Assembly (NCBI RefSeq): GCF_011045215.1
Contig: NZ_CP049201.1
Reading direction: 5' to 3' (one strand)
Length of the DNA: 64,000 nt
Source: Escherichia coli
Lineage (GTDB): Bacteria > Pseudomonadota > Gammaproteobacteria > Enterobacterales > Enterobacteriaceae
The translations under genes were made by a program, and so were the position numbers. Below are positions 1-64,000 of this stretch, piece after piece. A model generated the notes under the pieces. The model saw nothing but the letters and a program-made list of their open reading frames with translations. It ran no database searches and was not told the DNA's origin. How positions within the stretch are numbered: the first letter of the stretch is position 1; every line of letters starts with the position of its first letter.

Positions 1-644
1 AATTTGGTATTGAAATCCGCGGCTGCCTGACCCAGATGGGCGACATTCCGCTGGAAATCAAAGACTGGTCGCAGGTTGAACAAAATCCGTTCTTCTGCCC
101 GGACCCGGACAAAATCGACGCGTTAGATGAACTGATGCGCGCGCTGAAAAAAGAGGGCGACTCCATCGGCGCGAAAGTCACCGTTGTAGCCAGTGGTGTC
201 CCCGCCGGACTTGGCGAGCCGGTCTTTGACCGCCTGGATGCCGACATCGCCCATGCGCTGATGAGCATCAACGCGGTGAAAGGCGTGGAAATTGGCGACG
301 GTTTTGACGTAGTGGCGCTGCGCGGCAGCCAGAATCGCGACGAAATCACCAAAGACGGTTTCCAGAGCAACCATGCGGGCGGCATTCTTGGCGGTATCAG
401 CAGCGGGCAGCAAATCATTGCCCATATGGCGCTGAAACCGACCTCCAGCATTACCGTGCCGGGGCGCACCATTAACCGCTTTGGCGAAGAAGTTGAGATG
501 ATCACCAAAGGCCGTCACGATCCTTGTGTCGGGATCCGCGCGGTGCCGATCGCTGAAGCGATGCTGGCGATCGTTTTAATGGATCACCTGCTACGGCAGC
601 GGGCGCAAAATGCCGATGTGAAGACTGATATTCCACGCTGGTAA
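1..644 (+). CDS. aroC: chorismate synthase, C-terminal part (5' end outside window)
   Basis: ORF 36..644 translation matches AroC C-terminus (..[31 protein letters not shown]); frame is open to the window start; followed by mepA as in E. coli. Confidence 0.9.
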
Positions 645-647
645 AAA

Positions 648-1472
648 ATGAACAAAACCGCGATTGCGCTGCTGGCCCTGCTTGCCAGTAGCGTCAGCCT
701 GGCAGCGACGCCGTGGCAAAAAATAACCCAACCTGTGCCGGGTAGCGCACAATCGATAGGCAGTTTTTCTAATGGCTGTATCGTCGGCGCTGACACTCTG
801 CCGATACAGTCCGAACATTATCAGGTCATGCGTACCGATCAGCGTCGCTATTTCGGTCACCCGGACCTGGTGATGTTTATCCAGCGTCTGAGTAGCCAGG
901 TGAGCAATCTGGGCATGGGTACGGTGCTGATTGGCGATATGGGGATGCCCGCTGGTGGGCGTTTCAACGGCGGTCATGCCAGCCACCAGACCGGACTGGA
1001 TGTCGATATCTTTCTGCAACTGCCGAAAACTCGCTGGACCTCCGCGCAGCTCTTGCGCCCGCAAGCACTGGACTTAGTTTCCCGCGACGGTAAACACGTT
1101 GTCTCCACGCTGTGGAAGCCAGAAATTTTCAGCTTGATCAAACTCGCCGCCCAGGACAAAGACGTCACGCGCATTTTTGTTAATCCGGCGATTAAACAAC
1201 AACTTTGCCTTGATGCGGGCACCGATCGCGACTGGTTGCGCAAAGTGCGACCCTGGTTCCAGCATCGCGCGCATATGCATGTACGATTACGTTGCCCTGC
1301 CGATAGTCTGGAGTGTGAAGATCAACCTTTACCGCCATCAGGCGATGGTTGCGGGGCAGAACTGCAAAGCTGGTTTGAACCTCCAAAACCGGGAACAACA
1401 AAGCCTGAGAAGAAGACACCGCCTCCGTTGCCGCCTTCCTGCCAGGCGCTACTGGATGAGCACGTGATCTAA
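648..1472 (+). CDS. mepA: penicillin-insensitive murein DD-endopeptidase
   Basis: 274 aa, signal peptide, His-rich metallopeptidase motifs; conserved position after aroC. Confidence 0.9.
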
Positions 1473-2281
1473 TGGAAACGTTTAATAGCCTGTTTATGGT
1501 TTCCCCGCTGTTGCTGGGAGTTCTCTTTTTTGTCGCCATGCTGGCGGGATTTATCGACTCGATTGCCGGTGGTGGTGGGTTACTCACGATTCCGGCATTA
1601 ATGGCAGCGGGGATGTCTCCCGCTAATGCGCTGGCAACCAATAAACTGCAAGCCTGCGGCGGCTCTATTTCCGCCACTATCTACTTTATTCGCCGCAAAG
1701 TGGTTAGTTTAAGCGATCAGAAACTCAATATCGCCATGACCTTTATCGGCTCAATGAGCGGCGCACTGCTGGTGCAATACGTTCAGGCTGATGTCTTACG
1801 GCAGATTTTGCCCATTCTGGTGATTTGTATCGGCCTCTATTTCTTGCTGATGCCAAAGCTGGGTGAAGAAGATCGCCAGCGCCGGATGTACGGTTTACCC
1901 TTCGCGTTAATTGCCGGTGGCTGCGTCGGTTTTTATGACGGATTCTTTGGTCCGGCAGCCGGATCGTTTTACGCGCTGGCATTTGTTACGCTGTGCGGAT
2001 TCAACCTCGCCAAAGCCACGGCTCACGCCAAATTACTCAACGCAACGTCAAACATCGGCGGTTTACTGCTGTTTATTCTCGGCGGCAAAGTGATTTGGGC
2101 GACGGGCTTTGTGATGCTAGTGGGGCAGTTCCTCGGCGCGCGCATGGGTTCAAGACTGGTGTTGAGCAAAGGACAAAAACTGATCCGCCCGATGATCGTT
2201 ATCGTCTCGGCGGTGATGAGTGCCAAATTACTTTATGATAGCCACGGACAGGAGATCCTCCACTGGTTGGGGATGAACTAA
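1472..2281 (+). CDS. yfcA: TauE/SafE family inner membrane protein
   Basis: 269 aa polytopic membrane protein; start overlaps the mepA stop. Confidence 0.88.
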   Translation: METFNSLFMVSPLLLGVLFFVAMLAGFIDSIAGGGGLLTIPALMAAGMSPANALATNKLQACGGSISATIYFIRRKVVSLSDQKLNIAMTFIGSMSGALLVQYVQADVLRQILPILVICIGLYFLLMPKLGEEDRQRRMYGLPFALIAGGCVGFYDGFFGPAAGSFYALAFVTLCGFNLAKATAHAKLLNATSNIGGLLLFILGGKVIWATGFVMLVGQFLGARMGSRLVLSKGQKLIRPMIVIVSAVMSAKLLYDSHGQEILHWLGMN

Positions 2282-2829
2282 TGAACAGTACACACCACTA
2301 TGAGCAGTTGATTGAAATTTTTAATAGCTGCTTTGCCGATGATTTTAATACCCGTCTGATTAAAGGCGACGACGAACCGATCTATCTTCCTGCTGATGCG
2401 GAAGTACCGTATAACCGAATCGTCTTTGCTCATGGCTTTTATGCCAGCGCAATTCATGAGATTTCGCACTGGTGTATTGCCGGAAAAGCGCGCCGTGAGC
2501 TGGTTGATTTCGGCTACTGGTATTGCCCGGACGGACGCGATGCCCAAACGCAAAGCCAGTTTGAAGATGTTGAAGTGAAGCCGCAGGCGCTCGACTGGTT
2601 GTTCTGCGTGGCGGCTGGATATCCGTTTAACGTCAGTTGCGACAATCTGGAAGGCGACTTCGAACCGGACCGCGTGGTGTTTCAACGGCGAGTACATGCG
2701 CAGGTGATGGATTATCTAACAAATGGCATTCCGGAACGCCCGGCACGTTTCATTAAAGCACTACAAAATTATTATCACACGCCGGAACTTACGGCGGAAC
2801 AGTTCCCGTGGCCGGAAGCGCTCAACTGA
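2281..2829 (+). CDS. epmC: elongation factor P hydroxylase
   Basis: 182 aa, translationally coupled to yfcA; matches remembered YfcM/EpmC. Confidence 0.85.
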   Translation: MNSTHHYEQLIEIFNSCFADDFNTRLIKGDDEPIYLPADAEVPYNRIVFAHGFYASAIHEISHWCIAGKARRELVDFGYWYCPDGRDAQTQSQFEDVEVKPQALDWLFCVAAGYPFNVSCDNLEGDFEPDRVVFQRRVHAQVMDYLTNGIPERPARFIKALQNYYHTPELTAEQFPWPEALN

Positions 2830-2862
2830 AGCCAGCGCCACGTTTTACAATGAGGAAAGAAG

Positions 2863-3141
2863 ATGATCGCGGAGTTTGAATCACGCATTCTGGCATTAAT
2901 CGACGGTATGGTTGACCATGCCAGTGATGATGAGTTGTTTGCCAGTGGGTATTTGCGTGGCCACCTGACATTAGCCATCGCAGAACTGGAAAGTGGTGAT
3001 GACCACTCCGCTCAGGCGGTGCATACGACCGTTAGCCAGAGTCTGGAAAAAGCCATTGGTGCTGGTGAATTGTCGCCGCGTGACCAGGCGCTGGTGACCG
3101 ATATGTGGGAAAACCTGTTTCAGCAGGCGTCACAGCAGTAA
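2863..3141 (+). CDS. yfcL: YfcL family protein
   Basis: 92 aa acidic protein in the conserved position. Confidence 0.8.
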
Positions 3142-3147
3142 GTTGCG

Positions 3148-3244
<97 letters not shown>

Positions 3245-3261
3245 AACACTGCGAGAGCAGA

Positions 3262-5334
<2,073 letters not shown>

Positions 5335-5362
5335 CTATTAATTGGCTGATCGGACTTGTTCG

Positions 5363-5400
5363 GCGTACAAGTGTACGCTATTGTGCATTCGAAACTTACT
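5363..5400 (+). promoter_or_regulatory. fabB control region: FabR-type palindrome plus adjacent FadR-type site
   Basis: Perfect palindrome GCGTACAAGTGTACGC at 5363..5378 followed by ttgtgcattcgaaacttact just upstream of fabB; assignment is from memory of the fabB promoter. Confidence 0.5.
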
Positions 5401-5426
5401 CTATGTGCGACTTACAGAGGTATTGA

Positions 5427-6647
5427 ATGAAACGTGCAGTGATTACTGGCCTGGGCATTGTTTCCAGCATCGGTAATAACCAGCAGGAAGTCCTGGCATC
5501 TCTGCGTGAAGGACGTTCAGGGATCACTTTCTCTCAGGAGCTGAAGGATTCCGGCATGCGTAGCCACGTCTGGGGCAACGTAAAACTGGATACCACTGGC
5601 CTCATTGACCGCAAAGTTGTGCGCTTTATGAGCGACGCATCCATTTATGCATTCCTTTCTATGGAGCAGGCAATCGCAGATGCGGGCCTCTCTCCGGAAG
5701 CTTACCAGAATAATCCGCGCGTTGGCCTGATTGCAGGTTCTGGCGGCGGTTCCCCGCGTTTCCAGGTGTTCGGCGCTGACGCAATGCGCGGCCCGCGCGG
5801 CCTGAAAGCGGTTGGCCCGTATGTGGTCACCAAAGCGATGGCATCCGGCGTTTCTGCCTGCCTCGCCACCCCGTTTAAAATTCATGGCGTTAACTACTCC
5901 ATCAGCTCCGCGTGTGCGACTTCCGCACACTGTATCGGTAACGCAGTAGAGCAGATCCAACTGGGCAAACAGGACATCGTGTTTGCTGGCGGCGGCGAAG
6001 AGCTGTGCTGGGAAATGGCTTGCGAATTCGACGCAATGGGTGCGCTGTCTACTAAATACAACGACACCCCGGAAAAAGCCTCCCGTACTTACGACGCTCA
6101 CCGTGACGGTTTCGTTATCGCTGGCGGCGGCGGTATGGTGGTGGTTGAAGAGCTGGAACACGCGCTGGCGCGTGGTGCTCATATCTATGCTGAAATCGTT
6201 GGCTACGGCGCAACGTCTGATGGCGCAGACATGGTTGCTCCGTCTGGCGAAGGCGCAGTACGTTGTATGCAGATGGCGATGCATGGCGTTGATACCCCAA
6301 TCGATTACCTGAACTCCCACGGCACTTCGACTCCGGTTGGCGACGTGAAAGAGCTGGCAGCTATCCGTGAAGTGTTCGGCGATAAGAGCCCGGCGATTTC
6401 TGCAACCAAAGCCATGACCGGTCACTCTCTGGGCGCTGCTGGCGTACAGGAAGCTATCTACTCTCTGTTGATGCTGGAACACGGCTTTATCGCCCCGAGC
6501 ATCAACATTGAAGAGCTGGACGAGCAGGCTGCGGGTCTGAACATCGTGACCGAAACGACCGATCGCGAACTGACCACTGTTATGTCTAACAGCTTCGGCT
6601 TCGGCGGCACCAACGCCACGCTGGTAATGCGCAAGCTGAAGGATTAA
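5427..6647 (+). CDS. fabB: 3-oxoacyl-ACP synthase I (KAS I)
   Basis: 406 aa; active-site Cys context ([14 protein letters not shown]) and C-terminal [10 protein letters not shown]. Confidence 0.95.
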
Positions 6648-6652
6648 TTCGC

Positions 6653-6725
6653 AGTAGGCCGGAGTAGGTCGGATAAGACGCGTCAGCGTCGCATCCGACG
6701 TTACGCGCCAATGCGGCCTCCGGCA
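6653..6725. repeat. REP-type palindromic repeats
   Basis: gtaggccggagtaggtcggataagacgcgtcagcgtcgcatccgac pattern. Confidence 0.5.
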
Positions 6726-6736
6726 CTAACGCCAAA

Positions 6737-6760
6737 GGGAACCCGATGGTTCCCTTTTTC
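6737..6760 (+). terminator. rho-independent terminator downstream of fabB
   Basis: gggaacccgatggttccc hairpin followed by TTTTT. Confidence 0.7.
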
Positions 6761-6918
6761 ACATCATTGACAATCGCCGCCTGTTCCAGGCAAACTTCCC
6801 GCTTTGTCGATTTCCTTCTGAAAAGACGTACGCGTTAAATCCTGCCAACGCACCGTAACCCTGAAACCAGAGAGATGAGACGGGGATACTCCTCGCCTTG
6901 CGCTGCATTCTGGAGTAA

Positions 6919-9092
<2,174 letters not shown>

Positions 9093-9183
9093 TACGTATC
9101 CTTATACCTGAAATCTTCGCAAGTATGCCTGGCCGCGAGATTATGGCACACTTGTCCGGTTAACTCTCGTCTCATACAGGTAA

Positions 9184-9203
9184 CACAAACGTGAAAATCC
9201 TTG
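9184..9203. repeat. prophage attL core (20-bp direct repeat)
   Basis: AAAATCCTTGTTGATGAAAA is repeated exactly at 46009..46028; the two copies bracket the prophage. Confidence 0.65.
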
Positions 9204-9296
9204 TTGATGAAAAAAACAAAGATTTAATTTATTGATATAAAAGGATTTGTATCAGCGTATGTCCACGCGGTGACCACATTTTCGAGAGGTAGAGTA

Positions 9297-9323
9297 AGCC
9301 CGCAACATTGCGGGCTTTGTCTT
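9297..9323 (+). terminator. plus-strand hairpin and T-tract just inside the prophage left end
   Basis: agcccgcaacattgcgggct followed by ttgtctt; in the circularised phage this would lie downstream of int across attP. Confidence 0.45.
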
Positions 9324-10113
9324 ATGGTTCGATCGCCGTTTTGAGACGTTGTGTTGCTACATCAAAATAATGATCACTGGTTTCTATACCAATAAATTTG
9401 CGTCCTGCTTTCAGTGCAGCCACACCCGTTGTCCCTGACCCCATAAAAGGATCAAGGACTGTTCCACCACTATTCGCAGTCCTGACCAGCTCTGCCATAA
9501 GTTCTTCTGGCTTTCCGGTCGGGTGCATTTTCTTTGACGGGATAACCGGGAACGTCATGCAGCCGTCGAACGGACCTGAAGGCGATTTATCTAAATGGCC
9601 TTTGCTGCCCCAGACGATGTATTCACACTGATGCCGGAAATACCCCGTATGGGGTGTTCGTGACCCCCTTCCTTTGTTCCACACAATGATTCCACGCCAT
9701 GTAAAACCGCTGGCCTGAAACGCATCGGTTAAAGCTGGTAGTTGTCGCCAGTCAGTAAATACCAGGGCATAACCGCCCGGTCTGACCGCGCGGTGTGCCT
9801 GTGCCATCCATAATTGTGTCCAGTAAGCCCACGAACGGGCGTCCATGTTTTCACCCGCGAACCCATCAAAGCGGTGAAGGTTCCCGCCGTTCAGATATTT
9901 TGCATGGCTGCCCTGGTTGGTGCGTCCGGCCTTGTGTGTCGCACCCGAACTGTAAGGCGGGTCAGTGATTAAAGCATCAATGCTTTCTGGCTCAATCAGC
10001 GGCAATATTTCCAGCGCATTCCCACGACAGAGCGTGGCATTGTCAGTCTGATAAACCTTAGTGTGTTCCGGTGTATGTGCTGGTTGGTGCTGGATTGCGA
10101 TCCCCACGGTCAT
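9322..10113 (-). CDS. DNA amino-methyltransferase (N6-adenine or N4-cytosine)
   Basis: 263 aa; DPPY motif (ITDPPYSSG) precedes the AdoMet motif (FMGSGTTG), i.e. permuted motif order; AGGAG 3 nt before the ATG, lying inside the com 3' end. Confidence 0.85.
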   Translation of the reverse strand: MTVGIAIQHQPAHTPEHTKVYQTDNATLCRGNALEILPLIEPESIDALITDPPYSSGATHKAGRTNQGSHAKYLNGGNLHRFDGFAGENMDARSWAYWTQLWMAQAHRAVRPGGYALVFTDWRQLPALTDAFQASGFTWRGIIVWNKGRGSRTPHTGYFRHQCEYIVWGSKGHLDKSPSGPFDGCMTFPVIPSKKMHPTGKPEELMAELVRTANSGGTVLDPFMGSGTTGVAALKAGRKFIGIETSDHYFDVATQRLKTAIEP

Positions 10114-10255
10114 AACTCCTCATGTGTGTGGGGTGCTCGATGGCTCTCGTTATCTGGTTAAGTGTTTTGCAGCGCGGACATTTTATTTCAATGTAGTGAA
10201 ATGAGGCGCGGGCAAGTAGTTTGTTGCAATTTTTGCATCGTACATTTTGCGTCAT
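10058..10255 (-). CDS. com: Com-like zinc-finger translational regulator
   Basis: MTQNVRCKNCNKLL...IEIKCPRCKTLN resembles Mu Com as recalled (CxxC...CxxC); 3' end overlaps the methyltransferase start by about 56 nt. Confidence 0.75.
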   Translation of the reverse strand: MTQNVRCKNCNKLLARASFHYIEIKCPRCKTLNQITRAIEHPTHMRSYDRGDRNPAPTSTYTGTH

Positions 10256-10302
10256 TTGCGGCACCTCTTGTGTGGTTACTGCTGCCGATATGATAGCAAA
10301 TC

Positions 10303-10337
10303 GATCGTTTTTATCGATCGGATTTATTGCATCGATC
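10303..10337 (-). promoter_or_regulatory. cluster of three GATC sites upstream of com
   Basis: Three TCGATC motifs at 10303, 10315 and 10334 within 35 bp, 40-80 bp upstream of the com start. Confidence 0.5.
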
Positions 10338-10365
10338 TGTTATGTCTATTGCTCATGGATGGGGA

Positions 10366-10401
10366 TACCAAAAAGAAAACCCGCAGTTTTTACGCTGCGG
10401 G
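10366..10401 (-). terminator. rho-independent terminator (minus strand)
   Basis: On the minus strand cccgcag-cgtaaaaa-ctgcggg followed by ttttctttttgg. Confidence 0.6.
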
Positions 10402-10490
10402 CTTGTTGTTCATGTCTGTGAGATAGGGTGCCTTATCGACCTTACCCTGACAACCGATTGACGGGGGATTGCTCCCCCGTCGCGGTTTCC

Positions 10491-10631
10491 TTACTGCTTA
10501 CACTGTAAGAACGCCGCAAACTCCGCTCCCCAGAAGCTCATCCGTATTTCGCATAGCGAACCGTGCAGCATCCAGATGATGAGGATTGCCGTCACGCAGA
10601 ACGTGATGGCCGTAAGCGATTTTTGCGACAT
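10491..10631 (-). CDS. hypothetical 46-aa hydrophobic peptide
   Basis: MSQKSLTAITFCVTAILIIWMLHG...; AAGGAG 8 nt upstream of the ATG; below the ORF-track cutoff so read directly from sequence. Confidence 0.3.
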   Translation of the reverse strand: MSQKSLTAITFCVTAILIIWMLHGSLCEIRMSFWGAEFAAFLQCKQ

Positions 10632-10821
10632 AGCACTTGCTCCTTTTCCGGAGAGGCGCTAACCTTTCACTTGTCAAGGTAATGCGGTTAGGGCCTCGGT
10701 TAAACAGAGATGTTTTCCGGGGCCTTTCCACATCTGGCCTTCGGGTATTCCCTCCGACCATCAGCCGAAAGGCACCCGCGCGTAATCTATCGCTTTTTTG
10801 TTACTCCGGCAATTCTGCCTG

Positions 10822-11082
10822 TTAATTCTGAGGTAAAGGCAAACTCATCTGATTGTTTCCCCTGTGTGAAGCTGGCAGATCATGCCATGGGATACCTTCT
10901 GATGAGTGAACGCCGGAGGCGTGTTTCGATGTAAATTTATGGAAAGCTTCCAGTGTTGAGAAGCATACGCCGCATTCCAGGTTGTTACACTGGTAATACT
11001 TTTGCCGCACGGTGTTTGAATCATTTTCCGGACGACTGGTGCGGATACGGGCAGATGCGCCACAAAGCGGACAACGGAACAT
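10822..11082 (-). CDS. ogr: Ogr/Delta-type zinc-finger late-gene activator
   Basis: MFRCPLCGASARIRTSR...YYQCNNLECGVCF resembles the P2 Ogr Cys4 finger as recalled. Confidence 0.85.
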   Translation of the reverse strand: MFRCPLCGASARIRTSRPENDSNTVRQKYYQCNNLECGVCFSTLEAFHKFTSKHASGVHSSEGIPWHDLPASHRGNNQMSLPLPQN

Positions 11083-11124
11083 AGCGACCTCCCTTAACGT
11101 GGTGCTGTCGCTATTCTAAGTTCC

Positions 11125-12234
11125 TCACTCTGTTTCCGCTATCCATTCCGGGATTTTTGCCTCAAGCTCAAGCTGTGTGGTAAAGCCACTGTTATCAATG
11201 GTGTGCTCGGCTTTTGCAATAATCCAGTCCTGATTATCAATCTCGCTTTTAAATCCTGTTACCGTGCCATGCATTTCGGGGTAGAGTTCTGCGCGTCCGC
11301 GTGCCAGTGTGATGGAGAATGATGCGGCTCCGCGTTGTAGTTGTTGCCACTTTGCCGCCGCTGCGCGTCTTGCTGCCTGCTCGTTCTGATAAGTCTTGCG
11401 TAACACAAACACATTGCCTTCCGCGCCTTCCATATAATCACCTTCACGGCTGCTGCTTTTCTCTTTTTTCGGTTTTGGCGGTTTGCGGCGTTTCACGCTG
11501 ACTTTTTTCTTTTTCCCGTAATTAAGATCAAGCCAGTAAGCGCGTACCCCCGTATACGCCTCGCGGTCAGCAATGCGGAACTGATGGCGATCGCCGCTGC
11601 TGCGTGTGATGGCGAACGAGGGCAACGGCTGGCCCTGTGCGTTCACGCCACCGCCGGGCATGATGAATAACAGATTACCGCTTTTTACCGTGGTGATTGC
11701 GCCCAGCATTTCCGCCATGCGCGTAAGGAAGGACATGTCACTTTCTTCGGTCTGGTCGGCGTGGTCGATTTCGATATCCATCAGCATTTCGCTGATTTGC
11801 GGTTTCAGACCGTACCGATGAGCGATGGCGGATACCACACGCTCAACGGTCACATCATGCCAGGACATCTCACGTTTAACGTTAAATTCATCCCGAAAAT
11901 CTGCGCTTCTGGCTGAAACAGTCAGCCTGTCCGGCGGTCCTTCGTGAGCGATTTCATCAACAATGTAAGTGCCTTTTTCTGTCAGCGGTTCTCCTTTCCA
12001 GCCAATGAGAACCGTCAGGCGCGCGCCCCGTGGCGGTAGCTGCAACTGACCATCCGCATCATCCAGCGTGATGGTGAGCTGGTCCGCCTCAAATCCCCGG
12101 TTGTCGGTCAGTGACAGGCTCATCAGGCGCTCGGCCACGCCTGACAGCGTTTTACCCTCCGCGAGAATATCAAAATCCGGCATTTTCACGGGGTCTGTGC
12201 CCTGACTGAGCAATTGCATGGTGGTATCGGTCAT
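11125..12234 (-). CDS. D: tail protein D (gpD / late control D family)
   Basis: Listed ORF 11125..12366; GGAGGG precedes ATG at 12234 (MTDTTMQLL..); lysine-rich central segment; C-terminal NSGFTTQLELEAKIPEW as in gpD. Confidence 0.85.
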   Translation of the reverse strand: MTDTTMQLLSQGTDPVKMPDFDILAEGKTLSGVAERLMSLSLTDNRGFEADQLTITLDDADGQLQLPPRGARLTVLIGWKGEPLTEKGTYIVDEIAHEGPPDRLTVSARSADFRDEFNVKREMSWHDVTVERVVSAIAHRYGLKPQISEMLMDIEIDHADQTEESDMSFLTRMAEMLGAITTVKSGNLLFIMPGGGVNAQGQPLPSFAITRSSGDRHQFRIADREAYTGVRAYWLDLNYGKKKKVSVKRRKPPKPKKEKSSSREGDYMEGAEGNVFVLRKTYQNEQAARRAAAAKWQQLQRGAASFSITLARGRAELYPEMHGTVTGFKSEIDNQDWIIAKAEHTIDNSGFTTQLELEAKIPEWIAETE

Positions 12235-12391
12235 CTGTTCCCTCCCTGTGCGGCATGGTCGCATGTGCGTGCGGAGGGGGTTACTGCTTTTTGTTGTCGC
12301 CGTGGCGGGAGAACGGCGCAGGGGTGAGATTACGCGCGTGGTGGGTGATGATTGTTGCCGAATCATTTAACGGATACAAGGGGCTGAAGCT

Positions 12392-13576
12392 ATGAGTGAA
12401 ACTCGTTTTCATGGTGCCCGTGTTACGGAAAATACCGACCTGGTAACAGCGATTAACGATGTTGATTCCAGCGTTATCGGTATCGTGGCAACGGCGGATG
12501 ATGCGGACGCGAAGCTGTTCCCGCTGAACAAGCCCACACTGCTGACCCGCGTCAATGACGTGCTGGGAAAATGCGGGACAACGGGGACGCTTTATCGTGC
12601 GCTTAAGGCCATCGCAGACCAGGTGAGCACAAAGGTGATCGTCGTTCGCGTGGCTGAACACAAAGAAGAAGACGGAAAAACGCAGGATCAACTGGTTATC
12701 GGTGGTTCTGAATCTGACGGCAGCTATACGGGGATGTATGCGCTGCTTGTTGCAGAGCAGGATGAAAGCATCGGATACCGTCCGCGTATTCTGGCCGCGC
12801 CGGAGCTGGACACGGAGGCGGTAACAAAATCCCTGTGCGTGATTGCGGGTAAACTGCGCGCGTTTGTGTATGCCTCATGTCACGGCTGTAACACGATGGC
12901 TGAGGCGATTACCTACCGCCAGAAATTCAACGAACGTGAGGTGATGCTCTTATGGCCGGACTTCATCGCCTACAACCCGAAAAGTGGCAAAAACGAAACG
13001 TTCCCCGCGCCTGCCTATGCGTGCGGCCTTCGTGCGTACATTGACCATGAGCAGGGATGGCACAAATCACTGTCCAACGTTCCGGTTAAAAATGTGCTGG
13101 GGATGTCGAGGCATGTGTTCTGGTCGTTGCAGGCCGAAGACAGCGATGCCAACAGCCTCAACAACAAAGAAATCACGACCATTATTCGTCGCAACGGGTT
13201 CCGCTTCTGGGGCAACCGCACACCGGAAACGAACGCCTACATCTTTGAGGTGTATACCCGAACCGCACAGGTGCTGGCTGATTCAATTGCGGAAGCGCAG
13301 TTTGAAACCATCGACAGTCCACTGACGCCTGCGAACGTGAAGGATGTTATCAGTGCCATCAGGGCAAAACTGGATTCACTGGTTACTGCCGGGAAACTGA
13401 TTGGCGCGGAGTGCTGGTATGACGTGGTGGATAACAGCACCACGGATTTACGTCAGGGGCGTGTGCGTATTCGCTACAAATATACGCCTGTTCCCCCGCT
13501 GGAAGACATGGAGCTTTACCAGACGTTTACTGATGAATACTTTGAACCCGCATTTGCGGTGCTGGGAGGTGCCTGA
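12392..13576 (+). CDS. FI: contractile tail sheath protein FI
   Basis: 394 aa; strong resemblance to P2 gpFI (..FPLNKP..RNGFRFWGNRT..YTPVPPLE..). Confidence 0.92.
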   Translation: MSETRFHGARVTENTDLVTAINDVDSSVIGIVATADDADAKLFPLNKPTLLTRVNDVLGKCGTTGTLYRALKAIADQVSTKVIVVRVAEHKEEDGKTQDQLVIGGSESDGSYTGMYALLVAEQDESIGYRPRILAAPELDTEAVTKSLCVIAGKLRAFVYASCHGCNTMAEAITYRQKFNEREVMLLWPDFIAYNPKSGKNETFPAPAYACGLRAYIDHEQGWHKSLSNVPVKNVLGMSRHVFWSLQAEDSDANSLNNKEITTIIRRNGFRFWGNRTPETNAYIFEVYTRTAQVLADSIAEAQFETIDSPLTPANVKDVISAIRAKLDSLVTAGKLIGAECWYDVVDNSTTDLRQGRVRIRYKYTPVPPLEDMELYQTFTDEYFEPAFAVLGGA

Positions 13577-14088
13577 TGGCTGTGCCAAAACATCTTCGCT
13601 TTTTTACGCTGTTTGTGGATGGTGAAAACGAAGTGGGTAAGGTGACGTCCGTCACTCTGCCTAAGCTGACGCGCAAAACCGACAGCTACCGGGGTGGCGG
13701 CATGATGGGTGCGGTAAGTATTGATCTCGGTCTGGACGACTCCGCGCTTGATGCGAGCTTTGTCATGGGGGGCGCAGTTCGTGAGCTGTTCCTTAAGTAT
13801 GGCGGCACGATTGACGGCACGCTGCTGCGTTTTGCGGGTGAATACTACACCGATGCAGAAAGCGACCTGTATGAAGTCGAAATGCGCGGACGTGTGACGG
13901 AAATTGATATGGGGGAAGCCAAACAGGGCGAAGCCACATCACACACTTACGCCATTAAAAACACCTACTACAAGCTGAGTGTTAACGATCGCCCGTTGTG
14001 GGAGATTGACCTGCTGAACTTCATTTACCGGAAGGACGGCAAGGACATTGTGCCCGATCGCATCCGTTCCGCGCTTGGGCTTGGCTGA
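13576..14088 (+). CDS. FII: tail tube protein FII
   Basis: 170 aa; VTLPKLTRK..YRGGGM motif of P2 gpFII. Confidence 0.9.
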   Translation: MAVPKHLRFFTLFVDGENEVGKVTSVTLPKLTRKTDSYRGGGMMGAVSIDLGLDDSALDASFVMGGAVRELFLKYGGTIDGTLLRFAGEYYTDAESDLYEVEMRGRVTEIDMGEAKQGEATSHTYAIKNTYYKLSVNDRPLWEIDLLNFIYRKDGKDIVPDRIRSALGLG

Positions 14089-14142
14089 TAAGTAATATGC
14101 AGGCGGCGCAGTGCGTCGCCTCTGACTGAAAGGAGTTTCCTG

Positions 14143-14508
14143 ATGAAAGAGACGAAAAACATCGATACCGAAAACACGGTAGTTACTGACACTGTGAAAG
14201 AAACCAGTGAGCGTGGCGTAAAACTTACCCAACCAATTGAGCGAGGCGGCGAAAAAATCACGTATGTGGAGATCACCGGGGCTATTGAGCAGGCTGGATC
14301 TCTGCGAGATTTGTCGCTGTCTGATGTGCTGAATCTGAAAGCGGAATCCATGTTTACGCTGCTGTCACGCGTGACATCACCGCGACTGGATGAAGTGACG
14401 ATCAAAAAAATGGCATCCCGTGACTTTATTCAGTTATGTGTGGTTGCCGTAAATTTTTTGAGCGGTGCGGACTCTGGCGGGAAGAACGAACAGGCGACGG
14501 AAGCCTGA
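14143..14508 (+). CDS. E: tail assembly chaperone gpE
   Basis: 121 aa ORF immediately upstream of the tape-measure gene; overlapped by a -1 frame extension. Confidence 0.8.
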   Translation: MKETKNIDTENTVVTDTVKETSERGVKLTQPIERGGEKITYVEITGAIEQAGSLRDLSLSDVLNLKAESMFTLLSRVTSPRLDEVTIKKMASRDFIQLCVVAVNFLSGADSGGKNEQATEA

Positions 14509-14672
14509 TCACGGTTGTGTGCTTTGAGCACATAGAAGACTTTGTGGCGGATATTGCCGCCATTTTTAACTGGTCGCCCGCCGAAATCTTCATGATGACG
14601 CCCGGCGAAGTGGTTAGCTGGCGTGAGCGGGCGGCACTTCGCAGCGGGAATGCAGACAATGAAGACTCTTGA
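14436..14672 (+). CDS. E': E' extension, translated as an E+E' fusion by -1 frameshift
   Basis: ORF in the -1 frame relative to E, overlapping the E 3' end and the T 5' end; conserved arrangement in long-tailed phages. Confidence 0.7.
   Translation: MCGCRKFFERCGLWREERTGDGSLITVVCFEHIEDFVADIAAIFNWSPAEIFMMTPGEVVSWRERAALRSGNADNEDS
14454..14460 (+). other. programmed -1 ribosomal frameshift slippery site (TTTTTTG) producing E+E'
   Basis: aaa-ttt-ttt-g within gpE; the -1 frame continues ..FFERCGLWREERTGDG.. to a stop at 14672. Confidence 0.75.
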
Positions 14673-17466
14673 TATCCGGGTCGCTTTCAGCGCCGTTGAC
14701 AGGCTGACCCGGCCTGCCGAAAACGCCCGCCGCCTGATGGGGCAGTTTGGTGACTCCATCCAGCGAACGCAGGGGGCGATCAAAAATCTCGAGCGTCAGG
14801 CGCGTTCATTTGAGCGCGCCCGTGACGCTGTCAGTAAAGCGGATGCTGGCATATTGAAAGCACGACGCCAGCTTAACGCCCTTAATCAGTTACAACGCAC
14901 GGGTACAGTGCTCAGCGAAAAACAACAAAAGCTGATGCAGCAGTTAAGCACCCGGCTTGAACGCCTGAATGAATCGCGCACACGTGAAATTCAGAAAATG
15001 CGGGAGCTTGGCGGAGAGCTGAAACGCCACGGCATTTCCCTGACAGGCAGCGATAACACCATCCAGCAGGCCATCAGACGCACCGAACAGTACAACAACC
15101 AGCTTGAACGCGAACGGCAGGCGCTTGCGCGTGTAACGCGGGCGCGTGAGCGGTATTCGCGCGTGCAGGAAACCGCGGGAAAACTGAAAACAGGTGGTGC
15201 GCTGGCAATTGGTGCGGCAGCGGCGGGCGGCTATGCTGCCGGGCGTTTTTTGCAGCCTGCGATCGGGTTCGGGAAAGAGATGTCCCGCGTTCAGGCGCTG
15301 ACGCGAATCGACCAGAACAGCCCACAGTTTAAGGCGCTGCGTGAGCAGGCGTTAAAACTTGGCTCTGAAACGCAGTTCACCGCTGGAGATGCCGCCAGTG
15401 GACAGGCATTTCTTGCAATGGCTGGCTTCACACCACAGGCCATTCAGGCTGCGCTTCCCGGTGTGCTGAGCATGGCAACGGCTGGCGGTATGGATCTCGG
15501 TGAGACGGCGGATATTGGCTCAAACATCCTGACGCAGTTCGGCCTTTCTGCCGACCAGATGGACCGGGTCGGTGACACGCTCACCGCAGCGTTTACCCGT
15601 ACCAACACTGACCTTCGCGCACTGGGCGAAACCATGAAATATGCAGGTCCGGTGGCGGGCAAGCTGGGAATATCGCTGGAGCAGGCCGCAGCGATGGCGG
15701 GCGTGCTGGCGAATATGGGTATCAGGGGAAGTGATGCCGGGACGGCAATGCGTGCCAGCCTGGCTCGTCTGGCATCACCGCCAAAGGCGGCAGCAGAGGC
15801 GCTGAAAGAGCTTGGTGTGGCAGTCTCTGACGCGAACGGCAAAATGCGCCCGATGGAGGATGTGCTGGCCGACCTTTATAAAGCCACCCGCAAATACGGG
15901 GAAGTTGACCGGGTATCGTTCTTTAAGGACATTGCCGGAGAAGAGGCTTTCACATCGTTTATGGCGCTCGTTGATGCAGCGGGTGACGGTTCCTTACCTA
16001 AACTGAGAAAAGAACTTGAAGGCGCGCGCGGTGAGGCTGAACGCACAGCAAAGGTTATGGCCAACAACCTTGACGGCGATCTGAAATCACTCGGCAGTGC
16101 ATGGGAAGGGTTGCGCATCCGCATTGCAGATCTGATTGACGGTCCGCTGCGTTCTGTCACGCAGTGGCTCACACGGGTGGTATCAAGGGTGACGGCGCTG
16201 GCGCAGGCCCATCCGACACTGACGCGCCAGCTACTGATAGCAGGCGGTGCGTTGCTGGCAATGACTGCAACGGTTGGCTCGTTGTCGCTGGCTATTGGTG
16301 TGCTTGCTGGCCCGCTGGCAAAACTGCGTCTTGGTTTTTCTCTCCTGACCGGATCAATGAATGCTGTCAGGGTCCTGCCAGCACTATGGGGAATGGTGAC
16401 GGGTTCCGTTTCTTTGCTGGGAGGTGCTATCGGGGCGCTGTTCAGTCCGGTTGGTCTTATCGTGGCTGCGCTTGCCGGAGCTGCCGTTCTTATCTGGAAA
16501 TACTGGGATCCCATCAGGGCATTTTTTGCCGGGGTGTTCAGCGGGATTATGGAAAGGCTGATCCCGTTGCGCGAAACCTTTGAACAGTTTGGTCCTGTTT
16601 TTGACGCAATCGGAAGCGGGATCAGCCAGGTGTTTAACTGGTTTAAATCGCTGCTGTCACCGATGGAGTCCAGCAAGGAAACGCTGGATAAATGTACCAG
16701 TGCTGGCGAGATATTCGGTAACGTTCTTGGTGGCGCGTTACAGCTTGTTCTGACGCCTGCAAAAATGTTGCTGGATACGCTGGCGTGGATACTTGAAAAA
16801 CTCGGTGTTCTTCCGGATGAAGCGGAAAGGGCGAGAAAGAAAATCGAAGACGCACAGCGTGCGGCCATTCTTCAGGACAAGGTTGCCTTGCTTCAGGGGG
16901 ACCTGGCGAAAATCAATCCGCCGAAGCCTGTGGAAAATGGCAATGGCACCGGAGGTGATAAACCCAAAGACAACAAACCGCTCACAGACAGCAATACCGG
17001 GACGCTACGCAGACTCAGCAAAATTGCTGATAACACAGGTAAGCTGGTTGATGAGACGAAAAAACGCATTGGCCCCGGCGATATTGTCTTTAAGAACCTG
17101 CCCCGCGCACTTGCTGTTCGTGGGGAGTGGCAGGAGCGGAAGATTGCGCAGGTCAGTAAGCCTGCCCCCGCAATTAATATCACACCCGTGGTCCCGGCTC
17201 CGCTGCCTCCGGCGCTGGTCCCTGTTGTTGCGGCCAGCTCCCGCCCGGTGGCGGAGGCTATACGATCTCCAGTGGCATCAGTTCCTGTAACTTCCCGTAA
17301 CCGGGAGCCTGTTGCCTCCGGATTTGGTGGTGAAATTCATGTTCATCTGCATAACGTTGTTACGCAGAATCCCCGCGAACTGGCGAAACTAGTCGGTGAA
17401 ATGGTCAGGGCAGAAATGGAACGGCGCGCCCGTGCCGGGCGTGGCAGTTTTTACGATAAAGATTGA
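14623..17466 (+). CDS. T: tail tape measure protein T
   Basis: 947 aa, coiled-coil N-terminal region, Gly/Ala-rich hydrophobic middle; position between E/E' and U. Confidence 0.9.
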   Translation: MSGRHFAAGMQTMKTLDIRVAFSAVDRLTRPAENARRLMGQFGDSIQRTQGAIKNLERQARSFERARDAVSKADAGILKARRQLNALNQLQRTGTVLSEKQQKLMQQLSTRLERLNESRTREIQKMRELGGELKRHGISLTGSDNTIQQAIRRTEQYNNQLERERQALARVTRARERYSRVQETAGKLKTGGALAIGAAAAGGYAAGRFLQPAIGFGKEMSRVQALTRIDQNSPQFKALREQALKLGSETQFTAGDAASGQAFLAMAGFTPQAIQAALPGVLSMATAGGMDLGETADIGSNILTQFGLSADQMDRVGDTLTAAFTRTNTDLRALGETMKYAGPVAGKLGISLEQAAAMAGVLANMGIRGSDAGTAMRASLARLASPPKAAAEALKELGVAVSDANGKMRPMEDVLADLYKATRKYGEVDRVSFFKDIAGEEAFTSFMALVDAAGDGSLPKLRKELEGARGEAERTAKVMANNLDGDLKSLGSAWEGLRIRIADLIDGPLRSVTQWLTRVVSRVTALAQAHPTLTRQLLIAGGALLAMTATVGSLSLAIGVLAGPLAKLRLGFSLLTGSMNAVRVLPALWGMVTGSVSLLGGAIGALFSPVGLIVAALAGAAVLIWKYWDPIRAFFAGVFSGIMERLIPLRETFEQFGPVFDAIGSGISQVFNWFKSLLSPMESSKETLDKCTSAGEIFGNVLGGALQLVLTPAKMLLDTLAWILEKLGVLPDEAERARKKIEDAQRAAILQDKVALLQGDLAKINPPKPVENGNGTGGDKPKDNKPLTDSNTGTLRRLSKIADNTGKLVDETKKRIGPGDIVFKNLPRALAVRGEWQERKIAQVSKPAPAINITPVVPAPLPPALVPVVAASSRPVAEAIRSPVASVPVTSRNREPVASGFGGEIHVHLHNVVTQNPRELAKLVGEMVRAEMERRARAGRGSFYDKD

Positions 17467-17472
17467 GGAGTC

Positions 17473-17967
17473 ATGGCCATGATGATGATCTACGGCATGT
17501 TTGTTTTTGAGCTGCGCACGCTGCCGCATCAGCAGTTACAGCAAAACAAAAGCTGGCGGCATGTGAAAAATGAACGCGTTAACCGTTCAGCAAGCTGGCA
17601 GTATATCGGTGCAGGTGATGATCGCATCGTTCTTTCTGGTGTGCTTTATCCTGAAATTACAGGTGGCGAAGTGTCGCTGTCGCTGCTGACCACGCAGGCG
17701 TATACAGGACGACCCTGGCCTTTGATTGATGGTGTCGGGCAGATTTACGGCATGTATGTCCTGACCGGAACGAATACGACCCGTTCCGAGTTTGATCGCT
17801 ACGGTAAGGCGAAAAAGATAGAATTTTCACTGACCCTTGAACGCTGTGATGAGGATTTGCGGGAGCGCCTGCAATCCTCATCGTTCAGTGATATGCTGTC
17901 CGGCTTCAAAGATAAGGTCACATCATCCCTTAACAGCGCGGCCAGCTCCGTTAAAGGGCTGTTTTGA
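17473..17967 (+). CDS. U: tail protein U
   Basis: 164 aa; MMMIYGMFVFELRTLPHQ..SWRH resembles the P2 gpU N-terminus. Confidence 0.85.
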   Translation: MAMMMIYGMFVFELRTLPHQQLQQNKSWRHVKNERVNRSASWQYIGAGDDRIVLSGVLYPEITGGEVSLSLLTTQAYTGRPWPLIDGVGQIYGMYVLTGTNTTRSEFDRYGKAKKIEFSLTLERCDEDLRERLQSSSFSDMLSGFKDKVTSSLNSAASSVKGLF

Positions 17968-17974
17968 TTAACGC

Positions 17975-18004
17975 AAAACCGCTAATGGTCAGATTAGCGG
18001 TTTT
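17975..18004. terminator. bidirectional hairpin terminator between convergent U and invertase genes
   Basis: aaaaccgctaat-ggtcag-attagcggtttt: perfect inverted repeat flanked by an A-run and a T-run. Confidence 0.6.
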
Positions 18005-18611
18005 CATTTTCCTGAGTCTGCCTGGTTGTTTCTTCAGCCTGTATATCGCCTACAGGGTGATAACGATAAATCGTCGATATGCCGATGCCGTAAATGATCG
18101 CCAGTTGTTTCCTGTCATGACCGTTTTTGATCAGCCTTGCTATTTGCTCATGCTGTTCTTTTGTCAGCTTCGGGCGACGTCCGCCTGTGCGCCCCCGTGC
18201 GCGCGCTGCCGCCAGTCCGGCCAGTGTACGTTCAACAATTAATTCACGTTCCATTTCAGCCAGGGCACCCATCACGTGGAAGAAAAAACGCCCCATTGGA
18301 GAAGATGTATCTATGCTGTCGGTCAGACTGCGAAAATTAATCCCTCGCTCCCGTAGTTCTCCGACGAGAGAAATCAGATGTTTCATGCTTCGCCCAAGGC
18401 GATCCAGTTTCCAGACAACCAGCGTGTCACCTTTTTGAAGCCGCTTTAAAGCGCGTTTTAATCCCGGTCGGTCTGTCTTTGTCCCGCTTAATTTATCTTC
18501 AAATATTTGTTCACATCCTGCACAAACAAGAGCGTTTCGTTGCAGGTCTGTATTCTGGTCATTTGTTGATACCCTTACATAACCAATCAGCACACTGAAT
18601 CTCCCGTCCAA
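17994..18611 (-). CDS. serine recombinase, DNA invertase (Gin/Pin/Cin/Hin family)
   Basis: ..LIGYVRVSTNDQNTDLQRNAL.. catalytic-Ser N-terminus and C-terminal HTH; true start may be the GTG at 18593 (GGGAG upstream). Confidence 0.92.
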   Translation of the reverse strand: MDGRFSVLIGYVRVSTNDQNTDLQRNALVCAGCEQIFEDKLSGTKTDRPGLKRALKRLQKGDTLVVWKLDRLGRSMKHLISLVGELRERGINFRSLTDSIDTSSPMGRFFFHVMGALAEMERELIVERTLAGLAAARARGRTGGRRPKLTKEQHEQIARLIKNGHDRKQLAIIYGIGISTIYRYHPVGDIQAEETTRQTQENENR

Positions 18612-18647
18612 AAGCGCAAATCATGCCATGCAGGCCGGAAACGGCCA

Positions 18648-18673
18648 TTATCTAAAACCTCGGTTTACAGGAA
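18648..18673. repeat. gix/hix-like recombination site (left end of invertible segment)
   Basis: Reverse complement reads TTCCTGTAAACCGAGGTTTTAGATAA, close to the remembered Gin gix consensus; inverted copy at 21716..21741. Confidence 0.8.
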
Positions 18674-19618
18674 ACGGTAAATCAGGCTTCTGGCGCATTA
18701 CAGAAAAACCAGAACGGCGCAGATATTCCGGGAAAAGATACCTTCACCAAAAATATTGGGGCCTGCCGCGCATATAGCGCATGGCTGGATATTGGTGGCG
18801 ATAGTCAGGTCTGGACAACCGCGCAATTTATTTCGTGGCTGGAGAGTCAGGGAGCATTTAACCATCCTTACTGGATGTGCAAAGGCTCATGGGCTTATGC
18901 AAATAATAAGGTCATTACAGATACAGGTTGCGGAAATATTTGTCTTGCAGGTGCTGTGGTGGAAGTTATTGGCACTCGCGGCGCAATGACCATACGCGTT
19001 ACCACGCCGAGCACGTCCAGCGGTGGAGGAATTACTAACGCTCAATTCACTTATATTAATCATGGTGATGCTTACGCTCCTGGCTGGCGACGAGACTACA
19101 ACACGAAAAATCAACAACCTGCATTTGCTTTAGGGCAAACAGGAAGCACTGTCGGAAATGATAAAGCTGTTGGCTGGAACTGGAATAGCGGGGTCTATAA
19201 CGCAAATATTGGTGGCGCATCGACATTAATCCTCCACTTCAATATGAATACGGGGAGCTGCCCTGCTGCACAGTTCCGCGTGAATTACAGAAATGGCGGA
19301 ATCTTTTATCGTTCAGCGCGTGATGGTTATGGCTTTGAAGCTGACTGGTCAGAGTTTTACACCACAACCCGCAAACCCTCTGCGGGAGATGTTGGTGCAT
19401 ATACGCAGGCAGAATGTAACTCAAGGTTTATTACAGGTATTCGCCTTGGCGGTCTGTCATCTGTTCAGACATGGAATGGTCCCGGCTGGTCTGACAGGTC
19501 AGGTTATGTCGTTACGGGTTCAGTTAACGGAAACCGTGATGAATTAATTGATACAACTCAGGCAAGGCCAATTCAGTATTGCATTAATGGGACGTGGTAT
19601 AACGCGGGGAGTATTTAA
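18674..19618 (+). CDS. alternative (currently silent) tail-fibre C-terminal exon
   Basis: Frame is open from the crossover site ([22 protein letters not shown]..) with no start codon of its own; would fuse in frame to the H constant region after inversion; listed ORF 18875..19618 is its downstream part. Confidence 0.75.
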
Positions 19619-19620
19619 CG

Positions 19621-20154
19621 ATGATGCACTTAAAAAACATTACTGCTGGCAACCCTAAAACAAAAGAGCAATACCAGCTAACGAAACAATTTAACATCAA
19701 ATGGCTTTATTCAGAGGATGGAAAAAACTGGTATGAGGAACAAAAGAATTTCCAGCCAGACACTTTGAAAATGGTCTATGACCATAACGGCGTTATTATT
19801 TGTATTGAAAAGGATGTTTCAGCAATTAATCCGGAAGGCGCAAGCGTCGTTGAATTACCTGATATTACAGCAAATCGCCGTGCTGACATTTCGGGTAAAT
19901 GGATGTTCAAAGATGGCGTAGTGGTAAAGCGAACTTATACCGAGGAAGAGCAGAGGCAGCAGGCGGAAAATGAAAAGCAAAGCCTGCTACAGCTCGTCAG
20001 GGATAAAACCCAGCTATGGGACTCACAGCTACGGCTGGGCATCATTTCCGACGAGAATAAACAAAAATTAACCGAGTGGATGCTCTATGCGCAGAAAGTC
20101 GAATCCACAGACACCTCCAGCCTGCCAGTAACGTTTCCAGGACAACCAGAATGA
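19621..20154 (+). CDS. tail fibre assembly protein, alternative copy (G'/U'-type)
   Basis: 177 aa, [19 protein letters not shown]..; paralogue of the 20183..20710 product with a diverged C-terminus. Confidence 0.85.
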
Positions 20155-20157
20155 GAC

Positions 20158-20182
20158 AAGGCCCGCTATCGGGCCTTAATTT
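20158..20182. terminator. hairpin terminator between the two convergent tail-fibre assembly genes
   Basis: aaggcccgctatcgggcctt followed by aatttttatt. Confidence 0.5.
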
Positions 20183-20710
20183 TTATTCAGGCTTTTGTGG
20201 CCATTCAGGATTTGCCGTATCCACACGGCTGACCAGAACACTGTAGCGTTCCCATGACTCCAGTCGTGTGCGTTCCTCATCCGTCGCCATATTCAGCCTG
20301 ACAGCGCGTTCCAGTGGCTGAATAACGCTTTCAGCTTCGGAAAGTAACGCAGCCTTTTGTGATTCGGCCTGTTGTTGTTGCTCGTCTGCCGTATAAATCC
20401 GTTTAACTACAGCTCCATCCTTAAACATCCACTTTCCTGAACCATCAGCGCGGCGGTTGGCTGTAATATCGGGAACCTCAACGACGCTAAAACCTTCAGG
20501 GTTAAGCGTGGAGGCATCTTTAGTAATGGCGACAATAATATTATTTGCATCGTAAACAATCTTTATTGTGTCTGGCTGAAAGTTTTTCACTTCCTCATAC
20601 CAGTTTTTTCCGTCCTCAGAGTAAAGCCAGATAACTCCGTGTTTCTTTGTTAACTCATACTGTTCCAGTGTTTTAGCGTTACCCGCTTTTATGTTCTTTA
20701 AGTGCATCAT
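20183..20710 (-). CDS. G: tail fibre assembly protein (gpG-type), expressed orientation
   Basis: 175 aa immediately downstream of H on the same strand. Confidence 0.85.
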
Positions 20711-20711
20711 A

Positions 20712-22874
20712 TTAAACGCTCGCTACATTATACCAGGTGCCATTTATATACTTTTGAACGGGTCTGTAATAAACGCCCGCTATATTATCGGCAGAGTTGG
20801 AGCCTGTATCCTGAACATTAATACCAGACAATACATGACCTGACGGGCACTGGAAATTCCATGTTTGCCAGTTGTTCACTCCATAATATTGCTGTGAACC
20901 AAGTCGAACATCTTTCACATATCTGGAATCAAAATTGCCATAATTGCCGGGAATAACTTGCGCACCGCAAAGCCAGTTCCCGTTATTATCCATGTACGCC
21001 TGACCATCGGTGCCATTGGCTGTCCTTGAGTTATTAATCATGTAGATGCCAAATTGCTTATTTCCCAGACCGCCAATCATAAATTTTCGGTCGGCATGGT
21101 CCTGACGGAGCAAGGCCTGGGCGCTATCAGTGTTAACTATATTTTTCCCAAAGATAGCGTTGTTATCGCGCATCTGAATCCACATACCATTACCGCTGTT
21201 AATAGCAAAACGGTCTGAAAGTGTTTCTCCTGAAACATTAAGGCCACGCCCCATCGAAACAGCGCCAGTAGCGTTATTAATCCATAATGGCCTTAATCCG
21301 TTATAAGTCCCCATGTTGTCACCGGAGTTTGTCAACATGAAGTATGTATTTGAACCATCATTACGAATAAAGAATCCGTAACTACCATAAGCAATACGTA
21401 GGCCGTTTGCTGATTTTGATATGACTTCGCCATTTACAATGGCATTGACAAGAACATACAAAGCATCCCATTTAAGATTCATCAGGTCTTTTGTTGTGGT
21501 GCCTTGTTTGCTTCTCCATTTGAAATATTCATTGCCGTTGTCGCCTGTTTCAAACCACATGTATGAATCAGTATCGCTGTCGGCATCATTTTTAAATCCA
21601 ATCTTTGCCCAGTCAGTATTTCGAATCCAGGCAAGGATTGAGTCGTTTTCAAAAGTAAGTCCACCGGACAAGGTATCGCCTGTCTTTTGAACGGCGTTAC
21701 CAGCCTTGTTTACCGTTTCCTGTAAACCGAGGTATTCGATAACGGCGGCAACGGTCGATTTCGCAAGAATATCCCGCCCAACTTTTGTCAGGGTTGCCAA
21801 GCTGGCAACATCATTCCCCGTAAAATACGGAAACCTGTCTGCCGCAGTAGCAAGCCCGGCCAGCGCCGTCAGGGTGGCATCTTTCGGTTGCTTACCCGCA
21901 AGCGCGTTAGTCATGGTGGTCGCAAAATTCGGGTCGTTGCCCAACGCCGCAGCCAGCTCGTTCAGCGTATTCAGTGCGTCAGGCGACGAGTCCACGAGGG
22001 CAGCGATCGCAGCCATAACATAAGCCGTGCTTGCGATCTGAGTATTGTTAGTACCTTTTGGCGCAGTTGGTGTTGTTGGTGTTCCGGTCAGTGCCGGGCT
22101 GTTTAATGGGGCTTTCTTGTTCGTTTCATCCATTACCGCCTTAACCGCTTTTGGTGTCGCTGCCAGCGTTTCAGACGTGCTGTTGGTTGCACTACTAAGC
22201 TGGACAAGGCCTTTTCGCGTTGTAGTGGCGTCCTGAGCGGTATATTTTCCGTTAGCCAGGTCATACGCGGCCTTTACTGCTTTCGGCGTTGCAGCCTGCG
22301 TTTCAGAATCGTTGTTAGTGGCGCTACTGAGTTGAACAAAGCCTTTTGCGGTCAGCGAGGCATCCGGGTGACGTCGTGACTGTTCATGCTCTTTCAGTTT
22401 GTCATTCACGTAATCCACTGTGGCCATAACCATGGTGTTATCCACGGTAAGCGCCACGGTGGCAGTGCTGGATACGGTCAGAATGGTGCGAAATGTTTGT
22501 GCACGTCCGGACCCTTCGGCAACGGCTGGCTTGTAACTTTCGGCAGTATTGCCCACCGCGATCAAATCGCCGTGCTCATCAAACACACCAATTTCCCGGA
22601 TCCAGAATCCGCCCGTTTCAGGAGGAATAACCAGCTCTGCAATAATGCGGTTCTGATGTGTTGCGTCCAGGATGATGCGATTAACAGTATGTCGCCACAC
22701 CTCATGCACCAGACGGGTCTGCTTACTGTCTGGTGTGGGCAATGTACCGCCACCGTCGCCCACGGCCATATGAGTCAGGCGGACAGGCTTACCATCTGGC
22801 GCGGCTGCCTGAGCTAATTTTTTGGCACCCGTATCGGTGATAACGGTTTTAAATTTTCGTGTTGTGGTACTCAT
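20712..22874 (-). CDS. H: tail fibre protein H (constant N-terminus 22874..21742, variable C-terminus 21715..20712)
   Basis: 720 aa; N-terminus [34 protein letters not shown] resembles P2 gpH; a gix-like site lies in frame inside the gene. Confidence 0.9.
21716..21741. repeat. gix/hix-like recombination site (right end, inside H)
   Basis: TTCCTGTAAACCGAGGTATTCGATAA; inverted repeat of 18648..18673, differing only near the centre. Confidence 0.8.
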
Positions 22875-22876
22875 GC

Positions 22877-23407
22877 TTAATCGTCCGGATAAATGGTAAT
22901 GACTTCGCCGTCGTAAGTTGCTGCCGCCGCGAAAATATCTCCCTGAATCTCCTGAATGATATTCAGCCCTGTCATGTGGCGGCTGACCGGGCGGGCATCA
23001 GCAATCAACCGCTCCATTTCCAGATACATTTCCTCGGTCACACCACTGTCCAGCGTGCCGACTTCAACGGTAAATGTTCCCGGTTCTCCGCCGAACTCCC
23101 ACCACTCAGACACACGAATGAGGTATCCCAGCGGCTCAATGGCCCGGCGCAGTGCGCTGATGGTCCCTTTGTGTCGGTGTATCAGCCATGCATCACGAAT
23201 CACCTGTCGTTTTGTCTCTTCCGGCCAGTTGCGATCCCAGCGGTCAACGGAAAATGCCCAGGCGAGATAAGGCAGCAGGTGCACCGGGCAGGTGTCCGGC
23301 GACCACAGCGTGTTGAGGTCTACCGGAATGTCTGTAATGCGTGTTCCGACGGCTTCGGCACAACGCATGAAACTGCTGGCTGATGGCGGTAACAGTGAAT
23401 TACTCAT
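22877..23407 (-). CDS. I: baseplate protein I
   Basis: Listed ORF 22877..23440; probable start MSNSLLPP; P2 gpI-like, follows J. Confidence 0.82.
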   Translation of the reverse strand: MSNSLLPPSASSFMRCAEAVGTRITDIPVDLNTLWSPDTCPVHLLPYLAWAFSVDRWDRNWPEETKRQVIRDAWLIHRHKGTISALRRAIEPLGYLIRVSEWWEFGGEPGTFTVEVGTLDSGVTEEMYLEMERLIADARPVSRHMTGLNIIQEIQGDIFAAAATYDGEVITIYPDD

Positions 23408-24296
23408 TGCGCCCACCTTCGCTGATGGTGAATGACTCACAGCGCGCCGCCTGTATGTCGCTGATGGCCATATTCTGTGTGGGTTCGATTATCTCCACGC
23501 GTTGCACACCGTGCACATGCAGTGCGGCAGCAATGGCGGACAACGCCACGTCCTGACCGATAAGCCCCTGCTCAGCCAGCCACTTCCTGAACGACGATTC
23601 CGCCGCCGCCAGAATAGGTTCGGATTCCGGACCGGGGTAAAAGTACAGTTTTGCATTCAGCCGCCATGTCACGATTCTGGCGCTCTGTACGGTCAGGCGG
23701 TCGGCCACCGGGCGGGTATCCTCTGCATTCAGAACGGCGCGAACGGTATTAAGCAACGCCTCCGTTGCTGTGCCGTCGCCTTCAGTGGACAGGATGGAAA
23801 CCGTCACATTTGCCGGAGACGGACTGATAGCCCGCGCATCACGCACCAGACCGCTGGCGCTGCGGGCAAAATACTCGTATGCACCTGACGGGCCAGCAAC
23901 ACTCAGGCCGTCGTACGCCCGTTGCGCCCGCAGTCTCAGCGAGGTGTCGCTTTCCATCACCGCGTCGGTGGTATCCGTTGCCGGAGTGATAACCAGGCGC
24001 TTTGTGTTCATATTGCCCGCGAGGTTGTCCAGGTCTGTCCCGGCGCTGTGGCTTAACATGCAGGCGCGTGCACCCTCGTTAACCCGCTGGCGTAACAGCA
24101 TTTCACGAAACGACATGGTTTGAGCGATAACGTTAAGGGGTTCCGATTCCAGCTCCAGCGCGGCGGAAACGGCTTCACGCTGTTCGGCGGGATAAGCCGC
24201 AATCATCATGGCCTTTGTGTCAGCCAGAATTGCCTCAAAGTCAGGCTCCGCGATGATGGCGGGGTCCGGTAACTGTGAAAGGTCAACGGCGGGCAT
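23400..24296 (-). CDS. J: baseplate assembly protein J
   Basis: 298 aa; P2 gpJ-like in length and position. Confidence 0.85.
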   Translation of the reverse strand: MPAVDLSQLPDPAIIAEPDFEAILADTKAMMIAAYPAEQREAVSAALELESEPLNVIAQTMSFREMLLRQRVNEGARACMLSHSAGTDLDNLAGNMNTKRLVITPATDTTDAVMESDTSLRLRAQRAYDGLSVAGPSGAYEYFARSASGLVRDARAISPSPANVTVSILSTEGDGTATEALLNTVRAVLNAEDTRPVADRLTVQSARIVTWRLNAKLYFYPGPESEPILAAAESSFRKWLAEQGLIGQDVALSAIAAALHVHGVQRVEIIEPTQNMAISDIQAARCESFTISEGGRNE

Positions 24297-24299
24297 GAT

Positions 24300-24650
24300 T
24301 TACTCCCTCAGCGTGATGGTTAATTCAACATTCTGCATGGTCTGCATGACAGTGCCCGACAGCGTCACCCCGGCGCGGCCTCCCGCTTTCCAGACAACGT
24401 CGATGGCATCCAGGGCAATGCGGGGTTCCCATCGTGTCAGCGCAATCACGGCAGCACTCATGCATTGCAGACGCGTGGTGTTATTCATGGGTTCGTCAAT
24501 CAAATCAGGCACAAGGCTGCCATATTCCCGTCGCATAACCCGGCTTGCCAGCGGGGTGGTCAGGATATCCCTGACTGACTGTTTCAGGTGCTCCATATCG
24601 TTCAGGTTTCCCGTCCCGTCCGGATTCATTCCTGTGTAGCGGGTTGTCAC
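24300..24650 (-). CDS. W: baseplate wedge protein W (gp25-like)
   Basis: 116 aa; size and position as P2 gpW. Confidence 0.85.
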   Translation of the reverse strand: MTTRYTGMNPDGTGNLNDMEHLKQSVRDILTTPLASRVMRREYGSLVPDLIDEPMNNTTRLQCMSAAVIALTRWEPRIALDAIDVVWKAGGRAGVTLSGTVMQTMQNVELTITLRE

Positions 24651-25228
24651 TGCGGGCCTCCTGTCGAATCGCTGCCGCCTTTCACGCCACCGTGTTTATG
24701 CGTATGCACGGTAATGCCGTTTGAGGTGAAGTTGCCGCCGCTGTGCGTGATATTGCCGCTCATCTTTCCTCCTTTTGTGACGTCAAGCGTCGCCGTTCTC
24801 AGAAGGTTTGTGCATTCCACGACGGGCGTATCCAGTTTCACGCTGACGGATGCCTGTAAAGTGGCCGTTTTCATGCCGCTGGCGCTCAGTGCGCCAGCGT
24901 CCGCGTCGTAGCGGAACATCGCGCCGTCCGGCGCGCTGATCACGATTTCTTTCAGGCTTTTGCCGGGTGCCGGATTGGCATCACTCCACAGACTGCCAAT
25001 TATCATGGCGGTTTCCGGGTTGCCGCCAATGCAGGCAATTACCACCTGTTCGCCTGGTGATGGCGGCAGCCACACATTGAAGGCTCCCGCGCGCGTGGTG
25101 TTCCAGCGCAACCAGCCTGTTTCCAGTTCGCCGCTGCGAACGCGCACGCGCCAGGACTTCTCATCAACTTCAGAGATGATCCCGGTGCGGATGATGTTGC
25201 TCAGCAGTCGCATGAGTTCTGCGCTCAC
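24647..25228 (-). CDS. V: baseplate spike/assembly protein V
   Basis: 193 aa; C-terminal ..HTHKHGGVKGGSDSTGGP typical of gpV. Confidence 0.85.
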   Translation of the reverse strand: MSAELMRLLSNIIRTGIISEVDEKSWRVRVRSGELETGWLRWNTTRAGAFNVWLPPSPGEQVVIACIGGNPETAMIIGSLWSDANPAPGKSLKEIVISAPDGAMFRYDADAGALSASGMKTATLQASVSVKLDTPVVECTNLLRTATLDVTKGGKMSGNITHSGGNFTSNGITVHTHKHGGVKGGSDSTGGPQ

Positions 25229-25869
25229 CGTACAGCCTCCGCAATCCGGCCCAGCACCGTGTTATAAATCAGGCGCTCATCTGCCTGGCTGATACCCAGC
25301 AGCTCACGTACCGGGTAATCGGTGAAAATGCCCGGCGCAACCTGATCGCGCTCACCGAACTGATGAACGCGGGCAATACGTGCGGCCACGCCGCTGTAAC
25401 CCACCGTCACACCGGAAGCATCTGCACGTGCTTTCAGGTAGCGGGCGGTGCGCAGTTTCACGAACATGGGGACGCGCTTTGTGCTGTCCTGGTTGATGCG
25501 CCGGGTGCGTATTTCCAGAAAACGGTCGATGTCATCCCGGTAAAACGTGCGGATGTTGTTTTTATCCTCATCCCACCCGGTAATGGTTCGCCCGTATTTC
25601 CCCGTGTCGTGATGCCAGTTTTTCAGCGTGCGTGCTTCGTTATTCCAGATAAAGCGAATGCGTTCCTGTATCCGGGTTACGCGGCGTCTGCGTGGTGTCC
25701 ACGCGGTCTCGTCCGGCGCTTTCTGTGACCGGATACGCGCCTGCTGGGCGCGGCGTAAATCCTGTGCCAGCTTTCTGGCGATGTTATTGATGGCCTGCTG
25801 ATTCAGGCTGTCGCGGATGGCCTCAAAGGTTTCATCCACGCGGGTGAATGCCTTATCCATCGCTTTCAC
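25225..25869 (-). CDS. S: virion morphogenesis / tail completion protein (gpS-like)
   Basis: 214 aa basic protein between R and V; longer than P2 gpS, so family assignment is tentative. Confidence 0.7.
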   Translation of the reverse strand: MKAMDKAFTRVDETFEAIRDSLNQQAINNIARKLAQDLRRAQQARIRSQKAPDETAWTPRRRRVTRIQERIRFIWNNEARTLKNWHHDTGKYGRTITGWDEDKNNIRTFYRDDIDRFLEIRTRRINQDSTKRVPMFVKLRTARYLKARADASGVTVGYSGVAARIARVHQFGERDQVAPGIFTDYPVRELLGISQADERLIYNTVLGRIAEAVR

Positions 25870-26320
25870 CCCACGTCACATCCTGGAATACATGCGACCA
25901 GTCGCCTTCGGAAGATGGCAGGCGGGGTTTTGGCTCCGGCAGGTGTTCTGCCTGCGGTGTGCCCTGACTGCTGCGCGTGATGCGAACGCGTTCCCGCAGG
26001 GGGAGCGTAAACAGGAGATCGGCGCTGTCATCGTCATTGATAACGGCGGAGAATTTGATGTCCTGATTACGCTCAGGGTTGAGCAACAACTGTGGCTGAT
26101 TTTCGGATAACCACGCCAGCAGCGGCAGCGTGAGGTCGTCCAGCTCCCCGGCGTAATCCATGACAAACATCACCATCTGATAGCGGTAAACAAACGATGG
26201 GGTTTCTCCTGTCGTTTCAATGTTGCCGCTCTCCACGAAAATGGTGAATTTTTCCGGGTTGGCCTGACACCATCGGCATGAACGGGTCATGGCTTCACGC
26301 AGGGAATCAGTTTTCAGCAT
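25853..26320 (-). CDS. R: tail completion protein R
   Basis: 155 aa; size and position match P2 gpR. Confidence 0.78.
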   Translation of the reverse strand: MLKTDSLREAMTRSCRWCQANPEKFTIFVESGNIETTGETPSFVYRYQMVMFVMDYAGELDDLTLPLLAWLSENQPQLLLNPERNQDIKFSAVINDDDSADLLFTLPLRERVRITRSSQGTPQAEHLPEPKPRLPSSEGDWSHVFQDVTWGESDG

Positions 26321-26597
26321 GGTTGTTGTCCTCGTTGTTCAGTCTTTGCAGCCTGCGCTGTTCCAGTAATTCAATGGCCCGTTTATCCGCGTTACAGGTT
26401 TCCAGTGCATCCAGAAGGCGGTCGCCCCATATACCGAGATTTCCCCATGTGGGAGTGTCAGGGAAGGGGGGAGGCGTTACCGGTATGGTCAGCGTCTGCG
26501 GTATAAGCCGGACTGACGGCGCTGGCCGTGGCGCGTTCTGCGTGCCTGCGCAACCTGTCAGTAAAACGAGCGTCAGGCAAAGCGTGGGCGCATTCAT
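26307..26597 (-). CDS. lysC: o-spanin (Rz1/LysC-like outer-membrane lipoprotein)
   Basis: Lipobox LTGCAG after a signal peptide, Pro-rich body; embedded in a different frame in the 3' part of the i-spanin gene; listed ORF 26307..26627, start assumed at MNAPTL. Confidence 0.7.
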   Translation of the reverse strand: MNAPTLCLTLVLLTGCAGTQNAPRPAPSVRLIPQTLTIPVTPPPFPDTPTWGNLGIWGDRLLDALETCNADKRAIELLEQRRLQRLNNEDNNHAEN

Positions 26598-26865
26598 CTT
26601 TTGCAATATCGTTGCGTAGCTGTTCACGTCTTACCTCTCCGTCCTGATTGCGTTGCTGATTTTCCACGCGGAGTTGCGCCAGCACCTGCTGCATATCCTG
26701 TACCCCGGCGCTGATGATATTCAGGGTGTCGGCGGTACTTTTCAGGGTGCTGGCCTGCGCTTCGTTTCTGGCGTTCTCCCGGCCCAGCGACCACGACAGA
26801 CGCATGGATGTTCCCCATCCGGCAATCAGAAGGAAAGCGACGCCAAGCGTGGGCCAGAGCTTCAT
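26458..26865 (-). CDS. lysB: i-spanin (Rz/LysB-like)
   Basis: MKLWPTLGVAFLLIAGWG N-terminal TM then coiled-coil; listed ORF extends further upstream but the sensible start is MKLW. Confidence 0.72.
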   Translation of the reverse strand: MKLWPTLGVAFLLIAGWGTSMRLSWSLGRENARNEAQASTLKSTADTLNIISAGVQDMQQVLAQLRVENQQRNQDGEVRREQLRNDIAKDECAHALPDARFTDRLRRHAERATASAVSPAYTADADHTGNASPLP

Positions 26866-27254
26866 GCCGGATAGGCTCCGTGTGGTAACTGAAAATGCGG
26901 TCCGTCTTTCAGGGTCTTCCAGTCGCCGCCCCATTCCACCGGAATATTCAGTTCCCGGCTGGCCTGTCTGAATGCTGCTGCGATTTTTTCGTACAGCGGC
27001 CATTCCCATGACACCTGGCTGCCGATATAAGCCACAACATCCACGGCATGCCCCGTAAGGTGGCGGCTGTTCATGGTCTGGCTCTTACCTGTGGCCACAA
27101 GTTGCTTCTGGCGGTAACGGCTGCGCAACCCTTCGGTGATACCAAAATCCACTTCCGAGATTTCCAGTGCCCGTCGGGTCACTTTCACCAGATCAGGATT
27201 TACGCCCTGCAAATTCTTTTCGCTCCGGCTGCTGAATTTAAATGTGTTGCTCAT
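26862..27254 (-). CDS. endolysin, peptidase M15-type (L-Ala-D-Glu endopeptidase-like)
   Basis: 130 aa; ..HLTGHAVDV.. metal-binding context typical of small M15 phage endolysins; sits in the lysis cassette. Confidence 0.75.
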   Translation of the reverse strand: MSNTFKFSSRSEKNLQGVNPDLVKVTRRALEISEVDFGITEGLRSRYRQKQLVATGKSQTMNSRHLTGHAVDVVAYIGSQVSWEWPLYEKIAAAFRQASRELNIPVEWGGDWKTLKDGPHFQLPHGAYPA

Positions 27255-27574
27255 TCGTCCTTCTCCTTCACCCTGCGATTAAAGGCCGCAATAACCTTGT
27301 CGCGTGCTTTCTCTGCCCCCATAAAACCGATTGATGCGCCGATAAACGTCACGGCATCTTCAGGAAAACCGAAGAAGCGCAACGACCCGGCCACGGCCAT
27401 GGCAAGAACGCCGCACGCCAGCGATCCCGTTACGGTCTGAACCAGTGTTCGTCCGTCATAAAGACTCATCAGCGCGGAAATGCTGACCGCCGCGCCTACT
27501 GCATACACCGTTGGCAGGTGGTCAAAGAGCCATGCAATAACCTGCTCTGTGATCCCTGTTTGAATGGTGCTCAC
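27251..27574 (-). CDS. putative holin
   Basis: About 107 aa with hydrophobic segments and a charged C-terminus, between X and the endolysin; start (GTG at 27574) is uncertain. Confidence 0.5.
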   Translation of the reverse strand: MSTIQTGITEQVIAWLFDHLPTVYAVGAAVSISALMSLYDGRTLVQTVTGSLACGVLAMAVAGSLRFFGFPEDAVTFIGASIGFMGAEKARDKVIAAFNRRVKEKDE

Positions 27575-27576
27575 TG

Positions 27577-27777
27577 CTACTCCCCCCACAACTGAATCAT
27601 TTCTCGTTTCTTCTTCTCCGGCTCCGGCATCTCCACTTCCTGCCCGGCGTCCAGAAATACCTGCTGACAGAGTCCGGGGTTGGCATCCAGCACCTTTTCG
27701 GTGACGCCCTGCGTCGTGCCGTAGTACCGGAAACAGAGCGAATCCACGGTGTCGCCTTCCAGTGCCTTCACTTTCAT
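27577..27777 (-). CDS. X: tail protein X (LysM-like)
   Basis: MKVKALEGDTVDSLCFRYYGTTQGVTEKVLDANPGL resembles P2 gpX. Confidence 0.8.
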   Translation of the reverse strand: MKVKALEGDTVDSLCFRYYGTTQGVTEKVLDANPGLCQQVFLDAGQEVEMPEPEKKKREMIQLWGE

Positions 27778-28280
27778 CAGCACAACTCCGCAAAGATTCG
27801 CGGGCGGCACAGAATGTCAGAGATGGCCCAGCTCACATCGCGCCACAAATCCGATGTCTGTATATCCAGTGCGTCCGCCCGGCGGTCGCCCTTGTCCGTT
27901 GTGTCCGCATCGCGGTAACGCTCCAGAATCAGGGCGCGTGTGGCGGTATAAACAGCATTGCGCCAGTGCCAGAGATTGACGCTTTCTCCGTTAATTACGG
28001 GTGCCGGAACATCGGCCAGCGTCTGATGGCCAGCTGCCTGCTGTTCCTGCTGCCATGCTTCCAGCTCGCGGGTAACGTGTGCCACAGCCCCGGTGGCGGT
28101 ATGCAGCAGGCGGGAGGTGGTCACACGGCCCGGCAGTCGTATCGCCAGACGCAGCTCACGCAGCACAATATCCGGCCAGAATGCACCCGCTGAAATACGG
28201 GTATCACCATCATCGGTATCGGTGATGTCGTCCTCTGCGGGGCCGGGGTTGGTTCTGGCAACCATACTCATGGGGTTCAC
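27777..28280 (-). CDS. L: head completion/stabilisation protein L
   Basis: 167 aa; position and size as P2 gpL. Confidence 0.82.
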   Translation of the reverse strand: MNPMSMVARTNPGPAEDDITDTDDGDTRISAGAFWPDIVLRELRLAIRLPGRVTTSRLLHTATGAVAHVTRELEAWQQEQQAAGHQTLADVPAPVINGESVNLWHWRNAVYTATRALILERYRDADTTDKGDRRADALDIQTSDLWRDVSWAISDILCRPRIFAELC

Positions 28281-28372
28281 TCCTGAAAAAATCGGGCGGT
28301 GGGTGCGCGGTGTAAACGGTCACGGAGTCAAACCGGAACACCGCGCACGCCGCCCGCTGACGGGGTCAGTCG

Positions 28373-29173
28373 TTAACCGCGCTTCGCCTTCTGCGTCGCG
28401 GTGGTTTTACGTGTTGCAGGCTTCCGCGTTGTCTTTTTACTTTTGCTGCTTTCGTCCTGCGCCTGTGGTGTGCTGGCGTCTTCTGGTGCGGCTGCGGAAT
28501 CGGCTTTTTTCAGGGCGCGGGAAAGGGTTGCAATCTCGCGTTTCACACCTGCGTTCGGGTTCAGGTGCATTGCTTCGCGCAGCAGCTTCAGTGACAGGGC
28601 CATGCTGTCTGCATCGGTCAGGCCACGGCGGGCAAAGGCGCACGCCTTGCATAATTTGGCGCGCACTTCGTCCGGCATGTCCTGGTCGGTGACAATCTCC
28701 CGGAGGGTGTCCAGTGGTTCGATAAAGGCGGACAAATCCGCGTCGGCATCCGTCCCGGCTTGCGTCAGTACCGGATTGCAGATTTCTTCGGTCAGCACTG
28801 TGGCAGCAGTACGGCCAAAGTTATCCGGCATGATGAGGTTGTGACGGACCACATACGCACCAATACGCAGCGCCAGCGGAAGATCGCCGCAGTCAATCGC
28901 CCACACCATCAGCGTGGCAATCACTTCATCCTGCTGCCCGCCGTCAGCCTCCAGCGTTCCCTCAATCCAGCCGGAAAAATCCGGCAACAACTCTTTTTTG
29001 ATGGCGGCTTTCGCGCTTCTGGCCTGTACGCCCTTAAGCCGGGCCTGTGCCAGACGCAGACGATACAGCACCTCTTCATGCGCGGTACGCGCGGCGTGGT
29101 CCACGCCTTCATTCGCCCGGCCTGCGCGCTGTGCCATCACGTTCTGCCAGTGTTGCTGTGCAGGAGTAATCAT
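28373..29173 (-). CDS. M: terminase endonuclease (small) subunit M
   Basis: 266 aa with basic Lys/Thr-rich C-terminus; P2 gpM-like. Confidence 0.85.
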   Translation of the reverse strand: MITPAQQHWQNVMAQRAGRANEGVDHAARTAHEEVLYRLRLAQARLKGVQARSAKAAIKKELLPDFSGWIEGTLEADGGQQDEVIATLMVWAIDCGDLPLALRIGAYVVRHNLIMPDNFGRTAATVLTEEICNPVLTQAGTDADADLSAFIEPLDTLREIVTDQDMPDEVRAKLCKACAFARRGLTDADSMALSLKLLREAMHLNPNAGVKREIATLSRALKKADSAAAPEDASTPQAQDESSKSKKTTRKPATRKTTATQKAKRG

Positions 29174-29218
29174 TTTTTCTCTCCGTTACAGGCGGGCATG
29201 ATGCCCGCCGTGAGTTGA

Positions 29219-30271
29219 TTAGCTGTCGGCGAACTTCAGGCCAGTGACCATCGCGCACTTGCCATAGTCTTCAACGACATAAGCGTCATTGATGGACTGG
29301 TAGGTGGCGATGCGGTTGTATTCCGGTTCGTCTTTCATCAGACGACGCATTGAACCTTTCTGCCAGTAAATTGACAGGTTGTTGAATGAGGTGATCAGCA
29401 TCGTTGAATCCGGGAAGAACGGCGCAAGGAACACGCCCAGCCCGCCAATGGTGCGCGATGACAGAATGAGCTGCCCGGCGAGTAATTCCGCATTAGGATT
29501 CTGGCCGCTGATGCTGTTCAGCACGGGCAGACGCAGCGAGTTAAACAGGTTGCGCCCCATAATCACCACGAGGTCGTCAGCTTCCTTGTGCCATTCATCC
29601 AGCAGGGATGAACGCGCGTCCTGTACCAGTGCATCAGCGTTCGCATACTTACCCGCGTGTGCCACGGTGTTGTCCATGTTGCGGGAGGTCAGCGTCACGT
29701 CATTCATAACGCGTTCGCTGGCGTCGGTTCTGATGTGCTCCAGCCAGCCCACGTTAACGTCCTGAAGCAGCTTGTTGGTGCTGAAGTTGGACTCATCCGC
29801 GTGAGACGTGCCGTTGAAACCGATCATGATGCGATCAAGTGCCACCTGTCGGGCAATCTGTGCGCTGATGCGGGACTGAAAATCAGGGTGTGCCGCCCAG
29901 GCATCAAGCTGCGGATATGAAATAAACGTGTCGTAGTTCACCTGTTCGCACTGGTATTTGCGGTTTTTCAGATCAACCACGTTATTCGGGTTACGGCGTT
30001 TTGTGCCGTCATAACTGGTATTCGTGCGCGCAATCGGCCCGGTGGTATCCAGGAGGATTTTTTCGCCTTTCTGGTCGGTCACGCCGATCACGTTAATTCT
30101 TTTTGTAAATTCGGTGCTTTCCTTTGAGGCGTTTTCAAAACGCTGCTGTACCGAGGGTTCCACGGTAAATCGCGATACCAGTGCGGAAACCGGGATATTG
30201 TTAAGCGACGCCTGCTGCGCCATATAGCAACCCAGCTTGTTGCGGGTAATATCTGACATCACCAGATTCAT
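29219..30271 (-). CDS. N: major capsid protein N
   Basis: 350 aa; ..FTVEPSVQQ.. and ..VVIMGRNLF.. resemble P2 gpN. Confidence 0.9.
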   Translation of the reverse strand: MNLVMSDITRNKLGCYMAQQASLNNIPVSALVSRFTVEPSVQQRFENASKESTEFTKRINVIGVTDQKGEKILLDTTGPIARTNTSYDGTKRRNPNNVVDLKNRKYQCEQVNYDTFISYPQLDAWAAHPDFQSRISAQIARQVALDRIMIGFNGTSHADESNFSTNKLLQDVNVGWLEHIRTDASERVMNDVTLTSRNMDNTVAHAGKYANADALVQDARSSLLDEWHKEADDLVVIMGRNLFNSLRLPVLNSISGQNPNAELLAGQLILSSRTIGGLGVFLAPFFPDSTMLITSFNNLSIYWQKGSMRRLMKDEPEYNRIATYQSINDAYVVEDYGKCAMVTGLKFADS

Positions 30272-30294
30272 AAAAAATTTGCTCCTTTGTCTTA

Positions 30295-31131
30295 TCAGAA
30301 GTCAGCCAGCTGGTCGGAGGCTGCGCCCGTTGCGGTGAACCGGTTCTGCGGATCGCCGTCCTGCGTGCGCAGTTTTTCCTTCAGTGCTGTCAGCTCTGTG
30401 GTCAGTGACGTAATTTTCTGGCGGTCCTGCTGATGGCGGGTTTCCAGCACATTAAAACGGTCGATAATGTCGGCCTGTGACGTTGCGACGCCTTCCACCG
30501 CTTCCTGAATACGGGAAAAACTGGCGTCATCCGCTTTGCGGCCACGGCCAATAATCCCCATTACGCGGTTAAACCACTGGGTGCCTTCTTCCTGGCGTTG
30601 TTCTGCCATTTCGATGATTTCAGACTCGATGGCTTCGGAGATAAGCGGCGCTTCACCCTGGACACTGTTGAACGTCATTACCGCCTGACGTTGCTGTGCC
30701 GTGAATTTCAGGCGCTCAGTGCCCAGGCTTGCCGGGGTGTCGGTCATCGCCAGCCCGACCAGATAGGCGCGCCCGTTAACGGAGAACTGCGGGTGCAGTT
30801 CGATACTGGAATAGATTTTCTTGCCGTCAGCGACAAGCTGCTTCATGCGCTCGGTCGGTTCGATTTCTGCATACAGCGCAGTACGTCCGGCCAGCGGGCC
30901 TTCCGTAATATCTTCCGTACTCAGCGCGGTGACATCGCCCATTGCGCAAAAGTCGCTTGATGGATATGGCGAGAGAATGTGCTCAACGTTCACGCGGGCA
31001 GCGTAAACATCCGGGTTGAAGTTCTCGGCGGCTTCACGCAGATGCACCGGACTGATTTCACGGCCATCAACAGTTGATCCGGAGACAGCCACGCGAAACT
31101 TTTTGCGGGATGTCTTTTTTTCATTAGCCAT
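30295..31131 (-). CDS. O: capsid scaffolding protein O
   Basis: Listed ORF 30295..31164; likely start MANEKKTSRKKFRVA; P2 gpO-like. Confidence 0.85.
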   Translation of the reverse strand: MANEKKTSRKKFRVAVSGSTVDGREISPVHLREAAENFNPDVYAARVNVEHILSPYPSSDFCAMGDVTALSTEDITEGPLAGRTALYAEIEPTERMKQLVADGKKIYSSIELHPQFSVNGRAYLVGLAMTDTPASLGTERLKFTAQQRQAVMTFNSVQGEAPLISEAIESEIIEMAEQRQEEGTQWFNRVMGIIGRGRKADDASFSRIQEAVEGVATSQADIIDRFNVLETRHQQDRQKITSLTTELTALKEKLRTQDGDPQNRFTATGAASDQLADF

Positions 31132-31285
31132 AGTTTTTGCCCCTCTGACTGGTTCTTCAGTCATGATGGCAAAGCGTAACAGGCTGATACAAAGGGCTTT
31201 TGTTGTAAGAAAACGGCCAGAACAGGGGGTTAAGGAGAACGGTTTCGCGCGCGGGTAATCTTCCTGTAATTACTCAGGGGGAGCA

Positions 31286-33037
31286 ATGATTCAGGACGCT
31301 TTTGTGCGCCAGCGTGCGCGACAACTTTACTGGCAGGGTTATCCGCCCGCAGAAATATCACGTCTGATGGGAATAAACCCGAACACGATTTATGCGTGGA
31401 AAAAACGCGACCAGTGGGATGAAACGCCACCCGTGCAGCGTGTCACGCAGTCCATCGATGCGCGTCTCATCCAGCTTACTGAAAAACAGAATAAAACAGG
31501 CGGTGACTTCAAGGAAATAGACCTGCTGACCCGGCAGCTTAAAAAGCTGCATGATGGCCAGCCGGATGTGACGGCCACAGGAAAGAAAGGCCGGGCGAAA
31601 AAACTCAAAAATCATTTCACGCCGGAACAGATTGCCGCACTGCGGGAAAAAATCATCAGCAGGCTGGAGTGGCATCAGCGGGGCTGGTTTGACTCCCTGA
31701 CCCTTTGCAGGGAAGCCGGGATACGTAACAGGATGATCCTGAAATCCCGACAGATTGGGGCGACCTGGTATTTTGCACAGGAAGCACTGCTGATGGCGCT
31801 GCGTGACGATGTGGCGCAACCTTACCAGCGTAACCAGATTTTTTTGTCTGCGTCGCGTCGTCAGGCGTTCCAGTTTAAAAGCATTATTCAGAAGGCCGCG
31901 GCTGAAGTTGATGTGGAGCTGAAAGGGGGCGATAAAATCATCCTCTCCAACGGCGCAGAGCTGCATTTTCTCGGCACTTCTGCTGCGTCGGCACAGTCCT
32001 ATACGGGCAATTTTTATTTTGATGAATTTTTCTGGGTCAGTCGCTTTGCTGAACTGCGCAAGGTGGCTGGCGCTATGGCAACCCTCAGCGGACTGCGGCG
32101 CACCTACTTCTCCACGCCATCCACCGAAACGCACGAGGCATACGCCTACTGGAACGGCGACCGCTGGAACGAGAAAAAGGCCTCGCATAAACGCCAGCGT
32201 TTTTCTGTGGACTGGAAAACGCTGCATAACGGGCTTATCTGCCCTGACCGGACGTGGCGGCAAATTGTCACGCTGGAAGATGTGGTTAATCACGGCTGGA
32301 AACACACCGATATTGACGAAATCCGTGATGAAAACACCGAAGACGAGTTCCTCAATCTCTATATGTGTGAGTTTGTTCGCGAAGGGGAATCGGCATTTAA
32401 CCTGAATATCCTGATTGGCTGCGGTGTTGACGGATACGACGACTGGAAAGACTGGAAACCTTTTGCTCCCCGCCCGATGGGGAATCGTCCGGTATGGATT
32501 GGGTATGACGCAAACGGCAGCAGTGGCAACGGCGACAGCGGCGCTGTGTCCGTGGTGGTTCCTCCGGCTGTTCCTGGTGGCCGTTTTCGAACGGTGGAGA
32601 CGCGACGCGTTCAGGGGCTGGAGTTTGAAGAACAGGCCAGAGTCATTGAAGAGTTCACGTATCGCTACAACGTGGAACACATCGGCATTGATGTGACGGG
32701 CGGGAACGGGGAGGCTGTTTATCAGATAGTGAAACGGTTTTTCCCTGCTGCTATTCCGTACACCTTCACGCTGTCATCAAAACGGTCGCTGGTACTGAAA
32801 ATGCTGCAAATAATGCGTGCCGGGCGGTGGGAATACGATCGCGCCGAACGCGAGCTGGTCGCGGCCTTTAACGCCGTGCGTAAGGTGAAAACACCGGGCG
32901 GCTTTATCACTTACGAAACGGACCGCGCGAGGGGGATCAGCCACGGCGACCTTGCGTGGGCAACCATGCTTGCTGTCATTAACGAACCGATTGGCGGCGA
33001 AGGAGAAAACGAGCGTTTCACGGTTATGGAGTTCTGA
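31286..33037 (+). CDS. P: terminase ATPase (large) subunit P
   Basis: 583 aa; divergent from O as in P2. Confidence 0.92.
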   Translation: MIQDAFVRQRARQLYWQGYPPAEISRLMGINPNTIYAWKKRDQWDETPPVQRVTQSIDARLIQLTEKQNKTGGDFKEIDLLTRQLKKLHDGQPDVTATGKKGRAKKLKNHFTPEQIAALREKIISRLEWHQRGWFDSLTLCREAGIRNRMILKSRQIGATWYFAQEALLMALRDDVAQPYQRNQIFLSASRRQAFQFKSIIQKAAAEVDVELKGGDKIILSNGAELHFLGTSAASAQSYTGNFYFDEFFWVSRFAELRKVAGAMATLSGLRRTYFSTPSTETHEAYAYWNGDRWNEKKASHKRQRFSVDWKTLHNGLICPDRTWRQIVTLEDVVNHGWKHTDIDEIRDENTEDEFLNLYMCEFVREGESAFNLNILIGCGVDGYDDWKDWKPFAPRPMGNRPVWIGYDANGSSGNGDSGAVSVVVPPAVPGGRFRTVETRRVQGLEFEEQARVIEEFTYRYNVEHIGIDVTGGNGEAVYQIVKRFFPAAIPYTFTLSSKRSLVLKMLQIMRAGRWEYDRAERELVAAFNAVRKVKTPGGFITYETDRARGISHGDLAWATMLAVINEPIGGEGENERFTVMEF

Positions 33038-34083
33038 TGAGCAGAAAAAATAAAAAAGTGCGCATGAGTTCACGCATTGATCTCGCTGATGCGCTCAGGA
33101 AAGAATCATCGCTCAGTGCATTCACATTTGATGGTCCTTATCGCCTGACCGGGCATGACCTGCTGGACAATATGTACTGTGCTGATAACGGGCGGTGGTA
33201 TGAAACCCCGGTGGACTGGTACGGTCTGGCAAGAGCTGCCCGGCAAACGTCCTGGCATCAGTCTGCGCTTTACTTTAAGCGCAATGTATTACTCGGTTGC
33301 TACATCCCGCACCCGCTGCTTTCCCGGCAGGATTTCTCGGCGCTGGCGCTGGACTGGTTTGTGTTCGGTAACGCATTCCTTGAGCTTCGGAGCAATATGC
33401 TCGGCGAACCACTTAAATTACGGCACGCACTGGCGAAATACATGCGACGCGGAAGCGATCTTGAATCATGGTGGTATGTGCAGGATGGCAAGGACGCGTT
33501 TCAGTTTCGCCCTGGCAAAGTGTGCCACCTGATGAATCCGGACATTAACCAGGAAATTTACGGCATGCCGGAATATCTTGGAGCATTACTCTCGGCCAGC
33601 CTGTCTCATTCGGCGGACATGTTCAGAAAACTGTATTACGACAACGGATCCCACGCCGGGTGCATCATCTACATCGGTGCAGCGCAGGTAAACCGCGAAA
33701 GCATGGACTCCCTGAAAGAAACGTTACAGGGTGCGCGTGGTGGTGGTGCGTTTAAAAACGTGCTCATCCACGCGCCCAACGGGGGCAAAGAGGGGGTGCA
33801 AATTTTGCCGTTCCAGCAGATCACCGCAAAGGATGAGTTCATGAATGTTAAGGCGGCATCCCGTGATGATGTGCTGGCTGCGCACCGCGTTCCGCCGCAA
33901 CTGATGGGGGCGATGCCGGGCGAAAAAAGTGCGTTTGGTGATGTGGAGAAGGCCGCGCGGGTTTACGCAATTAACGAGCTGATGCCCGTCATGGAGGCTA
34001 TGAAGCACATCAATGACTGGCTTGGCGAAGAGGTGATCCGCTTTAACCCTTACGCACTGCTGGACACCCAGCCCACATCCTGA
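33037..34083 (+). CDS. Q: portal vertex protein Q
   Basis: 348 aa; translationally coupled to P; P2 gpQ-like. Confidence 0.92.
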   Translation: MSRKNKKVRMSSRIDLADALRKESSLSAFTFDGPYRLTGHDLLDNMYCADNGRWYETPVDWYGLARAARQTSWHQSALYFKRNVLLGCYIPHPLLSRQDFSALALDWFVFGNAFLELRSNMLGEPLKLRHALAKYMRRGSDLESWWYVQDGKDAFQFRPGKVCHLMNPDINQEIYGMPEYLGALLSASLSHSADMFRKLYYDNGSHAGCIIYIGAAQVNRESMDSLKETLQGARGGGAFKNVLIHAPNGGKEGVQILPFQQITAKDEFMNVKAASRDDVLAAHRVPPQLMGAMPGEKSAFGDVEKAARVYAINELMPVMEAMKHINDWLGEEVIRFNPYALLDTQPTS

Positions 34084-34420
34084 CGCGCTTCGCTTGTCTG
34101 CTGCTTCGCCGGGGCATAAAAAATTTATGCCCCGACTCTCCAGCTCTTGTATCAATCAGATAATTTCACGACGCTTTCCTGCTTATTGCCATCATCGACA
34201 GTCAGACTCTTACGCAATCCCACCGCGTTGACTGCATGTTCTCGCCGTCTCAGTGCGATTTTGACGGCCTTACCTTTCACCCCATCAAATCAAAAGCCCT
34301 CACGTCTTTTTCACGCTCAGCGTGAGAAATACAGCCATTCTGTTGTGTCGCTGCGACATCGTTCAGGGGATGCTATTTACCCCCTGAAACGCGGGCTGTT
34401 CCCCCGTCACCTGCGCGCAG

Positions 34421-34534
34421 AAAAAACGCGTTTTTTTGTGCACGCACGGTTCCCTGACGGATCCAGCCGCCACGCGGGTCGGAAGGGCAAAAAGTCGTTC
34501 AAAAAAATTGTGCAAATTTGTGCACTTTTGTGCA
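34421..34534. repeat. palindrome AAAAAACGCGTTTTTT plus four TTGTGCA repeats
   Basis: tttgtgcac (34435), attgtgcaa (34508), tttgtgcac (34517), tttgtgcag (34526), in the non-coding stretch downstream of Q. Confidence 0.4.
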
Positions 34535-34634
34535 GGTAAGCATGCCCATATATTTGACCGTAGCTTGCCTTTGATGTAGTTTATGCGTCACAAAAACCAC
34601 AAAACGTGGTTATGATTTCTATGAGGGGGTTGAT

Positions 34635-34670
34635 ATGAAAAAAATGTATGATGAATTTGATGGTTTCTAA
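34635..34670 (+). other. candidate 11-codon uORF (MKKMYDEFDGF)
   Basis: GAGGGGG 5 nt upstream of the ATG; stop lies 20 nt before a hairpin and T-tract. Confidence 0.25.
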
Positions 34671-34688
34671 GCTACGTTGACCTCTAAT

Positions 34689-34722
34689 GAGGCGGGGATT
34701 TGCTCCCCGCCTTTTTTATGGA
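34689..34722 (+). terminator. hairpin plus T-tract; also contains a P2 cos-like GAGGCGGGGA motif
   Basis: ggcggggatttgctccccgcc followed by TTTTTTAT; GAGGCGGGGA partially matches the remembered P2 cohesive-end sequence. Confidence 0.45.
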
Positions 34723-34731
34723 TGAAATAGG

Positions 34732-35229
34732 ATGAACCCAATAACACTACAAATCATCAGCAATGCTATTGTTCTGCTTGGCGTTTTGGTTGCCATTGGA
34801 ACCATTATCTACAATGTGCGTACCGCAAAAAAAACTCAAACGGCCAACTTTCTTTTTGAGAGTCGGCAAGATATGCAATATATAGAGTCATTGCATACCC
34901 TGAAACAAGTGCATCGTTCAGGCAAATCATTTCGTTCTTATGTTTTTCCTTGTGATGGTTGTACAATAACAGATGAGGAAATGGCCGAGCGTCGAAAATT
35001 TCAATATATTTTAAATTTTTACGAGCGAGTTGCTGTAAGTATTCGTGAAGGTATTTATGATGAAAAAATGATAAAAAGAACATCTTACACAACAGTTGTA
35101 GAGACATATGATATTGCCGAGCCATTAATTAAAGCAATCAGAGAAAGCATTAATTCGGATACTACATATCAAGAATTCGAATGGTTAGTAAGAAGATGGA
35201 AAGCTAATCCTTTACGGAAAAACAAATAA
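34732..35229 (+). CDS. hypothetical protein with single N-terminal TM helix (accessory cassette gene 1)
   Basis: 165 aa; N-terminal hydrophobic helix then a charged soluble domain; no family recognised. Confidence 0.65.
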   Translation: MNPITLQIISNAIVLLGVLVAIGTIIYNVRTAKKTQTANFLFESRQDMQYIESLHTLKQVHRSGKSFRSYVFPCDGCTITDEEMAERRKFQYILNFYERVAVSIREGIYDEKMIKRTSYTTVVETYDIAEPLIKAIRESINSDTTYQEFEWLVRRWKANPLRKNK

Positions 35230-35268
35230 TGTTTTACCCTTTAATTTACAAGTAACACAGGGGGAAGT

Positions 35269-36111
35269 GTGACACAGAATCCGTTTTCATTTTATGACTT
35301 TTTGGGCTATCTAATTCCAGGTGGGTTATTCCTGTTTATCCTTTTTTTGTTTTCTATTGAAATTAACCCTGTTTATATAGAAGGTATTCTTAACCACATC
35401 CTGAAATATAAAGAAATAATAAGTGTATTTATATATGTGGTATTAATTGTTCTATCATATATTTCAGGTCACTTCATATCTATTCTATCATCCTGTTTAA
35501 TTGAAAAATACATGAACAGTAAACTTGGGTATCCTTCAATTTATCTGTTTTCTAAAAGAAGCTCCCTGAAAATAAAACGACATAATACTAAGTTCAGTAT
35601 AGTTCATTTTATCCGTGGAGTTTTTTTACTTCCTGTATCAGCTTTTGATAAAGCAGAACATCATAAAACCACTCTGCATTCTATACTTATTAAAGTCTTT
35701 TGGCCGCAAATACGAGATGGTTATATAAATGTTTTTTCTGTATCTACGCTATATCGACGTAAGGGCTTGAGGGGCGATCTTTTTCGCCTTGCTTATCATT
35801 ATGTGTATGAACATTCTAAAAATCATCAGGTGAAAATGCAAAACTATGTTGCTTTGTATGGTTTTTGTAGAAACATTACATTTGTTTTTCTCGCTTCAGT
35901 CTGGTTGCTTATATGCCTGTTCCCTCTATCCTTTTTAATAGATATAAATATCAGGTTGTTACCTTTTTGTTTTCTTCTCTTGTTTTGTATTGCTGCATCC
36001 CGAGTATTTTATTATGGTTTTGTTAAGTATTATCGCCGCTATTCTCTTGAGGTTTTAATGGCATTTGCGGTACTTCAGCACGATAAAAAAACTTCGGCAA
36101 TTCCATCATGA
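35269..36111 (+). CDS. hypothetical polytopic membrane protein (accessory cassette gene 2)
   Basis: 280 aa, GTG start preceded by AGGGGGAAG; about 5-6 hydrophobic segments; visibly AT-rich; no family recognised. Confidence 0.65.
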   Translation: MTQNPFSFYDFLGYLIPGGLFLFILFLFSIEINPVYIEGILNHILKYKEIISVFIYVVLIVLSYISGHFISILSSCLIEKYMNSKLGYPSIYLFSKRSSLKIKRHNTKFSIVHFIRGVFLLPVSAFDKAEHHKTTLHSILIKVFWPQIRDGYINVFSVSTLYRRKGLRGDLFRLAYHYVYEHSKNHQVKMQNYVALYGFCRNITFVFLASVWLLICLFPLSFLIDINIRLLPFCFLLLFCIAASRVFYYGFVKYYRRYSLEVLMAFAVLQHDKKTSAIPS

Positions 36112-36194
36112 TTTGAAACATTGGCACCCTGTTAGCAAGGGTGCCAGAATGATGTGTTGGTATGTATTTTATTAGTTCAAATACAATTGTCAGA

Positions 36195-36509
36195 TTATTC
36201 TGGGAATAAGGTCTGAATATTCTTTTTTATTTTATAAAAATTGCATTCAACTCCGCTAGGCTGATTAGCCTGGTATGTTTCCTTGATGCTAACGGTATTG
36301 AAGGGGAGGTTGTCCTCTGGCCATTCGGCCATCCAGTAGGCAAATGCTGGGTTGCGCTTTATGAGTGCTAGCCCAGCCAGAAAGGCCGCGCGTTGCGCGC
36401 GGCTGCGTTCGGAGGCTGGCAGGCTATCGAGGTAATTGCACGCCTCCTGTTCACTCTTGACGGCGGCGGGCTTCAGATAGAAACTTATCCGTCTGGTTGG
36501 TGTCGTCAT
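36195..36509 (-). CDS. ParR-like partition adaptor / DNA-binding protein
   Basis: 104 aa; N-terminus (RRISFYLKP..CNYLDSLPASERSRAQRAAFLAGLALIKRNP) resembles plasmid R1 ParR as recalled; directly downstream of the ParM-like gene. Confidence 0.65.
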   Translation of the reverse strand: MTTPTRRISFYLKPAAVKSEQEACNYLDSLPASERSRAQRAAFLAGLALIKRNPAFAYWMAEWPEDNLPFNTVSIKETYQANQPSGVECNFYKIKKNIQTLFPE

Positions 36510-36513
36510 TGGT

Positions 36514-37473
36514 TTACTCCTTGTTCATTGCGTACAGTCCATTAACCAGAGCAAACTGTGGCACCCCGTCCGCGATGAAAGTCGCATTAACTCCGCAGGC
36601 TTCGCGGATAGCGGGTGCCACAATCTCCGCCCCGCCACCGACAACCATCACCCGCCCGTAACCCGAAAAAACCGCCAGCGCGCGGATCACGCGTTGTTTC
36701 AGTGTTTCTTCCTTTTCACGAATAACCGCCATCAGGCTGGCGTAATGCGCGTCATTGTGGATGTGCTGGCGCAGCCAGGCTTCATCATGGCGATGTTCGA
36801 TAATGGTATTGGCGATGTGGTGACTGGTGCGCATACCGTTAGTGGCCATCACCGACAGTACGGCATCGGCCATCAGAGAAACGCCTACGTGTGGATCGCA
36901 AAACACCTGGCTGATACCTGCCAGTTGCCCCTGGACCTTTGCCACATCCAGCGTGGTTCCGCCCAAATCCACAATCAGCAGGGATTCAAACGGACTCATG
37001 TCAGCCAGTGCCTTAAAGCCAGCCGGAATGGATTCAGGCATAACCCGTACGTTACGGATAGTGAATGCTTCGCCGTTCTGGTACTCCACCGGGCGCATGA
37101 CGTTCGCTTTTTTGCGGTTGATGTTGGCCATGTCCGGCTGTGCGTTTGTGTCGAAATATTCGCTCAGTGGCAGGGTGACAACCACATCCACTTCCTGTGG
37201 TGTGATGCCTGATTTGACCAGCGCGTGATGAATGGCAATGACATTCACATCGCTGTACTGGTATTGCGTGTCGGTCGTCTGGACAAAGCGATCGCTGACC
37301 GGATCAAAACCATAGCGCACGCCATCAACCATGTAGTTCGCGGGCTGCGTGCCACCGAACGGCGCAGACCATTCCGACTTGAAGCTGTTCGGGCTGATGG
37401 CGTTGCGGCGTTCGCCGTTCTCAGTCCATGCCAGCTTGATGTTGGTGGAGCCGTCATCGATACAAATTTTCAT
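36514..37473 (-). CDS. ParM/StbA-like actin-type segregation ATPase
   Basis: 319 aa; MKICIDDGSTNIKLAW..ISPNSF..YQYSDVNVIAIHHAL..VMPESIPAG..LIVDLGGTTLD..VMVVGGGAE resembles R1 ParM/StbA along its length. Confidence 0.85.
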   Translation of the reverse strand: MKICIDDGSTNIKLAWTENGERRNAISPNSFKSEWSAPFGGTQPANYMVDGVRYGFDPVSDRFVQTTDTQYQYSDVNVIAIHHALVKSGITPQEVDVVVTLPLSEYFDTNAQPDMANINRKKANVMRPVEYQNGEAFTIRNVRVMPESIPAGFKALADMSPFESLLIVDLGGTTLDVAKVQGQLAGISQVFCDPHVGVSLMADAVLSVMATNGMRTSHHIANTIIEHRHDEAWLRQHIHNDAHYASLMAVIREKEETLKQRVIRALAVFSGYGRVMVVGGGAEIVAPAIREACGVNATFIADGVPQFALVNGLYAMNKE

Positions 37474-37508
37474 GTCGCTTTTCCTTATGTTGATTAATTA
37501 ATCGTTTG

Positions 37509-37615
37509 CGGGATTCTGAAATCCCGTTTTTGCCTGTTTTATGCGCGCTTCATATATCGCGGCGCGTTTTTTGCTCATTTACGGGATTTGTGAATCCCGT
37601 TTCTGTCTGTTTTTT
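37509..37615. repeat. two copies of a ~33-bp direct repeat, each with an 18-bp hairpin palindrome
   Basis: cgggattctgaaatcccg (37509..37526) and cgggatttgtgaatcccg (37582..37599), each followed by a T-rich tail; the second lies within the last codons of A. Confidence 0.5.
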
Positions 37616-40373
37616 TGTTTCCACTGGTCAGGCTACCCTGCAGCAGGTCTGCTTTGCGGCGGGCGCGTTCAGTGGTTTCACTGATTCTCTGTGCGTGCTC
37701 TGCGTCACAAATGGCGCGCAGCATGTCAGAAAGCACGGTAACGGGTGTTTTCATGGTGTTCTGGACCTGCTGAAGTGTGGATGCCAGGCGTGCGGCGGCT
37801 TCGGGGTCTGATGCCCCGAGCTGTGCCAGATAGCTGGCGACCGGGTTATGGCGGATCTCCGTGCTGCTTACGCCGTGATTACGGCTCAGGCGCTGCCAGA
37901 GCTGCGTGATTCGGCTGTCCGGGCGGGTATCCGGTTTACGTACAATTTCAAATCCCTGCGGTGAAATGATGCTGCCGTCAACGTACAGACTGCCGCCCCG
38001 TAACAGGTGCTGCATCTGCTGTTCACCGATATGCAGGCCGAGAGATTCAGCAGACTCCCGCCATTCTTTAGCGAGTAACTCGTGGTTATCAGGCAAAGGC
38101 CGCGGCTGTTTGCGGCTCTGTGTCCAGCTCTGCATTTCATCGCTGCTGTTTTTTGCCTGTTTGTCACGAAGCGAACGCATCAGCGCCCGGCGTTCGTGCC
38201 GTTTCAGTGAGCGCATCCATTCATTCACTTCAACGCCGTCAGGAAGCTGCGGCCACGGTGCTGGCCGTTCTTCCGACTGTTCTGTCCCGCTGTTGCCTGT
38301 TTCCTGTACACGGGGACAGTTATTGCCACGAGTCCAAGGGGCGGCAGGGCCGCCCTGAAGGTCAAAACCATTTTCGCGGGCGCTGTCTTCCGCTTCCGGT
38401 TTACGTCTTACCAGCTTCCAGTTATCCGGATGCGTGCACACACGGGAGGATTCCCCGATGAGTGGTGACCAGATCCCGTAAATCTGTACGCTCTGTTCGC
38501 CGTAATCGTTCAGCTCATCTGCGAGGTCGTAGGCGGTGCGAATCAGGTAGTCTTTACGTGGAACAAGTACGCCACCCTGTTTCTCAATGTAGGTGGCAAA
38601 ACATCCGGCATCAGCGGCAGCAAGAACCGCATCCATTGCGTCATCCTTCAGCCGTTGCGGGCCTTCCGGGTTGCGTGCCATCTGGCTGGCAAGGCGGCGG
38701 AGTTCACGCCACACCTGACGGGAGGGAATGCCAAAGAACTGGAACTGGCGGACCCGGTGAAGGCGCGCCCAGCCGATGGCGCGCTCCACGCTCTCGGCCA
38801 TTGATTTACCTGTTTCGTGGTCAACGCGTGGCTTGCCCGTTTTCGGGTCGATGCCATCCACGGCACGGCTGTCCAGGTTTTTCCCAATGTAGGTGGCGAT
38901 GTAGCTGGTCGGTGTGCCTTTTGAGCCGTCGACGTACTCCGCCTTAAAGCGTGGGGTAATATCATCACCCAGCTCGTGACGATCTTCCTGAATGGCAATA
39001 TCGCGGGTGTGGGACACAATGGTGTCGATTTCTTCCGGATGAGCAAAGACCATCATATGCCAGTGCACGGTGCCGTCATGGTGAGGCTCCACCGTGCGGA
39101 TGCCATACCAGCGCAGGCCGTCGCGGTTCAGTTTCTTGCGGACCGCCGCAAAAAACGTGTTAACCAGGTAATCGCTGGAGTCGCGCATGGTGGCCCCGTT
39201 CCATTTGGGATTCGGATGACCGTTCTCCGTTGTTGCGTGGTATTTTGACGGGCAGGTGACAGTCAGAAACACCGCTCTGTCGCCACGGGCTTCGGCCAGA
39301 AGTTCCAGCCCCTTCATGGTGGCCATCATTTCTGCCTTACGGTGAACCGGGTTACTTACTCCCGCGTAATACACTGTCTCGAGATCAATCGTGAACCCGT
39401 CTTCATTTTCCAGCATGAAACTTTTCAGGAAATCGCGTGTTTTCTCGCGCTGTGCGCGAAACTCGCTTAACGCGTCCTGGCTCAGATATGGTGATGTTTT
39501 TCTGGAAACCAGACAGGCGGCGCGGAGTTGTTCTTCTCTCCACTCGCAACGTAACAGCCACAGTTTGCGTTTCCACCATTCCGCACAGGTCAGGCGAAGG
39601 ATTGCGCCCGGCAGCAGCTCCGTGTCCGGTTCGTTCCTCCGGTCTTTGTCTGTCGTCAGTGCGTCATAATGTGGAGGCATGGCGTGCAGGTGTAACGCCA
39701 TGCGGGCCAGCATCTGATACGCCTTCAGCGTTACATCCATGGTCAGTTCACCATCAGTCGCGCCAAAGCCATCGCAGAGTTTTTCGAAGGTGCTGCTGAA
39801 CATCGCCGCCGTCATGGTGGCCAGCGTCTGTATCTGGTGTTTGTTGAGCTGCGGCAGGTAAAGCAAATCGTCCAGGCGTTCGCGTCCGGCAAGGGAGCGA
39901 TAACCCGGTGTCAGCCAGCGTCCGTCAGTGCGATCCAGACGTTCGAATATTTTGCGCAGGGTTCCGCGTGCATAGCGTTCCGCCTGCCAGCTCTTTTTGC
40001 CTTTCCTGCGATCGGCTTCCTGTTTTTTGCGCAGGAAGGAGAGGTGGCGAATAAGCGGATCGCGCAGATAGGACGGCAGCAGGCGCAGCGAGGCCATGGC
40101 TTCATCCACCGCGCCGCGTGCCTGTTTTCTGGCGTCTCCTGCCAGTGTGATGGTTTTGTCCTGTTTTTCCTGTGCGTCCAGGCTTTTATTAATCAGGTTG
40201 CCCAGCGGCGTGGCGGAGAACGCCGCATCAGCCATTTCCTGGCGGCGCTCGTTCTCTGCCCGGTAGGCATCCAGCCAGGAGGAAAGCGCGGATTCAGGAG
40301 CGGGGATCCCCGTTCCTTCACGCCCCACTGCGTGGCGCGGTTGTTGCCAGTCCCTGATGTACTCTGCCGTCAT
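37575..40373 (-). CDS. A: replication initiation endonuclease A (rolling-circle initiator)
   Basis: 932 aa; ..VHWHMMVF.. and ..YIATYIGKN.. (HUH and catalytic-Tyr contexts) as in P2 gpA. Confidence 0.88.
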   Translation of the reverse strand: MTAEYIRDWQQPRHAVGREGTGIPAPESALSSWLDAYRAENERRQEMADAAFSATPLGNLINKSLDAQEKQDKTITLAGDARKQARGAVDEAMASLRLLPSYLRDPLIRHLSFLRKKQEADRRKGKKSWQAERYARGTLRKIFERLDRTDGRWLTPGYRSLAGRERLDDLLYLPQLNKHQIQTLATMTAAMFSSTFEKLCDGFGATDGELTMDVTLKAYQMLARMALHLHAMPPHYDALTTDKDRRNEPDTELLPGAILRLTCAEWWKRKLWLLRCEWREEQLRAACLVSRKTSPYLSQDALSEFRAQREKTRDFLKSFMLENEDGFTIDLETVYYAGVSNPVHRKAEMMATMKGLELLAEARGDRAVFLTVTCPSKYHATTENGHPNPKWNGATMRDSSDYLVNTFFAAVRKKLNRDGLRWYGIRTVEPHHDGTVHWHMMVFAHPEEIDTIVSHTRDIAIQEDRHELGDDITPRFKAEYVDGSKGTPTSYIATYIGKNLDSRAVDGIDPKTGKPRVDHETGKSMAESVERAIGWARLHRVRQFQFFGIPSRQVWRELRRLASQMARNPEGPQRLKDDAMDAVLAAADAGCFATYIEKQGGVLVPRKDYLIRTAYDLADELNDYGEQSVQIYGIWSPLIGESSRVCTHPDNWKLVRRKPEAEDSARENGFDLQGGPAAPWTRGNNCPRVQETGNSGTEQSEERPAPWPQLPDGVEVNEWMRSLKRHERRALMRSLRDKQAKNSSDEMQSWTQSRKQPRPLPDNHELLAKEWRESAESLGLHIGEQQMQHLLRGGSLYVDGSIISPQGFEIVRKPDTRPDSRITQLWQRLSRNHGVSSTEIRHNPVASYLAQLGASDPEAAARLASTLQQVQNTMKTPVTVLSDMLRAICDAEHAQRISETTERARRKADLLQGSLTSGNKKTDRNGIHKSRK

Positions 40374-40379
40374 AGTGAT

Positions 40380-40745
40380 TTACTTCGTCATGCCATTCAG
40401 GGTGTCGCGGCAGACTGTAGCCAGCCGCTGAATTTCCAGCACGGTGTCTTCTGTGTCGGCATGGCGATGTGTGATGCGGATGCTGTCGGCAATCACATCG
40501 ACGATTGCAGAGGATGGGCGCTGGTAAATGCCAATAACGGACGGGGTGCCACCTTCAATGCGGTAAAGCCTGTAATTTCCCTCGTGGCTGTCAATCATGT
40601 AGCGACCATCAATAACAATCTTTCCGTCAGCGAGCTGCGGTACAGGCAGAGATTTCAGGTACATGTCATAACGATCACGCACGCGAGCGGCAAGATCACG
40701 TTCTGTGTTGAGCAGGTATTCAAGAAAGTCGTTGGCGAGAATCAT
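40380..40745 (-). CDS. hypothetical early protein
   Basis: 121 aa ORF immediately upstream of A on the same strand. Confidence 0.55.
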   Translation of the reverse strand: MILANDFLEYLLNTERDLAARVRDRYDMYLKSLPVPQLADGKIVIDGRYMIDSHEGNYRLYRIEGGTPSVIGIYQRPSSAIVDVIADSIRITHRHADTEDTVLEIQRLATVCRDTLNGMTK

Positions 40746-41227
40746 TGCGGCAATCCTCTTGTTACAGATGTGCGAAGGCCTCCCGCCGCAAGGTGCAGGA
40801 AAGGCCCGGAACAGGAATTAATGGAGTTTGTTTTGCTGCTGGATGAGCTGTTGAAGCTCGTGCAGATCATCCGCCAGATAGCTGAAAACAGAGGCGGAAT
40901 AAATGTTTGATAGTGCGTGGCTGCGCTCATGCCGCATATTGATGTGCATGATTTGCGCGACGCGTGATGCGCGGGAAAGTCTGCGGTTGATTTCAGTCTG
41001 GATGTGACGACGCTCCGCGATAGCGCGGTGCTGTTTGCGGTCTGCCATGGTGTGGCCTCTTTGCTCGGTGATAGAAATAACTCACCATCCAGAGTTGAGA
41101 ATCTCGGGGTGGCGAGACGTACAGGGTTCTCAACACCGGAGAGCAAAGAATCCGGCCCGACCGAAGTCGGCCCCGTACGCCCCGCCATAATTCTGACGCG
41201 AAAAAGACGTGGCAATACAGTACGCAC

Positions 41228-41248
41228 AAAAAAACCGCTTGCGCGGTT
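41228..41248 (-). terminator. rho-independent terminator (minus strand)
   Basis: On the minus strand aaccgcgcaagcggtt followed by TTTTTTT. Confidence 0.5.
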
Positions 41249-41370
41249 ATGCGCTTTGCTCTGTATCGGGTTGAGAATCCCGGCACCCGTTTTATGAGGT
41301 GCAGCGGAAATGTAACCTGACCGATTGAGGCATGGCAAGCGGTTTTTTTGTGTGTGCATGTTCTGGTTTC

Positions 41371-41670
41371 TTAGTGGTTCAGAAAAAAATCAAAAACCTT
41401 GTCAATGCGTTGCAGCAGCTCTTTCTGTATTGCTTCCGGCGTTTCCGGTTCGCCTGGCGCCTCCAACGTCGCGCAGAAATCCTCGATTTCATGACGGAGC
41501 GTCAGGCGAATGGCGAGAGGTGTGGTTTTGGCGTGCTCCAGCTGATCCAGCAGTGCCAGCACAGCAGACGGCGAGAGCATTGCGCGAAATGCCAGTAATT
41601 TTTGAGGAGTTGCCATTCGTTGCAGGGCAAATGCCAGTTCGCGTAGCTTCTGGTGGTTGGTGGTGCTCAT
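41371..41670 (-). CDS. hypothetical early protein
   Basis: 99 aa ORF in the early leftward operon. Confidence 0.5.
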   Translation of the reverse strand: MSTTNHQKLRELAFALQRMATPQKLLAFRAMLSPSAVLALLDQLEHAKTTPLAIRLTLRHEIEDFCATLEAPGEPETPEAIQKELLQRIDKVFDFFLNH

Positions 41671-41933
41671 GTTCTGGCTTCCTTCAGTAGCTGGTTAAAC
41701 ATGTGAGTAAGTGGATTGCTACACCCGAACGGCATCGGGTTTACGTGGTAAGAAGCCTGGCCTCCAGTTTTGCGAGCGCGACCACCTGTGCTGCGGTTTG
41801 TTCTGATGACTAAGCCGCCGCGCCAAAGTCGGCGTAACTCAGTATTAATAGCTGTGGTTGGGGTGTTCAATGCTGCGGCGATCTCTCCGCCGCTACACCC
41901 CGGATGAGTAGCGATGTAGTCCAGAATGGTCAT
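41667..41933 (-). CDS. hypothetical early protein, possible winged-helix DNA-binding
   Basis: 88 aa, overlapping start/stop with neighbours. Confidence 0.5.
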   Translation of the reverse strand: MTILDYIATHPGCSGGEIAAALNTPTTAINTELRRLWRGGLVIRTNRSTGGRARKTGGQASYHVNPMPFGCSNPLTHMFNQLLKEART

Positions 41934-42133
41934 CTGCGTGGCTCCTGTACCTGTCGGATAAGATTCACCCGCGCCACGTTGGTGGCGCAGAAGTAAGTGC
42001 CGTCAGTGAGGTAGATGTGGTGTGCATCCTTTTCCGAACGATGTTTGTCGATAGTGGTAATCAGGCGTTCGTCGACCTCGTATTCGCGCCCTCTGGAGGT
42101 AAAGCGAACGACGGGAAAATGCTTAATTGCCAT
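41930..42133 (-). CDS. hypothetical early protein
   Basis: 67 aa, translationally coupled within the operon. Confidence 0.45.
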   Translation of the reverse strand: MAIKHFPVVRFTSRGREYEVDERLITTIDKHRSEKDAHHIYLTDGTYFCATNVARVNLIRQVQEPRR

Positions 42134-42156
42134 TGCGCCCCCTTTGTCCAGTAACC

Positions 42157-42573
42157 CTATGCGTTAAATACGGCACGTTGCGCGTCATCAATGAATACAG
42201 CTTGAGAGCGTTCTATCAGGCGGAGATTTGTCAGAAGCTCTGACTCTTTTGTGTGGTAAGGCGTTATCAGGTATTTGCCGTGCAGTTCGGCAATAATGGT
42301 GTATTGCAGCATCATTGCTGAACCAAGAATATAAATGCAGCGTCCAATGCTGGACGGATTCATGGCTGCAACTGTTGACTGTGTTTTAAGAGTGTCGATT
42401 TCTTTGCTCTGTTCCTCAATAATTTTGGCTGCGTCAGCGGTGATTTTTGCAATGGTCAGTGCGTGAAGTGCTGCCATATGTTGGCTACGCTTCACGGCAT
42501 CTTTAGCCATTTCATCTTCCGCTTCTGATATTTTTTTTAATGTGTCGATAATGCCTTCTTCTTTTGCGTTCAT
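42157..42573 (-). CDS. hypothetical early protein
   Basis: 138 aa ORF. Confidence 0.5.
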   Translation of the reverse strand: MNAKEEGIIDTLKKISEAEDEMAKDAVKRSQHMAALHALTIAKITADAAKIIEEQSKEIDTLKTQSTVAAMNPSSIGRCIYILGSAMMLQYTIIAELHGKYLITPYHTKESELLTNLRLIERSQAVFIDDAQRAVFNA

Positions 42574-42775
42574 TTTATATCTCCGTTATTTACGTGTGCG
42601 AATACCTCCGCGAATGCGGATAGTTTTCAGGTTTTCGGGTTTAATCTGGTGTTTTGTTTAAGCTGTTATTCGTCAGTGAAAAAGCGTTCAATCTTTTTTA
42701 CTGAATGAATAATTCGCATAATCCCAATGGCGCAGGCCACCGAAATAATCAGAACAAGCCATGAGATAAATATAC

Positions 42776-43018
42776 TCATGCGATATTCCCCAGCTTATAC
42801 GGTTCAATGTGTTCCCCGCATTCTGCGGCACAGATCAGCTCGGAAAGTTCGTTAAGTGCATCCAGATCATCAGCGTAAAAAGCGACGTCATACAAACTCC
42901 GGATTGCCCTGGTCAATGAGTCACGGGCTGCACGTTCAGCATGAGCGCCTGATGCACTTAAGCGAAAATAAAATCGTTCAAGTGCTTTATTAATGAGAGT
43001 TTTATATTCTTTGCCCAT
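42776..43018 (-). CDS. hypothetical early protein
   Basis: 80 aa ORF. Confidence 0.45.
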   Translation of the reverse strand: MGKEYKTLINKALERFYFRLSASGAHAERAARDSLTRAIRSLYDVAFYADDLDALNELSELICAAECGEHIEPYKLGNIA

Positions 43019-43029
43019 CGCAACGCCCT

Positions 43030-43308
43030 TTAATCTGCTTTCTGAATTTCAGCTTCTGAATCCATACAAATAATTTCGATATAGGGTTCATCGCCATTAA
43101 CCTGACGTGCCTTTTCAGCTTCGCTAATGATTTCTCGTACGGTCTGGTACGGAAGCTCCACAGTCAGGCGCGTACCGTTCAGATAAACGTAAGTAGCTGC
43201 GTTTTTTTCTGATGGGACGACTCCATCAATAGCTGATGCGCGTAATAACAGTTCACCGCGAAAATCAATAAAACGGATAAATACACCTTGTGCATGCTCT
43301 TTGGCCAT
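43030..43308 (-). CDS. hypothetical early protein
   Basis: Listed ORF 43030..43407; plausible start at MAKEH. Confidence 0.5.
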   Translation of the reverse strand: MAKEHAQGVFIRFIDFRGELLLRASAIDGVVPSEKNAATYVYLNGTRLTVELPYQTVREIISEAEKARQVNGDEPYIEIICMDSEAEIQKAD

Positions 43309-43318
43309 AAAGCACCTG

Positions 43319-43804
43319 TTATAAATCAGCCTGTTTAATGAAATTCTGTCCGCGCAGCAGACGATCAACCGTGCGTAGCGCTTCGTACAATGTGAAATCC
43401 TGCCCAAACTGATTGTCGCCGTTGCTCAGAGCAAAAATGCGGTTTCCGGTAAATGGGTTGTGCGGGCATCTGTGAACCACGATTCCAGCTTTCTCAATCA
43501 GCCAGGTGTGTTCACCAATTTGTTTTACGGGATGGCCATCAGGTGTGGCGTGTGTTTCGCTCAAGCTGTAGCGAGAGTTGCTACGCGATGCACTGTTAGC
43601 GAAACGGTTAGCATGGTGTTCCGCCCCGTTGCGGAAGCGTTGCTGTGAAGAATTGCACTGTTGCTTCATGTCAAAAACTCCGTACCTATTTACTTCCCCG
43701 GCATAACGCCCATTTTCAAAGTAATTGCGACGAAATCCCGTGTTGTGGGGCTTGCCATTTCGCTGCTGCTTACTCATTTTTCGTGCCTCTACCCGATGAG
43801 CCAA
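43319..43804 (-). CDS. hypothetical early protein
   Basis: 161 aa basic protein; start may be the internal MSKQQ. Confidence 0.55.
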   Translation of the reverse strand: MAHRVEARKMSKQQRNGKPHNTGFRRNYFENGRYAGEVNRYGVFDMKQQCNSSQQRFRNGAEHHANRFANSASRSNSRYSLSETHATPDGHPVKQIGEHTWLIEKAGIVVHRCPHNPFTGNRIFALSNGDNQFGQDFTLYEALRTVDRLLRGQNFIKQADL

Positions 43805-43995
43805 ATAACAAACGCTGTGAGCACCGCACCAATGGTGATCGGAAAAAGACCTCTGGCATAAGCGGCGAGGTAATGAACGTTGAGAACAATAAAGCGTTCT
43901 TTTTGTCCTGTTAGCTTGCTAAGCAGATAAATCGCTATTACACCCACTTCTAGGAATACAAGGTCCAAAATGGCGCTGGTGATATTGTTGGTCAT
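43789..43995 (-). CDS. hypothetical small membrane protein
   Basis: 68 aa, two hydrophobic helices, directly downstream of cox. Confidence 0.45.
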   Translation of the reverse strand: MTNNITSAILDLVFLEVGVIAIYLLSKLTGQKERFIVLNVHYLAAYARGLFPITIGAVLTAFVIWLIG

Positions 43996-44001
43996 TTATG
44001 A

Positions 44002-44289
44002 TTAAAGCCCCAGCCACAACAACCATGCATCGCGGCGTTCTTTCGGCTGATCAAAAAACGCTTTGCGCATACCTGCGTTAAATGCTGGCAGATATACCCA
44101 GTTTTCTGATGCTCGCGTCTTCACTGAACCTGGTTTCACAAAGTCAATCGTTGGTAATTTTGCAGCGTCAATCATGGTTCTGACGGTTGATTCTTTGCGA
44201 CCAATCATCTTGGCAAATAGTTGATATGGCACCGCTTCAAGTGGATATGGTGCTACCTGAATGAACCCCTCAAGCTCTGATTCGCTCAT
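44002..44289 (-). CDS. cox: Cox-like excisionase / switch regulator
   Basis: ..VPYQLFAKMIGRKESTVRTMIDAAKLPTIDFVKPGS..ENWVYLPAFNAGMRKAFFDQPKERRDAWLLWLGL resembles P2 Cox; listed ORF 44002..44325, start taken as MSESELEG. Confidence 0.8.
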   Translation of the reverse strand: MSESELEGFIQVAPYPLEAVPYQLFAKMIGRKESTVRTMIDAAKLPTIDFVKPGSVKTRASENWVYLPAFNAGMRKAFFDQPKERRDAWLLWLGL

Positions 44290-44404
44290 TGTGGTAATCT
44301 CCTTAATTCGTCCAAATGGCCCCAAATGGCTTATATAGGCTTATTTTGGCTATTTGAATGTTTTGTATTACATGTAACCCAATAGCGTGGAGTTTAGATC
44401 ACAT
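44290..44404. promoter_or_regulatory. immunity switch region with divergent promoters and operator repeats
   Basis: Direct repeats CCAAATGGC at 44312 and 44322 between divergent cox and C. Confidence 0.5.
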
Positions 44405-44725
44405 ATGATCCATAAATCAAGCCTTGGAGAAAAACTTCGCCTGATTCGAGAGGCAGAGGGATTGTCACGTAGAGAGATGGAAGAGGTGACAGGGGTATCT
44501 CAAAACAATCTCAAAAATTATGAAATATTGGGAAGAATGATACCTGGAGAAACGCTACTCCTGATTTTGAATCATCCTCGTTTTCGGAAGTATTCGGATT
44601 GGGTGATGTTTAATCAAACTAATGCTGCGACGGGGCAGATTGCTCCGCCTCTCTCTCTTGATGGCTTCTTCGATTCGGAGGGCGATCAGGTTTCAACCGA
44701 AACAAACCAAAAATCACCCCGCTAA
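44405..44725 (+). CDS. C: immunity repressor C (HTH)
   Basis: ..LRLIREAEGLSRREMEEVTGVSQNNLKNYE.. HTH and ..TGQIAP.. resemble P2 C; listed ORF 44387..44725. Confidence 0.78.
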   Translation: MIHKSSLGEKLRLIREAEGLSRREMEEVTGVSQNNLKNYEILGRMIPGETLLLILNHPRFRKYSDWVMFNQTNAATGQIAPPLSLDGFFDSEGDQVSTETNQKSPR

Positions 44726-44821
44726 GGCCAGAAAACTGGTTAGACCTGCTCTTTGTCTGGTCTGATTATTGCTGGAAAGAGGCTGGAGAAATTGTAGAGC
44801 GGTTCATTGGAGGGCTTCGCA

Positions 44822-45826
44822 ATGTCAATTAAGAAGCTCGAAGATGGTCGTTATTTGCTGGACATCAGGCCGAACGGACGCAAGGGAAAGCGCGTGCGTA
44901 AGGTATTTGACAAAAAATCGGTAGCGGTGGCCACTGAACGCTACATCATGGCGAACGCTGAAAAGCGGGAATATATACAGGGCTACCGTGATCGCCGAAC
45001 GCTAAATGATTTGCTTGAGTTGTGGTGGATGTATCACGGTCAACACAGGCGTAAGGCGGAAGAAGACCGAAAACAACTGCGCAACATAATCAATGAGCTT
45101 GGCGCTGATATGCAGGCTGTGGATCTTGATAAGCTGAAAATTATCGCGTGGCGTTCTCAAAAGATAGCTGATGGATTGAAACCGTCATCTGCTAACAGAT
45201 ACATGAATCGGTTATCCGGAATGTTTACCGTACTGAAGAAAATAGGCCTCTGGGATGCAGAACATCCGGTAAGGGGAATTTCTATTCTTTATGTATCTCC
45301 ACGAGAAATGGCTTTCCTGTCCCAGAAGGAAGTGGCGCTATTGCTCGATACACTGGAGGGCGATTACTGGCGTGTTGCGCTTTTGTGTTTAAGCACGGGG
45401 GCGCGCTGGAGTGAAGCTTGTAAGCTTCGTGGTGAACAGATAGTTCATAACCGTGTAACGTTTCTTGAAACCAAAAATGGCCGAAAGAGAACAGTGCCAA
45501 TTTCGCAGGCAGTTTGTGAGGCGATCAAAACCAGAGAAACAGGCGGCTTGTTTGAGGTGAAGTACCGGGAATTCTGCTTGGCGCTGAAAAGAGTTAAGCC
45601 CGATTTGCCAAAAGGCCAGGCTGCACATGTGCTGCGGCATACGTTCGCCAGCCATTTTGTGATGAACGGAGGAAACATTATTGCGCTTCAGAAGATTCTT
45701 GGCCACGCAACCATTCAGCAAACAATGGCATATGCACATTTTGCACCGGATTACCTGCAGGATGCGGTGGCCCTTAATCCGCTGAAAGGTGGCGTGAGTG
45801 TCCACGCAGTGTCCACGGGGGATTAA
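44822..45826 (+). CDS. int: tyrosine integrase (P2 Int family)
   Basis: MSIKKLEDGRYLLDIRPNGRKGKRVRK.. N-terminus and C-terminal ..HVLRHTFASHFVMNGGNIIALQKILGHATIQQTMAYAHFAPDYLQDA.. resemble P2 Int. Confidence 0.93.
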   Translation: MSIKKLEDGRYLLDIRPNGRKGKRVRKVFDKKSVAVATERYIMANAEKREYIQGYRDRRTLNDLLELWWMYHGQHRRKAEEDRKQLRNIINELGADMQAVDLDKLKIIAWRSQKIADGLKPSSANRYMNRLSGMFTVLKKIGLWDAEHPVRGISILYVSPREMAFLSQKEVALLLDTLEGDYWRVALLCLSTGARWSEACKLRGEQIVHNRVTFLETKNGRKRTVPISQAVCEAIKTRETGGLFEVKYREFCLALKRVKPDLPKGQAAHVLRHTFASHFVMNGGNIIALQKILGHATIQQTMAYAHFAPDYLQDAVALNPLKGGVSVHAVSTGD

Positions 45827-45984
45827 TTTTATATAGCCTGAAACGGCTTAAAGGGCGATACTGAATAACAATTTTTCAGTATTGCCCGTCTAAATGGTTA
45901 TGTTGTTATCTGTATGATTATGAATGTTTTTTCAGATTAAACAGCAGTTTGCAAATGGGCGTTTGTTAATAAAGGAGCCTTAGA

Positions 45985-47142
45985 TTGTCAGAGACTGAAA
46001 AAGGGTTAAAAATCCTTGTTGATGAAAATATGCCTTATGCCCGCGACTTATTTAGCCGTTTGGGTGAGGTGATCGCGGTTCCCGGGCGTCCAATCCCCGT
46101 CGCTCAACTGGCAGACGCGGATGCGCTGATGGTGCGTTCGGTCACGAAAGTGAATGAATCTTTGCTGGCAGGAAAACCCATTAAATTTGTTGGCACTGCC
46201 ACTGCGGGGACCGACCATGTCGATGAAGCATGGTTGAAGCAGGCGGGAATTGGTTTTTCCGCTGCACCTGGCTGTAATGCGATTGCGGTGGTGGAATATG
46301 TTTTCTCCTCCCTGCTGATGCTTGCCGAACGCGATGGATTTTCACTGCACGAGCGTACCGTGGGGATCGTAGGCGTTGGTAACGTTGGTCGGCGTTTACA
46401 GGCACGACTGGAAGCGTTAGGGATTAAAACCTTACTTTGCGATCCGCCTCGCGCCGACTGTGGGGATGAGGGTGATTTCCGCTCGCTGGATGAGTTAGTC
46501 CAGCGCGCGGATATTCTGACTTTCCATACGCCACTCTTCAAAGACGGGCCGTACAAAACGCTGCATCTGGCGGATGAAAAACTGATCCGTAGCCTGAAGC
46601 CCGGAGCGATTCTGATTAACGCCTGCCGTGGCGCAGTCGTCGATAATACCGCGCTGCTGACCTGCCTGAATGAAGGCCAGAAGTTAAGCGTAGTGCTGGA
46701 TGTCTGGGAAGGCGAACCGGAACTAAATGTGGAATTGCTGACAAAAGTGGATATCGGCACGCCGCATATTGCAGGCTATACCCTGGAAGGTAAAGCACGC
46801 GGTACTACGCAAGTGTTTGAAGCCTATAGCAAGTTTATTGGGCATGAACAGCACGTTGCGCTGGATACATTACTGCCCGCGCCAGAGTTTGGTCGCATTA
46901 CTCTGCATGGACCGCTCGATCAACCGACGCTGAAAAAGCTGGTGCATTTGGTGTATGATGTGCGCCGCGATGACGCACCGTTGCGTAAAGTCGCCGGGAT
47001 ACCGGGTGAGTTCGATAAACTGCGCAAAAACTATCTTGAGCGCCGTGAATGGTCATCTCTGTATGTAATTTGTGATGACGCCAGTGCGGCATCATTGCTG
47101 TGTAAACTGGGTTTTAACGCCGTTCATCATCCGGCACGTTAA
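45985..47142 (+). CDS. pdxB: erythronate-4-phosphate dehydrogenase (start supplied by prophage-derived sequence)
   Basis: 385 aa; body matches remembered PdxB from [11 protein letters not shown] onward; first 8 codons (TTG start with AGGAG upstream, MSETEKGL) lie in phage-derived DNA left of the att core. Confidence 0.88.
46009..46028. repeat. prophage attR core (20-bp direct repeat)
   Basis: AAAATCCTTGTTGATGAAAA, identical to 9184..9203; lies within the first codons of pdxB. Confidence 0.65.
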
Positions 47143-47207
47143 TCTCTTCTTCATGCTCTCTGCTGTAACATTGGCAGGGAGCTTTGCTATTTCTGGAGTA
47201 AACCACC

Positions 47208-48221
47208 ATGTCTGAAGGCTGGAACATTGCCGTCCTGGGCGCAACTGGCGCTGTGGGCGAAGCCCTGCTTGAAACGCTGGCTGAACGTCAGTTCCCGGTT
47301 GGGGAAATTTATGCACTGGCACGTAACGAAAGCGCAGGCGAACAACTGCGCTTTGGTGGTAAGACAATCACCGTGCAGGATGCTGCTGAATTCGACTGGA
47401 CGCAGGCGCAGCTGGCATTTTTTGTCGCAGGCAAAGAAGCTACCGCTGCCTGGGTTGAAGAAGCGACCAACTCAGGTTGCCTGGTGATCGACAGCAGCGG
47501 ACTGTTTGCTCTCGAACCCGACGTACCGCTGGTGGTGCCGGAAGTAAACCCGTTTGTACTGACCGATTACCGCAACCGGAATGTCATCGCCGTACCGGAC
47601 AGTCTGACCAGTCAGTTGCTGGCGGCACTGAAACCGTTAATCGATCAGGGCGGTTTATCACGTATCAGCGTTACCAGCCTGATTTCAGCCTCCGCCCAGG
47701 GCAAAAAAGCGGTCGATGCGTTAGCGGGACAGAGTGCTAAATTGCTCAACGGCATTCCGATTGACGAAGAAGATTTCTTCGGGCGTCAGCTGGCGTTCAA
47801 CATGCTGCCGTTACTGCCGGATAGCGAAGGTAGCGTGCGTGAAGAACGTCGTATCGTTGACGAAGTACGCAAAATCCTGCAGGACGAAGGACTGATGATT
47901 TCGGCAAGCGTCGTCCAGGCACCGGTATTCTACGGTCATGCCCAGATGGTCAACTTTGAAGCTCTGCGTCCACTGGCAGCAGAAGAAGCGCGTGATGCGT
48001 TTGTTCAAGGGGAAGATATTGTGCTCTCTGAAGAGAACGAATTCCCAACTCAGGTAGGGGATGCTTCGGGTACGCCGCATCTTTCTGTTGGCTGCGTGCG
48101 TAATGACTACGGTATGCCGGAGCAAGTCCAGTTCTGGTCGGTGGCCGATAACGTTCGCTTTGGCGGCGCGCTGATGGCAGTAAAAATCGCCGAGAAACTG
48201 GTGCAGGAGTATCTGTACTAA
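47208..48221 (+). CDS. usg: aspartate-semialdehyde dehydrogenase homologue Usg
   Basis: 337 aa, NAD-binding GATGAVG N-terminus; between pdxB and truA. Confidence 0.88.
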
Positions 48222-49033
48222 TGTCCGACCAGCAACAACCGCCAGTTTATAAAATTGCGCTGGGCATTGAGTACGACGGCAGTAAGTATTACGGCTGGCA
48301 ACGGCAGAACGAAGTTCGCAGTGTGCAGGAGAAGCTGGAAAAGGCGCTCTCCCAGGTGGCGAACGAACCCATCACCGTCTTCTGCGCCGGGCGTACTGAC
48401 GCAGGGGTACACGGTACCGGGCAGGTTGTGCATTTCGAAACTACCGCGCAGCGCAAAGACGCTGCGTGGACGTTGGGCGTAAATGCGAATTTACCTGGTG
48501 ACATCGCCGTGCGTTGGGTTAAAGCTGTACCTGATGATTTTCATGCCCGATTTAGCGCCACGGCTCGCCGTTATCGCTACATCATCTACAATCATCGGCT
48601 GCGCCCGGCGGTACTGAGTAAAGGGGTAACCCATTTTTACGAACCGCTGGACGCTGAACGGATGCATCGGGCTGCGCAATGCTTGCTGGGCGAGAATGAT
48701 TTCACCTCGTTCCGTGCGGTGCAGTGCCAGTCCCGAACCCCGTGGCGCAACGTTATGCATATTAATGTCACGCGTCACGGTCCTTATGTGGTGGTTGATA
48801 TCAAAGCGAATGCCTTTGTACATCATATGGTCAGGAATATTGTCGGCAGCCTGATGGAAGTCGGTGCCCACAACCAGCCGGAGAGCTGGATAGCAGAGTT
48901 GCTGGCGGCAAAGGACAGAACGCTGGCGGCAGCAACGGCAAAAGCGGAAGGGCTGTATCTGGTCGCGGTGGATTACCCTGACCGGTATGATCTTCCAAAA
49001 CCGCCAATGGGCCCGCTATTTCTGGCGGACTAA
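48221..49033 (+). CDS. truA: tRNA pseudouridine(38-40) synthase
   Basis: 270 aa; catalytic ..[12 protein letters not shown].. Confidence 0.93.
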
Positions 49034-49115
49034 CGAGAATAATGCTCGGAACATTTCAGGCTGTAGCCAACGTAGTTACAGCCTGAAAGATGACGAGTAC
49101 AAGGCATAGGCAAAT

Positions 49116-49775
49116 ATGGACCTGATTTATTTCCTCATCGATTTTATCCTGCACATTGACGTGCATCTGGCAGAGCTGGTCGCGGAGTACGGCGTCTGGG
49201 TTTATGCCATTTTGTTCTTAATTTTGTTCTGTGAAACCGGTCTGGTGGTAACGCCGTTTTTACCGGGTGATTCATTGCTGTTTGTTGCCGGAGCGTTGGC
49301 ATCACTGGAAACCAACGATCTCAACGTCCATATGATGGTGGTGCTGATGCTGATCGCCGCGATTGTGGGTGACGCGGTCAATTACACAATCGGGCGGTTG
49401 TTCGGTGAAAAGTTATTCAGTAATCCCAATTCGAAAATTTTCCGTCGCAGTTATCTCGACAAAACCCATCAGTTTTATGAGAAACATGGCGGCAAAACGA
49501 TTATTCTCGCCCGTTTTGTGCCGATCGTCAGAACGTTCGCCCCGTTTGTTGCGGGAATGGGCCACATGTCGTACCGTCATTTCGCTGCTTATAACGTGAT
49601 CGGCGCACTGTTGTGGGTACTGCTTTTTACCTACGCAGGCTATTTCTTCGGTACAATCCCGATGGTTCAGGATAACCTTAAGCTGCTGATCGTCGGGATT
49701 ATTGTGGTTTCTATTTTGCCGGGCGTCATCGAAATAATCCGTCACAAACGCGCTGCGGCACGCGCCGCAAAATAA
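49116..49775 (+). CDS. dedA: DedA family inner membrane protein
   Basis: 219 aa multi-TM. Confidence 0.88.
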
Positions 49776-49930
49776 AAAGTAACTCCGCGGTTCGACCACT
49801 TTTTTATCCAAAGTTTCGGGCTGTTATGTTTTAATGTGCAACATTCATGGTCTGTTGGGGGCAAAAATGGCATTATGCGTCCCCAAAGATAAAACTGGCA
49901 TCGAACCAGGTTCAGACAGAAAGGTCCCTA

Positions 49931-50845
49931 ATGAGCTGGATTGAACGAATTAAAAGCAACATTACTCCCACCCGCAAGGCGAGCATTCCTGAAGGGGTGT
50001 GGACTAAGTGTGATAGCTGCGGTCAGGTTTTATACCGCGCTGAGCTGGAACGTAATCTTGAGGTCTGTCCGAAGTGTGACCATCACATGCGTATGACAGC
50101 GCGTAATCGCCTGCATAGCCTGTTAGATGAAGGAAGCCTTGTGGAGCTGGGTAGCGAGCTTGAGCCGAAAGATGTGCTGAAGTTTCGTGACTCCAAGAAG
50201 TATAAAGACCGTCTGGCATCTGCGCAGAAAGAAACCGGCGAAAAAGATGCGCTGGTGGTGATGAAAGGCACTCTGTATGGAATGCCGGTTGTCGCTGCGG
50301 CATTCGAGTTCGCCTTTATGGGCGGTTCAATGGGGTCTGTTGTGGGTGCACGTTTCGTGCGTGCCGTTGAGCAGGCGCTGGAAGATAACTGCCCGCTGAT
50401 CTGCTTCTCCGCCTCTGGTGGCGCACGTATGCAGGAAGCACTGATGTCGCTGATGCAGATGGCGAAAACCTCTGCGGCACTGGCAAAAATGCAGGAGCGC
50501 GGCTTGCCGTACATCTCCGTGCTGACCGACCCGACGATGGGCGGTGTTTCTGCAAGTTTCGCCATGCTGGGCGATCTCAACATCGCTGAACCGAAAGCGT
50601 TAATCGGCTTTGCCGGTCCGCGTGTTATCGAACAGACCGTTCGCGAAAAACTGCCGCCAGGATTCCAGCGCAGTGAATTCCTGATCGAGAAAGGCGCCAT
50701 CGACATGATCGTCCGTCGTCCGGAAATGCGCCTGAAACTGGCGAGCATTCTGGCGAAGTTGATGAATCTGCCAGCGCCGAATCCTGAAGCGCCGCGTGAA
50801 GGCGTAGTGGTACCCCCGGTACCGGATCAGGAACCTGAGGCCTGA
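49931..50845 (+). CDS. accD: acetyl-CoA carboxylase carboxyltransferase beta subunit
   Basis: Listed ORF starts at 49847; true start MSWIERIK at 49931; Cys4 zinc ribbon CDSCGQ..CPKCDHH. Confidence 0.93.
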
Positions 50846-50855
50846 TAACTGATAA

Positions 50856-50882
50856 GGGCAGGGCCACTGGCTCTGCCCTTTT
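50856..50882 (+). terminator. rho-independent terminator after accD
   Basis: gggcagggccactggctctgccc followed by TTTT. Confidence 0.7.
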
Positions 50883-50914
50883 GCTATTCTCACCGTAACG
50901 AATCAGCGGATACC

Positions 50915-52183
50915 ATGATTATCAAACGCACTCCTCAAGCCGCGTCGCCTCTGGCTTCGTGGCTTTCTTATCTGGAAAACCTGCACAGTAAAACTATCGA
51001 TCTCGGCCTTGAGCGCGTGAGCCAGGTCGCGGCGCGTCTTGGCGTCCTGAAACCAGCGCCATTTGTGTTTACCGTTGCGGGTACGAATGGCAAAGGCACC
51101 ACCTGCCGTACGCTGGAGTCGATTCTGATGGCGGCAGGGTACAAAGTGGGCGTCTACAGTTCGCCTCATCTGGTGCGTTATACCGAGCGCGTACGTGTGC
51201 AGGGTCAGGAATTGCCGGAATCGGCCCACACCGCCTCTTTTGCGGAGATTGAATCGGCACGCGGTGATATTTCCCTGACCTATTTCGAGTACGGTACGCT
51301 GTCGGCGTTGTGGCTGTTCAAACAGGCACAACTTGACGTGGTGATTCTGGAAGTAGGGCTGGGCGGTCGTCTGGACGCAACCAATATTGTCGACGCCGAT
51401 GTCGCGGTAGTAACCAGTATTGCGCTGGATCATACCGACTGGCTGGGGCCAGATCGCGAAAGTATTGGTCGCGAGAAAGCAGGCATCTTTCGCAGCGAAA
51501 AACCGGCAATTGTCGGTGAGCCGGAAATGCCTTCTACCATTGCTGATGTGGCGCAGGAAAAAGGTGCACTGTTACAACGTCGGGGCGTTGAGTGGAACTA
51601 TTCCGTCACCGATCATGACTGGGCGTTTAGCGATGCTCACGGCACGCTGGAAAACCTGCCGTTGCCGCTTGTCCCGCAACCGAATGCCGCAACGGCGCTG
51701 GCGGCACTGCGTGCCAGCGGGCTGGAGGTCAGTGAAAATGCCATTCGAGACGGGATTGCCAGCGCAATTTTGCCGGGACGTTTCCAGATTGTGAGCGAGT
51801 CGCCACGCGTTATTTTTGATGTCGCGCATAATCCACATGCGGCGGAATATCTCACCGGGCGTATGAAAGCGCTACCGAAAAACGGGCGCGTGCTGGCGGT
51901 TATCGGTATGCTACATGATAAAGATATTGCCGGAACTCTGGCCTGGTTGAAAAGCGTGGTTGATGACTGGTATTGTGCGCCACTGGAAGGGCCGCGCGGT
52001 GCCACGGCAGAACAACTGCTTGAGCATTTGGGTAACGGCAAATCATTTGATAGCGTTGCGCAGGCATGGGATGCCGCAATGGCGAACGCTAAAGCGGAAG
52101 ACACCGTGCTGGTGTGTGGTTCTTTCCACACGGTCGCACATGTCATGGAAGTGATTGACGCGAGGAGAAGCGGTGGCAAGTAA
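50915..52183 (+). CDS. folC: dihydrofolate synthase / folylpolyglutamate synthase
   Basis: 422 aa; P-loop ..VAGTNGKGTT.. Confidence 0.93.
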   Translation: MIIKRTPQAASPLASWLSYLENLHSKTIDLGLERVSQVAARLGVLKPAPFVFTVAGTNGKGTTCRTLESILMAAGYKVGVYSSPHLVRYTERVRVQGQELPESAHTASFAEIESARGDISLTYFEYGTLSALWLFKQAQLDVVILEVGLGGRLDATNIVDADVAVVTSIALDHTDWLGPDRESIGREKAGIFRSEKPAIVGEPEMPSTIADVAQEKGALLQRRGVEWNYSVTDHDWAFSDAHGTLENLPLPLVPQPNAATALAALRASGLEVSENAIRDGIASAILPGRFQIVSESPRVIFDVAHNPHAAEYLTGRMKALPKNGRVLAVIGMLHDKDIAGTLAWLKSVVDDWYCAPLEGPRGATAEQLLEHLGNGKSFDSVAQAWDAAMANAKAEDTVLVCGSFHTVAHVMEVIDARRSGGK

Positions 52184-52835
52184 GTTTCAGAATCGGTTAG
52201 TGGGCACGATCGTGCTGGTGGCGCTGGGGGTGATTGTACTTCCAGGGCTGCTGGACGGGCAGAAAAAACATTATCAGGATGAGTTCGCGGCTATCCCGCT
52301 GGTGCCGAAAGCGGGCGATCGTGATGAACCTGATATGATGCCAGCCGCCACCCAGGCGTTGCCGACGCAGCCGCCGGAAGGCGCAGCGGAAGAGGTGCGG
52401 GCAGGTGATGCCGCAGCACCGTCGCTCGATCCGACCACTATTGCAGCCAATAACACCGAGTTTGAACCGGAACCTGCACCGGTCGTCCCACCGAAGCCGA
52501 AACCGGTGGAGCCGCCTAAGCCGAAGGTTGAAGCACCACCTGCGCCGAAGCCAGAACCGAAGCCGGTCGTGGAAGAAAAAGCTGCACCGACGGGTAAAGC
52601 CTATGTTGTGCAACTGGGTGCGCTGAAAAATGCCGATAAAGTGAATGAAATTGTCGGTAAGCTGCGCGGTGCCGGTTATCGGGTTTATACGTCGCCATCC
52701 ACGCCAGTGCAGGGTAAAATTACCCGTATTCTGGTTGGGCCGGATGCCTCGAAAGATAAGCTGAAAGGTTCGCTGGGTGAGTTGAAGCAACTTTCTGGCT
52801 TAAGTGGCGTGGTAATGGGCTATACGCCGAATTAA
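52173..52835 (+). CDS. dedD: cell division protein DedD (SPOR domain)
   Basis: GTG start (AGGAG upstream) giving MASKFQNRLVGTIV..; TM then Pro-rich linker and C-terminal SPOR domain; listed ORF begins at 52155. Confidence 0.85.
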   Translation: MASKFQNRLVGTIVLVALGVIVLPGLLDGQKKHYQDEFAAIPLVPKAGDRDEPDMMPAATQALPTQPPEGAAEEVRAGDAAAPSLDPTTIAANNTEFEPEPAPVVPPKPKPVEPPKPKVEAPPAPKPEPKPVVEEKAAPTGKAYVVQLGALKNADKVNEIVGKLRGAGYRVYTSPSTPVQGKITRILVGPDASKDKLKGSLGELKQLSGLSGVVMGYTPN

Positions 52836-52844
52836 TACGGTCTT

Positions 52845-52955
52845 GCCTGATGCGACGCTGGCGCGTCTTATCAGGCCTACGCAGGGTTAGAACCGTAGGT
52901 CGGATAAGGCGTTTACGCCGCATCCGACACGCATTGTCCGATGCCGCAAAGGCAT
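52845..52955. repeat. REP/BIME-type palindromic repeats
   Basis: gcctgatgcgacgctggcgcgtcttatcaggcctac ... gtaggtcggataaggcgtttacgccgcatccgac. Confidence 0.55.
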
Positions 52956-53021
52956 AAAAAGTCGATGGCGTTGAATATTTTTTCAGCGCCATTTTTATTG
53001 ATGCGCGGGAAGGAAATCCCT

Positions 53022-53037
53022 ACGCAAACGTTTTCTT
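53022..53037 (+). promoter_or_regulatory. PurR box upstream of cvpA-purF
   Basis: ACGCAAACGTTTTCTT matches the PurR operator consensus; cvpA-purF is a known PurR target. Confidence 0.65.
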
Positions 53038-53093
53038 TTTCTGTTAGAATGCGCCCCGAACAGGATGACAGGGCGTAAAATCGTGGGACACAT

Positions 53094-53582
53094 ATGGTCT
53101 GGATTGATTACGCCATAATCGCGGTGATTGCTTTTTCCTCTCTGGTTAGCCTGATCCGCGGCTTTGTTCGTGAAGCGTTATCGCTGGTGACATGGGGTTG
53201 TGCTTTCTTTGTTGCCAGTCATTACTACACTTACCTGTCAGTCTGGTTTACGGGCTTTGAAGACGAACTGGTTCGAAATGGGATTGCCATCGCGGTACTG
53301 TTTATCGCTACCCTGATCGTTGGTGCTATCGTGAACTTCGTGATAGGCCAGCTGGTGGAGAAAACGGGGTTGTCAGGCACCGATCGGGTGCTGGGCGTCT
53401 GTTTCGGTGCGTTGCGCGGTGTGTTGATTGTTGCTGCCATTCTCTTCTTTCTCGACTCCTTTACCGGGGTGTCGAAAAGCGAAGACTGGAGCAAATCACA
53501 GCTGATCCCGCAGTTCAGTTTTATCATCAGATGGTTTTTTGATTATCTGCAAAGCTCGTCAAGTTTCTTGCCCAGAGCGTAA
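53094..53582 (+). CDS. cvpA: colicin V production membrane protein
   Basis: 162 aa, four TM segments, directly upstream of purF. Confidence 0.9.
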   Translation: MVWIDYAIIAVIAFSSLVSLIRGFVREALSLVTWGCAFFVASHYYTYLSVWFTGFEDELVRNGIAIAVLFIATLIVGAIVNFVIGQLVEKTGLSGTDRVLGVCFGALRGVLIVAAILFFLDSFTGVSKSEDWSKSQLIPQFSFIIRWFFDYLQSSSSFLPRA

Positions 53583-53618
53583 GTGCTCTGAGATGTGGCT
53601 TAACGAGGAAAAAGACGT

Positions 53619-55136
53619 ATGTGCGGTATTGTCGGTATCGCCGGTGTTATGCCGGTTAACCAGTCGATTTATGATGCCTTAACGGTGCTTCAGCATCGCG
53701 GTCAGGATGCCGCCGGCATCATCACCATAGATGCCAATAACTGCTTCCGTTTGCGTAAAGCGAACGGGCTGGTGAGCGATGTATTTGAAGCTCGCCATAT
53801 GCAGCGTTTGCAGGGCAATATGGGCATTGGTCATGTGCGTTACCCCACGGCTGGCAGCTCCAGCGCCTCTGAAGCGCAGCCGTTTTACGTTAACTCCCCG
53901 TATGGCATTACGCTTGCCCACAACGGCAATCTGACCAACGCTCACGAGTTGCGTAAAAAACTGTTTGAAGAAAAACGCCGCCACATCAACACCACTTCCG
54001 ACTCGGAAATTCTGCTTAATATCTTCGCCAGCGAGCTGGACAACTTCCGCCACTACCCGCTGGAAGCCGACAACATTTTCGCCGCCATCGCTGCTACAAA
54101 CCGCTTAATCCGCGGCGCGTATGCCTGTGTGGCGATGATTATCGGCCACGGTATGGTTGCTTTCCGCGATCCAAACGGTATTCGTCCGCTGGTTCTGGGA
54201 AAACGTGATATTGACGAGAACCGCACAGAATATATGGTCGCTTCCGAAAGCGTAGCGCTCGATACGCTGGGCTTTGATTTCCTGCGTGATGTCGCGCCGG
54301 GCGAAGCGATTTACATCACTGAAGAAGGGCAGTTGTTTACCCGTCAATGTGCTGACAATCCGGTCAGCAATCCGTGCCTGTTTGAGTATGTATACTTTGC
54401 CCGCCCGGACTCGTTCATCGACAAAATTTCCGTTTACAGCGCGCGTGTGAATATGGGCACGAAACTGGGCGAGAAAATTGCCCGCGAATGGGAAGATCTG
54501 GATATCGACGTGGTGATCCCGATCCCGGAAACCTCGTGTGATATCGCGCTGGAAATTGCTCGTATTCTGGGCAAGCCGTACCGCCAGGGCTTCGTTAAAA
54601 ACCGCTATGTTGGCCGCACCTTCATCATGCCGGGCCAGCAGCTGCGTCGTAAGTCCGTGCGCCGTAAACTGAACGCCAACCGCGCCGAGTTCCGCGATAA
54701 AAACGTCCTGCTGGTCGACGATTCCATCGTCCGTGGCACCACTTCTGAGCAGATTATCGAGATGGCACGCGAAGCCGGAGCGAAGAAAGTGTACCTCGCT
54801 TCTGCGGCACCGGAAATTCGCTTCCCGAACGTTTATGGTATTGATATGCCGAGCGCCACGGAGCTTATCGCTCACGGTCGCGAAGTTGATGAAATTCGCC
54901 AGATCATCGGTGCTGACGGGTTGATTTTCCAGGATCTGAACGATCTGATCGACGCCGTTCGCGCTGAAAATCCGGATATCCAGCAGTTTGAATGCTCGGT
55001 GTTCAACGGCGTCTACGTCACCAAAGATGTTGATCAGGGCTACCTCGATTTCCTCGATACTTTACGTAATGACGACGCCAAAGCAGTGCAACGTCAGAAC
55101 GAAGTGGAAAATCTCGAAATGCATAACGAAGGATGA
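53619..55136 (+). CDS. purF: amidophosphoribosyltransferase
   Basis: 505 aa; N-terminal MCGIVGI (Ntn Cys) and PRPP-binding ..[13 protein letters not shown].. Confidence 0.95.
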
Positions 55137-55230
55137 TGCCTTCGCTGAGGGTGCCGGTCTGGCACCCTGACTTGCAACTCCCGCCGAAATCCTGCAAAGT
55201 CTGCCTGCAAGTCTGACAGGGCAACTATTT

Positions 55231-55800
55231 ATGAAACGACTCATTGTAGGCATCAGCGGTGCCAGCGGCGCGATTTATGGCGTGCGCTTATTACAGGTTC
55301 TGCGCGATGTCACAGATATCGAAACGCATCTGGTGATGAGCCAGGCAGCGCGCCAGACCTTATCCCTCGAAACGGATTTTTCTCTGCGCGAAGTGCAGGC
55401 ATTAGCCGATGTCACGCACGATGCGCGCGATATTGCCGCCAGCATCTCTTCCGGTTCTTTCCAGACGCTGGGGATGGTGATTTTACCCTGTTCAATCAAA
55501 ACCCTTTCCGGCATTGTCCATAGCTATACTGATGGCTTACTGACCCGTGCGGCAGATGTGGTGCTGAAAGAGCGTCGCCCGTTGGTGCTCTGCGTGCGTG
55601 AAACACCATTGCACTTAGGCCATCTGCGTTTAATGACTCAGGCGGCAGAAATCGGTGCGGTGATTATGCCTCCCGTTCCGGCGTTTTATCATCGCCCGCA
55701 ATCCCTTGATGATGTGATAAATCAGACGGTTAATCGTGTTCTTGACCAGTTTGCAATAACCCTTCCTGAAGATCTCTTTGCCCGCTGGCAGGGCGCATAA
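55231..55800 (+). CDS. ubiX: flavin prenyltransferase UbiX
   Basis: 189 aa; MKRLIVGISGASGAIYGVRLL flavoprotein fold. Confidence 0.92.
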   Translation: MKRLIVGISGASGAIYGVRLLQVLRDVTDIETHLVMSQAARQTLSLETDFSLREVQALADVTHDARDIAASISSGSFQTLGMVILPCSIKTLSGIVHSYTDGLLTRAADVVLKERRPLVLCVRETPLHLGHLRLMTQAAEIGAVIMPPVPAFYHRPQSLDDVINQTVNRVLDQFAITLPEDLFARWQGA

Positions 55801-55807
55801 CTCCGCT

Positions 55808-55835
55808 GTTGCCCTGTTTCAGGGCAATTTTGCAA
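55808..55835 (+). terminator. rho-independent terminator after ubiX
   Basis: ttgccctgtttcagggcaa followed by TTTTGC. Confidence 0.55.
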
Positions 55836-56065
55836 CCGCGATCAAATCCTCGACATTTTGTTTCTGCCATTCAATCGAAACGCTGCGATTCAACCGCTAT
55901 ACCTGTTATCTTCAACTTCAGGACAATAATGCAACGTCTTATTAACATATTTAACGTTGAATGTTACTGTTGTCGTCAAGATGGCATAAGACCTGCATGA
56001 AAGAGCCTGCAAACACACAACACAATACACAACATAAAAAAGCCATTTTCACTTGAGGGTTATGT

Positions 56066-56848
56066 ATGAAGAAGTCGATTCTCGCTCTGTCTTTGTTAGT
56101 CGGTCTCTCCGCAGCGGCTTCCAGCTATGCGGCGCTACCGGAGACGGTACGTATCGGAACCGATACCACCTATGCGCCGTTCTCGTCGAAAGATGCTAAA
56201 GGTGATTTTGTTGGCTTTGATATCGATCTCGGTAACGAGATGTGCAAACGGATGCAGGTGAAATGTACCTGGGTTGCCAGTGACTTTGACGCGCTGATCC
56301 CCTCACTGAAAGCGAAAAAAATCGACGCCATTATTTCGTCGCTCTCCATTACCGATAAACGTCAGCAGGAGATTGCTTTCTCCGACAAGTTGTACGCCGC
56401 AGATTCTCGTTTGATTGCCGCCAAAGGTTCGCCGATTCAGCCAACGCTGGATTCACTGAAAGGTAAACATGTTGGTGTGCTGCAGGGATCAACCCAGGAA
56501 GCTTACGCTAACGAGACCTGGCGTAGCAAAGGTGTGGATGTGGTGGCCTATGCCAACCAGGATTTGGTCTATTCCGATCTGGCTGCAGGACGTCTGGATG
56601 CGGCATTACAGGATGAAGTCGCCGCCAGCGAAGGATTCCTCAAGCAACCTGCTGGTAAAGACTTCGCCTTTGCTGGCTCATCAGTGAAAGACAAAAAATA
56701 CTTCGGTGATGGCACCGGTGTAGGGCTACGTAAAGATGATACTGAACTGACGGCTGCGTTTAATAAGGCGCTTGGAGAGCTGCGTCAGGACGGCACTTAC
56801 GACAAGATGGCGAAAAAGTATTTTGACTTTAATGTCTACGGTGACTGA
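56066..56848 (+). CDS. argT: lysine/arginine/ornithine-binding periplasmic protein
   Basis: 260 aa, signal peptide; paralogue of the downstream hisJ. Confidence 0.92.
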
Positions 56849-57068
56849 TACGTCGCAGGGAAGCTGTGCCTGATGGAATGATCATCATGGTGCACGCCAG
56901 GTTTGTTGCACTATCGTGGTGCATTGAAATGCATACTTAAGCATTTTTAATGAAAAATAATACGCCTAACGGGGCGGGATATTTTGCCTTGATGGTCAAT
57001 TTTATGGCACGATAAGTGTAACAAACCTGTAAATATTCCCTATAAAAAGACTGTCAGTTGAGGACATT

Positions 57069-57851
57069 ATGAAAAAACTGGTGCTATCGCTCTCTCTGGT
57101 TCTGGCCTTCTCCAGCGCAACTGCGGCATTTGCTGCGATTCCGCAAAACATCCGCATCGGTACCGACCCGACCTATGCGCCATTTGAATCAAAAAATTCA
57201 CAAGGCGAACTGGTTGGCTTCGATATCGATCTGGCAAAGGAATTATGCAAACGCATCAATACGCAATGTACGTTTGTCGAAAATCCGCTGGATGCGTTAA
57301 TCCCGTCCTTAAAAGCGAAGAAGATTGACGCCATCATGTCATCGCTTTCCATTACGGAAAAACGTCAGCAAGAAATAGCCTTCACCGACAAACTGTACGC
57401 TGCCGATTCTCGTCTGGTGGTGGCGAAAAATTCCGACATTCAGCCGACAGTCGAGTCGCTGAAAGGCAAACGGGTAGGCGTATTGCAGGGCACCACTCAG
57501 GAGACGTTCGGTAATGAACATTGGGCACCAAAAGGCATTGAAATCGTCTCGTATCAGGGGCAGGACAACATTTATTCTGACCTGACTGCCGGACGTATTG
57601 ATGCCGCGTTCCAGGATGAGGTCGCTGCCAGCGAAGGTTTCCTCAAACAACCTGTCGGTAAAGATTACAAATTCGGTGGCCCGTCTGTTAAAGATGAAAA
57701 ACTGTTTGGCGTAGGGACCGGCATGGGCCTGCGTAAAGAAGATAACGAACTGCGCGAGGCACTGAACAAAGCCTTTGCCGAAATGCGCGCTGACGGTACT
57801 TACGAGAAATTAGCGAAAAAGTACTTCGATTTTGATGTTTATGGTGGTTAA
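57069..57851 (+). CDS. hisJ: histidine-binding periplasmic protein
   Basis: 260 aa, signal peptide; first gene of hisJQMP. Confidence 0.92.
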
Positions 57852-57940
57852 TCGCCATCGGTGAAAGAAAGCCCGCTCCCTTCGGGTAACCGGAGGGAGA
57901 CAAGAGGCGGTAATTCACCACACACGACAGGACAGGCAGC

Positions 57941-58627
57941 ATGTTGTATGGGTTTTCAGGTGTTATTTTACAGGGTGCGCTCGTCACGCTGGAGCTGGCT
58001 ATCAGCTCTGTAGTGCTCGCTGTAATCATCGGTTTAATTGGCGCTGGCGGTAAGCTCTCGCAAAATCGGCTTTCGGGGCTGATTTTCGAAGGGTACACCA
58101 CGCTGATTCGTGGCGTGCCGGACTTAGTGTTGATGCTGCTGATTTTCTACGGTTTGCAGATTGCACTAAACACGGTGACGGAGGCGATGGGCGTCGGGCA
58201 GATTGATATCGATCCGATGGTCGCTGGTATTATCACTCTCGGTTTTATCTACGGTGCTTATTTTACCGAAACGTTCCGTGGTGCTTTTATGGCAGTGCCG
58301 AAAGGACATATAGAGGCGGCGACGGCGTTCGGTTTTACTCGTGGGCAAGTGTTTCGGCGGATCATGTTTCCGGCGATGATGCGTTACGCCCTGCCAGGCA
58401 TTGGCAACAACTGGCAGGTGATCCTCAAATCTACCGCACTGGTTTCGTTACTCGGCCTGGAAGATGTGGTCAAAGCCACGCAGCTGGCAGGCAAAAGTAC
58501 CTGGGAGCCGTTCTATTTCGCCATAGTCTGTGGCGTGATTTACCTGGTTTTCACCACCGTTTCCAATGGTGTGCTGCTGTTCCTTGAGCGCCGCTACTCC
58601 GTGGGTGTGAAGAGGGCTGACCTGTGA
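57941..58627 (+). CDS. hisQ: histidine ABC transporter permease
   Basis: 228 aa polytopic membrane protein. Confidence 0.92.
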   Translation: MLYGFSGVILQGALVTLELAISSVVLAVIIGLIGAGGKLSQNRLSGLIFEGYTTLIRGVPDLVLMLLIFYGLQIALNTVTEAMGVGQIDIDPMVAGIITLGFIYGAYFTETFRGAFMAVPKGHIEAATAFGFTRGQVFRRIMFPAMMRYALPGIGNNWQVILKSTALVSLLGLEDVVKATQLAGKSTWEPFYFAIVCGVIYLVFTTVSNGVLLFLERRYSVGVKRADL

Positions 58628-59340
58628 TCGAAATCTTACATGAATACTGGAAACCGCTGCTGTGGACCGACGGTTATCGCTTTACCGGTGTGGCGATCAC
58701 TCTGTGGCTGCTTATTTTGTCGGTAGTGATAGGCGGAGTCCTGGCGCTGTTTCTGGCGATTGGTCGTGTCTCCAGTAATAAATACATCCAGTTTCCAATC
58801 TGGTTATTTACCTATATTTTTCGCGGTACGCCGCTGTATGTTCAGTTGCTGGTGTTCTATTCCGGCATGTATACGCTGGAAATTGTTAAGGGGACCGAGT
58901 TTCTTAACGCCTTTTTCCGTAGTGGCCTGAACTGTACCGTGCTGGCGCTGACGCTTAACACCTGCGCTTACACTACCGAGATTTTTGCTGGGGCAATCCG
59001 TTCGGTTCCGCATGGGGAAATTGAAGCCGCCAGAGCCTATGGCTTCTCGACTTTTAAAATGTATCGCTGCATTATTTTGCCTTCTGCGCTGCGTATTGCG
59101 TTACCGGCATACAGCAACGAAGTGATCCTGATGCTGCACTCTACTGCGTTGGCATTTACTGCCACGGTGCCGGATCTGCTGAAAATAGCCCGCGATATTA
59201 ACGCCGCCACGTATCAACCTTTTACCGCCTTCGGCATTGCCGCGGTGCTCTATTTAATCATCTCTTATGTCCTGATCAGCCTCTTTCGCAGAGCGGAAAA
59301 ACGCTGGTTGCAGCATGTGAAACCTTCTTCAACGCACTGA
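58624..59340 (+). CDS. hisM: histidine ABC transporter permease
   Basis: 238 aa; start overlaps the hisQ stop. Confidence 0.92.
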
Positions 59341-59347
59341 GAATACG

Positions 59348-60121
59348 ATGTCCGAGAATAAATTAAACGTTATCGATTTGCACAAACGCTATGGCGAACA
59401 CGAAGTGCTGAAAGGGGTGTCACTGCAAGCGAATGCCGGAGATGTAATAAGCATCATCGGATCGTCGGGATCGGGGAAAAGTACCTTTCTGCGCTGCATT
59501 AACTTCCTCGAAAAACCGAGTGAAGGGGCGATCGTGGTCAATGGCCAGACGATCAATCTGGTGCGCGACAAAGACGGTCAACTCAAAGTCGCCGATAAAA
59601 ATCAACTGCGCTTACTGCGCACACGCCTGACGATGGTATTCCAGCACTTCAATCTCTGGAGCCATATGACGGTGCTGGAAAACGTCATGGAAGCGCCGAT
59701 TCAGGTGTTGGGCCTGAGCAAGCAGGAAGCGCGCGAGCGGGCGGTGAAGTATCTGGCAAAAGTCGGGATAGACGAACGTGCACAGGGGAAATATCCGGTG
59801 CATCTTTCCGGCGGTCAGCAACAGCGTGTTTCTATCGCGCGGGCGCTGGCGATGGAACCGGAAGTTTTACTGTTTGATGAACCTACCTCGGCGCTCGATC
59901 CTGAACTGGTAGGCGAAGTGTTGCGCATTATGCAGCAACTGGCAGAAGAGGGGAAAACCATGGTGGTAGTGACTCACGAAATGGGCTTTGCTCGTCATGT
60001 TTCTACTCACGTCATTTTCCTCCATCAGGGGAAAATAGAGGAAGAAGGCGCGCCGGAGCAGTTATTTGGCAACCCGCAAAGCCCTCGTCTGCAACAGTTC
60101 CTTAAAGGTTCGCTGAAATAA
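59348..60121 (+). CDS. hisP: histidine ABC transporter ATP-binding protein
   Basis: 257 aa; Walker [10 protein letters not shown], signature LSGGQQQR, Walker [12 protein letters not shown]. Confidence 0.95.
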
Positions 60122-60317
60122 TTGCCTCTCCGGTGGCTAACGCTGCCGGAGTATTTTCAAGGGGAATTTGCGAGTCAGCTTCCGCTGAAATGTAAAAGTT
60201 GCAGTCCGCTAAAAATACTTCTGAATTCGCTGTCCAAAGATAAAAACTGCCTGCTGCATTGGGTGTTAATCGTGGTTATTGTCGCGTCATCTTAAATTTG
60301 AGGGGTGACGGAACGCC

Positions 60318-61220
60318 ATGACAATATCGACAACTTCCACGCCGCATGATGCGGTATTTAAATCTTTTTTACGCCATCCAGACACCGCGCGGGATTTTAT
60401 TGATATTCATCTTCCTGCGCCGCTGCGCAAACTGTGTGATTTAACGACGCTTAAACTGGAACCAAACAGTTTTATTGATGAAGACCTGCGGCAATATTAT
60501 TCCGACCTCTTGTGGTCTGTGAAAACGCAGGAGGGAGTGGGTTATATTTATGTAGTGATAGAGCACCAAAGTAAGCCGGAAGAATTAATGGCTTTTCGCA
60601 TGATGCGTTATTCCATTGCGGCAATGCAAAACCATCTTGATGCGGGCTATAAAGAGCTTCCATTGGTGATCCCGATGCTGTTTTATCATGGTTGCAGAAG
60701 TCCTTATCCTTATTCACTCTGCTGGCTTGATGAATTTGCCGAGCCTGCGATTGCCCGTAAAATATATTCATCGGCTTTTCCGTTGGTGGATATTACCGTG
60801 GTGCCGGATGACGAGATTATGCAACATCGCAAAATGGCGCTGTTGGAGTTAATTCAGAAACATATTCGTCAGCGCGATCTGTTGGGATTAGTCGACCAAA
60901 TTGTTTCGCTGCTAGTTACAGGGAACACTAATGACAGACAGCTAAAAGCCCTGTTTAATTATGTATTACAAACGGGAGATGCCCAGCGTTTCCGTGCATT
61001 TATTGGTGAGATAGCAGAACGCGCACCACAGGAAAAGGAGAAACTGATGACCATTGCTGACAGATTACGTGAAGAAGGGCGGAATGATGGATTAATTCTT
61101 GGCAAACGCGAAGAAGCCCTGCGTATTGCTCAGGAGATGCTGGATAGAGGTTTAGACCGAGAGTTAGTTATGATGGTGACCCGACTTTCACCAGACGATC
61201 TTATCGCGCAAAGCCACTAA
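60318..61220 (+). CDS. yfcI: Rpn-family recombination-promoting nuclease (transposase_31 / YhgA-like)
   Basis: 300 aa; N-terminal HDAVFKSFL motif typical of Rpn/YhgA proteins; position after hisP. Confidence 0.8.
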
Positions 61221-61267
61221 CCCTGTAACACCGGGAGTTAACTGGCGGATGTTTGCAGTAAACCACA

Positions 61268-62161
61268 TCAGCGAACGACATCCGCCAGCGCCTCTTCTAA
61301 ATCGTACCAACGAAACGCAAAACCCGCTTCTTCCAGCCGTTTAGGCAGCGCGCGTTGTCCACCTAATACCAGTACTGAAGATTCGCCCATTAACAGCCGA
61401 ATGGCGGTTGCGGGGACGCGCAAAATAGCCGGGCGATGCAGCGCATGACCGAGCGCATGGGCAAATTGTTCATGGCGTATCGGGTAGGGCGAAACCATAT
61501 TAAATGGCCCGCGCAGCTCGTTATCCAGCAGCCAGAGAATGCCGTTGACCATATCATCGATATGAATCCAGGCCAGATACTGCCGACCGGAACCAATCGG
61601 CCCGCCCAGGCCAAGACGAAACGGCGGCAGCATTTTACCGAGAATACCGCCATCCGGTGCCAGCACTACGCCGGTACGCAGCAGGCACACTCGCGTTTTG
61701 TCACTTTGCGCCCGGCAGGCAATTTCTTCCCAGCGGGCGCAGAGTTTATGGGTAAATTCGTTATGCGGCGGTTCCTCTTCGGTAACCACCACTTCACCTA
61801 AGTCGCCATAATAGCCCGTTGCCGAGCCGGAAATGAGTACCGACGGTGGCGTGTCGCTGGCATTAATCAAATCGACCAGTTTTTGCGTGATATTCCAGCG
61901 GCTTTGGCAGAGACGCTCTTTTTGCTCGTGAGTCCAGCGTTTATCAGCAATCGGTTCTCCGGCGAGGTTGATTACCGCATCAACGCCGTTGAGGTTGCTT
62001 TGATCGGCAAGCCCTTGCCATAGCGTCACCTGCGGCCCGAGCACGGAACTGGCTTTCTGCGGGTTACGCGTCACTACCGTGATTTTATGGCCCAGATCCA
62101 GCAAACGCGGAATCAAATGGCGACCAATTAATCCCGTCCCTCCGGTGATCACTATGTTCAT
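61268..62161 (-). CDS. yfcH: NAD-dependent epimerase/dehydratase family protein
   Basis: 297 aa; Rossmann N-terminus [16 protein letters not shown]. Confidence 0.88.
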
Positions 62162-62181
62162 GCAGCCTCCCGATATGGCGG

Positions 62182-62544
62182 TTAACGCTGCCAGCTTAAG
62201 GTCATGGATACCGAATCGGCGTAGCGCAGCGCGTGCAGTTTATCGATCTCCACTTCAGCATACGTCACCCAGTGATGTTCACGTGCGATATCGAGCACAT
62301 CCTGAGTTAATTTTTCCAGCAAAGAGAAACGGTTATTCTCTACATGCTGAATAATGTTTTTCGTTACGGTGCGATAATTCAGCGCATCGTTGATATCTTC
62401 GCTGGTGCGCGCTTTATCGGCGGGGTAGTGGATCGTCACATTGATAACAATATCCTGACGGTTGTTAATTTCTTCTTCCTTAATTCCGATAAACGTACGC
62501 AAACGAAGGTTCTTTATACGAATAATAGCGGCAGGTTGTGCCAT
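62182..62544 (-). CDS. folX: dihydroneopterin triphosphate 2'-epimerase
   Basis: 120 aa; FolB/FolX fold; conserved position. Confidence 0.88.
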
Positions 62545-62600
62545 TGCAGGTTCTCCGTTGTTTTACTTAGGATGAAATAATACACGAGAACCTGTTTCTG

Positions 62601-64000
<1,400 letters not shown>

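What the first reader, a model, noticed from the sequence alone, without database searches (positions are those of the whole stretch)
14436..14672. E/E' programmed -1 frameshift at TTTTTTG
The conserved tail-assembly chaperone frameshift is present, with the slippery heptamer at 14454..14460. The -1 frame extension overlaps the start of tape-measure gene T. This is expected biology and is useful mainly as a check on annotation.
Basis: partly seen in the sequence, partly recalled or inferred. Interest (0 to 1): 0.2.

Follow-up and report, generated by a model that had tools for sequence, protein, structure and literature searches.

The report
P2-type tail chaperone frameshift site
This is the ordinary, conserved -1 ribosomal frameshift that lets a P2-like prophage of E. 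coli make two versions of its tail-assembly chaperone from one gene; it is real but expected, and the only twist is that two overlapping slip sites are present, not one.

Summary
TTTTTTG lies at 14454..14460 in the phase T_TTT_TTG of a 121-aa gpE-like ORF (14143..14508), between the tail tube gene and the tape-measure gene of a P88-type (Xuanwuvirus, Peduoviridae) prophage. The -1 frame is open from 14424 to 14672, encodes a Pfam Phage_P2_GpE domain, and overlaps the tape-measure start (14659) by 14 nt.

The predicted 176-aa fusion aligns colinearly with P2 gpE+E' across the junction (E = 3e-25). The slip codons fall in the same alignment column in 11 of 12 divergent Peduoviridae. Downstream of the slip site, substitutions follow the -1 frame's wobble position, so that frame is the one under selection.

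Two refinements:
- A second canonical in-phase heptamer, A_AAT_TTT (14451..14457), overlaps the first. It is the only one left in the large sister clade (TTTTATG in 77 of 77 contigs), where E' is still conserved. Published E. coli data rank it as the more stimulatable of the two.
- Public records annotate E and E' as two separate CDSs, and the fusion is absent from a 15-billion-protein collection.

No downstream RNA stimulator was found. There is no experimental evidence for this phage. Expected biology; low interest.

The parts
14143..14508 (+). Zero-frame gene for the gpE-like tail assembly chaperone (121 aa), ending in TGA
   Evidence: ORF. phrog_103 'tail protein' 2.3e-35. Pfam Phage_TAC_7 scores only 17.2 bits, below the cut-off of 25. 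Homologous to P2 gpE. Annotated 'tail protein' in RefSeq and in the P88 record.
14421..14423 (+). TGA stop in the -1 frame; it sets the 5' limit of the stretch where a -1 slip can be productive (14424..14508)
14438..14446 (+). Weak SD-like element GTGTGGTTG, 8 nt upstream of TTTTTTG (possible weak stimulator; inconclusive)
   Evidence: Anti-SD duplex of -5.4 kcal/mol, within the top 8% of 9-mers in the gene. The corresponding zone is strong in 7 of 12 relatives, including P2.
14451..14457 (+). Upstream slippery heptamer A_AAT_TTT, in phase, overlapping the next one
   Evidence: It is the only in-phase heptamer in the 4B11/O25b-type sister clade. AAAUUUU gave 0.07 / 0.36 / 11.4 % frameshifting in E. 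coli reporters (Sharma 2014 Table S3).
14454..14460 (+).
   Evidence: The same heptamer occupies the same alignment column in P2, SEN5, KSP20, Shewanella M16-3, Yersinia 201.16, RSA1, Acidovorax Alfacinha1 and E. coli Br112.
14460..14672 (+). -1-frame extension (E') read after the slip, 70 codons plus TGA. With codons 1-106 of E it gives a 176-aa fusion
   Evidence: phrog_1756 2.1e-38 over residues 1-68. Substitutions concentrate at the -1-frame wobble position.
14544..14651 (+). Region encoding the Pfam Phage_P2_GpE domain (residues 29-64 of the extension)
   Evidence: PF06528, E = 1.9e-12, 46.9 bits against a cut-off of 23. Found in 12 of 12 fusions of relatives.
14659..17466 (+). Tape-measure gene (gpT homologue), in the same frame as E. 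Its start overlaps the end of E' by 14 nt
   Evidence: Pfam PhageMin_Tail 2.3e-58. Start as in the RefSeq annotation of identical DNA. ATG 14650 varies among close relatives.

Best explanation
Most ribosomes translating the gpE-like gene (14143..14508) terminate at TGA 14506..14508 and produce the 121-aa chaperone. A minority slip one base backwards on the tandem slippery run A_AAT_TTT_TTG (14451..14460) and continue in the -1 frame to TGA 14670..14672. This gives a 176-aa E+E' fusion whose C-terminal part is the GpE domain. The two products share their first ~105 residues and are made in a ratio fixed by the slip frequency. By analogy with P2 gpE/gpE+E' and lambda gpG/gpGT, the shared part would bind the tape-measure protein encoded immediately downstream, and the extension would recruit the tail tube protein. 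Neither product is expected in the finished virion. Shown here: the signal, its phase, its conservation and the selection on the -1 frame. Inferred: the slip itself, its frequency, which heptamer is used and the protein-protein contacts.
For: The in-phase heptamers lie inside the only productive stretch. The -1 extension carries Pfam GpE and phrog_1756. The predicted fusion aligns with P2 gpE+E' in a single HSP across the junction, with FL on FL (E = 3e-25). The P2 record annotates the E+E' join and the -1 site, and PMC3931495 summarises Christie et al. 2002. The slip column is shared by 11 of 12 divergent Peduoviridae; the twelfth has a relocated G_GGA_AAG. Between three Xuanwuvirus-type lineages, in the overlap 14461..14505, 6-7 of 11-12 differences fall on the -1-frame wobble position. 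Amino-acid differences there are 7 of 15 in the zero frame against 3-5 of 15 in the -1 frame. In the Br112 lineage, a -1-frame TAA lies directly 5' of TTTTTTG, so that lineage cannot use any -1-frame start upstream of the heptamer. In 75 contigs of the sister clade, E' is intact in 72, and 14 of 20 variable sites are at the -1 wobble position. The lambda gpG/gpGT mechanism is summarised in PMC5009743.
Against: There are no experimental data for this phage or genus. No downstream structure is more stable than shuffled sequence in any of the 12 lineages (z from -1.2 to +1.3). The nearest hairpins in the window lie about 30 and 55 nt downstream. The upstream SD-like element is weak here. In E. 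coli reporters without a stimulator, both heptamers shift at only 0.07-0.12 %, close to the background of 0.055 %. The real frequency may therefore be very low, or may depend on an unrecognised stimulator. The zero-frame E scores below the Pfam TAC_7 cut-off. RefSeq annotates E' as a separate CDS starting at GTG 14517.
Confidence: 0.85

Rival explanations
1. E' is a separate small gene translated by independent initiation, either at GTG 14517 (51 aa, as in RefSeq and the P88 record) or at ATG 14436 (78 aa, as in many GenBank records). No frameshift is involved.
For: Public annotation calls it this way. A GTG is present at the corresponding place in the three Xuanwuvirus-type lineages. A weak SD is not decisive, because the tape-measure start also has a weak one (-4.3 kcal/mol).
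Against: Both candidate starts have poor SD pairing (-3.8 and -5.8 kcal/mol, against -8.2 for E and -13.1 for FII). ATG 14436 is not conserved, and the Br112 lineage has a -1 stop directly before TTTTTTG. The -1 frame is under selection from the slip site onwards, upstream of GTG 14517. The linker ...ER.GDG... encoded in the overlap is conserved as far as Serratia KSP20. In P2, the homologous E' is described as lacking an RBS and as made through the frameshift.
Confidence: 0.07
2. The frame change happens during transcription. RNA polymerase stutters on the T6 run and adds one U, so a subset of mRNAs encodes the fusion directly (...NFFER...).
For: A homopolymeric T run is present. Some relatives have T7 (Zymomonas; Smp131). 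Sharma et al. note that U7 runs are avoided in all frames, possibly because of transcriptional slippage.
Against: Six T is short for efficient slippage (my own knowledge). The sister clade has only T4 (AAATTTTATG in 77 of 77 contigs) yet keeps E' intact and under selection. Mannheimia uses G_GGA_AAG, which has no homopolymer run. The strict phase of the heptamer across lineages is a requirement of ribosomal slippage, not of transcriptional slippage.
Confidence: 0.04
3. The signal is an inherited relic in a defective prophage and no longer has any function in this strain.
For: It was not tested whether the prophage in the window is inducible. Close relatives in other strains carry pseudogenes, for example a frameshifted portal gene in KSC9.
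Against: The slip region is identical in 79 of 80 close relatives, and the heptamers are kept in all 80. E' is under purifying selection. Near-identical sequences are deposited as genomes of phages P88, 500465-2 and PhiR44_2. All the tail ORFs in the window are intact.
Confidence: 0.04

Closest known systems
Bacteriophage P2 gpE / gpE+E' programmed -1 frameshift (Christie et al. 2002, J Bacteriol 184:6522; annotated in NC_001895)
   Same: The position is the same, between the tube gene (FII) and the tape-measure gene (T). The T_TTT_TTG heptamer falls in the same alignment column. The extension carries the same GpE domain and overlaps the start of T. The fusion is 31% identical over 150 aa.
   Different: E is 121 aa here against 91 aa in P2, and the fusion is 176 aa against 142 aa. 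The slip lies 48 nt before the E stop, against 21 nt in P2. A second overlapping heptamer, A_AAT_TTT, is present here. P2 has a strong SD-like TAAGGTGGT upstream, whereas the window has only a weak element. In P88-type phages the FI-FII-E-T-U block is on the opposite strand from D and ogr, so there is no single FETUD operon.
Phage lambda gpG / gpGT tail assembly chaperone frameshift (Levin et al. 1993; Xu et al. 2004, 2013, 2014)
   Same: The logic is the same. Two products share an N-terminus and are made at a fixed ratio by a -1 slip near the end of the gene just upstream of the tape-measure gene.
   Different: No sequence similarity was detected. Lambda uses G_GGA_AAG and has a non-contractile tail. 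The binding roles are shown for lambda and only inferred here.
Sister clade within Xuanwuvirus (P88_4B11, 520873, 503458, Citrobacter Shae_phiSM, E. coli O25b prophage)
   Same: The genes are the same, at about 88-89% nucleotide identity. The -1 ORF and the A_AAT_TTT heptamer are the same.
   Different: TTG is replaced by ATG, so T_TTT_TTG is lost (TTTTATG in 77 of 77 IMG/VR contigs). No SD-like element is present upstream.

Membership tests
P2-type E/E' tail assembly chaperone with programmed -1 frameshift | The gene lies immediately between the tail tube gene and the tape-measure gene | tested here: met
   FII-like tube gene 13576..14088 (Pfam Phage_tube 7.5e-47), E 14143..14508, tape-measure gene 14659..17466 (PhageMin_Tail 2.3e-58).
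P2-type E/E' tail assembly chaperone with programmed -1 frameshift | A canonical X_XXY_YYZ heptamer, in phase, lies near the 3' end of E inside the stretch where the -1 frame is open | tested here: met
   T_TTT_TTG at 14454..14460 and A_AAT_TTT at 14451..14457. The -1 frame is open over 14424..14672.
P2-type E/E' tail assembly chaperone with programmed -1 frameshift | The -1 extension encodes the GpE domain (Pfam PF06528) and ends overlapping the tape-measure start | tested here: met
   46.9 bits against a cut-off of 23. There is a 14-nt overlap with ATG 14659.
P2-type E/E' tail assembly chaperone with programmed -1 frameshift | The zero-frame part is homologous to gpE (Pfam PF10109 Phage_TAC_7) | tested here: inconclusive
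   The Pfam score of 17.2 bits is below the cut-off of 25. Homology is supported by BLASTP against P2 gpE+E' (3e-25, starting at residue 23 of E), by phrog_103 (2.3e-35), and by 10 of 12 aligned relatives matching TAC_7.
P2-type E/E' tail assembly chaperone with programmed -1 frameshift | The two-frame arrangement is conserved in relatives, with selection on the -1 frame | tested here: met
   12 of 12 lineages have an in-phase heptamer and an open -1 frame leading into GpE. Substitutions follow the -1-frame wobble position.
P2-type E/E' tail assembly chaperone with programmed -1 frameshift | The fusion protein is actually produced and is required for tail assembly | not testable with these tools
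   This needs mass spectrometry, reporter assays or genetics. It is reported for P2 only.
Stimulated -1 frameshift sites (dnaX / IS911 / IS3 type) | A stable hairpin or pseudoknot 5-9 nt downstream of the heptamer | tested here: not met
   The MFE of the 60 nt downstream is no lower than for shuffles in the window (z = +0.82) or in any relative. The nearest stems lie about 30 and 55 nt away.
Stimulated -1 frameshift sites (dnaX / IS911 / IS3 type) | An SD-like element about 6-17 nt upstream of the heptamer | tested here: inconclusive
   The window has a weak element (GTGTGGTTG, -5.4 kcal/mol, top 8% of the gene). The element is strong in 7 of 12 relatives and absent in the 4B11 type. The pattern is confounded by conserved Val/Gly codons.

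The most novel reading that the evidence does not exclude
Within one phage genus, the slip site has moved by one codon. The ancestral P2-type T_TTT_TTG is present alone in the Br112 lineage, with a strong upstream SD-like element. It coexists with A_AAT_TTT in the window/P88 type, and only A_AAT_TTT remains in the 4B11 type, with no SD-like element. The window would then be the intermediate state. In it, A_AAT_TTT could carry a substantial share of the frameshifting: it is about 15-fold more responsive to a stimulator in E. coli reporters and is strongly avoided in that phase in E. coli genes (z = -9.1). The product would then be ...NFFER... rather than ...NFLER.... This would be a natural example of slip-site turnover, with heptamer strength traded against stimulator strength.
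Probability: 0.4. Interest if true: 0.3.

Novelty: new member of a known kind. Interest (0 to 1): 0.15.

Why it matters
The main use is as an annotation check. In more than 1,400 complete E. coli genomes and in the P88-type phage records, this locus is annotated as two unrelated small CDSs. The 176-aa fusion, which is probably an essential assembly protein, is absent from protein databases. A secondary point is that the three natural variants of the slip region in one genus offer a ready-made comparison. They could be used to test how heptamer identity and upstream SD-like elements together set a low frameshift ratio in E. coli. Neither point changes what is understood about tail assembly.

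Tried and rejected
- Downstream stimulator: I folded 14461..14560 and the 60 nt downstream of the heptamer in 12 lineages. Nothing was more stable than shuffles, and nothing lay at the canonical 5-9 nt spacing.
- A7 run at 14404..14410 as an alternative slip site: rejected, because it is not in the X_XXY_YYZ phase and the -1 frame hits TGA at 14421.
- 80 IMG/VR relatives found with the E protein: all were 98-100% identical, so they only showed that the slip region is invariant. My first frame analysis of the 77 sister-clade contigs used an offset wrong by one base, and I redid it.
- NCBIfam gave no hit for E, E' or the fusion. A profile search of PDB sequences gave none either, so I attempted no structure-based argument.
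- Christie et al. 2002 could not be read. Its content is cited second-hand from PMC3931495 and from the NC_001895 annotation.
- Literature searches for Xuanwuvirus and for P2-like slippery sequences found nothing on this site.
- SD strength as an argument against independent E' initiation: it is only weakly informative, because the tape-measure start is just as poor.
- The record NZ_OW967003.1, fetched to annotate the right side of the window, carries the prophage at another chromosomal site. KSC9 is the colinear reference.

Full report
**Setting.** The window is E. coli chromosome carrying a P2-like prophage of the P88 type (genus Xuanwuvirus, family Peduoviridae).
- The region 13576..14700 is at least 99% identical to 354 complete E. 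coli genome records and is present in 1,374 of 5,426 genomes.
- The E/E' region is 99% identical to phages P88, 500465-2 and PhiR44_2.
- Gene content around the finding:

| Coordinates | Strand | Gene |
|---|---|---|
| 10822..11082 | - | ogr-like |
| 11125..12366 | - | gpD-like |
| 12392..13576 | + | sheath |
| 13576..14088 | + | tube |
| 14143..14508 | + | 121-aa ORF (E) |
| 14659..17466 | + | tape measure |
| 17473..17967 | + | gpU-like |
| 17994..18611 | - | DNA invertase |

**The observation.**
- TTTTTTG is at 14454..14460. In the frame of the 121-aa ORF the codons are AAT TTT TTG, so the heptamer has the phase T_TTT_TTG needed for tandem tRNA slippage.
- The -1 frame is closed by TGA at 14421 and then open to TGA at 14670..14672.
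- RefSeq places the tape-measure start at ATG 14659, so the extension overlaps it by 14 nt.
- TTTTTTG occurs 30 times on both strands of the window. One occurrence in phase within the 85-nt productive stretch therefore has a chance expectation of roughly 0.006.

**What the -1 frame encodes.**
- The 70 codons read after a slip match Pfam Phage_P2_GpE (1.9e-12, above the cut-off) and phrog_1756 over their whole length.
- The zero-frame protein matches phrog_103 strongly, but scores below the cut-off for Pfam Phage_TAC_7 (17.2 bits against 25).
- The predicted 176-aa fusion aligns with P2 gpE+E' in a single BLASTP segment that runs through the junction, with the FL slip residues aligned (31% identity, E = 3e-25).
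- The P2 record annotates E+E' as a joined CDS with a -1 site.
- PMC3931495 summarises Christie et al. 2002: E' overlaps T, lacks a ribosome-binding site, and is reached through a T6G slippery sequence.

**Conservation.**
- I reconstructed the fusion in 12 lineages from E. coli, Salmonella, Serratia, Yersinia, Shewanella, Ralstonia, Zymomonas, Mannheimia and Acidovorax, at 32-85% identity to the window's fusion.
- All 12 have an in-phase canonical heptamer inside the productive stretch, and all 12 have an open -1 frame leading into a GpE domain.
- In 11 of 12 the slip codons share one alignment column. Mannheimia has a relocated G_GGA_AAG.
- Among 80 close relatives the slip region is invariant, apart from one GTA>ATA change that keeps both heptamers.

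**Which frame is selected.** I compared three Xuanwuvirus-type lineages (window, O25b/4B11 type and Br112 type).
- In the overlap 14461..14505 they differ mostly at position 2 of the E frame, which is the wobble position of the -1 frame (6-7 of 11-12 differences). The same pattern holds in the purely -1-coding part downstream.
- The -1 peptide differs at 3-5 of 15 residues, and the zero-frame peptide at 7 of 15.
- So the -1 frame is translated from the slip site onwards, upstream of the GTG 14517 that RefSeq uses as the E' start.
- In the Br112 lineage, a -1-frame TAA lies directly before TTTTTTG, so no -1-frame start upstream of the heptamer can exist there.

**A refinement: two overlapping slip sites.**
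- The window reads GTA AAT TTT TTG, which also contains A_AAT_TTT at 14451..14457 in the correct phase.
- The three lineages differ at this spot:

| Lineage | Sequence | In-phase heptamers |
|---|---|---|
| Window / P88 type | GTA AAT TTT TTG | A_AAT_TTT and T_TTT_TTG |
| O25b / 4B11 type (P88_4B11, Citrobacter Shae_phiSM, O25b prophage) | GTA AAT TTT ATG | A_AAT_TTT only |
| Br112 type | GTT AAT TTT TTG | T_TTT_TTG only |

- The 4B11-type sister clade falls in the 80-90% identity band, which holds 544 of 1,449 matching E. coli records.
- All 77 IMG/VR contigs of that clade have TTTTATG. E' is intact in 72 of 75, and 14 of 20 variable sites lie at the -1 wobble position.
- Sharma et al. 2014 (PMC4066793) place H_HH.U_UU.Y motifs among the most efficient heptamers in E. 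coli. They list U_UU.U_UU.G as efficient only in the eukaryotic system.
- Their Table S3 gives these values:

| Heptamer | No stimulator | IS911 stimulators | IS3 pseudoknot | z-score in this phase, E. coli genes |
|---|---|---|---|---|
| UUUUUUG | 0.118 % | 0.247 % | 0.765 % | 0.14 |
| AAAUUUU | 0.070 % | 0.355 % | 11.4 % | -9.1 |

- The slip in the window may therefore use either heptamer or both. The products differ at one residue (NFLER against NFFER).

**Stimulators.**
- No downstream structure is more stable than shuffled sequence in the window (z = +0.82) or in any relative.
- The local stems lie about 30 and 55 nt downstream, too far for a canonical stimulator.
- Upstream, 7 of 12 lineages have an SD-like element in the top 3% of their gene (P2 has TAAGGTGGT). 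The window's element is weak (-5.4 kcal/mol) and the 4B11 type has none.
- This pattern is suggestive but rests on few lineages and is confounded by conserved Val/Gly codons.

**Rival explanations.**
- *Independent initiation of E'.* This is what public annotation implies. It is disfavoured by the selection pattern upstream of GTG 14517, by the Br112 stop, by poor SD pairing (although T's own SD is just as poor), and by the P2 precedent.
- *Transcriptional slippage on T6.* This is disfavoured because the sister clade keeps E' with only T4, and because the phase of the heptamer is strictly conserved.
- *A dead relic.* This is disfavoured by the purifying selection.

**Annotation.** Neither version of the fusion is present in the 15-billion-protein collection. 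The separate 121-aa and 78-aa proteins are.

**Verdict.** It is a conserved, expected feature of P2-like phages and an unannotated orthologue rather than a new mechanism. The only mildly new element is the tandem heptamer and the turnover of the slip site within the genus. Interest is low.

Noticed in passing
L098 543-549; L015 943-949; L004 1015-1021; loci L102-L178: The sister clade of this prophage (O25b/P88_4B11/Shae_phiSM type, about 88% identity) has lost TTTTTTG. It reads TTTTATG in 77 of 77 IMG/VR contigs and keeps only A_AAT_TTT, yet E' stays intact and under purifying selection.
   Followed up: yes
window 14438-14446; upstream zones of L003, L006, L009, L010, L011, L014, L099: SD-like elements 12-18 nt upstream of the heptamer are among the strongest in the gene in 7 of 12 lineages (P2: TAAGGTGGT). 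They are weak in the window and absent in the clade that has only A_AAT_TTT. This may reflect a trade-off between heptamer and stimulator, or may be a by-product of conserved Val/Gly codons.
   Followed up: partly
window 10822-18611: The gene order differs from P2. ogr and D are on the - strand, and FI-FII-E-E'-T-U are on the + strand, followed by a - strand invertase. The P2 'FETUD' operon is therefore split, with the FI-U block inverted relative to D/ogr. P88 has the same layout.
   Followed up: partly
window 17994-18611 and 18644-18705 / 21685-21746: A Gin/Cin-type serine DNA invertase (Pfam Resolvase 1.5e-50) lies next to tail-fibre genes. These are bracketed by 62-nt inverted repeats about 3 kb apart, with further inner inverted repeats (19621-19781 / 20550-20710). 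This is probably an invertible host-range segment.
   Followed up: partly
window 14544-14563: A terminator-like GC-rich hairpin followed by TTTT lies inside the E' coding region, over the conserved VADIAAIF motif. The common variants in close relatives (14549 G>A; 14560-61 CC>TT) weaken it or turn pairs into G-U. It is probably a by-product of the coding sequence.
   Followed up: no
window 41105-41192 (-) and 41228-41302 (-): Rfam matches to C4 antisense RNA (78.5 bits) and isrK Hfq-binding sRNA (63.1 bits) sit side by side in the early region of the prophage. They suggest a P1/P7-type antisense immunity or antirepressor control module in a P2-like phage.
   Followed up: no
window ~9322-10631 (-): The left end of the prophage, next to flk, carries a DNA methyltransferase with an overlapping Com-family regulator (an arrangement like Mu mom/com) and a hok/gef toxin gene. 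This is taken from the RefSeq annotation of colinear strain KSC9.
   Followed up: no
window 11125-12366 (-): The gpD-like ORF is continuous for 413 codons in the window. RefSeq calls only the last 266 codons ('VgrG/Pvc8 family') plus a pseudogene fragment, while the P88 record codons. This looks like a start-site or annotation inconsistency.
   Followed up: no
window 14143-14208: The first ~22 residues of E are an N-terminal extension absent from P2 gpE. The segment is replaced by unrelated sequence in the sister clade, where DNA similarity starts only at query base 67. It appears to be a variable, probably dispensable, leader segment.
   Followed up: no

Follow-up and report, generated by a model that had tools for sequence, protein, structure and literature searches.

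A Mu G-type invertible tail-fibre segment beside a Gin-type invertase gene in a P88-type prophage of Escherichia coli

Analysis of a 64,000-nucleotide stretch of E. coli DNA (GCF_011045215.1, NZ_CP049201.1; called the window below) supported the reading that it carries a Gin-type serine invertase switch for the tail-fibre tip, a copy of the G segment of phage Mu. It is very probable that this is an inversion switch of the Mu G type, working or working until very recently, in a complete P88-type E. coli prophage. The Gin/G-segment switch belongs to textbook knowledge, and the feature itself has been described before: annotation of the cassette exists for P88, for related Xuanwuvirus genomes and for hundreds of E. 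coli genomes in RefSeq. Because P88 and these hundreds of genomes were already annotated likewise, nothing in the architecture is new, and little is added to basic understanding.

The host element belonged to the Peduoviridae (P2-like), genus Xuanwuvirus, and the locus with its flanks was about 94% identical to P88 at the nucleotide level. The gene set was taken partly from the nearly identical prophage of KSC9, in which PGAP annotates int, cox, a gpA-like gene, portal, terminase, GPO, a P2-family capsid protein, gpM, X, holin, V, W, J, I, sheath, tube, E, T, U, D, and ogr. In all other respects the prophage was complete: it had int, cox, gpA, portal, terminase, capsid, lysis, baseplate, sheath, tube, tape measure, gpD, and ogr. 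Nucleotide similarity and gene set were those of P88-type Peduoviridae, as expected from the preliminary description, which had called it a P2-like prophage. The window was 99–99.9% identical to KSC9 but lacked its IS621 insertion, which marks the window as a close relative or another assembly and not KSC9 itself. Self-BLAST revealed no second prophage copy in the 64-kb window. The locus was placed between convergent tail operons. The sheath-to-U block was inverted relative to P2, and no gix-like sites that could account for the inversion of this block were found at up to 3–4 mismatches.

When the 64 kb were searched for the Mu gix sequence with a tolerance of 3 mismatches, exactly two sites were found, with 0.00 expected from 100 shuffles. 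The gin-proximal site (18648..18673, plus strand; TTATCTAAAACC-TC-GGTTTACAGGAA) had 1 mismatch to Mu gix, and the site within the fibre gene (21717..21742, minus strand; TTATCGAATACC-TC-GGTTTACAGGAA), which encodes ...IEYLGLQE..., had 2 mismatches. Both 26-bp sites consisted of two 12-bp half-sites round a 2-bp core; they were in inverted orientation with identical TC cores, and their outer half-sites deviated from Mu at 1–2 positions. The presence of two inverted 26-bp gix-like sites and the position of the left one had been described correctly, while the right one had been placed at 21716..21741, 1 nt off. The sites were embedded in a 45–62 bp imperfect inverted repeat (62 nt, 79%; 45 nt, 89%) with a 25-bp perfect core. 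The invertible G-type segment (18660..21730) measured 3071 bp from the central dinucleotide of one gix site to that of the other, in line with the earlier estimate of about 3.0 kb, and adjoined the intact invertase gene; the gene order was gin, gix, Sv', U', U, Sv, and gix. Further gix-like sites, as in a multi-state shufflon, were not found in the window at up to 3–4 mismatches.

The invertase gene (17994..18593, minus strand) encoded a gin-type serine DNA invertase of 199 aa with a GTG start, in which the Pfam domains Resolvase (2.1e-50) and HTH_7 (2.4e-12) were detected. It matched the Gin structures PDB 4m6f and 3uj3 (E about 1e-100), and the motif YVRVSTNDQ was kept; the Gin/Pin/Hin-family gene reported next to the segment was thereby confirmed as an intact ORF. 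The identity with the P88 invertase was 98.4% over 182 aa. Over residues 1–117 the protein hardly differed from Mu Gin (PDB 3uj3/4m6f) and had both Ser9 and Met114, whereas the DNA-binding domain had diverged from that of Mu Gin, and its helix-turn-helix was more Hin-like in the alignment. Ser9 is the catalytic nucleophile of Gin, Met114 is the Fis-dependence residue, and Gin with the M114V mutation is Fis-independent (PMC3575834); the wild-type M114 of the present invertase is consistent with Fis dependence. In Hin numbering, the Fis/enhancer-contact residues are K47, K/R48, and K/R51 of helix B and Q151, R154, and L155 of the DNA-binding domain (PMC3798978). Here, the helix-B residues were K46, R47, and K50 (GLKRALKRL; Hin 47/48/51), and Q150, R153, and L154 of the DNA-binding domain were aligned to Hin Q151, R154, and L155. 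Invertase, fibre and chaperones all lack a specific model in NCBIfam.

The fibre gene was divided by the right gix site. The constant N-terminal part, Sc (21731..22874, minus strand), was P2 gpH-like, matched tail-fibre and collar PHROGs and lay outside the segment; it shared 87% amino acid identity with the Sc of P88 and only 17% with that of Mu. The variable C-terminal part now joined to it, Sv (20712..21728, minus strand), shared 86% amino acid identity with Mu Sv, being nearly identical over about 273 aa and diverged over the last 60 aa or so. Since the tip of Sv diverged over these last residues, its receptors are not readable from Mu. The nearest nucleotide matches of the Sv tip together with U were SfMu (92.5%) and a Peduovirus P2 record (91.8%). 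The silent alternative C-terminal exon, Sv' (18662..19618, plus strand), lacked its own start codon at the gix end, matched tail-fibre PHROGs and shared 98.7% amino acid identity with Mu Sv'.

The present fibre ORF, Sc-Sv, was 720 aa long (20712–22874, minus strand), and the right gix site was in frame inside it, with the junction at ...|TVN...; its location in frame within the P2 gpH-like tail-fibre gene H agreed with the preliminary description. When the flip was simulated in silico, the Sc-Sv' ORF was open and in frame, with 700 aa and an end at 19618. An alternative exon out of frame with the constant region of H had been named as a result that would speak against the switch, and the simulated ORF showed it to be in frame. 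The two alternative C-terminal exons in opposite orientations, each followed by its own assembly gene, were all present. The fibre promoter, the start codon and the first 386 codons (Sc) lay outside the segment; therefore, each orientation fuses Sc to a different C-terminal part.

The chaperone genes U' and U were intact and convergent. U' (19621..20154, plus strand), the currently silent tail-fibre assembly chaperone for Sv', matched PHROG 136 (7.5e-75) and had 97.2% protein identity with Mu U'. U (20183..20710, minus strand), the currently expressed chaperone for Sv, matched the same PHROG (6.5e-81) and had 91.4% protein identity with Mu U. Between these genes, a GC-rich hairpin followed by a T run (20158..20177, plus strand) was terminator-like by consensus match only. 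A 12-bp perfect hairpin (17975..18004) between the convergent tail gene, which ends at 17967, and gin, which ends at 17994, is likely a bidirectional terminator.

Genome comparison showed that both orientations occur in nature. Among complete E. coli genomes, 357 had the Sc-Sv junction of the present state as contiguous sequence, and 126 had the Sc-Sv' junction of the flipped state. In the KSC9 record (NZ_CP018323), the first 32.9 kb or so repeat the last 33 kb or so, and the same prophage is found twice; judged from the structure of the record, this is apparently an untrimmed assembly overlap of about 33 kb between its ends. What set the two copies apart was the inversion of precisely the interval from gix to gix, 3103 bp that were 99.8% identical without gaps, the segment being inverted in copy L004 with unchanged flanks. 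Their outer half-sites had reciprocally swapped inner flanks, so that the exchange point falls inside the 25-bp core. This orientation polymorphism suggests that the invertase is active on the two gix sites, and on the comparative evidence it is probably the enzyme that catalyses inversion between them.

The polymorphism also bears on whether the locus is a frozen relic, with an inherited architecture that no longer flips here, for example by inactivity of a chimeric invertase on its sites, and with Sv'-U' as dead cargo. An invertase DNA-binding domain unlike that of Mu Gin and outer half-sites that differ from Mu gix would fit such a relic. However, the silent Sv' and U' ORFs were intact and 97–99% identical to those of Mu, gin was intact with its catalytic and regulatory residues, and near-identical prophages were found in both orientations, including the two KSC9 copies differing only by the inversion. 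A relic is therefore considered very unlikely.

Still less likely is that occasional RecA-dependent homologous recombination between the 45–62 bp inverted repeats, and not the invertase, produced the orientation differences. The gix sites do lie inside the longer imperfect repeat (62 nt, 79%; 45 nt, 89%), and the enzyme that made the exchange is not readable from sequence alone; but perfect identity spans only 25 bp. A stretch of 25 bp is at or below the minimal efficient RecA substrate. The perfect stretch is also centred on the canonical gix, with a dedicated intact invertase gene 55 bp away, both orientations are common (357 versus 126 genomes), and in Mu, Gin has been proven to act on the same sites (PMC3575834). 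Inversion by the Gin-type invertase is the reading retained.

The recombinational enhancer acts in cis and has two Fis sites; that of Mu is located in the 5' part of gin. Kahmann et al. (1985, Cell 41:771) reportedly placed this Fis-dependent enhancer (sis) inside gin. The corresponding gin 5' part of the window (18400..18593, minus strand) was homologous to the sis-bearing part of Mu gin by a gap-free alignment from gix to about gin codon 120; it was 90–100% identical to Mu, and no indels occurred between gix and the gin 5' region. By analogy with Mu, the gin 5' part may serve as a Fis-dependent enhancer at this locus. A run of 98 nt identical to Mu was found at 18484–18581; it ranked no higher than fifth or sixth by length among the identical runs of the alignment. 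Because longer identical runs exist in the same alignment, this unexceptional run gave no extra support for constraint, and unusual conservation of the gin 5' part was dropped as a sign of enhancer constraint.

The mechanism was modelled on that of Mu. The Gin-family invertase would bind the two inverted 26-bp gix sites as dimers and would be activated by host Fis bound to the enhancer in the 5' part of the invertase gene itself. Cleavage at the central TC/GA dinucleotide and strand exchange by subunit rotation would then invert the 3.07-kb segment. The present orientation would yield Sc-Sv (720 aa) with chaperone U, and the flipped orientation Sc-Sv' (700 aa) with U'; two virion kinds are therefore expected from one lysogen population. 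If they differ in receptor specificity, their release would amount to host-range bet-hedging. Dependence of the switch on Fis and an enhancer is presumed from the analogy with Mu, and the same analogy suggests that inversion would change the host range. The host ranges of Mu G(+) and G(-) are established. In the close relative P88, swaps of the C-terminal fibre region alter the host range (PMC5285337). The least likely possibility is that the switch flips to the benefit of the bacterium, through surface or defence properties, and not of the phage: Pin-type recombinases in cryptic prophages have been described in such a role, and PinQ inversion in one of these prophages inhibits T2 adsorption (PMC12529663), but the prophage here is a complete one of the P88 kind, P88 can be induced and forms plaques (PMC5285337), and the flipped genes are late structural genes for fibre and chaperone with no promoter evident within the segment (3 weak matches versus 8.1 expected by chance).

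Under the preferred reading of a phage-serving Gin switch, two virion populations that differ in their fibres are to be expected wherever P88-type phages or prophages are used, be it for phage therapy or to engineer host range. The chances appear about even for a wider reading, in which P88-type phages are two-state phages whose published host ranges cover one state, and the G cassette travels as a unit and leaves a chimeric invertase behind. The paper on P88 (PMC5285337) nowhere mentions inversion, the invertase or a second fibre. The travelling unit of this wider reading comprises the enhancer-bearing gin 5' half, gix, Sv'U'/USv, and gix, with its borders at the fibre-gene gix and in the middle of gin; the chimera combines a catalytic domain of the Mu Gin type with a more Hin-like DNA-binding domain. 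If this were true, further invertible segments of the cell might also be substrates of the chimeric invertase in trans. Inversion heterogeneity can also mark assemblies, as the KSC9 record keeps both orientations in its apparent untrimmed terminal overlap.

Among the closest known systems are P88 and other Xuanwuvirus phages (P884B11 and Citrobacter phiSM). The whole locus with its flanks was about 94% identical to theirs, with identical gix sites and the same layout, and the same set of genes is annotated (a DNA invertase, two tail-fibre genes and two assembly genes). P88 differs in its fibre of 764 aa, whose shaft has an additional 44-aa repeat, and in its Sv, which shares only 66% identity with the present Sv.

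The preliminary likening to the Mu G and P1 C segments was upheld by nucleotide identities of 91.4% to Mu and about 91–92% to P1/D6. Window positions 18205–21749 were collinear with the Mu G(+) segment and the gin 5' part (91.4% over 3548 aligned nt), and the identity of the locus with D108 was 94.8%. The Mu/D108 G segment has the same order and orientation, TC-core 26-bp gix sites and roughly the first 117 Gin residues nearly identical; the window matches the G(+) arrangement of the Mu reference. By sequence comparison, the relation to Mu is one of homology, more than mere similarity. Differences from Mu were the unlike, P2 gpH-like Sc (17%), the replacement of the last 60 aa or so of Sv and the start of U by an SfMu/P2-type tip, the diverged Gin DNA-binding domain, and the location, which in Mu is at the genome end beside com-mom and here is between convergent tail operons.

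The C segment of P1, P7, and D6 with Cin shares the variable segment (about 91–92% nucleotide identity over about 3 kb) and the logic of Sc with alternative Sv/U, but has another recombinase gene (cin), another constant region and another host replicon, a plasmid prophage. The P segment of e14 (Pin) and the segments of P2-like prophages in EPEC E2348/69 are likewise Fis-dependent serine-invertase switches of fibre C-termini, and flipping of such segments was shown experimentally in clonal cultures (PMC4272514). Their variable cassette differs from the G type because the segments are about 1.9–2.0 kb and carry pix-type repeats (AAACCTTGGTTTGGGAGAA); the flipped P2-prophage loci of EPEC E2348/69 were rejected as the same cassette on these grounds. 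Carotovoricin Er and other tailocins share the P2-type contractile tail and an invertase-switched fibre C-terminus that changes the target range; for carotovoricin, fibre inversion is credited to Nguyen et al. (2001) as described in PMC4272514. Carotovoricin Er is a headless bacteriocin of Pectobacterium, whereas the present switch belongs to a complete prophage.

A search of the window with the Mu gix site, taken from the Mu genome and allowing up to 3 mismatches, matched exactly two places, with 0 matches in 100 shuffles used as a control. The gin-proximal site was located at 18648–18673 on the plus strand (TTATCTAAAACC-TC-GGTTTACAGGAA), and the site within the fibre gene at 21717–21742 on the minus strand (TTATCGAATACC-TC-GGTTTACAGGAA). 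The two 26-bp sites faced each other as an inverted pair and were surrounded by an imperfect inverted repeat of 45–62 nt with a perfect core of 25 bp; in the Mu record, the "G-segment boundary" features coincide with the central dinucleotides of these sites. No third gix-like site was found across the window, so the switch is a simple two-state one.

The fibre ORF containing the right site (20712–22874, minus strand) encoded 720 aa, and the site fell at the junction preceding residues TVN. The constant N-terminal part of the fibre (Sc, 386 aa) was P2 gpH-like and shared 87% identity with P88 and 17% with Mu S. The alternative C-terminal part Sv', a reading frame without a start (18662–19618, plus strand), came first inward of the gin-proximal gix and was followed by its assembly chaperone U' (19621–20154, plus strand), a terminator-like hairpin (20158–20177), the second chaperone U (20183–20710, minus strand) and Sv (20712–21728, minus strand). 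Flipping 18660–21730 in silico produced an uninterrupted 700-aa Sc-Sv' fibre. The preliminary description had claimed an inverted pair of 26-bp gix-like sites and two alternative C-terminal exons in opposite orientations, each with its own assembly gene and the alternative one in frame with the constant part. Both sites were present and the left coordinates hold, while the right site, placed at 21716–21741, was off by 1 nt; the exon arrangement was borne out (Sv' and U' on the plus strand, Sv and U on the minus strand), and refutation by an out-of-frame exon falls away, since the 700-aa ORF stays open. In the constant fibre shaft, a repeat of about 132 nt (44 aa) was present in two copies at 22138–22347, with a 78-nt core 77% identical; the P88 shaft had one extra copy (fibre of 764 aa versus 720 aa in the window), so the repeat copy number varies.

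The small serine recombinase ORF of gin type (17994–18593, minus strand) encoded 199 aa, with a GTG start and GGGAGA just before it. Pfam analysis revealed the Resolvase (2.1e-50) and HTH_7 (2.4e-12) domains. Residues 1 to about 117 were almost the same as those of Mu Gin (PDB 3uj3/4m6f, E about 1e-100), while the DNA-binding domain had diverged from Gin, its helix-turn-helix being nearer to that of Hin. Homology to Mu extended from the fibre-gene gix only as far as the middle of gin, at about codon 120; the invertase is therefore chimeric, joining a Mu-Gin-like catalytic domain to a diverged DNA-binding domain. Kahmann et al. in 1985 reportedly located the Mu sis enhancer in the gin 5' region. 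This region aligned with Mu without gaps at 90–100% identity, a conservation not exceptional within the alignment, and the gap-free alignment indicates that the spacing from gix to the putative enhancer is preserved. Alignment to Mu Gin showed that both Ser9 and Met114 were kept; in Gin, S9 is the catalytic serine and M114V a Fis-independent mutant (PMC3575834). The full set of residues specific to Fis/enhancer-dependent invertases (Hin numbering: helix-B K47, K/R48 and K/R51; DNA-binding-domain Q151, R154 and L155; McLean et al., PMC3798978) was also found.

The prophage spanned about 9.2 to 46.0 kb of the window, between flk and pdxB, and its P2-type gene set was complete. A 20-bp sequence (AAAATCCTTGTTGATGAAAA) was directly repeated at the two ends of the approximately 36.8-kb prophage (9194–9213 and 46009–46028), one copy just outside flk (8097–9092, minus strand) and the other just upstream of pdxB (46030–47142, plus strand); it may represent the att core at which the phage integrated between these genes. 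The block of sheath, tube, E, tape-measure and U genes (12392–17967, plus strand) lay on the strand opposite the baseplate/fibre genes (18000–26300, minus strand) and gpD/ogr, and thus runs the opposite way from its P2 counterpart; P88 had the same layout. This block converged on gin, the two being separated by a perfect hairpin of 12 bp (17975–18004), and no gix-like site flanking the block was found in the window. A switch serving the host bacterium, as has been reported of PinQ (PMC12529663), is conceivable but has no support in a prophage that is complete and P88-like.

Several other features of the prophage were recorded. C4 antisense RNA (RF01695, 78.5 bits, 41105–41192, minus strand) and isrK (RF01394, 63.1 bits, 41228–41302, minus strand) were matched above the Rfam gathering score in the early/immunity region, which suggests a P1/P7-type module under antisense-RNA control. 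At the flk-side end, a small Com-like zinc-finger ORF overlapped the start of an orphan type-II-like DNA methyltransferase (9322–10113 and 10058–10264, both minus strand); the copy in E. coli KSC9 was annotated "Com family", and the layout resembled that of Mu com-mom, but with a methyltransferase replacing Mom. A 46-aa Hok/Gef-family type I toxin ORF (10491–10631, minus strand) had a weak NCBIfam HokA match (2e-8), and no Sok RNA was found at the Rfam gathering score. A cargo block between the portal and replication genes (34732–37473) contained a DUF4760 protein (34732–35229, plus strand), a protein of 280 aa for which PADLOC gave a weak Csx27-like hit (35269–36111, plus strand; 6e-6), and a ParM and partition-protein pair (36514–37473 and 36195–36509, minus strand). 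The block is a possible hotspot for accessory or defence genes, and it is unusual for an integrated P2-like prophage to carry partition genes of plasmid type. Elsewhere in the window, a direct repeat of about 695 nt with 70% identity (56150–56843 and 57153–57846) was ordinary, corresponding to the paralogous periplasmic binding-protein genes hisJ/argT.

Both possible Sc junctions (451 nt each) were compared with 5,426 complete E. coli genomes, counting as contiguous a match to at least 80% of the query. The present Sc-Sv junction was contiguous in 357 of the 5,426 genomes and the flipped Sc-Sv' junction in 126. E. coli KSC9 (NZ_CP018323) contained both, each at 100% identity. The start of this record (about 32.9 kb) repeated its end (about 33 kb), including chromosomal flk and part of yfcJ, with numerous indels and frameshift flags; we infer that the two ends of a circular long-read contig overlap here and were left untrimmed. 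If so, one sequenced KSC9 culture held both orientations. The two copies had opposite G-segment orientations, the inverted interval being exactly 3103 bp from gix to gix, 99.8% identical and gap-free, and the window was collinear with one copy and differed from the other by this inversion only. The outer half-sites (…CGAATACC / …CTAAAACC) had swapped inner flanks (…GGTAAACAAGG / …GGTAAATCAGG), which places the exchange point inside the 25-bp core holding the TC dinucleotide. Such a difference is the hallmark of reciprocal site-specific recombination at gix. Exchange of the short repeats by RecA is disfavoured, as the identical core is just 25 bp, the sites are canonical and an intact invertase adjoins them. 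A frozen relic that no longer flips is unlikely, because the silent genes are intact and near-identical prophages are polymorphic for orientation. Identity between the window and KSC9 was 99–99.9%; in KSC9, an IS621 element of the IS110 family also interrupted the stretch from mnmC to yfcL (37117–38395 in L003, one of the two record ends), and it was not present in the window (about 3197). The window therefore derives from a very near relative of KSC9 or from another assembly, and not from this record.

If it proceeds as in Mu and as with Hin (PMC3575834, PMC3798978), inversion at gix would begin with the binding of both sites by invertase dimers. On supercoiled DNA, the dimers would then synapse at the enhancer, to which Fis is bound. 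Ser9-linked double-strand breaks would be made at the central dinucleotide, one subunit pair would rotate by 180 degrees, and strand religation would complete the inversion. A promoter scan of the region gave 3 weak matches versus 8.1 expected by chance, and the segment genes would be expressed from outside the segment, so that orientation would decide which C-terminus and chaperone are made. In P88, fibre swaps showed that host range is set by the C-terminal regions (PMC5285337); from this case and that of Mu, orientation would be expected to change host range.

Window 18205–21749 was collinear with the Mu gin 5' region and G segment in the reference G(+) orientation (91.4% identity, 3548 nt). 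The segment was 94.8% identical to that of D108 and about 91–92% identical to the C segments of P1, P7 and D6; it is a homologue of the Mu G segment, beyond mere likeness of design. Protein identity to Mu was 91% for U, 97% for U', 98.7% for Sv' and 86% for Sv, of which about 273 aa were nearly identical and the last 60 aa or so divergent. At the nucleotide level, the closest matches to the Sv tip and U were SfMu (92.5%) and, at 91.8%, a Peduovirus P2 record. That P2, Mu and P1 exchange fibre tips in mosaic fashion is long established (Haggård-Ljungquist 1992; Sandmeier 1994). P88 (Peduoviridae, Xuanwuvirus) shared about 94% identity across the locus and flanks, and its annotated genes (a DNA invertase, two for tail fibres and two for assembly) followed the order seen in the window. 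The preliminary reading of a Gin/Pin/Hin-family invertase beside a Mu G-like or P1 C-like segment in a P2-like prophage is thus upheld by direct homology. Inversion has been shown by experiment in EPEC P2-like prophages (PMC4272514), whose segments are shorter and of the pix/P type, unlike the G type here. The P88 paper (PMC5285337) makes no mention of inversion, which is an oversight and not a gap in knowledge. The finding is already known. The locus belongs to the Gin/Hin/Cin/Pin class of systems and, though set in a P2-like genome, is homologous to the cassette of Mu G / P1 C.

Follow-up and report, generated by a model that had tools for sequence, protein, structure and literature searches.

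In bacteriophage P2 the lysis genes Y-K-lysA-lysB-lysC form part of the late gene run, with tail gene X on one side and R on the other, and encode among others a holin of the PF04550 family (gpY), gpK, which we take to be lambda-R-like, and a two-component spanin whose genes overlap. Endolysins of another kind are found in other phage types than the P2-like temperate phages: LysECD7 (PDB 8Q2G) and EndoT5 (PDB 2MXZ), the latter described as having Ca2+-regulated loops, are single-domain M15 L-alanyl-D-glutamate peptidases of ~130 aa. In Serratia marcescens, the chromosomal chiWXYZ genes are used for holin/endopeptidase-dependent secretion of chitinase; their peptidase ChiX (PDB 5OPZ) is an L-alanyl-D-glutamate endopeptidase by biochemical assay, with zinc ligands H68/D75/H123 and a D120A variant that is inactive. 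Escherichia phage P88 (Xuanwuvirus P88, Peduoviridae; NC_026014), in which gp30-gp32 stand between the same neighbours X and R, is mitomycin-inducible and plaque-forming, its latent period being 20 min and its burst size ~65 (PMC5285337).

The window analysed here, a 64,000-nt stretch of an Escherichia coli genome (contig NZ_CP049201.1 of assembly GCF_011045215.1), contains a lysis cassette of four genes on the minus strand, extending over 26307-27574 from o-spanin stop to holin start (Table 1). Very probably it is functional and serves for lysis in a P88-like prophage that appears to be intact, acting by the canonical three-step route of lysis in Gram-negative hosts. An earlier note, made from the letters alone, had placed a four-gene module at exactly these coordinates, and the order that it gave, of holin, M15 endolysin, i-spanin and out-of-frame o-spanin, is backed by profile searches and by homology to solved structures, the family profile scores of the four proteins lying far above chance expectation. 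The genes are tightly packed: the holin and endolysin genes share an ATGA stop/start overlap at 27251-27254, as do the endolysin and i-spanin genes at 26862-26865, and the start of gene R overlaps the final 14 nt of the o-spanin gene. As in P2, the neighbours of the cassette are the tail genes X and R; the stop codon of X is separated from the holin start by a gap of 2 nt, so that the cassette occupies P2's own cassette site.

Table 1. Features of the lysis cassette and its immediate neighbours, in positions of the window
Feature	Coordinates	Strand	Description
Holin	27251..27574	-	107 aa, GTG start; lambda-S (class I) family; PF05106, phrog_126
Endolysin	26862..27254	-	130 aa; M15 (LAS) zinc metallopeptidase; PF13539, phrog_465
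i-spanin	26458..26865	-	135 aa; phrog_214 Rz-like spanin
o-spanin lipoprotein, LysC/Rz1 type	26307..26627	-	PF23793 LysC, phrog_3001
Tail gene X, upstream neighbour	27577..27777	-	PF05489 73 bits; 48% identity to P2 X; RefSeq CDS
Tail completion gene R, downstream neighbour	25853..26320	-	PF06891 137 bits; 40% identity to P2 R
Exchangeable endolysin cartridge	26845..27273		blastn breakpoints vs Citrobacter phage Shae_phiSM

The surrounding prophage is apparently an intact P88-like element (Xuanwuvirus, P2-like) inserted between flk and pdxB. When it is compared with P88, 94% of 25 kb is matched at 97.0% identity, rising to 98.45% over 6 kb of the late region and to 99.1% across all 1268 bp of the cassette. 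The endolysin protein is 100% identical to P88 gp31 and the holin, i-spanin and o-spanin each differ by one amino acid; the o-spanin is unannotated in the P88 record, and the cassette is otherwise essentially without difference from that of this inducible, plaque-forming phage. Long open reading frames are open at the positions expected for gpD, gpA, portal, terminase, capsid, sheath and tape measure, their identities being taken from the annotated counterpart in E. coli SCU-152. Many P2-like prophages are cryptic, and in the nearly identical prophage of SCU-152 the replication endonuclease is frameshifted and the homologue of gene D shortened, which would favour a reading of the cassette as the unused remnant of a defective prophage. 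We consider such a reading very unlikely, however, as the counterparts of these damaged genes are intact in the window (413 aa at 11125-12366; 932 aa at 37575-40373), none of the four lysis ORFs is interrupted, and P88, an active phage, has the very same endolysin protein. At a coverage of at least 80%, the cassette was found in 1007 of 5426 complete E. coli genomes, and RefSeq annotation of E. coli genomes already includes all four of its genes; it is an already known, ordinary module of a P2-like prophage that is common in E. coli and has been sequenced before. As a separate observation on the prophage, a low-GC cargo segment at 34732-36111 differs from SCU-152, its closest E. coli relative.

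That the 130-aa protein is an M15-type endolysin, as had been proposed from its letters, was borne out by profile search, which matched it to peptidoglycan-hydrolase families: assignment by HMM gave PF13539 (Peptidase_M15_4) at 46 bits against a cut-off of 25, and phrog_465 'endolysin' at 5e-77, and no NCBIfam model matched either this protein or the o-spanin. Among solved structures it matches 23ri (2.1e-48), ChiX (5opz, 2.5e-48), LysECD7 (8q2g, 2.7e-46) and the T5 endolysin (2mxz, 8.8e-23), with residues 5-130 aligning with ChiX, LysECD7 and chain 23ri at 62-63% identity. The active site is conserved, all five of residues R44, H65, D72, D117 and H120 being kept: the zinc ligands of the His-x6-Asp...His motif, H65/D72/H120, correspond to H68/D75/H123 in ChiX and H62/D69/H117 in LysECD7; D117 corresponds to the catalytic acid, D120 in ChiX and D114 in LysECD7; and R44 corresponds to the substrate-binding arginine, R47 in ChiX and R41 in LysECD7. 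Homologues are present in 1249 phage records, in which they are usually annotated as endolysin and often stand beside a holin. From its ~62% identical relatives, among which ChiX was assayed, we infer that the enzyme is an L-alanyl-D-glutamate endopeptidase.

The title of PF13539, 'D-alanyl-D-alanine carboxypeptidase', and the one zinc site common to LAS enzymes raise the question of whether the protein might instead be a VanY/VanX-like D-Ala-D-Ala carboxypeptidase or dipeptidase, serving in wall remodelling or resistance rather than as an endolysin. This is extremely unlikely, given that its closest solved relatives over the full length are ChiX, with demonstrated L-Ala-D-Glu endopeptidase activity, and the phage endolysin LysECD7, followed by the T5 endolysin; that ChiX is only 16% identical to VanX; that the gene is placed between a holin and spanins; and that phage records usually give its homologues as endolysins.

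The closeness of ChiX invites a further reading, in which the cassette would serve non-lytic, holin/endopeptidase-dependent protein secretion of the chiWXYZ kind (a 'type 10 secretion system') rather than phage lysis. At the Serratia locus the four families of the window cassette recur with their order unchanged (PF05106, PF13539, a DUF2570 i-spanin and PF23793 LysC), with spanin genes that overlap too; ChiX is 62% identical to the window endolysin, and ChiW and the window holin both have a single start. Against this, the window cassette is flanked by X, at a distance of 2 nt, and by R, which it overlaps; the prophage around it is complete and P2-like, and no cargo gene is close by, whereas the chi operon stands among chitinase genes (LPMO, chiR, GH18) without phage genes. 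The two holins are only 25% identical, the i-spanins have no similarity detectable by BLASTP, and cell lysis and plaque formation are on record for P88, whose cassette is the same. A secretory role in place of lysis is thus improbable in the extreme.

The boundaries of the holin, earlier regarded as uncertain, are settled by a GTG start at 27574 with the Shine-Dalgarno sequence GGGGGAG upstream, by annotation of the same 324-nt coding sequence in P88 and by RefSeq, and by an alignment with ChiW (25% identity) in which the N-termini pair residue 1 to residue 1. The protein scores 71.1 bits against PF05106 (cut-off 23.8), spanning profile positions 5-99 of 99, and 1.7e-35 against phrog_126 holin/anti-holin; against TIGR01594 holin_lambda, an NCBIfam equivalog, it reaches 54.5 bits, 0.5 bit below the cut-off of 55.05. 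Its identity to a manually entered lambda S sequence is only 23%. Judged by hydropathy with a threshold of 1.4, hydrophobic stretches lie at ~21-38, ~43-65 and ~73-87, and the C-terminal tail after them is charged; the first two segments are clear and the third, at ~1.3, falls just below the threshold. A dual-start (holin/antiholin) motif as in lambda was not found in the gene, which has a single GTG, the next Met being residue 36 inside the first hydrophobic segment. A second, upstream start for an antiholin was considered and rejected: the in-frame GTG 5 codons upstream adds no charged residue and is used by no record. Some enterobacterial phages lyse by a pinholin that makes small holes and a membrane-tethered SAR endolysin, but such a system is scarcely conceivable here in place of a large-hole holin and a soluble endolysin, since the endolysin has neither signal peptide nor SAR domain nor any hydrophobic N-terminal segment (highest 15-aa hydropathy 0.74), its close relative ChiX is also without a signal peptide, and by profile the holin falls in the family typified by lambda holin S.

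The i-spanin matches phrog_214 'Rz-like spanin' at 7.3e-42. Its score against DUF2570, the name under which RefSeq annotates it, is sub-threshold at 20.1 bits; it is not a LysB equivalog (TIGR03495, 16.3 bits against a cut-off of 92.75) and gives no BLASTP match to P2 LysB. By hydropathy it has an N-terminal transmembrane anchor, with hydrophobic residues 4-20 after Lys2, and its periplasmic domain carries Cys92. The o-spanin scores 51.5 bits against PF23793 LysC (cut-off 27) and 3e-25 against phrog_3001, and is 32% identical to P2 LysC over o-spanin residues 10-86 (E 5e-5). It has a lipobox L-T-G-C (...LLTG|CA...) with Cys26, counted from GTG 26627, and Ala at +2; the mature part is Pro-rich, with Cys78. 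Three start candidates are available, namely GTG 26627, ATG 26597 and CTG 26576, the last being that of the RefSeq lysC CDS. GTG 26627, which has the Shine-Dalgarno sequence GGAGAGG 6 nt before it, is favoured over the other two, and the lysC start codon is likely to be mis-set in RefSeq records.

The o-spanin had been described as embedded in the i-spanin gene in another frame. The second part of that description stands, the gene being in the +1 frame of the i-spanin; the first does not, since after an overlap of 170 nt from the GTG it runs 151 nt past the i-spanin stop, ending at 26307 where the i-spanin ends at 26458, and so is not wholly inside it. Under the definition of overlapped spanin architecture given in PMC6139136, the pair is overlapped, like P2 lysB/lysC, and not embedded like lambda Rz/Rz1.

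Lysis would then proceed as follows. The cassette would be transcribed together with late structural genes, in a run to which L, X, R and S also belong, presumably under late-operon control. Firstly, the lambda-S-family holin would accumulate in the inner membrane until, at a fixed moment, it opened what are probably large holes. Secondly, the soluble 130-aa zinc peptidase, having no export signal, would leave the cytoplasm through these holes and, with the predicted specificity, cut the stem peptide between L-Ala and D-Glu, detaching the cross-links from the glycan strands. Thirdly, the spanin complex of inner-membrane i-spanin and outer-membrane lipoprotein o-spanin, freed from the wall meshwork, would disrupt the outer membrane. 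A scan of 25000-29500 for regulatory signals gave no promoter-like sites, and four terminator-like sites against 4.9 expected, none of which matches the attenuator annotated within P2 lysC; Rfam families were absent in and near the cassette, as were P2-type TGT-N12-ACA dyads and their N10-14 variants from the O/P intergenic region at 31100-31320.

The suggestion in the earlier note that the lysis cassette has undergone mosaic exchange is supported on three sides, by its non-homology with P2, by a single-gene swap of the endolysin in a related phage, and by the closeness of the endolysin to those of two other phages (74.6% and 77% identity, below) beside structural neighbours that are far less like those of P2. 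With regard to P2, there is no DNA similarity over 6 kb, and the flanking structural proteins are only 25-48% identical. The window proteins have no BLASTP similarity to P2 Y, K or lysA products, so that the endolysin is, as had been noted, not of the gpK type; the holins, PF05106 in the window and PF04550 in P2, belong to different families, a Pfam search of P2 gpK and LysA gave no match, and the cassette has no lysA-like gene. Judged from these protein comparisons, holin and endolysin are non-homologous replacements relative to P2 and lysA is absent, while the o-spanin retains homology to the LysC family. In composition the cassette, with a GC of 0.54-0.59 equal to that of its flanks, bears no mark of recent import.

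The second line of support comes from within the genus. Citrobacter phage Shae_phiSM (Xuanwuvirus) matches the window at 97.8-97.9% DNA identity in the holin, the spanins and the genes to either side, and a 429-bp cartridge (Table 1) is replaced in it by a 640-bp GH108 segment, as delimited by blastn. The cartridge is little more than the complete endolysin gene, with ~7 codons from the end of the holin gene and ~7 from the beginning of the i-spanin gene. In place of the M15 peptidase, Shae_phiSM has a 181-aa GH108 muramidase with PG_binding_3. Of the 5426 complete E. coli genomes, 66 contain a match to this GH108 segment, which in 38 reaches at least 95% identity. With flanks ~98% identical, the pair provides a clean natural case of single-gene endolysin replacement, M15 peptidase against GH108 muramidase. 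Beyond this and its correct annotation, the cassette has little wider significance, being a standard holin-endolysin-spanin module of a prophage met with very commonly in E. coli.

Relatives of the endolysin are spread among other phages, with 77% identity to that of Salmonella phage 9NA, 74.6% to that of Escherichia phage KarinMuster_Bas82 (58.5-kb genome), and ~38% in tblastn matches in T5-like phages. Like LysECD7 (62% identity and the same five active-site residues) and EndoT5, it is a single-domain enzyme, and it has the zinc ligands, catalytic Asp and substrate Arg in common with ChiX. By analogy with Serratia, the P88-type cassette could be a phage-borne sister of chiWXYZ that provides for sub-lytic protein release in its carriers, with the alternation of M15 and GH108 separately under selection; we hold this to be highly unlikely. 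Low-level expression of the cassette in the ~1/5 of complete E. coli genomes that carry it might release protein without full lysis, and selection, exerted perhaps by host wall chemistry or by inhibitors, might maintain the alternation of M15 and GH108 at this site. In its four families, the window cassette is a phage counterpart of chiWXYZ, which, unlike it, is chromosomal and used for secretion, and the comparison of the two may aid the study of how lysis cassettes become secretion systems.

The lysis cassette first read from sequence is confirmed, its proposed span (26307-27574) running exactly from holin start to o-spanin stop, and the accompanying interpretation is supported with two corrections: the spanin genes are overlapped, and the holin boundaries, left uncertain in the earlier note, are now settled as tabulated. 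It is an already known feature that is annotated routinely, and Escherichia phage P88 (Xuanwuvirus, Peduoviridae), like roughly a dozen related phage records, shares it at 99.1% DNA identity. In P88 it is annotated as a holin, a 'Peptidase M15' endolysin and a DUF2570 protein; the o-spanin is unannotated in the P88 record. The cassette was found at a coverage of at least 80% in 1007 of 5426 complete E. coli genomes, in which RefSeq carries names for all four genes. The endolysin protein is exactly that of P88, the holin, i-spanin and o-spanin each differ by one residue, and 94% of 25 kb of prophage aligned to P88 at 97.0%. P88 forms plaques, so a cassette with this sequence does function. Profile search identified its neighbours as P2-type L, X, R and S.

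Genes of the lysis cassette and the adjoining tail gene R
Feature	Position	Strand	Length	Remarks
Holin	27251-27574	-	107 aa	GTG start 2 nt past stop of tail gene X; GGGGGAG immediately upstream
Endolysin	26862-27254	-	130 aa	Start and holin stop share ATGA
i-spanin	26458-26865	-	135 aa	Start and endolysin stop share ATGA
o-spanin	26307-26627	-	<=106 aa	+1 frame relative to i-spanin gene
Tail gene R	25853-26320	-		Start overlapped by final 14 nt of o-spanin gene

The assignment of the endolysin as an M15-type peptidase is borne out by several lines of evidence: it matches PF13539 Peptidase_M15_4 (46 bits against a cut-off of 25) and phrog_465 (endolysin, 5e-77), and the outcome that would have refuted the note, a protein that profile search does not place among peptidoglycan hydrolases, did not arise. 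Among solved structures, full-length matches were obtained to 23ri (2.1e-48), Serratia marcescens ChiX (5opz, 2.5e-48) and LysECD7 (8q2g, 2.7e-46), all at 62-63% identity, as well as to the T5 endolysin (2mxz, 8.8e-23). ChiX is by experiment a zinc L-alanyl-D-glutamyl endopeptidase, in which His68, Asp75 and His123 bind zinc, Asp120 is essential and Arg47 aids substrate binding (PMC5778951); the equivalent set in LysECD7 is H62, D69, H117, D114 and R41 (PMC11267749). On alignment, the window endolysin keeps all five positions (H65, D72, H120, D117 and R44). No hydrophobic N-terminus was found on it (highest 15-aa hydropathy 0.74), which points to a soluble cytoplasmic enzyme that would depend on a hole-forming holin. 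The holin itself matches PF05106, the lambda S family (71.1 bits against 23.8), and phrog_126 (1.7e-35), falling 0.5 bit below the NCBIfam lambda-holin equivalog cut-off. Its hydrophobic stretches (~21-38, 43-65 and 73-87, followed by a charged tail) would fit the three-helix lambda S pattern; the gene has one start only and lacks the dual-start motif of lambda.

An i-spanin gene with an out-of-frame o-spanin lipoprotein gene was correctly recognised, but its description as embedded was not correct: the o-spanin gene extends 151 nt past the i-spanin stop, which makes the pair 'overlapped' under the definition in PMC6139136, like P2 lysB/lysC. The i-spanin, sub-threshold against DUF2570 (20.1 bits), matches phrog_214 'Rz-like spanin' (7e-42); it is anchored once, at the N-terminus (residues 4-20), and has Cys92 on the periplasmic side. 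The o-spanin matches PF23793 LysC (51.5 bits against 27) and phrog_3001 (3e-25); it has a lipobox (LTG|C) followed by Ala at +2, a mature part rich in proline, and Cys78. RefSeq starts this gene (lysC) at a CTG codon, 26576, just 8 residues ahead of the lipid-modified Cys. Either GTG 26627 or ATG 26597 is a more plausible start; GTG 26627 appears more likely than the CTG because GGAGAGG (Shine-Dalgarno) sits 6 nt 5' of it, it yields a 25-residue signal peptide including a basic residue (lysine), and this lysine is where BLASTP starts to align the protein with P2 LysC.

The prophage is inserted between flk and pdxB, and long ORFs are open where gpD, gpA, portal, terminase, capsid, sheath and tape measure are expected. 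Homologues of gene D (11125-12366, minus strand, 413 aa) and the replication endonuclease (37575-40373, minus strand, 932 aa) are intact, whereas in its closest E. coli relative, the SCU-152 prophage, they are shortened and frameshifted, respectively, so that the window copy appears to be the functional one. The divergent interval that separates the scaffold (O-like) and large terminase genes (31100-31320) contains no P2-type TGT-N12-ACA activator dyad. Between the portal and parM-like genes lies a low-GC (0.29-0.35) two-gene insert (34732-36111, plus strand), missing from the SCU-152 prophage, which is 99.6% identical elsewhere and bears a frameshifted DUF3800 gene at this site. ORF1 (165 aa) is DUF4760 (1e-34); ORF2 (280 aa) seems hydrophobic and may be a multi-pass membrane protein, its sole PADLOC match being weak (Csx27, 6e-6). 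Variable anti-phage cargo often occurs at about this position in P2-like phages, making the pair candidate defence genes. In the early region, Rfam matches above gathering score comprise C4 antisense RNA (41105-41192, minus strand, 78.5 bits) and, adjoining it, the Hfq-binding sRNA isrK (41228-41302, minus strand, 63.1 bits). A recombinase/DNA invertase gene (17994-18611, minus strand) adjoins two opposed tail-fibre and fibre-assembly gene sets; the region (17994-22874), annotated alike in P88 and SCU-152, resembles an invertible host-range segment of the Gin/Cin type. For the left end (~9300-11100, approximate coordinates transferred by alignment), the annotation of the SCU-152 counterpart lists a DNA methyltransferase and its accompanying Com-family regulator, a Hok/Gef toxin gene and a gene for an ogr/Delta-like zinc-finger activator.

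Mosaic exchange of the cassette, as originally proposed, holds at three levels: Firstly, the proteins L, X, R, S and V encoded around the cassette are 25-48% identical to their P2 homologues, yet neither the holin nor the endolysin shows similarity to its P2 counterpart (gpY, PF04550, and gpK, respectively), and a lysA-like gene is absent; LysC, 32% identical to the o-spanin, is the sole recognisable homologue among the cassette proteins. Secondly, Citrobacter phage Shae_phiSM, of the same genus, matches both flanks at 97.8-97.9% identity but has 26845-27273 replaced by 640 bp that code for a GH108 muramidase bearing a PG_binding_3 domain, with joints ~7 codons inside the holin 3' and i-spanin 5' ends. 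This GH108 segment was matched in 66 E. coli genomes, in 38 of them with an identity of at least 95%, with the same kinds of neighbours on either side among the matches listed. Thirdly, the endolysin family spans phage types, occurring in 1249 phage records that include T5-like phages, genomes of 160-180 kb and smaller ones, with copies 74.6% identical in Escherichia phage KarinMuster_Bas82 (58.5-kb genome) and 77% in Salmonella phage 9NA. GC content gave no sign of recent import.

A ChiX-like protein also led to the Serratia chi secretion locus, which shares all four families with the cassette in identical order: a PF05106 holin (ChiW), ChiX, a DUF2570 i-spanin and an overlapped LysC-family o-spanin. 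ChiW is only 25% identical to the window holin, and similarity between the i-spanins is not significant. As the chi operon lies among chitinase genes, without phage genes, whereas the cassette sits between tail genes, we take the cassette to be a lysis module and chiWXYZ to be a related operon that was turned to another use.

Follow-up and report, generated by a model that had tools for sequence, protein, structure and literature searches.

The 648 bp that lie between the portal gene Q and the first accessory gene of a prophage in Escherichia coli KSC9 raise the question of what a non-coding region in this place is for, namely whether it holds the cos site of the phage, a switch for the genes behind it, or both. 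We analyzed this region within a stretch of 64,000 nucleotides (hereafter the window). As judged from its sequence the prophage is P88-like (Xuanwuvirus, P2 family), the nearest phages to the window being P88-like Xuanwuvirus, and its genes follow in the order P, Q, the non-coding region, DUF4760, a 280-aa gene, StbB/ParM and a replication gene. An earlier note on this DNA had listed several short palindromes, four TTGTGCA repeats and a motif inside a hairpin with a T-tract, all of which are in the sequence. It had also suggested that the region contains cos, that the hairpin motif might represent it and that the hairpin might control the accessory genes. According to our comparisons with related phages, the conserved backbone of the phage finishes with positions 34084-34534, and an exchangeable cargo module begins at 34535. 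With moderate confidence, we read the whole as a backbone end with cos, followed by cargo with a ribosome-gated terminator. The features are summarized in Table 1.

Table 1. Features in and around the non-coding region 3′ of Q, with positions counted from the first letter of the window.
Feature	Position	Strand	Details
Portal gene Q	33037-34083		
Hairpin 3′ of Q	34110-34134	+	Perfect 11-bp stem, 27 nt past Q stop
Predicted cos core (cosN, cohesive-end homologue)	34393-34411	-	GGGCTGTTCCCCCGTCACC; - strand reads GGTGACGGGGGAACAGCCC
cos flank and imperfect palindrome	34412-34446	.	TGCGCGCAG at 34412-34420; arms 34412-34426 / 34432-34446
Proximal (G/A)TGCA box	34436-34442	+	TTGTGCA; GTGCA at +27 from cos edge
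Three distal TTGTGCA boxes	34508-34534	+	GTGCA at +99, +109, +119
Backbone/cargo junction	34535-34541	.	cos-proximal hotspot of P2-like phages
Predicted sigma-70-type promoter	34554-34582	+	TTGACC, 17 nt, TAGTTT
Small stem-loop near 5′ end of predicted transcript	34595-34611	+	-7.0 kcal/mol, z = -3.3
SD and 11-codon uORF	34623-34670	+	SD GAGGGGG 34623-34629; ATG 34635, TAA 34668-34670
Spacer	34671-34688	+	18 nt; CCTCT 34681-34685 complementary to uORF SD
Intrinsic terminator	34689-34717	+	10-bp stem GAGGCGGGGA/TCCCCGCCTT, loop TTTGC (5 nt), T6; stem arms 34689-34698 / 34704-34713, 7 GC pairs; T6 34712-34717
DUF4760 gene	34732-35229	+	Pfam PF15956, E = 1e-34; weak SD GGATGA 34720-34725

The approximately 60 nt directly past Q are almost invariant among 42 distinct sequences. 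They include the hairpin 3′ of Q, which has no T-run (-17.6 kcal/mol, z = -4.27), and tQ/tW are annotated in P2 and 186 at the matching relative position. Smaller palindromes were found at 34304-34332 and 34362-34388. A 42-aa ORF annotated on the - strand (34152-34280) showed no coding signature and was rejected as a gene. An Rfam scan of 33000-37000 (E <= 1) returned no family and only sub-threshold chance matches, which were gyrA RNA at the tQ-like hairpin, SorX at the terminator, and caiA.

The suggestion that the region holds the packaging signal is supported, with the TTGTGCA repeats belonging to this signal. The 19-mer that we predict as the cos core shares 13/19 positions with the P2 cohesive end in an ungapped alignment, is unique within the window, and shows GC-rich 19-mer homology to GGCGAGGCGGGGAAAGCAC and its relatives. 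In an alignment of the DNA 3′ of Q from nine elements, GGGCTGTTCCCCCGTCACC followed by TGCGCGCAG came to lie opposite GTGCTTTCCCCGCCTCGCC of P2. The gap between the window and P2 cos is bridged by Kp4877-2, SEN5, Kp4861-1, phiT5282H and our loci L027, L028 and L034. Phages of Klebsiella, Salmonella and Enterobacter are among these intermediates, and Kp4877-2, SEN5, L027 and L028 carry the intermediate form CT[TC]G[CT]TCCCCCGCCTCGCC. The intermediates also revealed GCGCGC motifs bordering cos on each side. In our own analysis the palindrome AAAAAACGCGTTTTTT was first considered as the cos equivalent, with TGCGCGC..TGACGG resembling P2 nt 20-35, and was rejected when the intermediates showed that the orientation was wrong. 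The genome records of SEN5, P2 and 186 are opened exactly at the cos-homologous sequence, and cos is located between Q and the accessory/replication region, in the same order as in P2, 186 and SEN5. By homology, 34393-34411 is a cos homologue and the predicted cleavage site of the terminase, and we infer the cleavage position in the same way. The terminase would nick in a staggered manner within this 19-mer. Compared with the P2 type, 2 nt are missing from the homologue in the stretch that leads from the C-run to TCRCC, which makes the exact nick positions and the overhang length uncertain. Our literature search found no virion-end data and no experimentally determined cos for P88-like phages, and the contig ends in an IMG/VR scan were uninformative for cos, since most matches were prophage-derived.

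According to passages in PMC9122126 and PMC5694545 that refer to Ziermann & Calendar 1990, cos of the P2 family and P4 has 19-nt cohesive ends and a 55-bp core. The predicted cos site resembles this arrangement in its location 3′ of the portal gene, in the C-run and GC-rich 19-mer homologous to GTGCTTTCCCCGCCTCGCC, and in the GCGCGC-type flank, the palindrome with T-run and the first box, followed by three more boxes at +97 to +120. The part from the GCGCGC-type flank through the first box is also the stretch that is nearly identical in P2 and P4. The predicted site differs at 6 of 19 core positions and in its palindrome, which is AT-rich (AAAAAACGCGTTTTTT) and not GC-rich as in P2/P4, while the shorter distance from the C-run to TCRCC is offset by 2 nt more before box 1. 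The palindrome itself (34421-34436) is part of a longer imperfect palindrome, and its counterpart in P2, P4 and 186 is CGCCCGC..GCGGGCG with TTTT at the equivalent position. The cos flank is conserved in its GCGCGC-type motif, its palindrome with T-run and its first box; TGCGCGC next to cos is nearly invariant and the palindrome sequence is specific to P88-like phages.

All four TTGTGCA repeats are on the + strand and on the side of cos that faces away from Q. They start at 34436, 34508, 34518 and 34528, and the last three are exactly 10 bp apart. Across the window the motif occurs 12 times versus about 16 expected, hence without overall enrichment, and a simple Poisson estimate puts the chance of four copies on one strand within 99 bp at about 1e-5 to 1e-6. 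Each of the nine elements compared, P2, 186 and P4 among them, has the proximal box at +25/+27. Distal offsets of +97/99, +107/109 and +117-120 recur in P2, 186, P4, SEN5, two Klebsiella phages, phiT5282H, L027, L028 and L034; P88_4B11 carries boxes at matching offsets too, and prophages of Xenorhabdus, Pectobacterium and Pantoea carry them at equal offsets. IMG/VR loci were used for box statistics, and boxes at +27, +99, +109 and +119 were present in 62-80% of 71 distinct viral contigs (80% for the +27 box), against a background of 2.6% per position. The satellite P4 has only the packaging signal in common with P2 (PMC9122126), and it retains the boxes. Because the offsets are shared by P2, 186, P4 and the viral contigs, the boxes are probably terminase-recognition sites, forming a putative recognition array for the small subunit (gpM in the P2 type). 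In lambda cosB, the gpNu1 R sites are arranged as R3...R2, R1, the DNA between them being bent by IHF. The likeness to the window is one of layout only, a nicking site with one-sided proximal and distal repeats about 60-70 bp apart, and by analogy this layout would suit a small terminase subunit on bent DNA. There is no sequence similarity, and the repeats measure 5-7 bp in the window versus 16 bp in lambda.

Two other interpretations of this segment have to be weighed. The TTGTGCA repeats might be a parC-like centromere for ParM/StbB or an operator of the cargo promoter, considering that the ParM and StbB genes are found 1.7 kb away, that the boxes lie 20-45 bp upstream of the cargo promoter, and that phased 10-bp iterons are typical of centromeres. 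We regard this as very improbable. The boxes occur at equal offsets in P2, 186, P4 and phiT5282H, which have no ParM/ParR at this locus, and to our knowledge none of the P2, 186 and P4 genomes contains a ParMR system. Moreover, the boxes directly precede a 2.2-kb gene in phiT5282H, and they stay constant while cargo and promoter vary. The physical cos ends, on the other hand, might be situated near 34489/34490, within the GC-rich spacer that separates the boxes. The P88_4B11 record LR595891 starts and ends exactly at this boundary, a P2-like contig of the same study is broken inside P2 cos with 10 nt missing, and Xuanwuvirus and phiT5282H show partial conservation of the segment CGCCGCCAC..GGAAGGG. 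However, that segment is unconserved in Kp4861-1 and the P2-type phages despite the common architecture, and the P88_4B11 record ends abut without gap or overlap when compared with the prophage, as expected of a circular assembly that had been rotated. The authors of P88_4B11 set nt 1 relative to reference genomes. The record ends were rejected as physical ends on these last two grounds, and the spacer is kept as a minor rival that we consider improbable, with the cos core assigned to 34393-34411.

The hairpin directly ahead of the cargo gene, in which the earlier note had seen a likeness to the P2 cohesive end, does agree with that end exactly over 10 nt (its positions 4-13); under a uniform model, any 10-mer match of this sort has a chance of about 0.01 in 648 bp. 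The likeness does not extend further, since the overall agreement is only 10/19 and the window is without any match to the P2 cohesive end at <=3 mismatches. The comparison with P2 and 186 cos that had been proposed was run and placed cos in the region but not at the flagged motif, as the homologue about 280 bp upstream of the hairpin is far better in position and in sequence. The hairpin is part of the variable cargo past 34534, which is missing from the majority of phages that share this terminase and cos region; it is present in 288 of 5426 complete E. coli genomes, versus 1124 for the cos region. Its loop and stem differ among relatives (phiSM has the stem GAGGCGGAGA with a compensating change and another loop), and the same hairpin accompanies DUF4760 in contexts that are not P2-like, beside lambdoid tail genes, integrases and an AlpA gene. 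That it is a cos or terminase site, or part of one, has next to no probability in our judgment. By its fold and sequence the GAGGCGGGGA hairpin is instead a Rho-independent terminator, with a folding energy of -19.4 kcal/mol (z = -3.66) that none of 200 shuffled sequences equaled. In 3 of 13 sequences GC pairs are replaced by AU through compensatory changes in both stem arms, and the loops are unrelated; the evidence for structural conservation is modest, as most stem pairs are invariant.

The transition from backbone to cargo is sharp. Conservation collapses right after +123 (= 34534), the distal boxes being the last conserved backbone element, and the homology of most relatives stops at 34534-34541. 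The content beyond the fixed junction 34534/34535 is variable, with 61 distinct junction sequences across 75 loci. Rousset et al. 2022 (PMC9122126) described a hotspot next to cos in which P2-like phages carry anti-phage systems, and the cargo studied here is likewise situated between cos/Q and the replication gene. The cargo arrangement appears in the supplement of that paper, where the arrangement-table entries consulted give protein families only, and the uORF and terminator are absent from these entries.

The first cargo gene encodes a DUF4760 protein in which an N-terminal transmembrane helix is combined with a helical domain. Its AF2 model (pLDDT 92.5) yielded nothing significant in a fold search against the PDB, the best E-value being 0.23. 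DUF4760 is a large uncharacterized family of more than 2500 clusters at 50% identity and occurs as prophage cargo in many bacteria. A full-text search for DUF4760 together with phage and defense found nothing, no DUF4760 cassette assayed for defense was reported in the literature searched, and PADLOC has no model matching DUF4760. A full-text search for the domain alone gave one paper, which deals with Serratia genomic islands and disinfectant resistance. The neighboring 280-aa gene was considered as an obligatory partner and rejected, since it was missing from 10/10 other loci tested.

Upstream of this gene, the predicted promoter follows the pattern TTGAC[CTA]-17-TA[GA]NTT, which is kept in phiSM, L027, L028 and L034 despite differing surroundings; a stricter promoter scan did not pick 34554-34582. 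The small stem-loop behind it showed no conservation in phiSM. The 11-codon ORF with a good RBS that had been reported is present and encodes MKKMYDEFDGF, and the proposed layout of uORF and hairpin directly before the first cassette gene proved to be a conserved unit. The distances first given for this layout were approximate, the stop being 18 and not 20 nt from the stem and the T-tract 14 and not 10 nt from the ATG of DUF4760. A uORF with the C-terminal DEFDGF or a close variant precedes DUF4760 in 23/23 distinct loci analyzed. The terminator is found in about 17 of 19 loci of the first set and is missing from L160/L161. The loci bearing the uORF belong to Enterobacterales and to distant AT-rich and GC-rich organisms, and the motif was defined as [DE][DE][FY][DE][GW][FL]-stop, or a looser variant in distant members. 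The T-run-ATGGA(T/A)GAA-ATG sequence between terminator and gene is conserved within the close clade.

Conservation of the uORF is concentrated in the encoded peptide. The N-terminus is variable, the conserved residues are the last before the stop, and the stop codon itself is TAA, TAG or TGA across loci. Within the core, variation affects every one of the six third-codon positions but only 3 of 12 first and second positions, pairwise codon differences comprise 401 synonymous and 132 non-synonymous changes, and nucleotide identity is 0.81 in the core and 0.30-0.32 in the flanks. The codon comparison shows that the peptide is under clear purifying selection. The uORF had no match in Rfam or in the literature searched. 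The spacer between stop codon and hairpin is 14-18 nt long in 11 of 17 loci (7, 8, 21-27 and 37 nt were also seen) and unconserved in sequence. Sequestration of the uORF SD by an anti-SD in the spacer was rejected as a general feature, as it is strong in the close clade only (mean z -0.65 for 17 loci).

These observations suggest how the cargo may be controlled. The sigma-70 promoter would drive a short transcript that carries the strongly translated uORF, and DUF4760 would be transcribed by read-through only. A ribosome at the uORF end would set the frequency of terminator failure, and the conserved nascent peptide would govern how long this ribosome remains near the stop codon. Ribosome-dependent attenuation most likely gates DUF4760, and we infer the promoter, the direction and the signal of the gating. 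The control function assigned to the hairpin in the earlier note appears plausible and is strengthened by the comparative data. For the tR2 terminator, Li et al. (PMC4824070) reported almost full repression with a stop codon 8-9 bp upstream, maximal termination beyond 30 bp, and termination efficiencies of 0.12 to 0.8 with the stop at 17-18 bp. The stop-to-stem distance of 18 nt lies within this measured sensitive range of about 8-30 bp (PMC4824070), which is a matter of compatibility only. Neither an antiterminator nor a conserved alternative pairing was found by MFE folding or RNAalifold, which returned the terminator only, and the sole competing structure is a 4-bp CCUC/GAGG stem. The element is not a trp-type attenuator, because there is no antiterminator structure; the peptide contains two Phe and one Tyr and no regulatory codon run, and its conserved part is a mixed motif.

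Further parallels are offered by pyrBI and TnaC. In pyrBI, a nearby ribosome suppresses an intrinsic terminator, with read-through depending on its distance from the hairpin (Roland et al., in the discussion given by PMC4824070). The locus studied here shares the translated leader ORF and the single intrinsic terminator without an antiterminator, at a distance of 18 nt in the window. In pyrBI the signal is UTP-sensitive pausing and the sequence of the peptide does not matter, in contrast to the strong conservation of the last six residues here, and part of the DUF4760-uORF family is without a terminator. The likeness to TnaC lies in a short uORF with a variable N-terminus and conserved C-terminal residues directly before the stop, and by analogy this position suggests action at the termination step. 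TnaC senses tryptophan, acts through Rho-dependent termination and requires a UGA stop, whereas the terminator here is intrinsic and TAA, TAG and TGA are all used. As in arrest peptides, the C-terminal residues are conserved (in 23/23 loci) and variation falls mostly at third codon positions.

It might also be that the uORF encodes a functional micropeptide that works in trans, with DUF4760 or some component of the cell or phage as its target; a very labile antitoxin-like partner would be one example. The terminator would then merely set a high ratio of peptide to DUF4760, fixing a large peptide excess, as in type III toxin-antitoxin loci. Those loci similarly have a small element and an intrinsic terminator ahead of a gene expressed by read-through, but the upstream element here is a translated peptide and not a set of tandem RNA repeats, and no tandem or direct repeat family was found between promoter and terminator. 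We consider a peptide acting in trans less likely than attenuation but a serious rival to it. The constant feature of the family is the peptide and not the terminator, which favors this interpretation; L160/L161, which have no terminator, resemble two-gene operons in that the uORF stop codon stands 6 nt ahead of the DUF4760 ATG. The motif forms the extreme C-terminus everywhere but in L021 (+4 residues) and L159 (+1 residue), a recognizable and mostly strong SD precedes every uORF displayed with upstream sequence, and the peptide changes in step with the DUF4760 subfamilies (DEFEGF, DEYEGL, EVIDGL, DDYNGF). Against it, the uORF of L021 has lost its stop codon and is extended by 4 residues. In an AF2 model of a DUF4760-linker-peptide fusion with a paired alignment the peptide was undocked (pLDDT 34-37), a weak test with a monomer and 17 sequences. 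We know of almost no trans-acting, unprocessed cytosolic peptides of 8-12 residues in bacteria, where leader peptides of such a length that act in cis are common. More specifically, an 8-19-residue product ending in D-E-F-D-G-F-COOH might be an extremely labile inhibitor of the DUF4760 membrane protein or a mimic of acidic tails that end in Phe, the SSB C-terminus being one of them; we consider this unlikely. If it is an inhibitor, peptide and DUF4760 would form a module of the abortive-infection or toxin-antitoxin kind, and no smaller proteinaceous antitoxin would be known.

For the P88-like prophages, which are very common, the cos core is now located by homology. The array of four boxes, which P2, 186, P4 and many further Peduoviridae have in common, provides a testable definition of the target that P2-type terminases probably recognize, and hence of what P4 must copy, and the defense hotspot starts exactly one base past the last box. 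With its nearly invariant C-terminal motif, the uORF would represent a leader-peptide sensor of a new type or else a functional peptide of unusually small size, and it offers a handle on how cargo of the DUF4760 type may be silenced and turned on.

The window was identical to the E. coli KSC9 chromosome, and its nearest phages were P88-like members of Xuanwuvirus, family Peduoviridae. Pfeifer et al. (PMC7969092) named P88 a possible phage-plasmid. The gene order is that of the P2 map in reverse, and the DNA-packaging signal cos is therefore expected downstream of the portal gene Q.

Genes encoded around the portal-cassette junction
Feature	Coordinates	Strand	Remark
Large terminase gene	31286-33037	+	
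Portal gene Q	33037-34083	+	
DUF4760 gene	34732-35229	+	Pfam E = 1e-34
280-aa multi-pass membrane protein gene	35269-36111	+	after DUF4760
StbB (ParR-like) and ParM plasmid-segregation genes	36195-37473	-	adjoining replication gene, also on minus strand

Reading of 33900-34900 recovered every feature that an earlier note had listed here, namely the palindrome AAAAAACGCGTTTTTT (34421-34436), four TTGTGCA repeats (starts 34436, 34508, 34518 and 34528), the motif GAGGCGGGGA (34689-34698), which pairs with 34704-34713 in a 10-bp stem followed by T6, and an 11-codon upstream ORF (uORF; ATG 34635 to TAA 34668-34670, MKKMYDEFDGF) with a good Shine-Dalgarno (SD) sequence, GAGGGGG, in front. The claimed order of uORF, hairpin and cassette also held but the distances needed correction, with 18 nt from stop codon to stem and 14 nt from the end of the T-tract to the ATG at 34732. 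These features are beyond chance: the hairpin has a folding energy of -19.4 kcal/mol (z = -3.66), and the four TTGTGCA copies lie within 99 bp on one strand, while the window total of 12 versus 16 expected shows no overall enrichment. Two hairpins gave Rfam matches, to gyrA RNA (34089-34142, minus strand, 22 bits versus a gathering threshold of 45) and SorX (34665-34717, plus strand, 19 bits versus 46.6), which we treated as chance, as simple stem-loops scoring below gathering.

The 19-nt P2 cohesive end had no match in the whole window at up to three mismatches. We compared the sequences that follow Q in P2, 186, the satellite P4, SEN5 (Salmonella), Kp4877-2 and Kp4861-1 (Klebsiella), phiT5282H (Enterobacter) and P88_4B11. 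SEN5 and Kp4877-2 carry CT[CT]G[TC]TCCCCCGCCTCGCC, which is a cos of plain P2 type and the very point at which the SEN5 record opens. At the equivalent site the window, Kp4861-1 and phiT5282H carry GG(G)CT[GT][TG][TC]CCCCCGTCACC, followed by the same TGCGCGCAG. The corresponding 19-mer of the window, GGGCTGTTCCCCCGTCACC (34393-34411), is unique there and shows 13/19 ungapped identity to the P2 cohesive end. By homology we conclude that it represents the cos core, where nicking is predicted, which supports the earlier proposal that the region holds cos; the overhang length is uncertain because a P2-type core has 2 nt more. Comparison of 34393-34442 with SEN5, Kp4877-2 and P2 placed this difference between the GTCACC-type and GCCTCGCC-type cores, and in the GTCACC group the segment from TGCGCGCAG to the first repeat has 2 nt more. 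All four repeats therefore keep a constant distance from the C-run, which points to constrained spacing within the packaging signal. The palindrome AAAAAACGCGTTTTTT is confined to P88-like phages and occupies the place of a GC-rich hairpin and T-run in P2, P4 and 186. Two records from one study deserve mention: that of P88_4B11 (LR595891; L001/L002) opens at the equivalent of 34489/34490, in the spacer between repeats, and that of P2_4C9 (LR595883; L005/L035) is missing 10 nt in the centre of the P2 cohesive end, ending ...GGCGAGGCG and starting TGCGCGC.

The TTGTGCA repeats contain (G/A)TGC(A/G) boxes. Offsets were counted from the cos edge to the first base of each box: all nine elements compared have boxes at +25/27, +97/99, +107/109 and +117-120, and the same offsets recur in Xenorhabdus, Pectobacterium and Pantoea prophages of the P2-like type. 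The 2-nt shift of these offsets in the GTCACC group matches the 2 nt that its core lacks. Scanning viral contigs for the GGTGACGGGGG-type core yielded 71 distinct cos regions, with boxes at +27, +99, +109 and +119 in 80, 69, 62 and 62% of them, as compared to 2.6% per position elsewhere. The packaging signal is all that P4 has in common with P2 (PMC9122126), and P4 carries all four boxes, the first inside a stretch nearly identical between the two and the three distal ones outside it. We infer that the boxes are part of the terminase recognition signal; the layout, with proximal and distal repeats on one side of cos, is like that of lambda cosB. We assign the TTGTGCA repeats to cos. With ParM and StbB genes nearby, the boxes might alternatively serve as their centromere, an unlikely role, given that P2, 186, P4 and phiT5282H carry the boxes but not these partition genes.

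In most relatives homology stops at 34534-34541, and position-wise conservation among 53 sequences falls to nothing directly after the last GTGCA (+123 = 34534). Beyond this point 75 viral loci with this cos type carry 61 different sequences, only 3 of them with the uORF, and among 5426 complete E. coli genomes 1124 contained the cos region and 288 the cassette. Rousset et al. described a cos-proximal hotspot of P2-like phages, and their supplementary table includes this very arrangement (PMC9122126); the window locus is this hotspot. Given the boundary and the variable sequence after it, the GAGGCGGGGA hairpin is cargo and not backbone. NZ_CP018323 (the same genome) appears three more times in the hotspot tables of that supplement, with AAA_15 + UvrD helicase, UvrD_C_2/AAA_19 + DUF2290, and RVT_1 + hypothetical as cargo, and KSC9 therefore contains several P2/P4-type elements. 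The Q side of cos holds a second small cargo slot, since an additional opposite-strand gene of 525-564 nt sits precisely between the portal stop and the conserved hairpin (equivalent to just after 34083) in phage vB_EcoM-569R5 and E. coli AZ146 (L004:2401-2925; L013:605-1168). Several relatives have a 42-aa ORF annotated as hypothetical (RAST, PGAP) at the position of 34152-34280 (minus strand); variation across 42 distinct sequences showed no codon-position bias (variable sites 14/17/13), and the ORF is unlikely to be a gene.

A protein search and genome scan provided a set of DUF4760 genes, 47-88% identical, from many Enterobacterales. In P2-like prophages they follow the portal gene; others lie among lambdoid tail genes or beside integrases, an AlpA gene or a cI-like repressor. 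Just upstream, about 17 of 19 loci of the first set have a GGCGGG...CCCGCC hairpin with T5-8. In Citrobacter phage phiSM (DUF4760 protein 78% identical) both sides of the stem are changed (GAGGCGGAGA/TCTCCGCCT) and the loop is unrelated, and RNAalifold on 13 sequences, three of them with GC to AU changes in both arms, recovered the terminator helix alone. The GAGGCGGGGA hairpin is thus, on comparative grounds, an intrinsic terminator belonging to the DUF4760 module. Since the stem also occurs outside P2-like phages, its resemblance to the P2 cohesive end is a property of the terminator, and the earlier reading of this motif as cos falls, while its placement of cos and repeats in the region stands. 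A predicted promoter, TTGAC[CTA]-17-TA[GA]NTT, precedes the module in the window (34554-34582), phiSM and three further loci (L027, L028, L034).

Every DUF4760 locus examined has a short uORF with a recognisable, mostly strong SD. The peptide ends D-E-[FY]-[DE]-[GW]-[FL]-stop, or a looser variant in distant members, in 19/19 loci of the first set, and four additional loci, distinct and much more remote, from AT-rich and GC-rich organisms encode MVNLILDEFDGF, MREVIDGL, ...SDGYDGLI and ...RDDYNGF. All third positions of the six core codons are variable versus 3/12 first and second positions, pairwise codon differences are 401 synonymous versus 132 non-synonymous, and nucleotide identity is 0.81 in the core versus 0.30-0.32 in the flanks. 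These substitution patterns show that the uORF is translated and that selection acts on its peptide.

Individual loci depart from the common arrangement. In L021 (Franconibacter) the uORF stop is mutated from TAA to TAC, so that the peptide gains four residues and its end lies 7-8 nt short of the hairpin. L024 (Pantoea wallisii) has a frameshifted DUF4760 gene with uORF and terminator intact. The metagenome contigs L160/L161 encode a distant DUF4760 and a 19-codon uORF ending DDYNGF, without a terminator; the uORF stop lies 6 nt before the DUF4760 ATG, which looks like translational coupling.

Folding and RNAalifold (13 sequences) found no antiterminator, so a trp-type attenuator is ruled out; pairing of the uORF SD with a CCUCU tract in the spacer was strong in the close clade only. 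In 11 of 17 loci the uORF stop codon lies 14-18 nt from the hairpin, although the spacer sequences are unrelated. Li et al. reported near-complete loss of termination when the stop codon is placed 8-9 bp upstream of an intrinsic terminator, efficiencies of 0.12 to 0.8 at 17-18 bp, and a fading effect beyond 30 bp (PMC4824070). Because of these distances and measurements, we favour ribosome-dependent gating of DUF4760. A ribosome completing the uORF would be positioned beside the hairpin, its dwell time at the stop codon would be set by the conserved nascent peptide, and DUF4760 would be produced from read-through transcripts only. Against gating, spacers of 7, 8, 21-27 and 37 nt also occur, and L160/L161 have the uORF without a terminator; the peptide is thus the sole invariant across loci. 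This gives a real chance to a functional micropeptide acting in trans, in which case the terminator would set the ratio, although the peptide stayed undocked in an AF2 linker-fusion test, which is weak evidence. The uORF is best filed as leader-peptide control.

The AF2 model of the DUF4760 protein (m8deee022f456; pLDDT 92.5) predicts an N-terminal transmembrane helix and a helical domain, with no significant match among solved structures. The top PDB matches, helical EP domains of the plant immune proteins EDS1, PAD4 and SAG101 (TM 0.54-0.58, Foldseek probability up to 0.99, E-values 0.2-3), are not significant and may reflect a generic helical bundle only. PADLOC has no model for DUF4760; as it habitually occupies prophage cargo slots, lysogenic conversion and phage exclusion are candidate roles. 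The 280-aa neighbour matches Csx27 weakly in PADLOC (E = 6e-6), is missing from all other DUF4760 loci examined and looks like an add-on particular to the E. coli cassette.

The cos part of the locus belongs to a known kind. Rfam holds no family matching the uORF region, a full-text literature search for DEFDGF returned nothing relevant, and one for DUF4760 returned a single paper, on Serratia genomic islands and disinfectant resistance; as far as we found, the conserved uORF before DUF4760 genes is undescribed.
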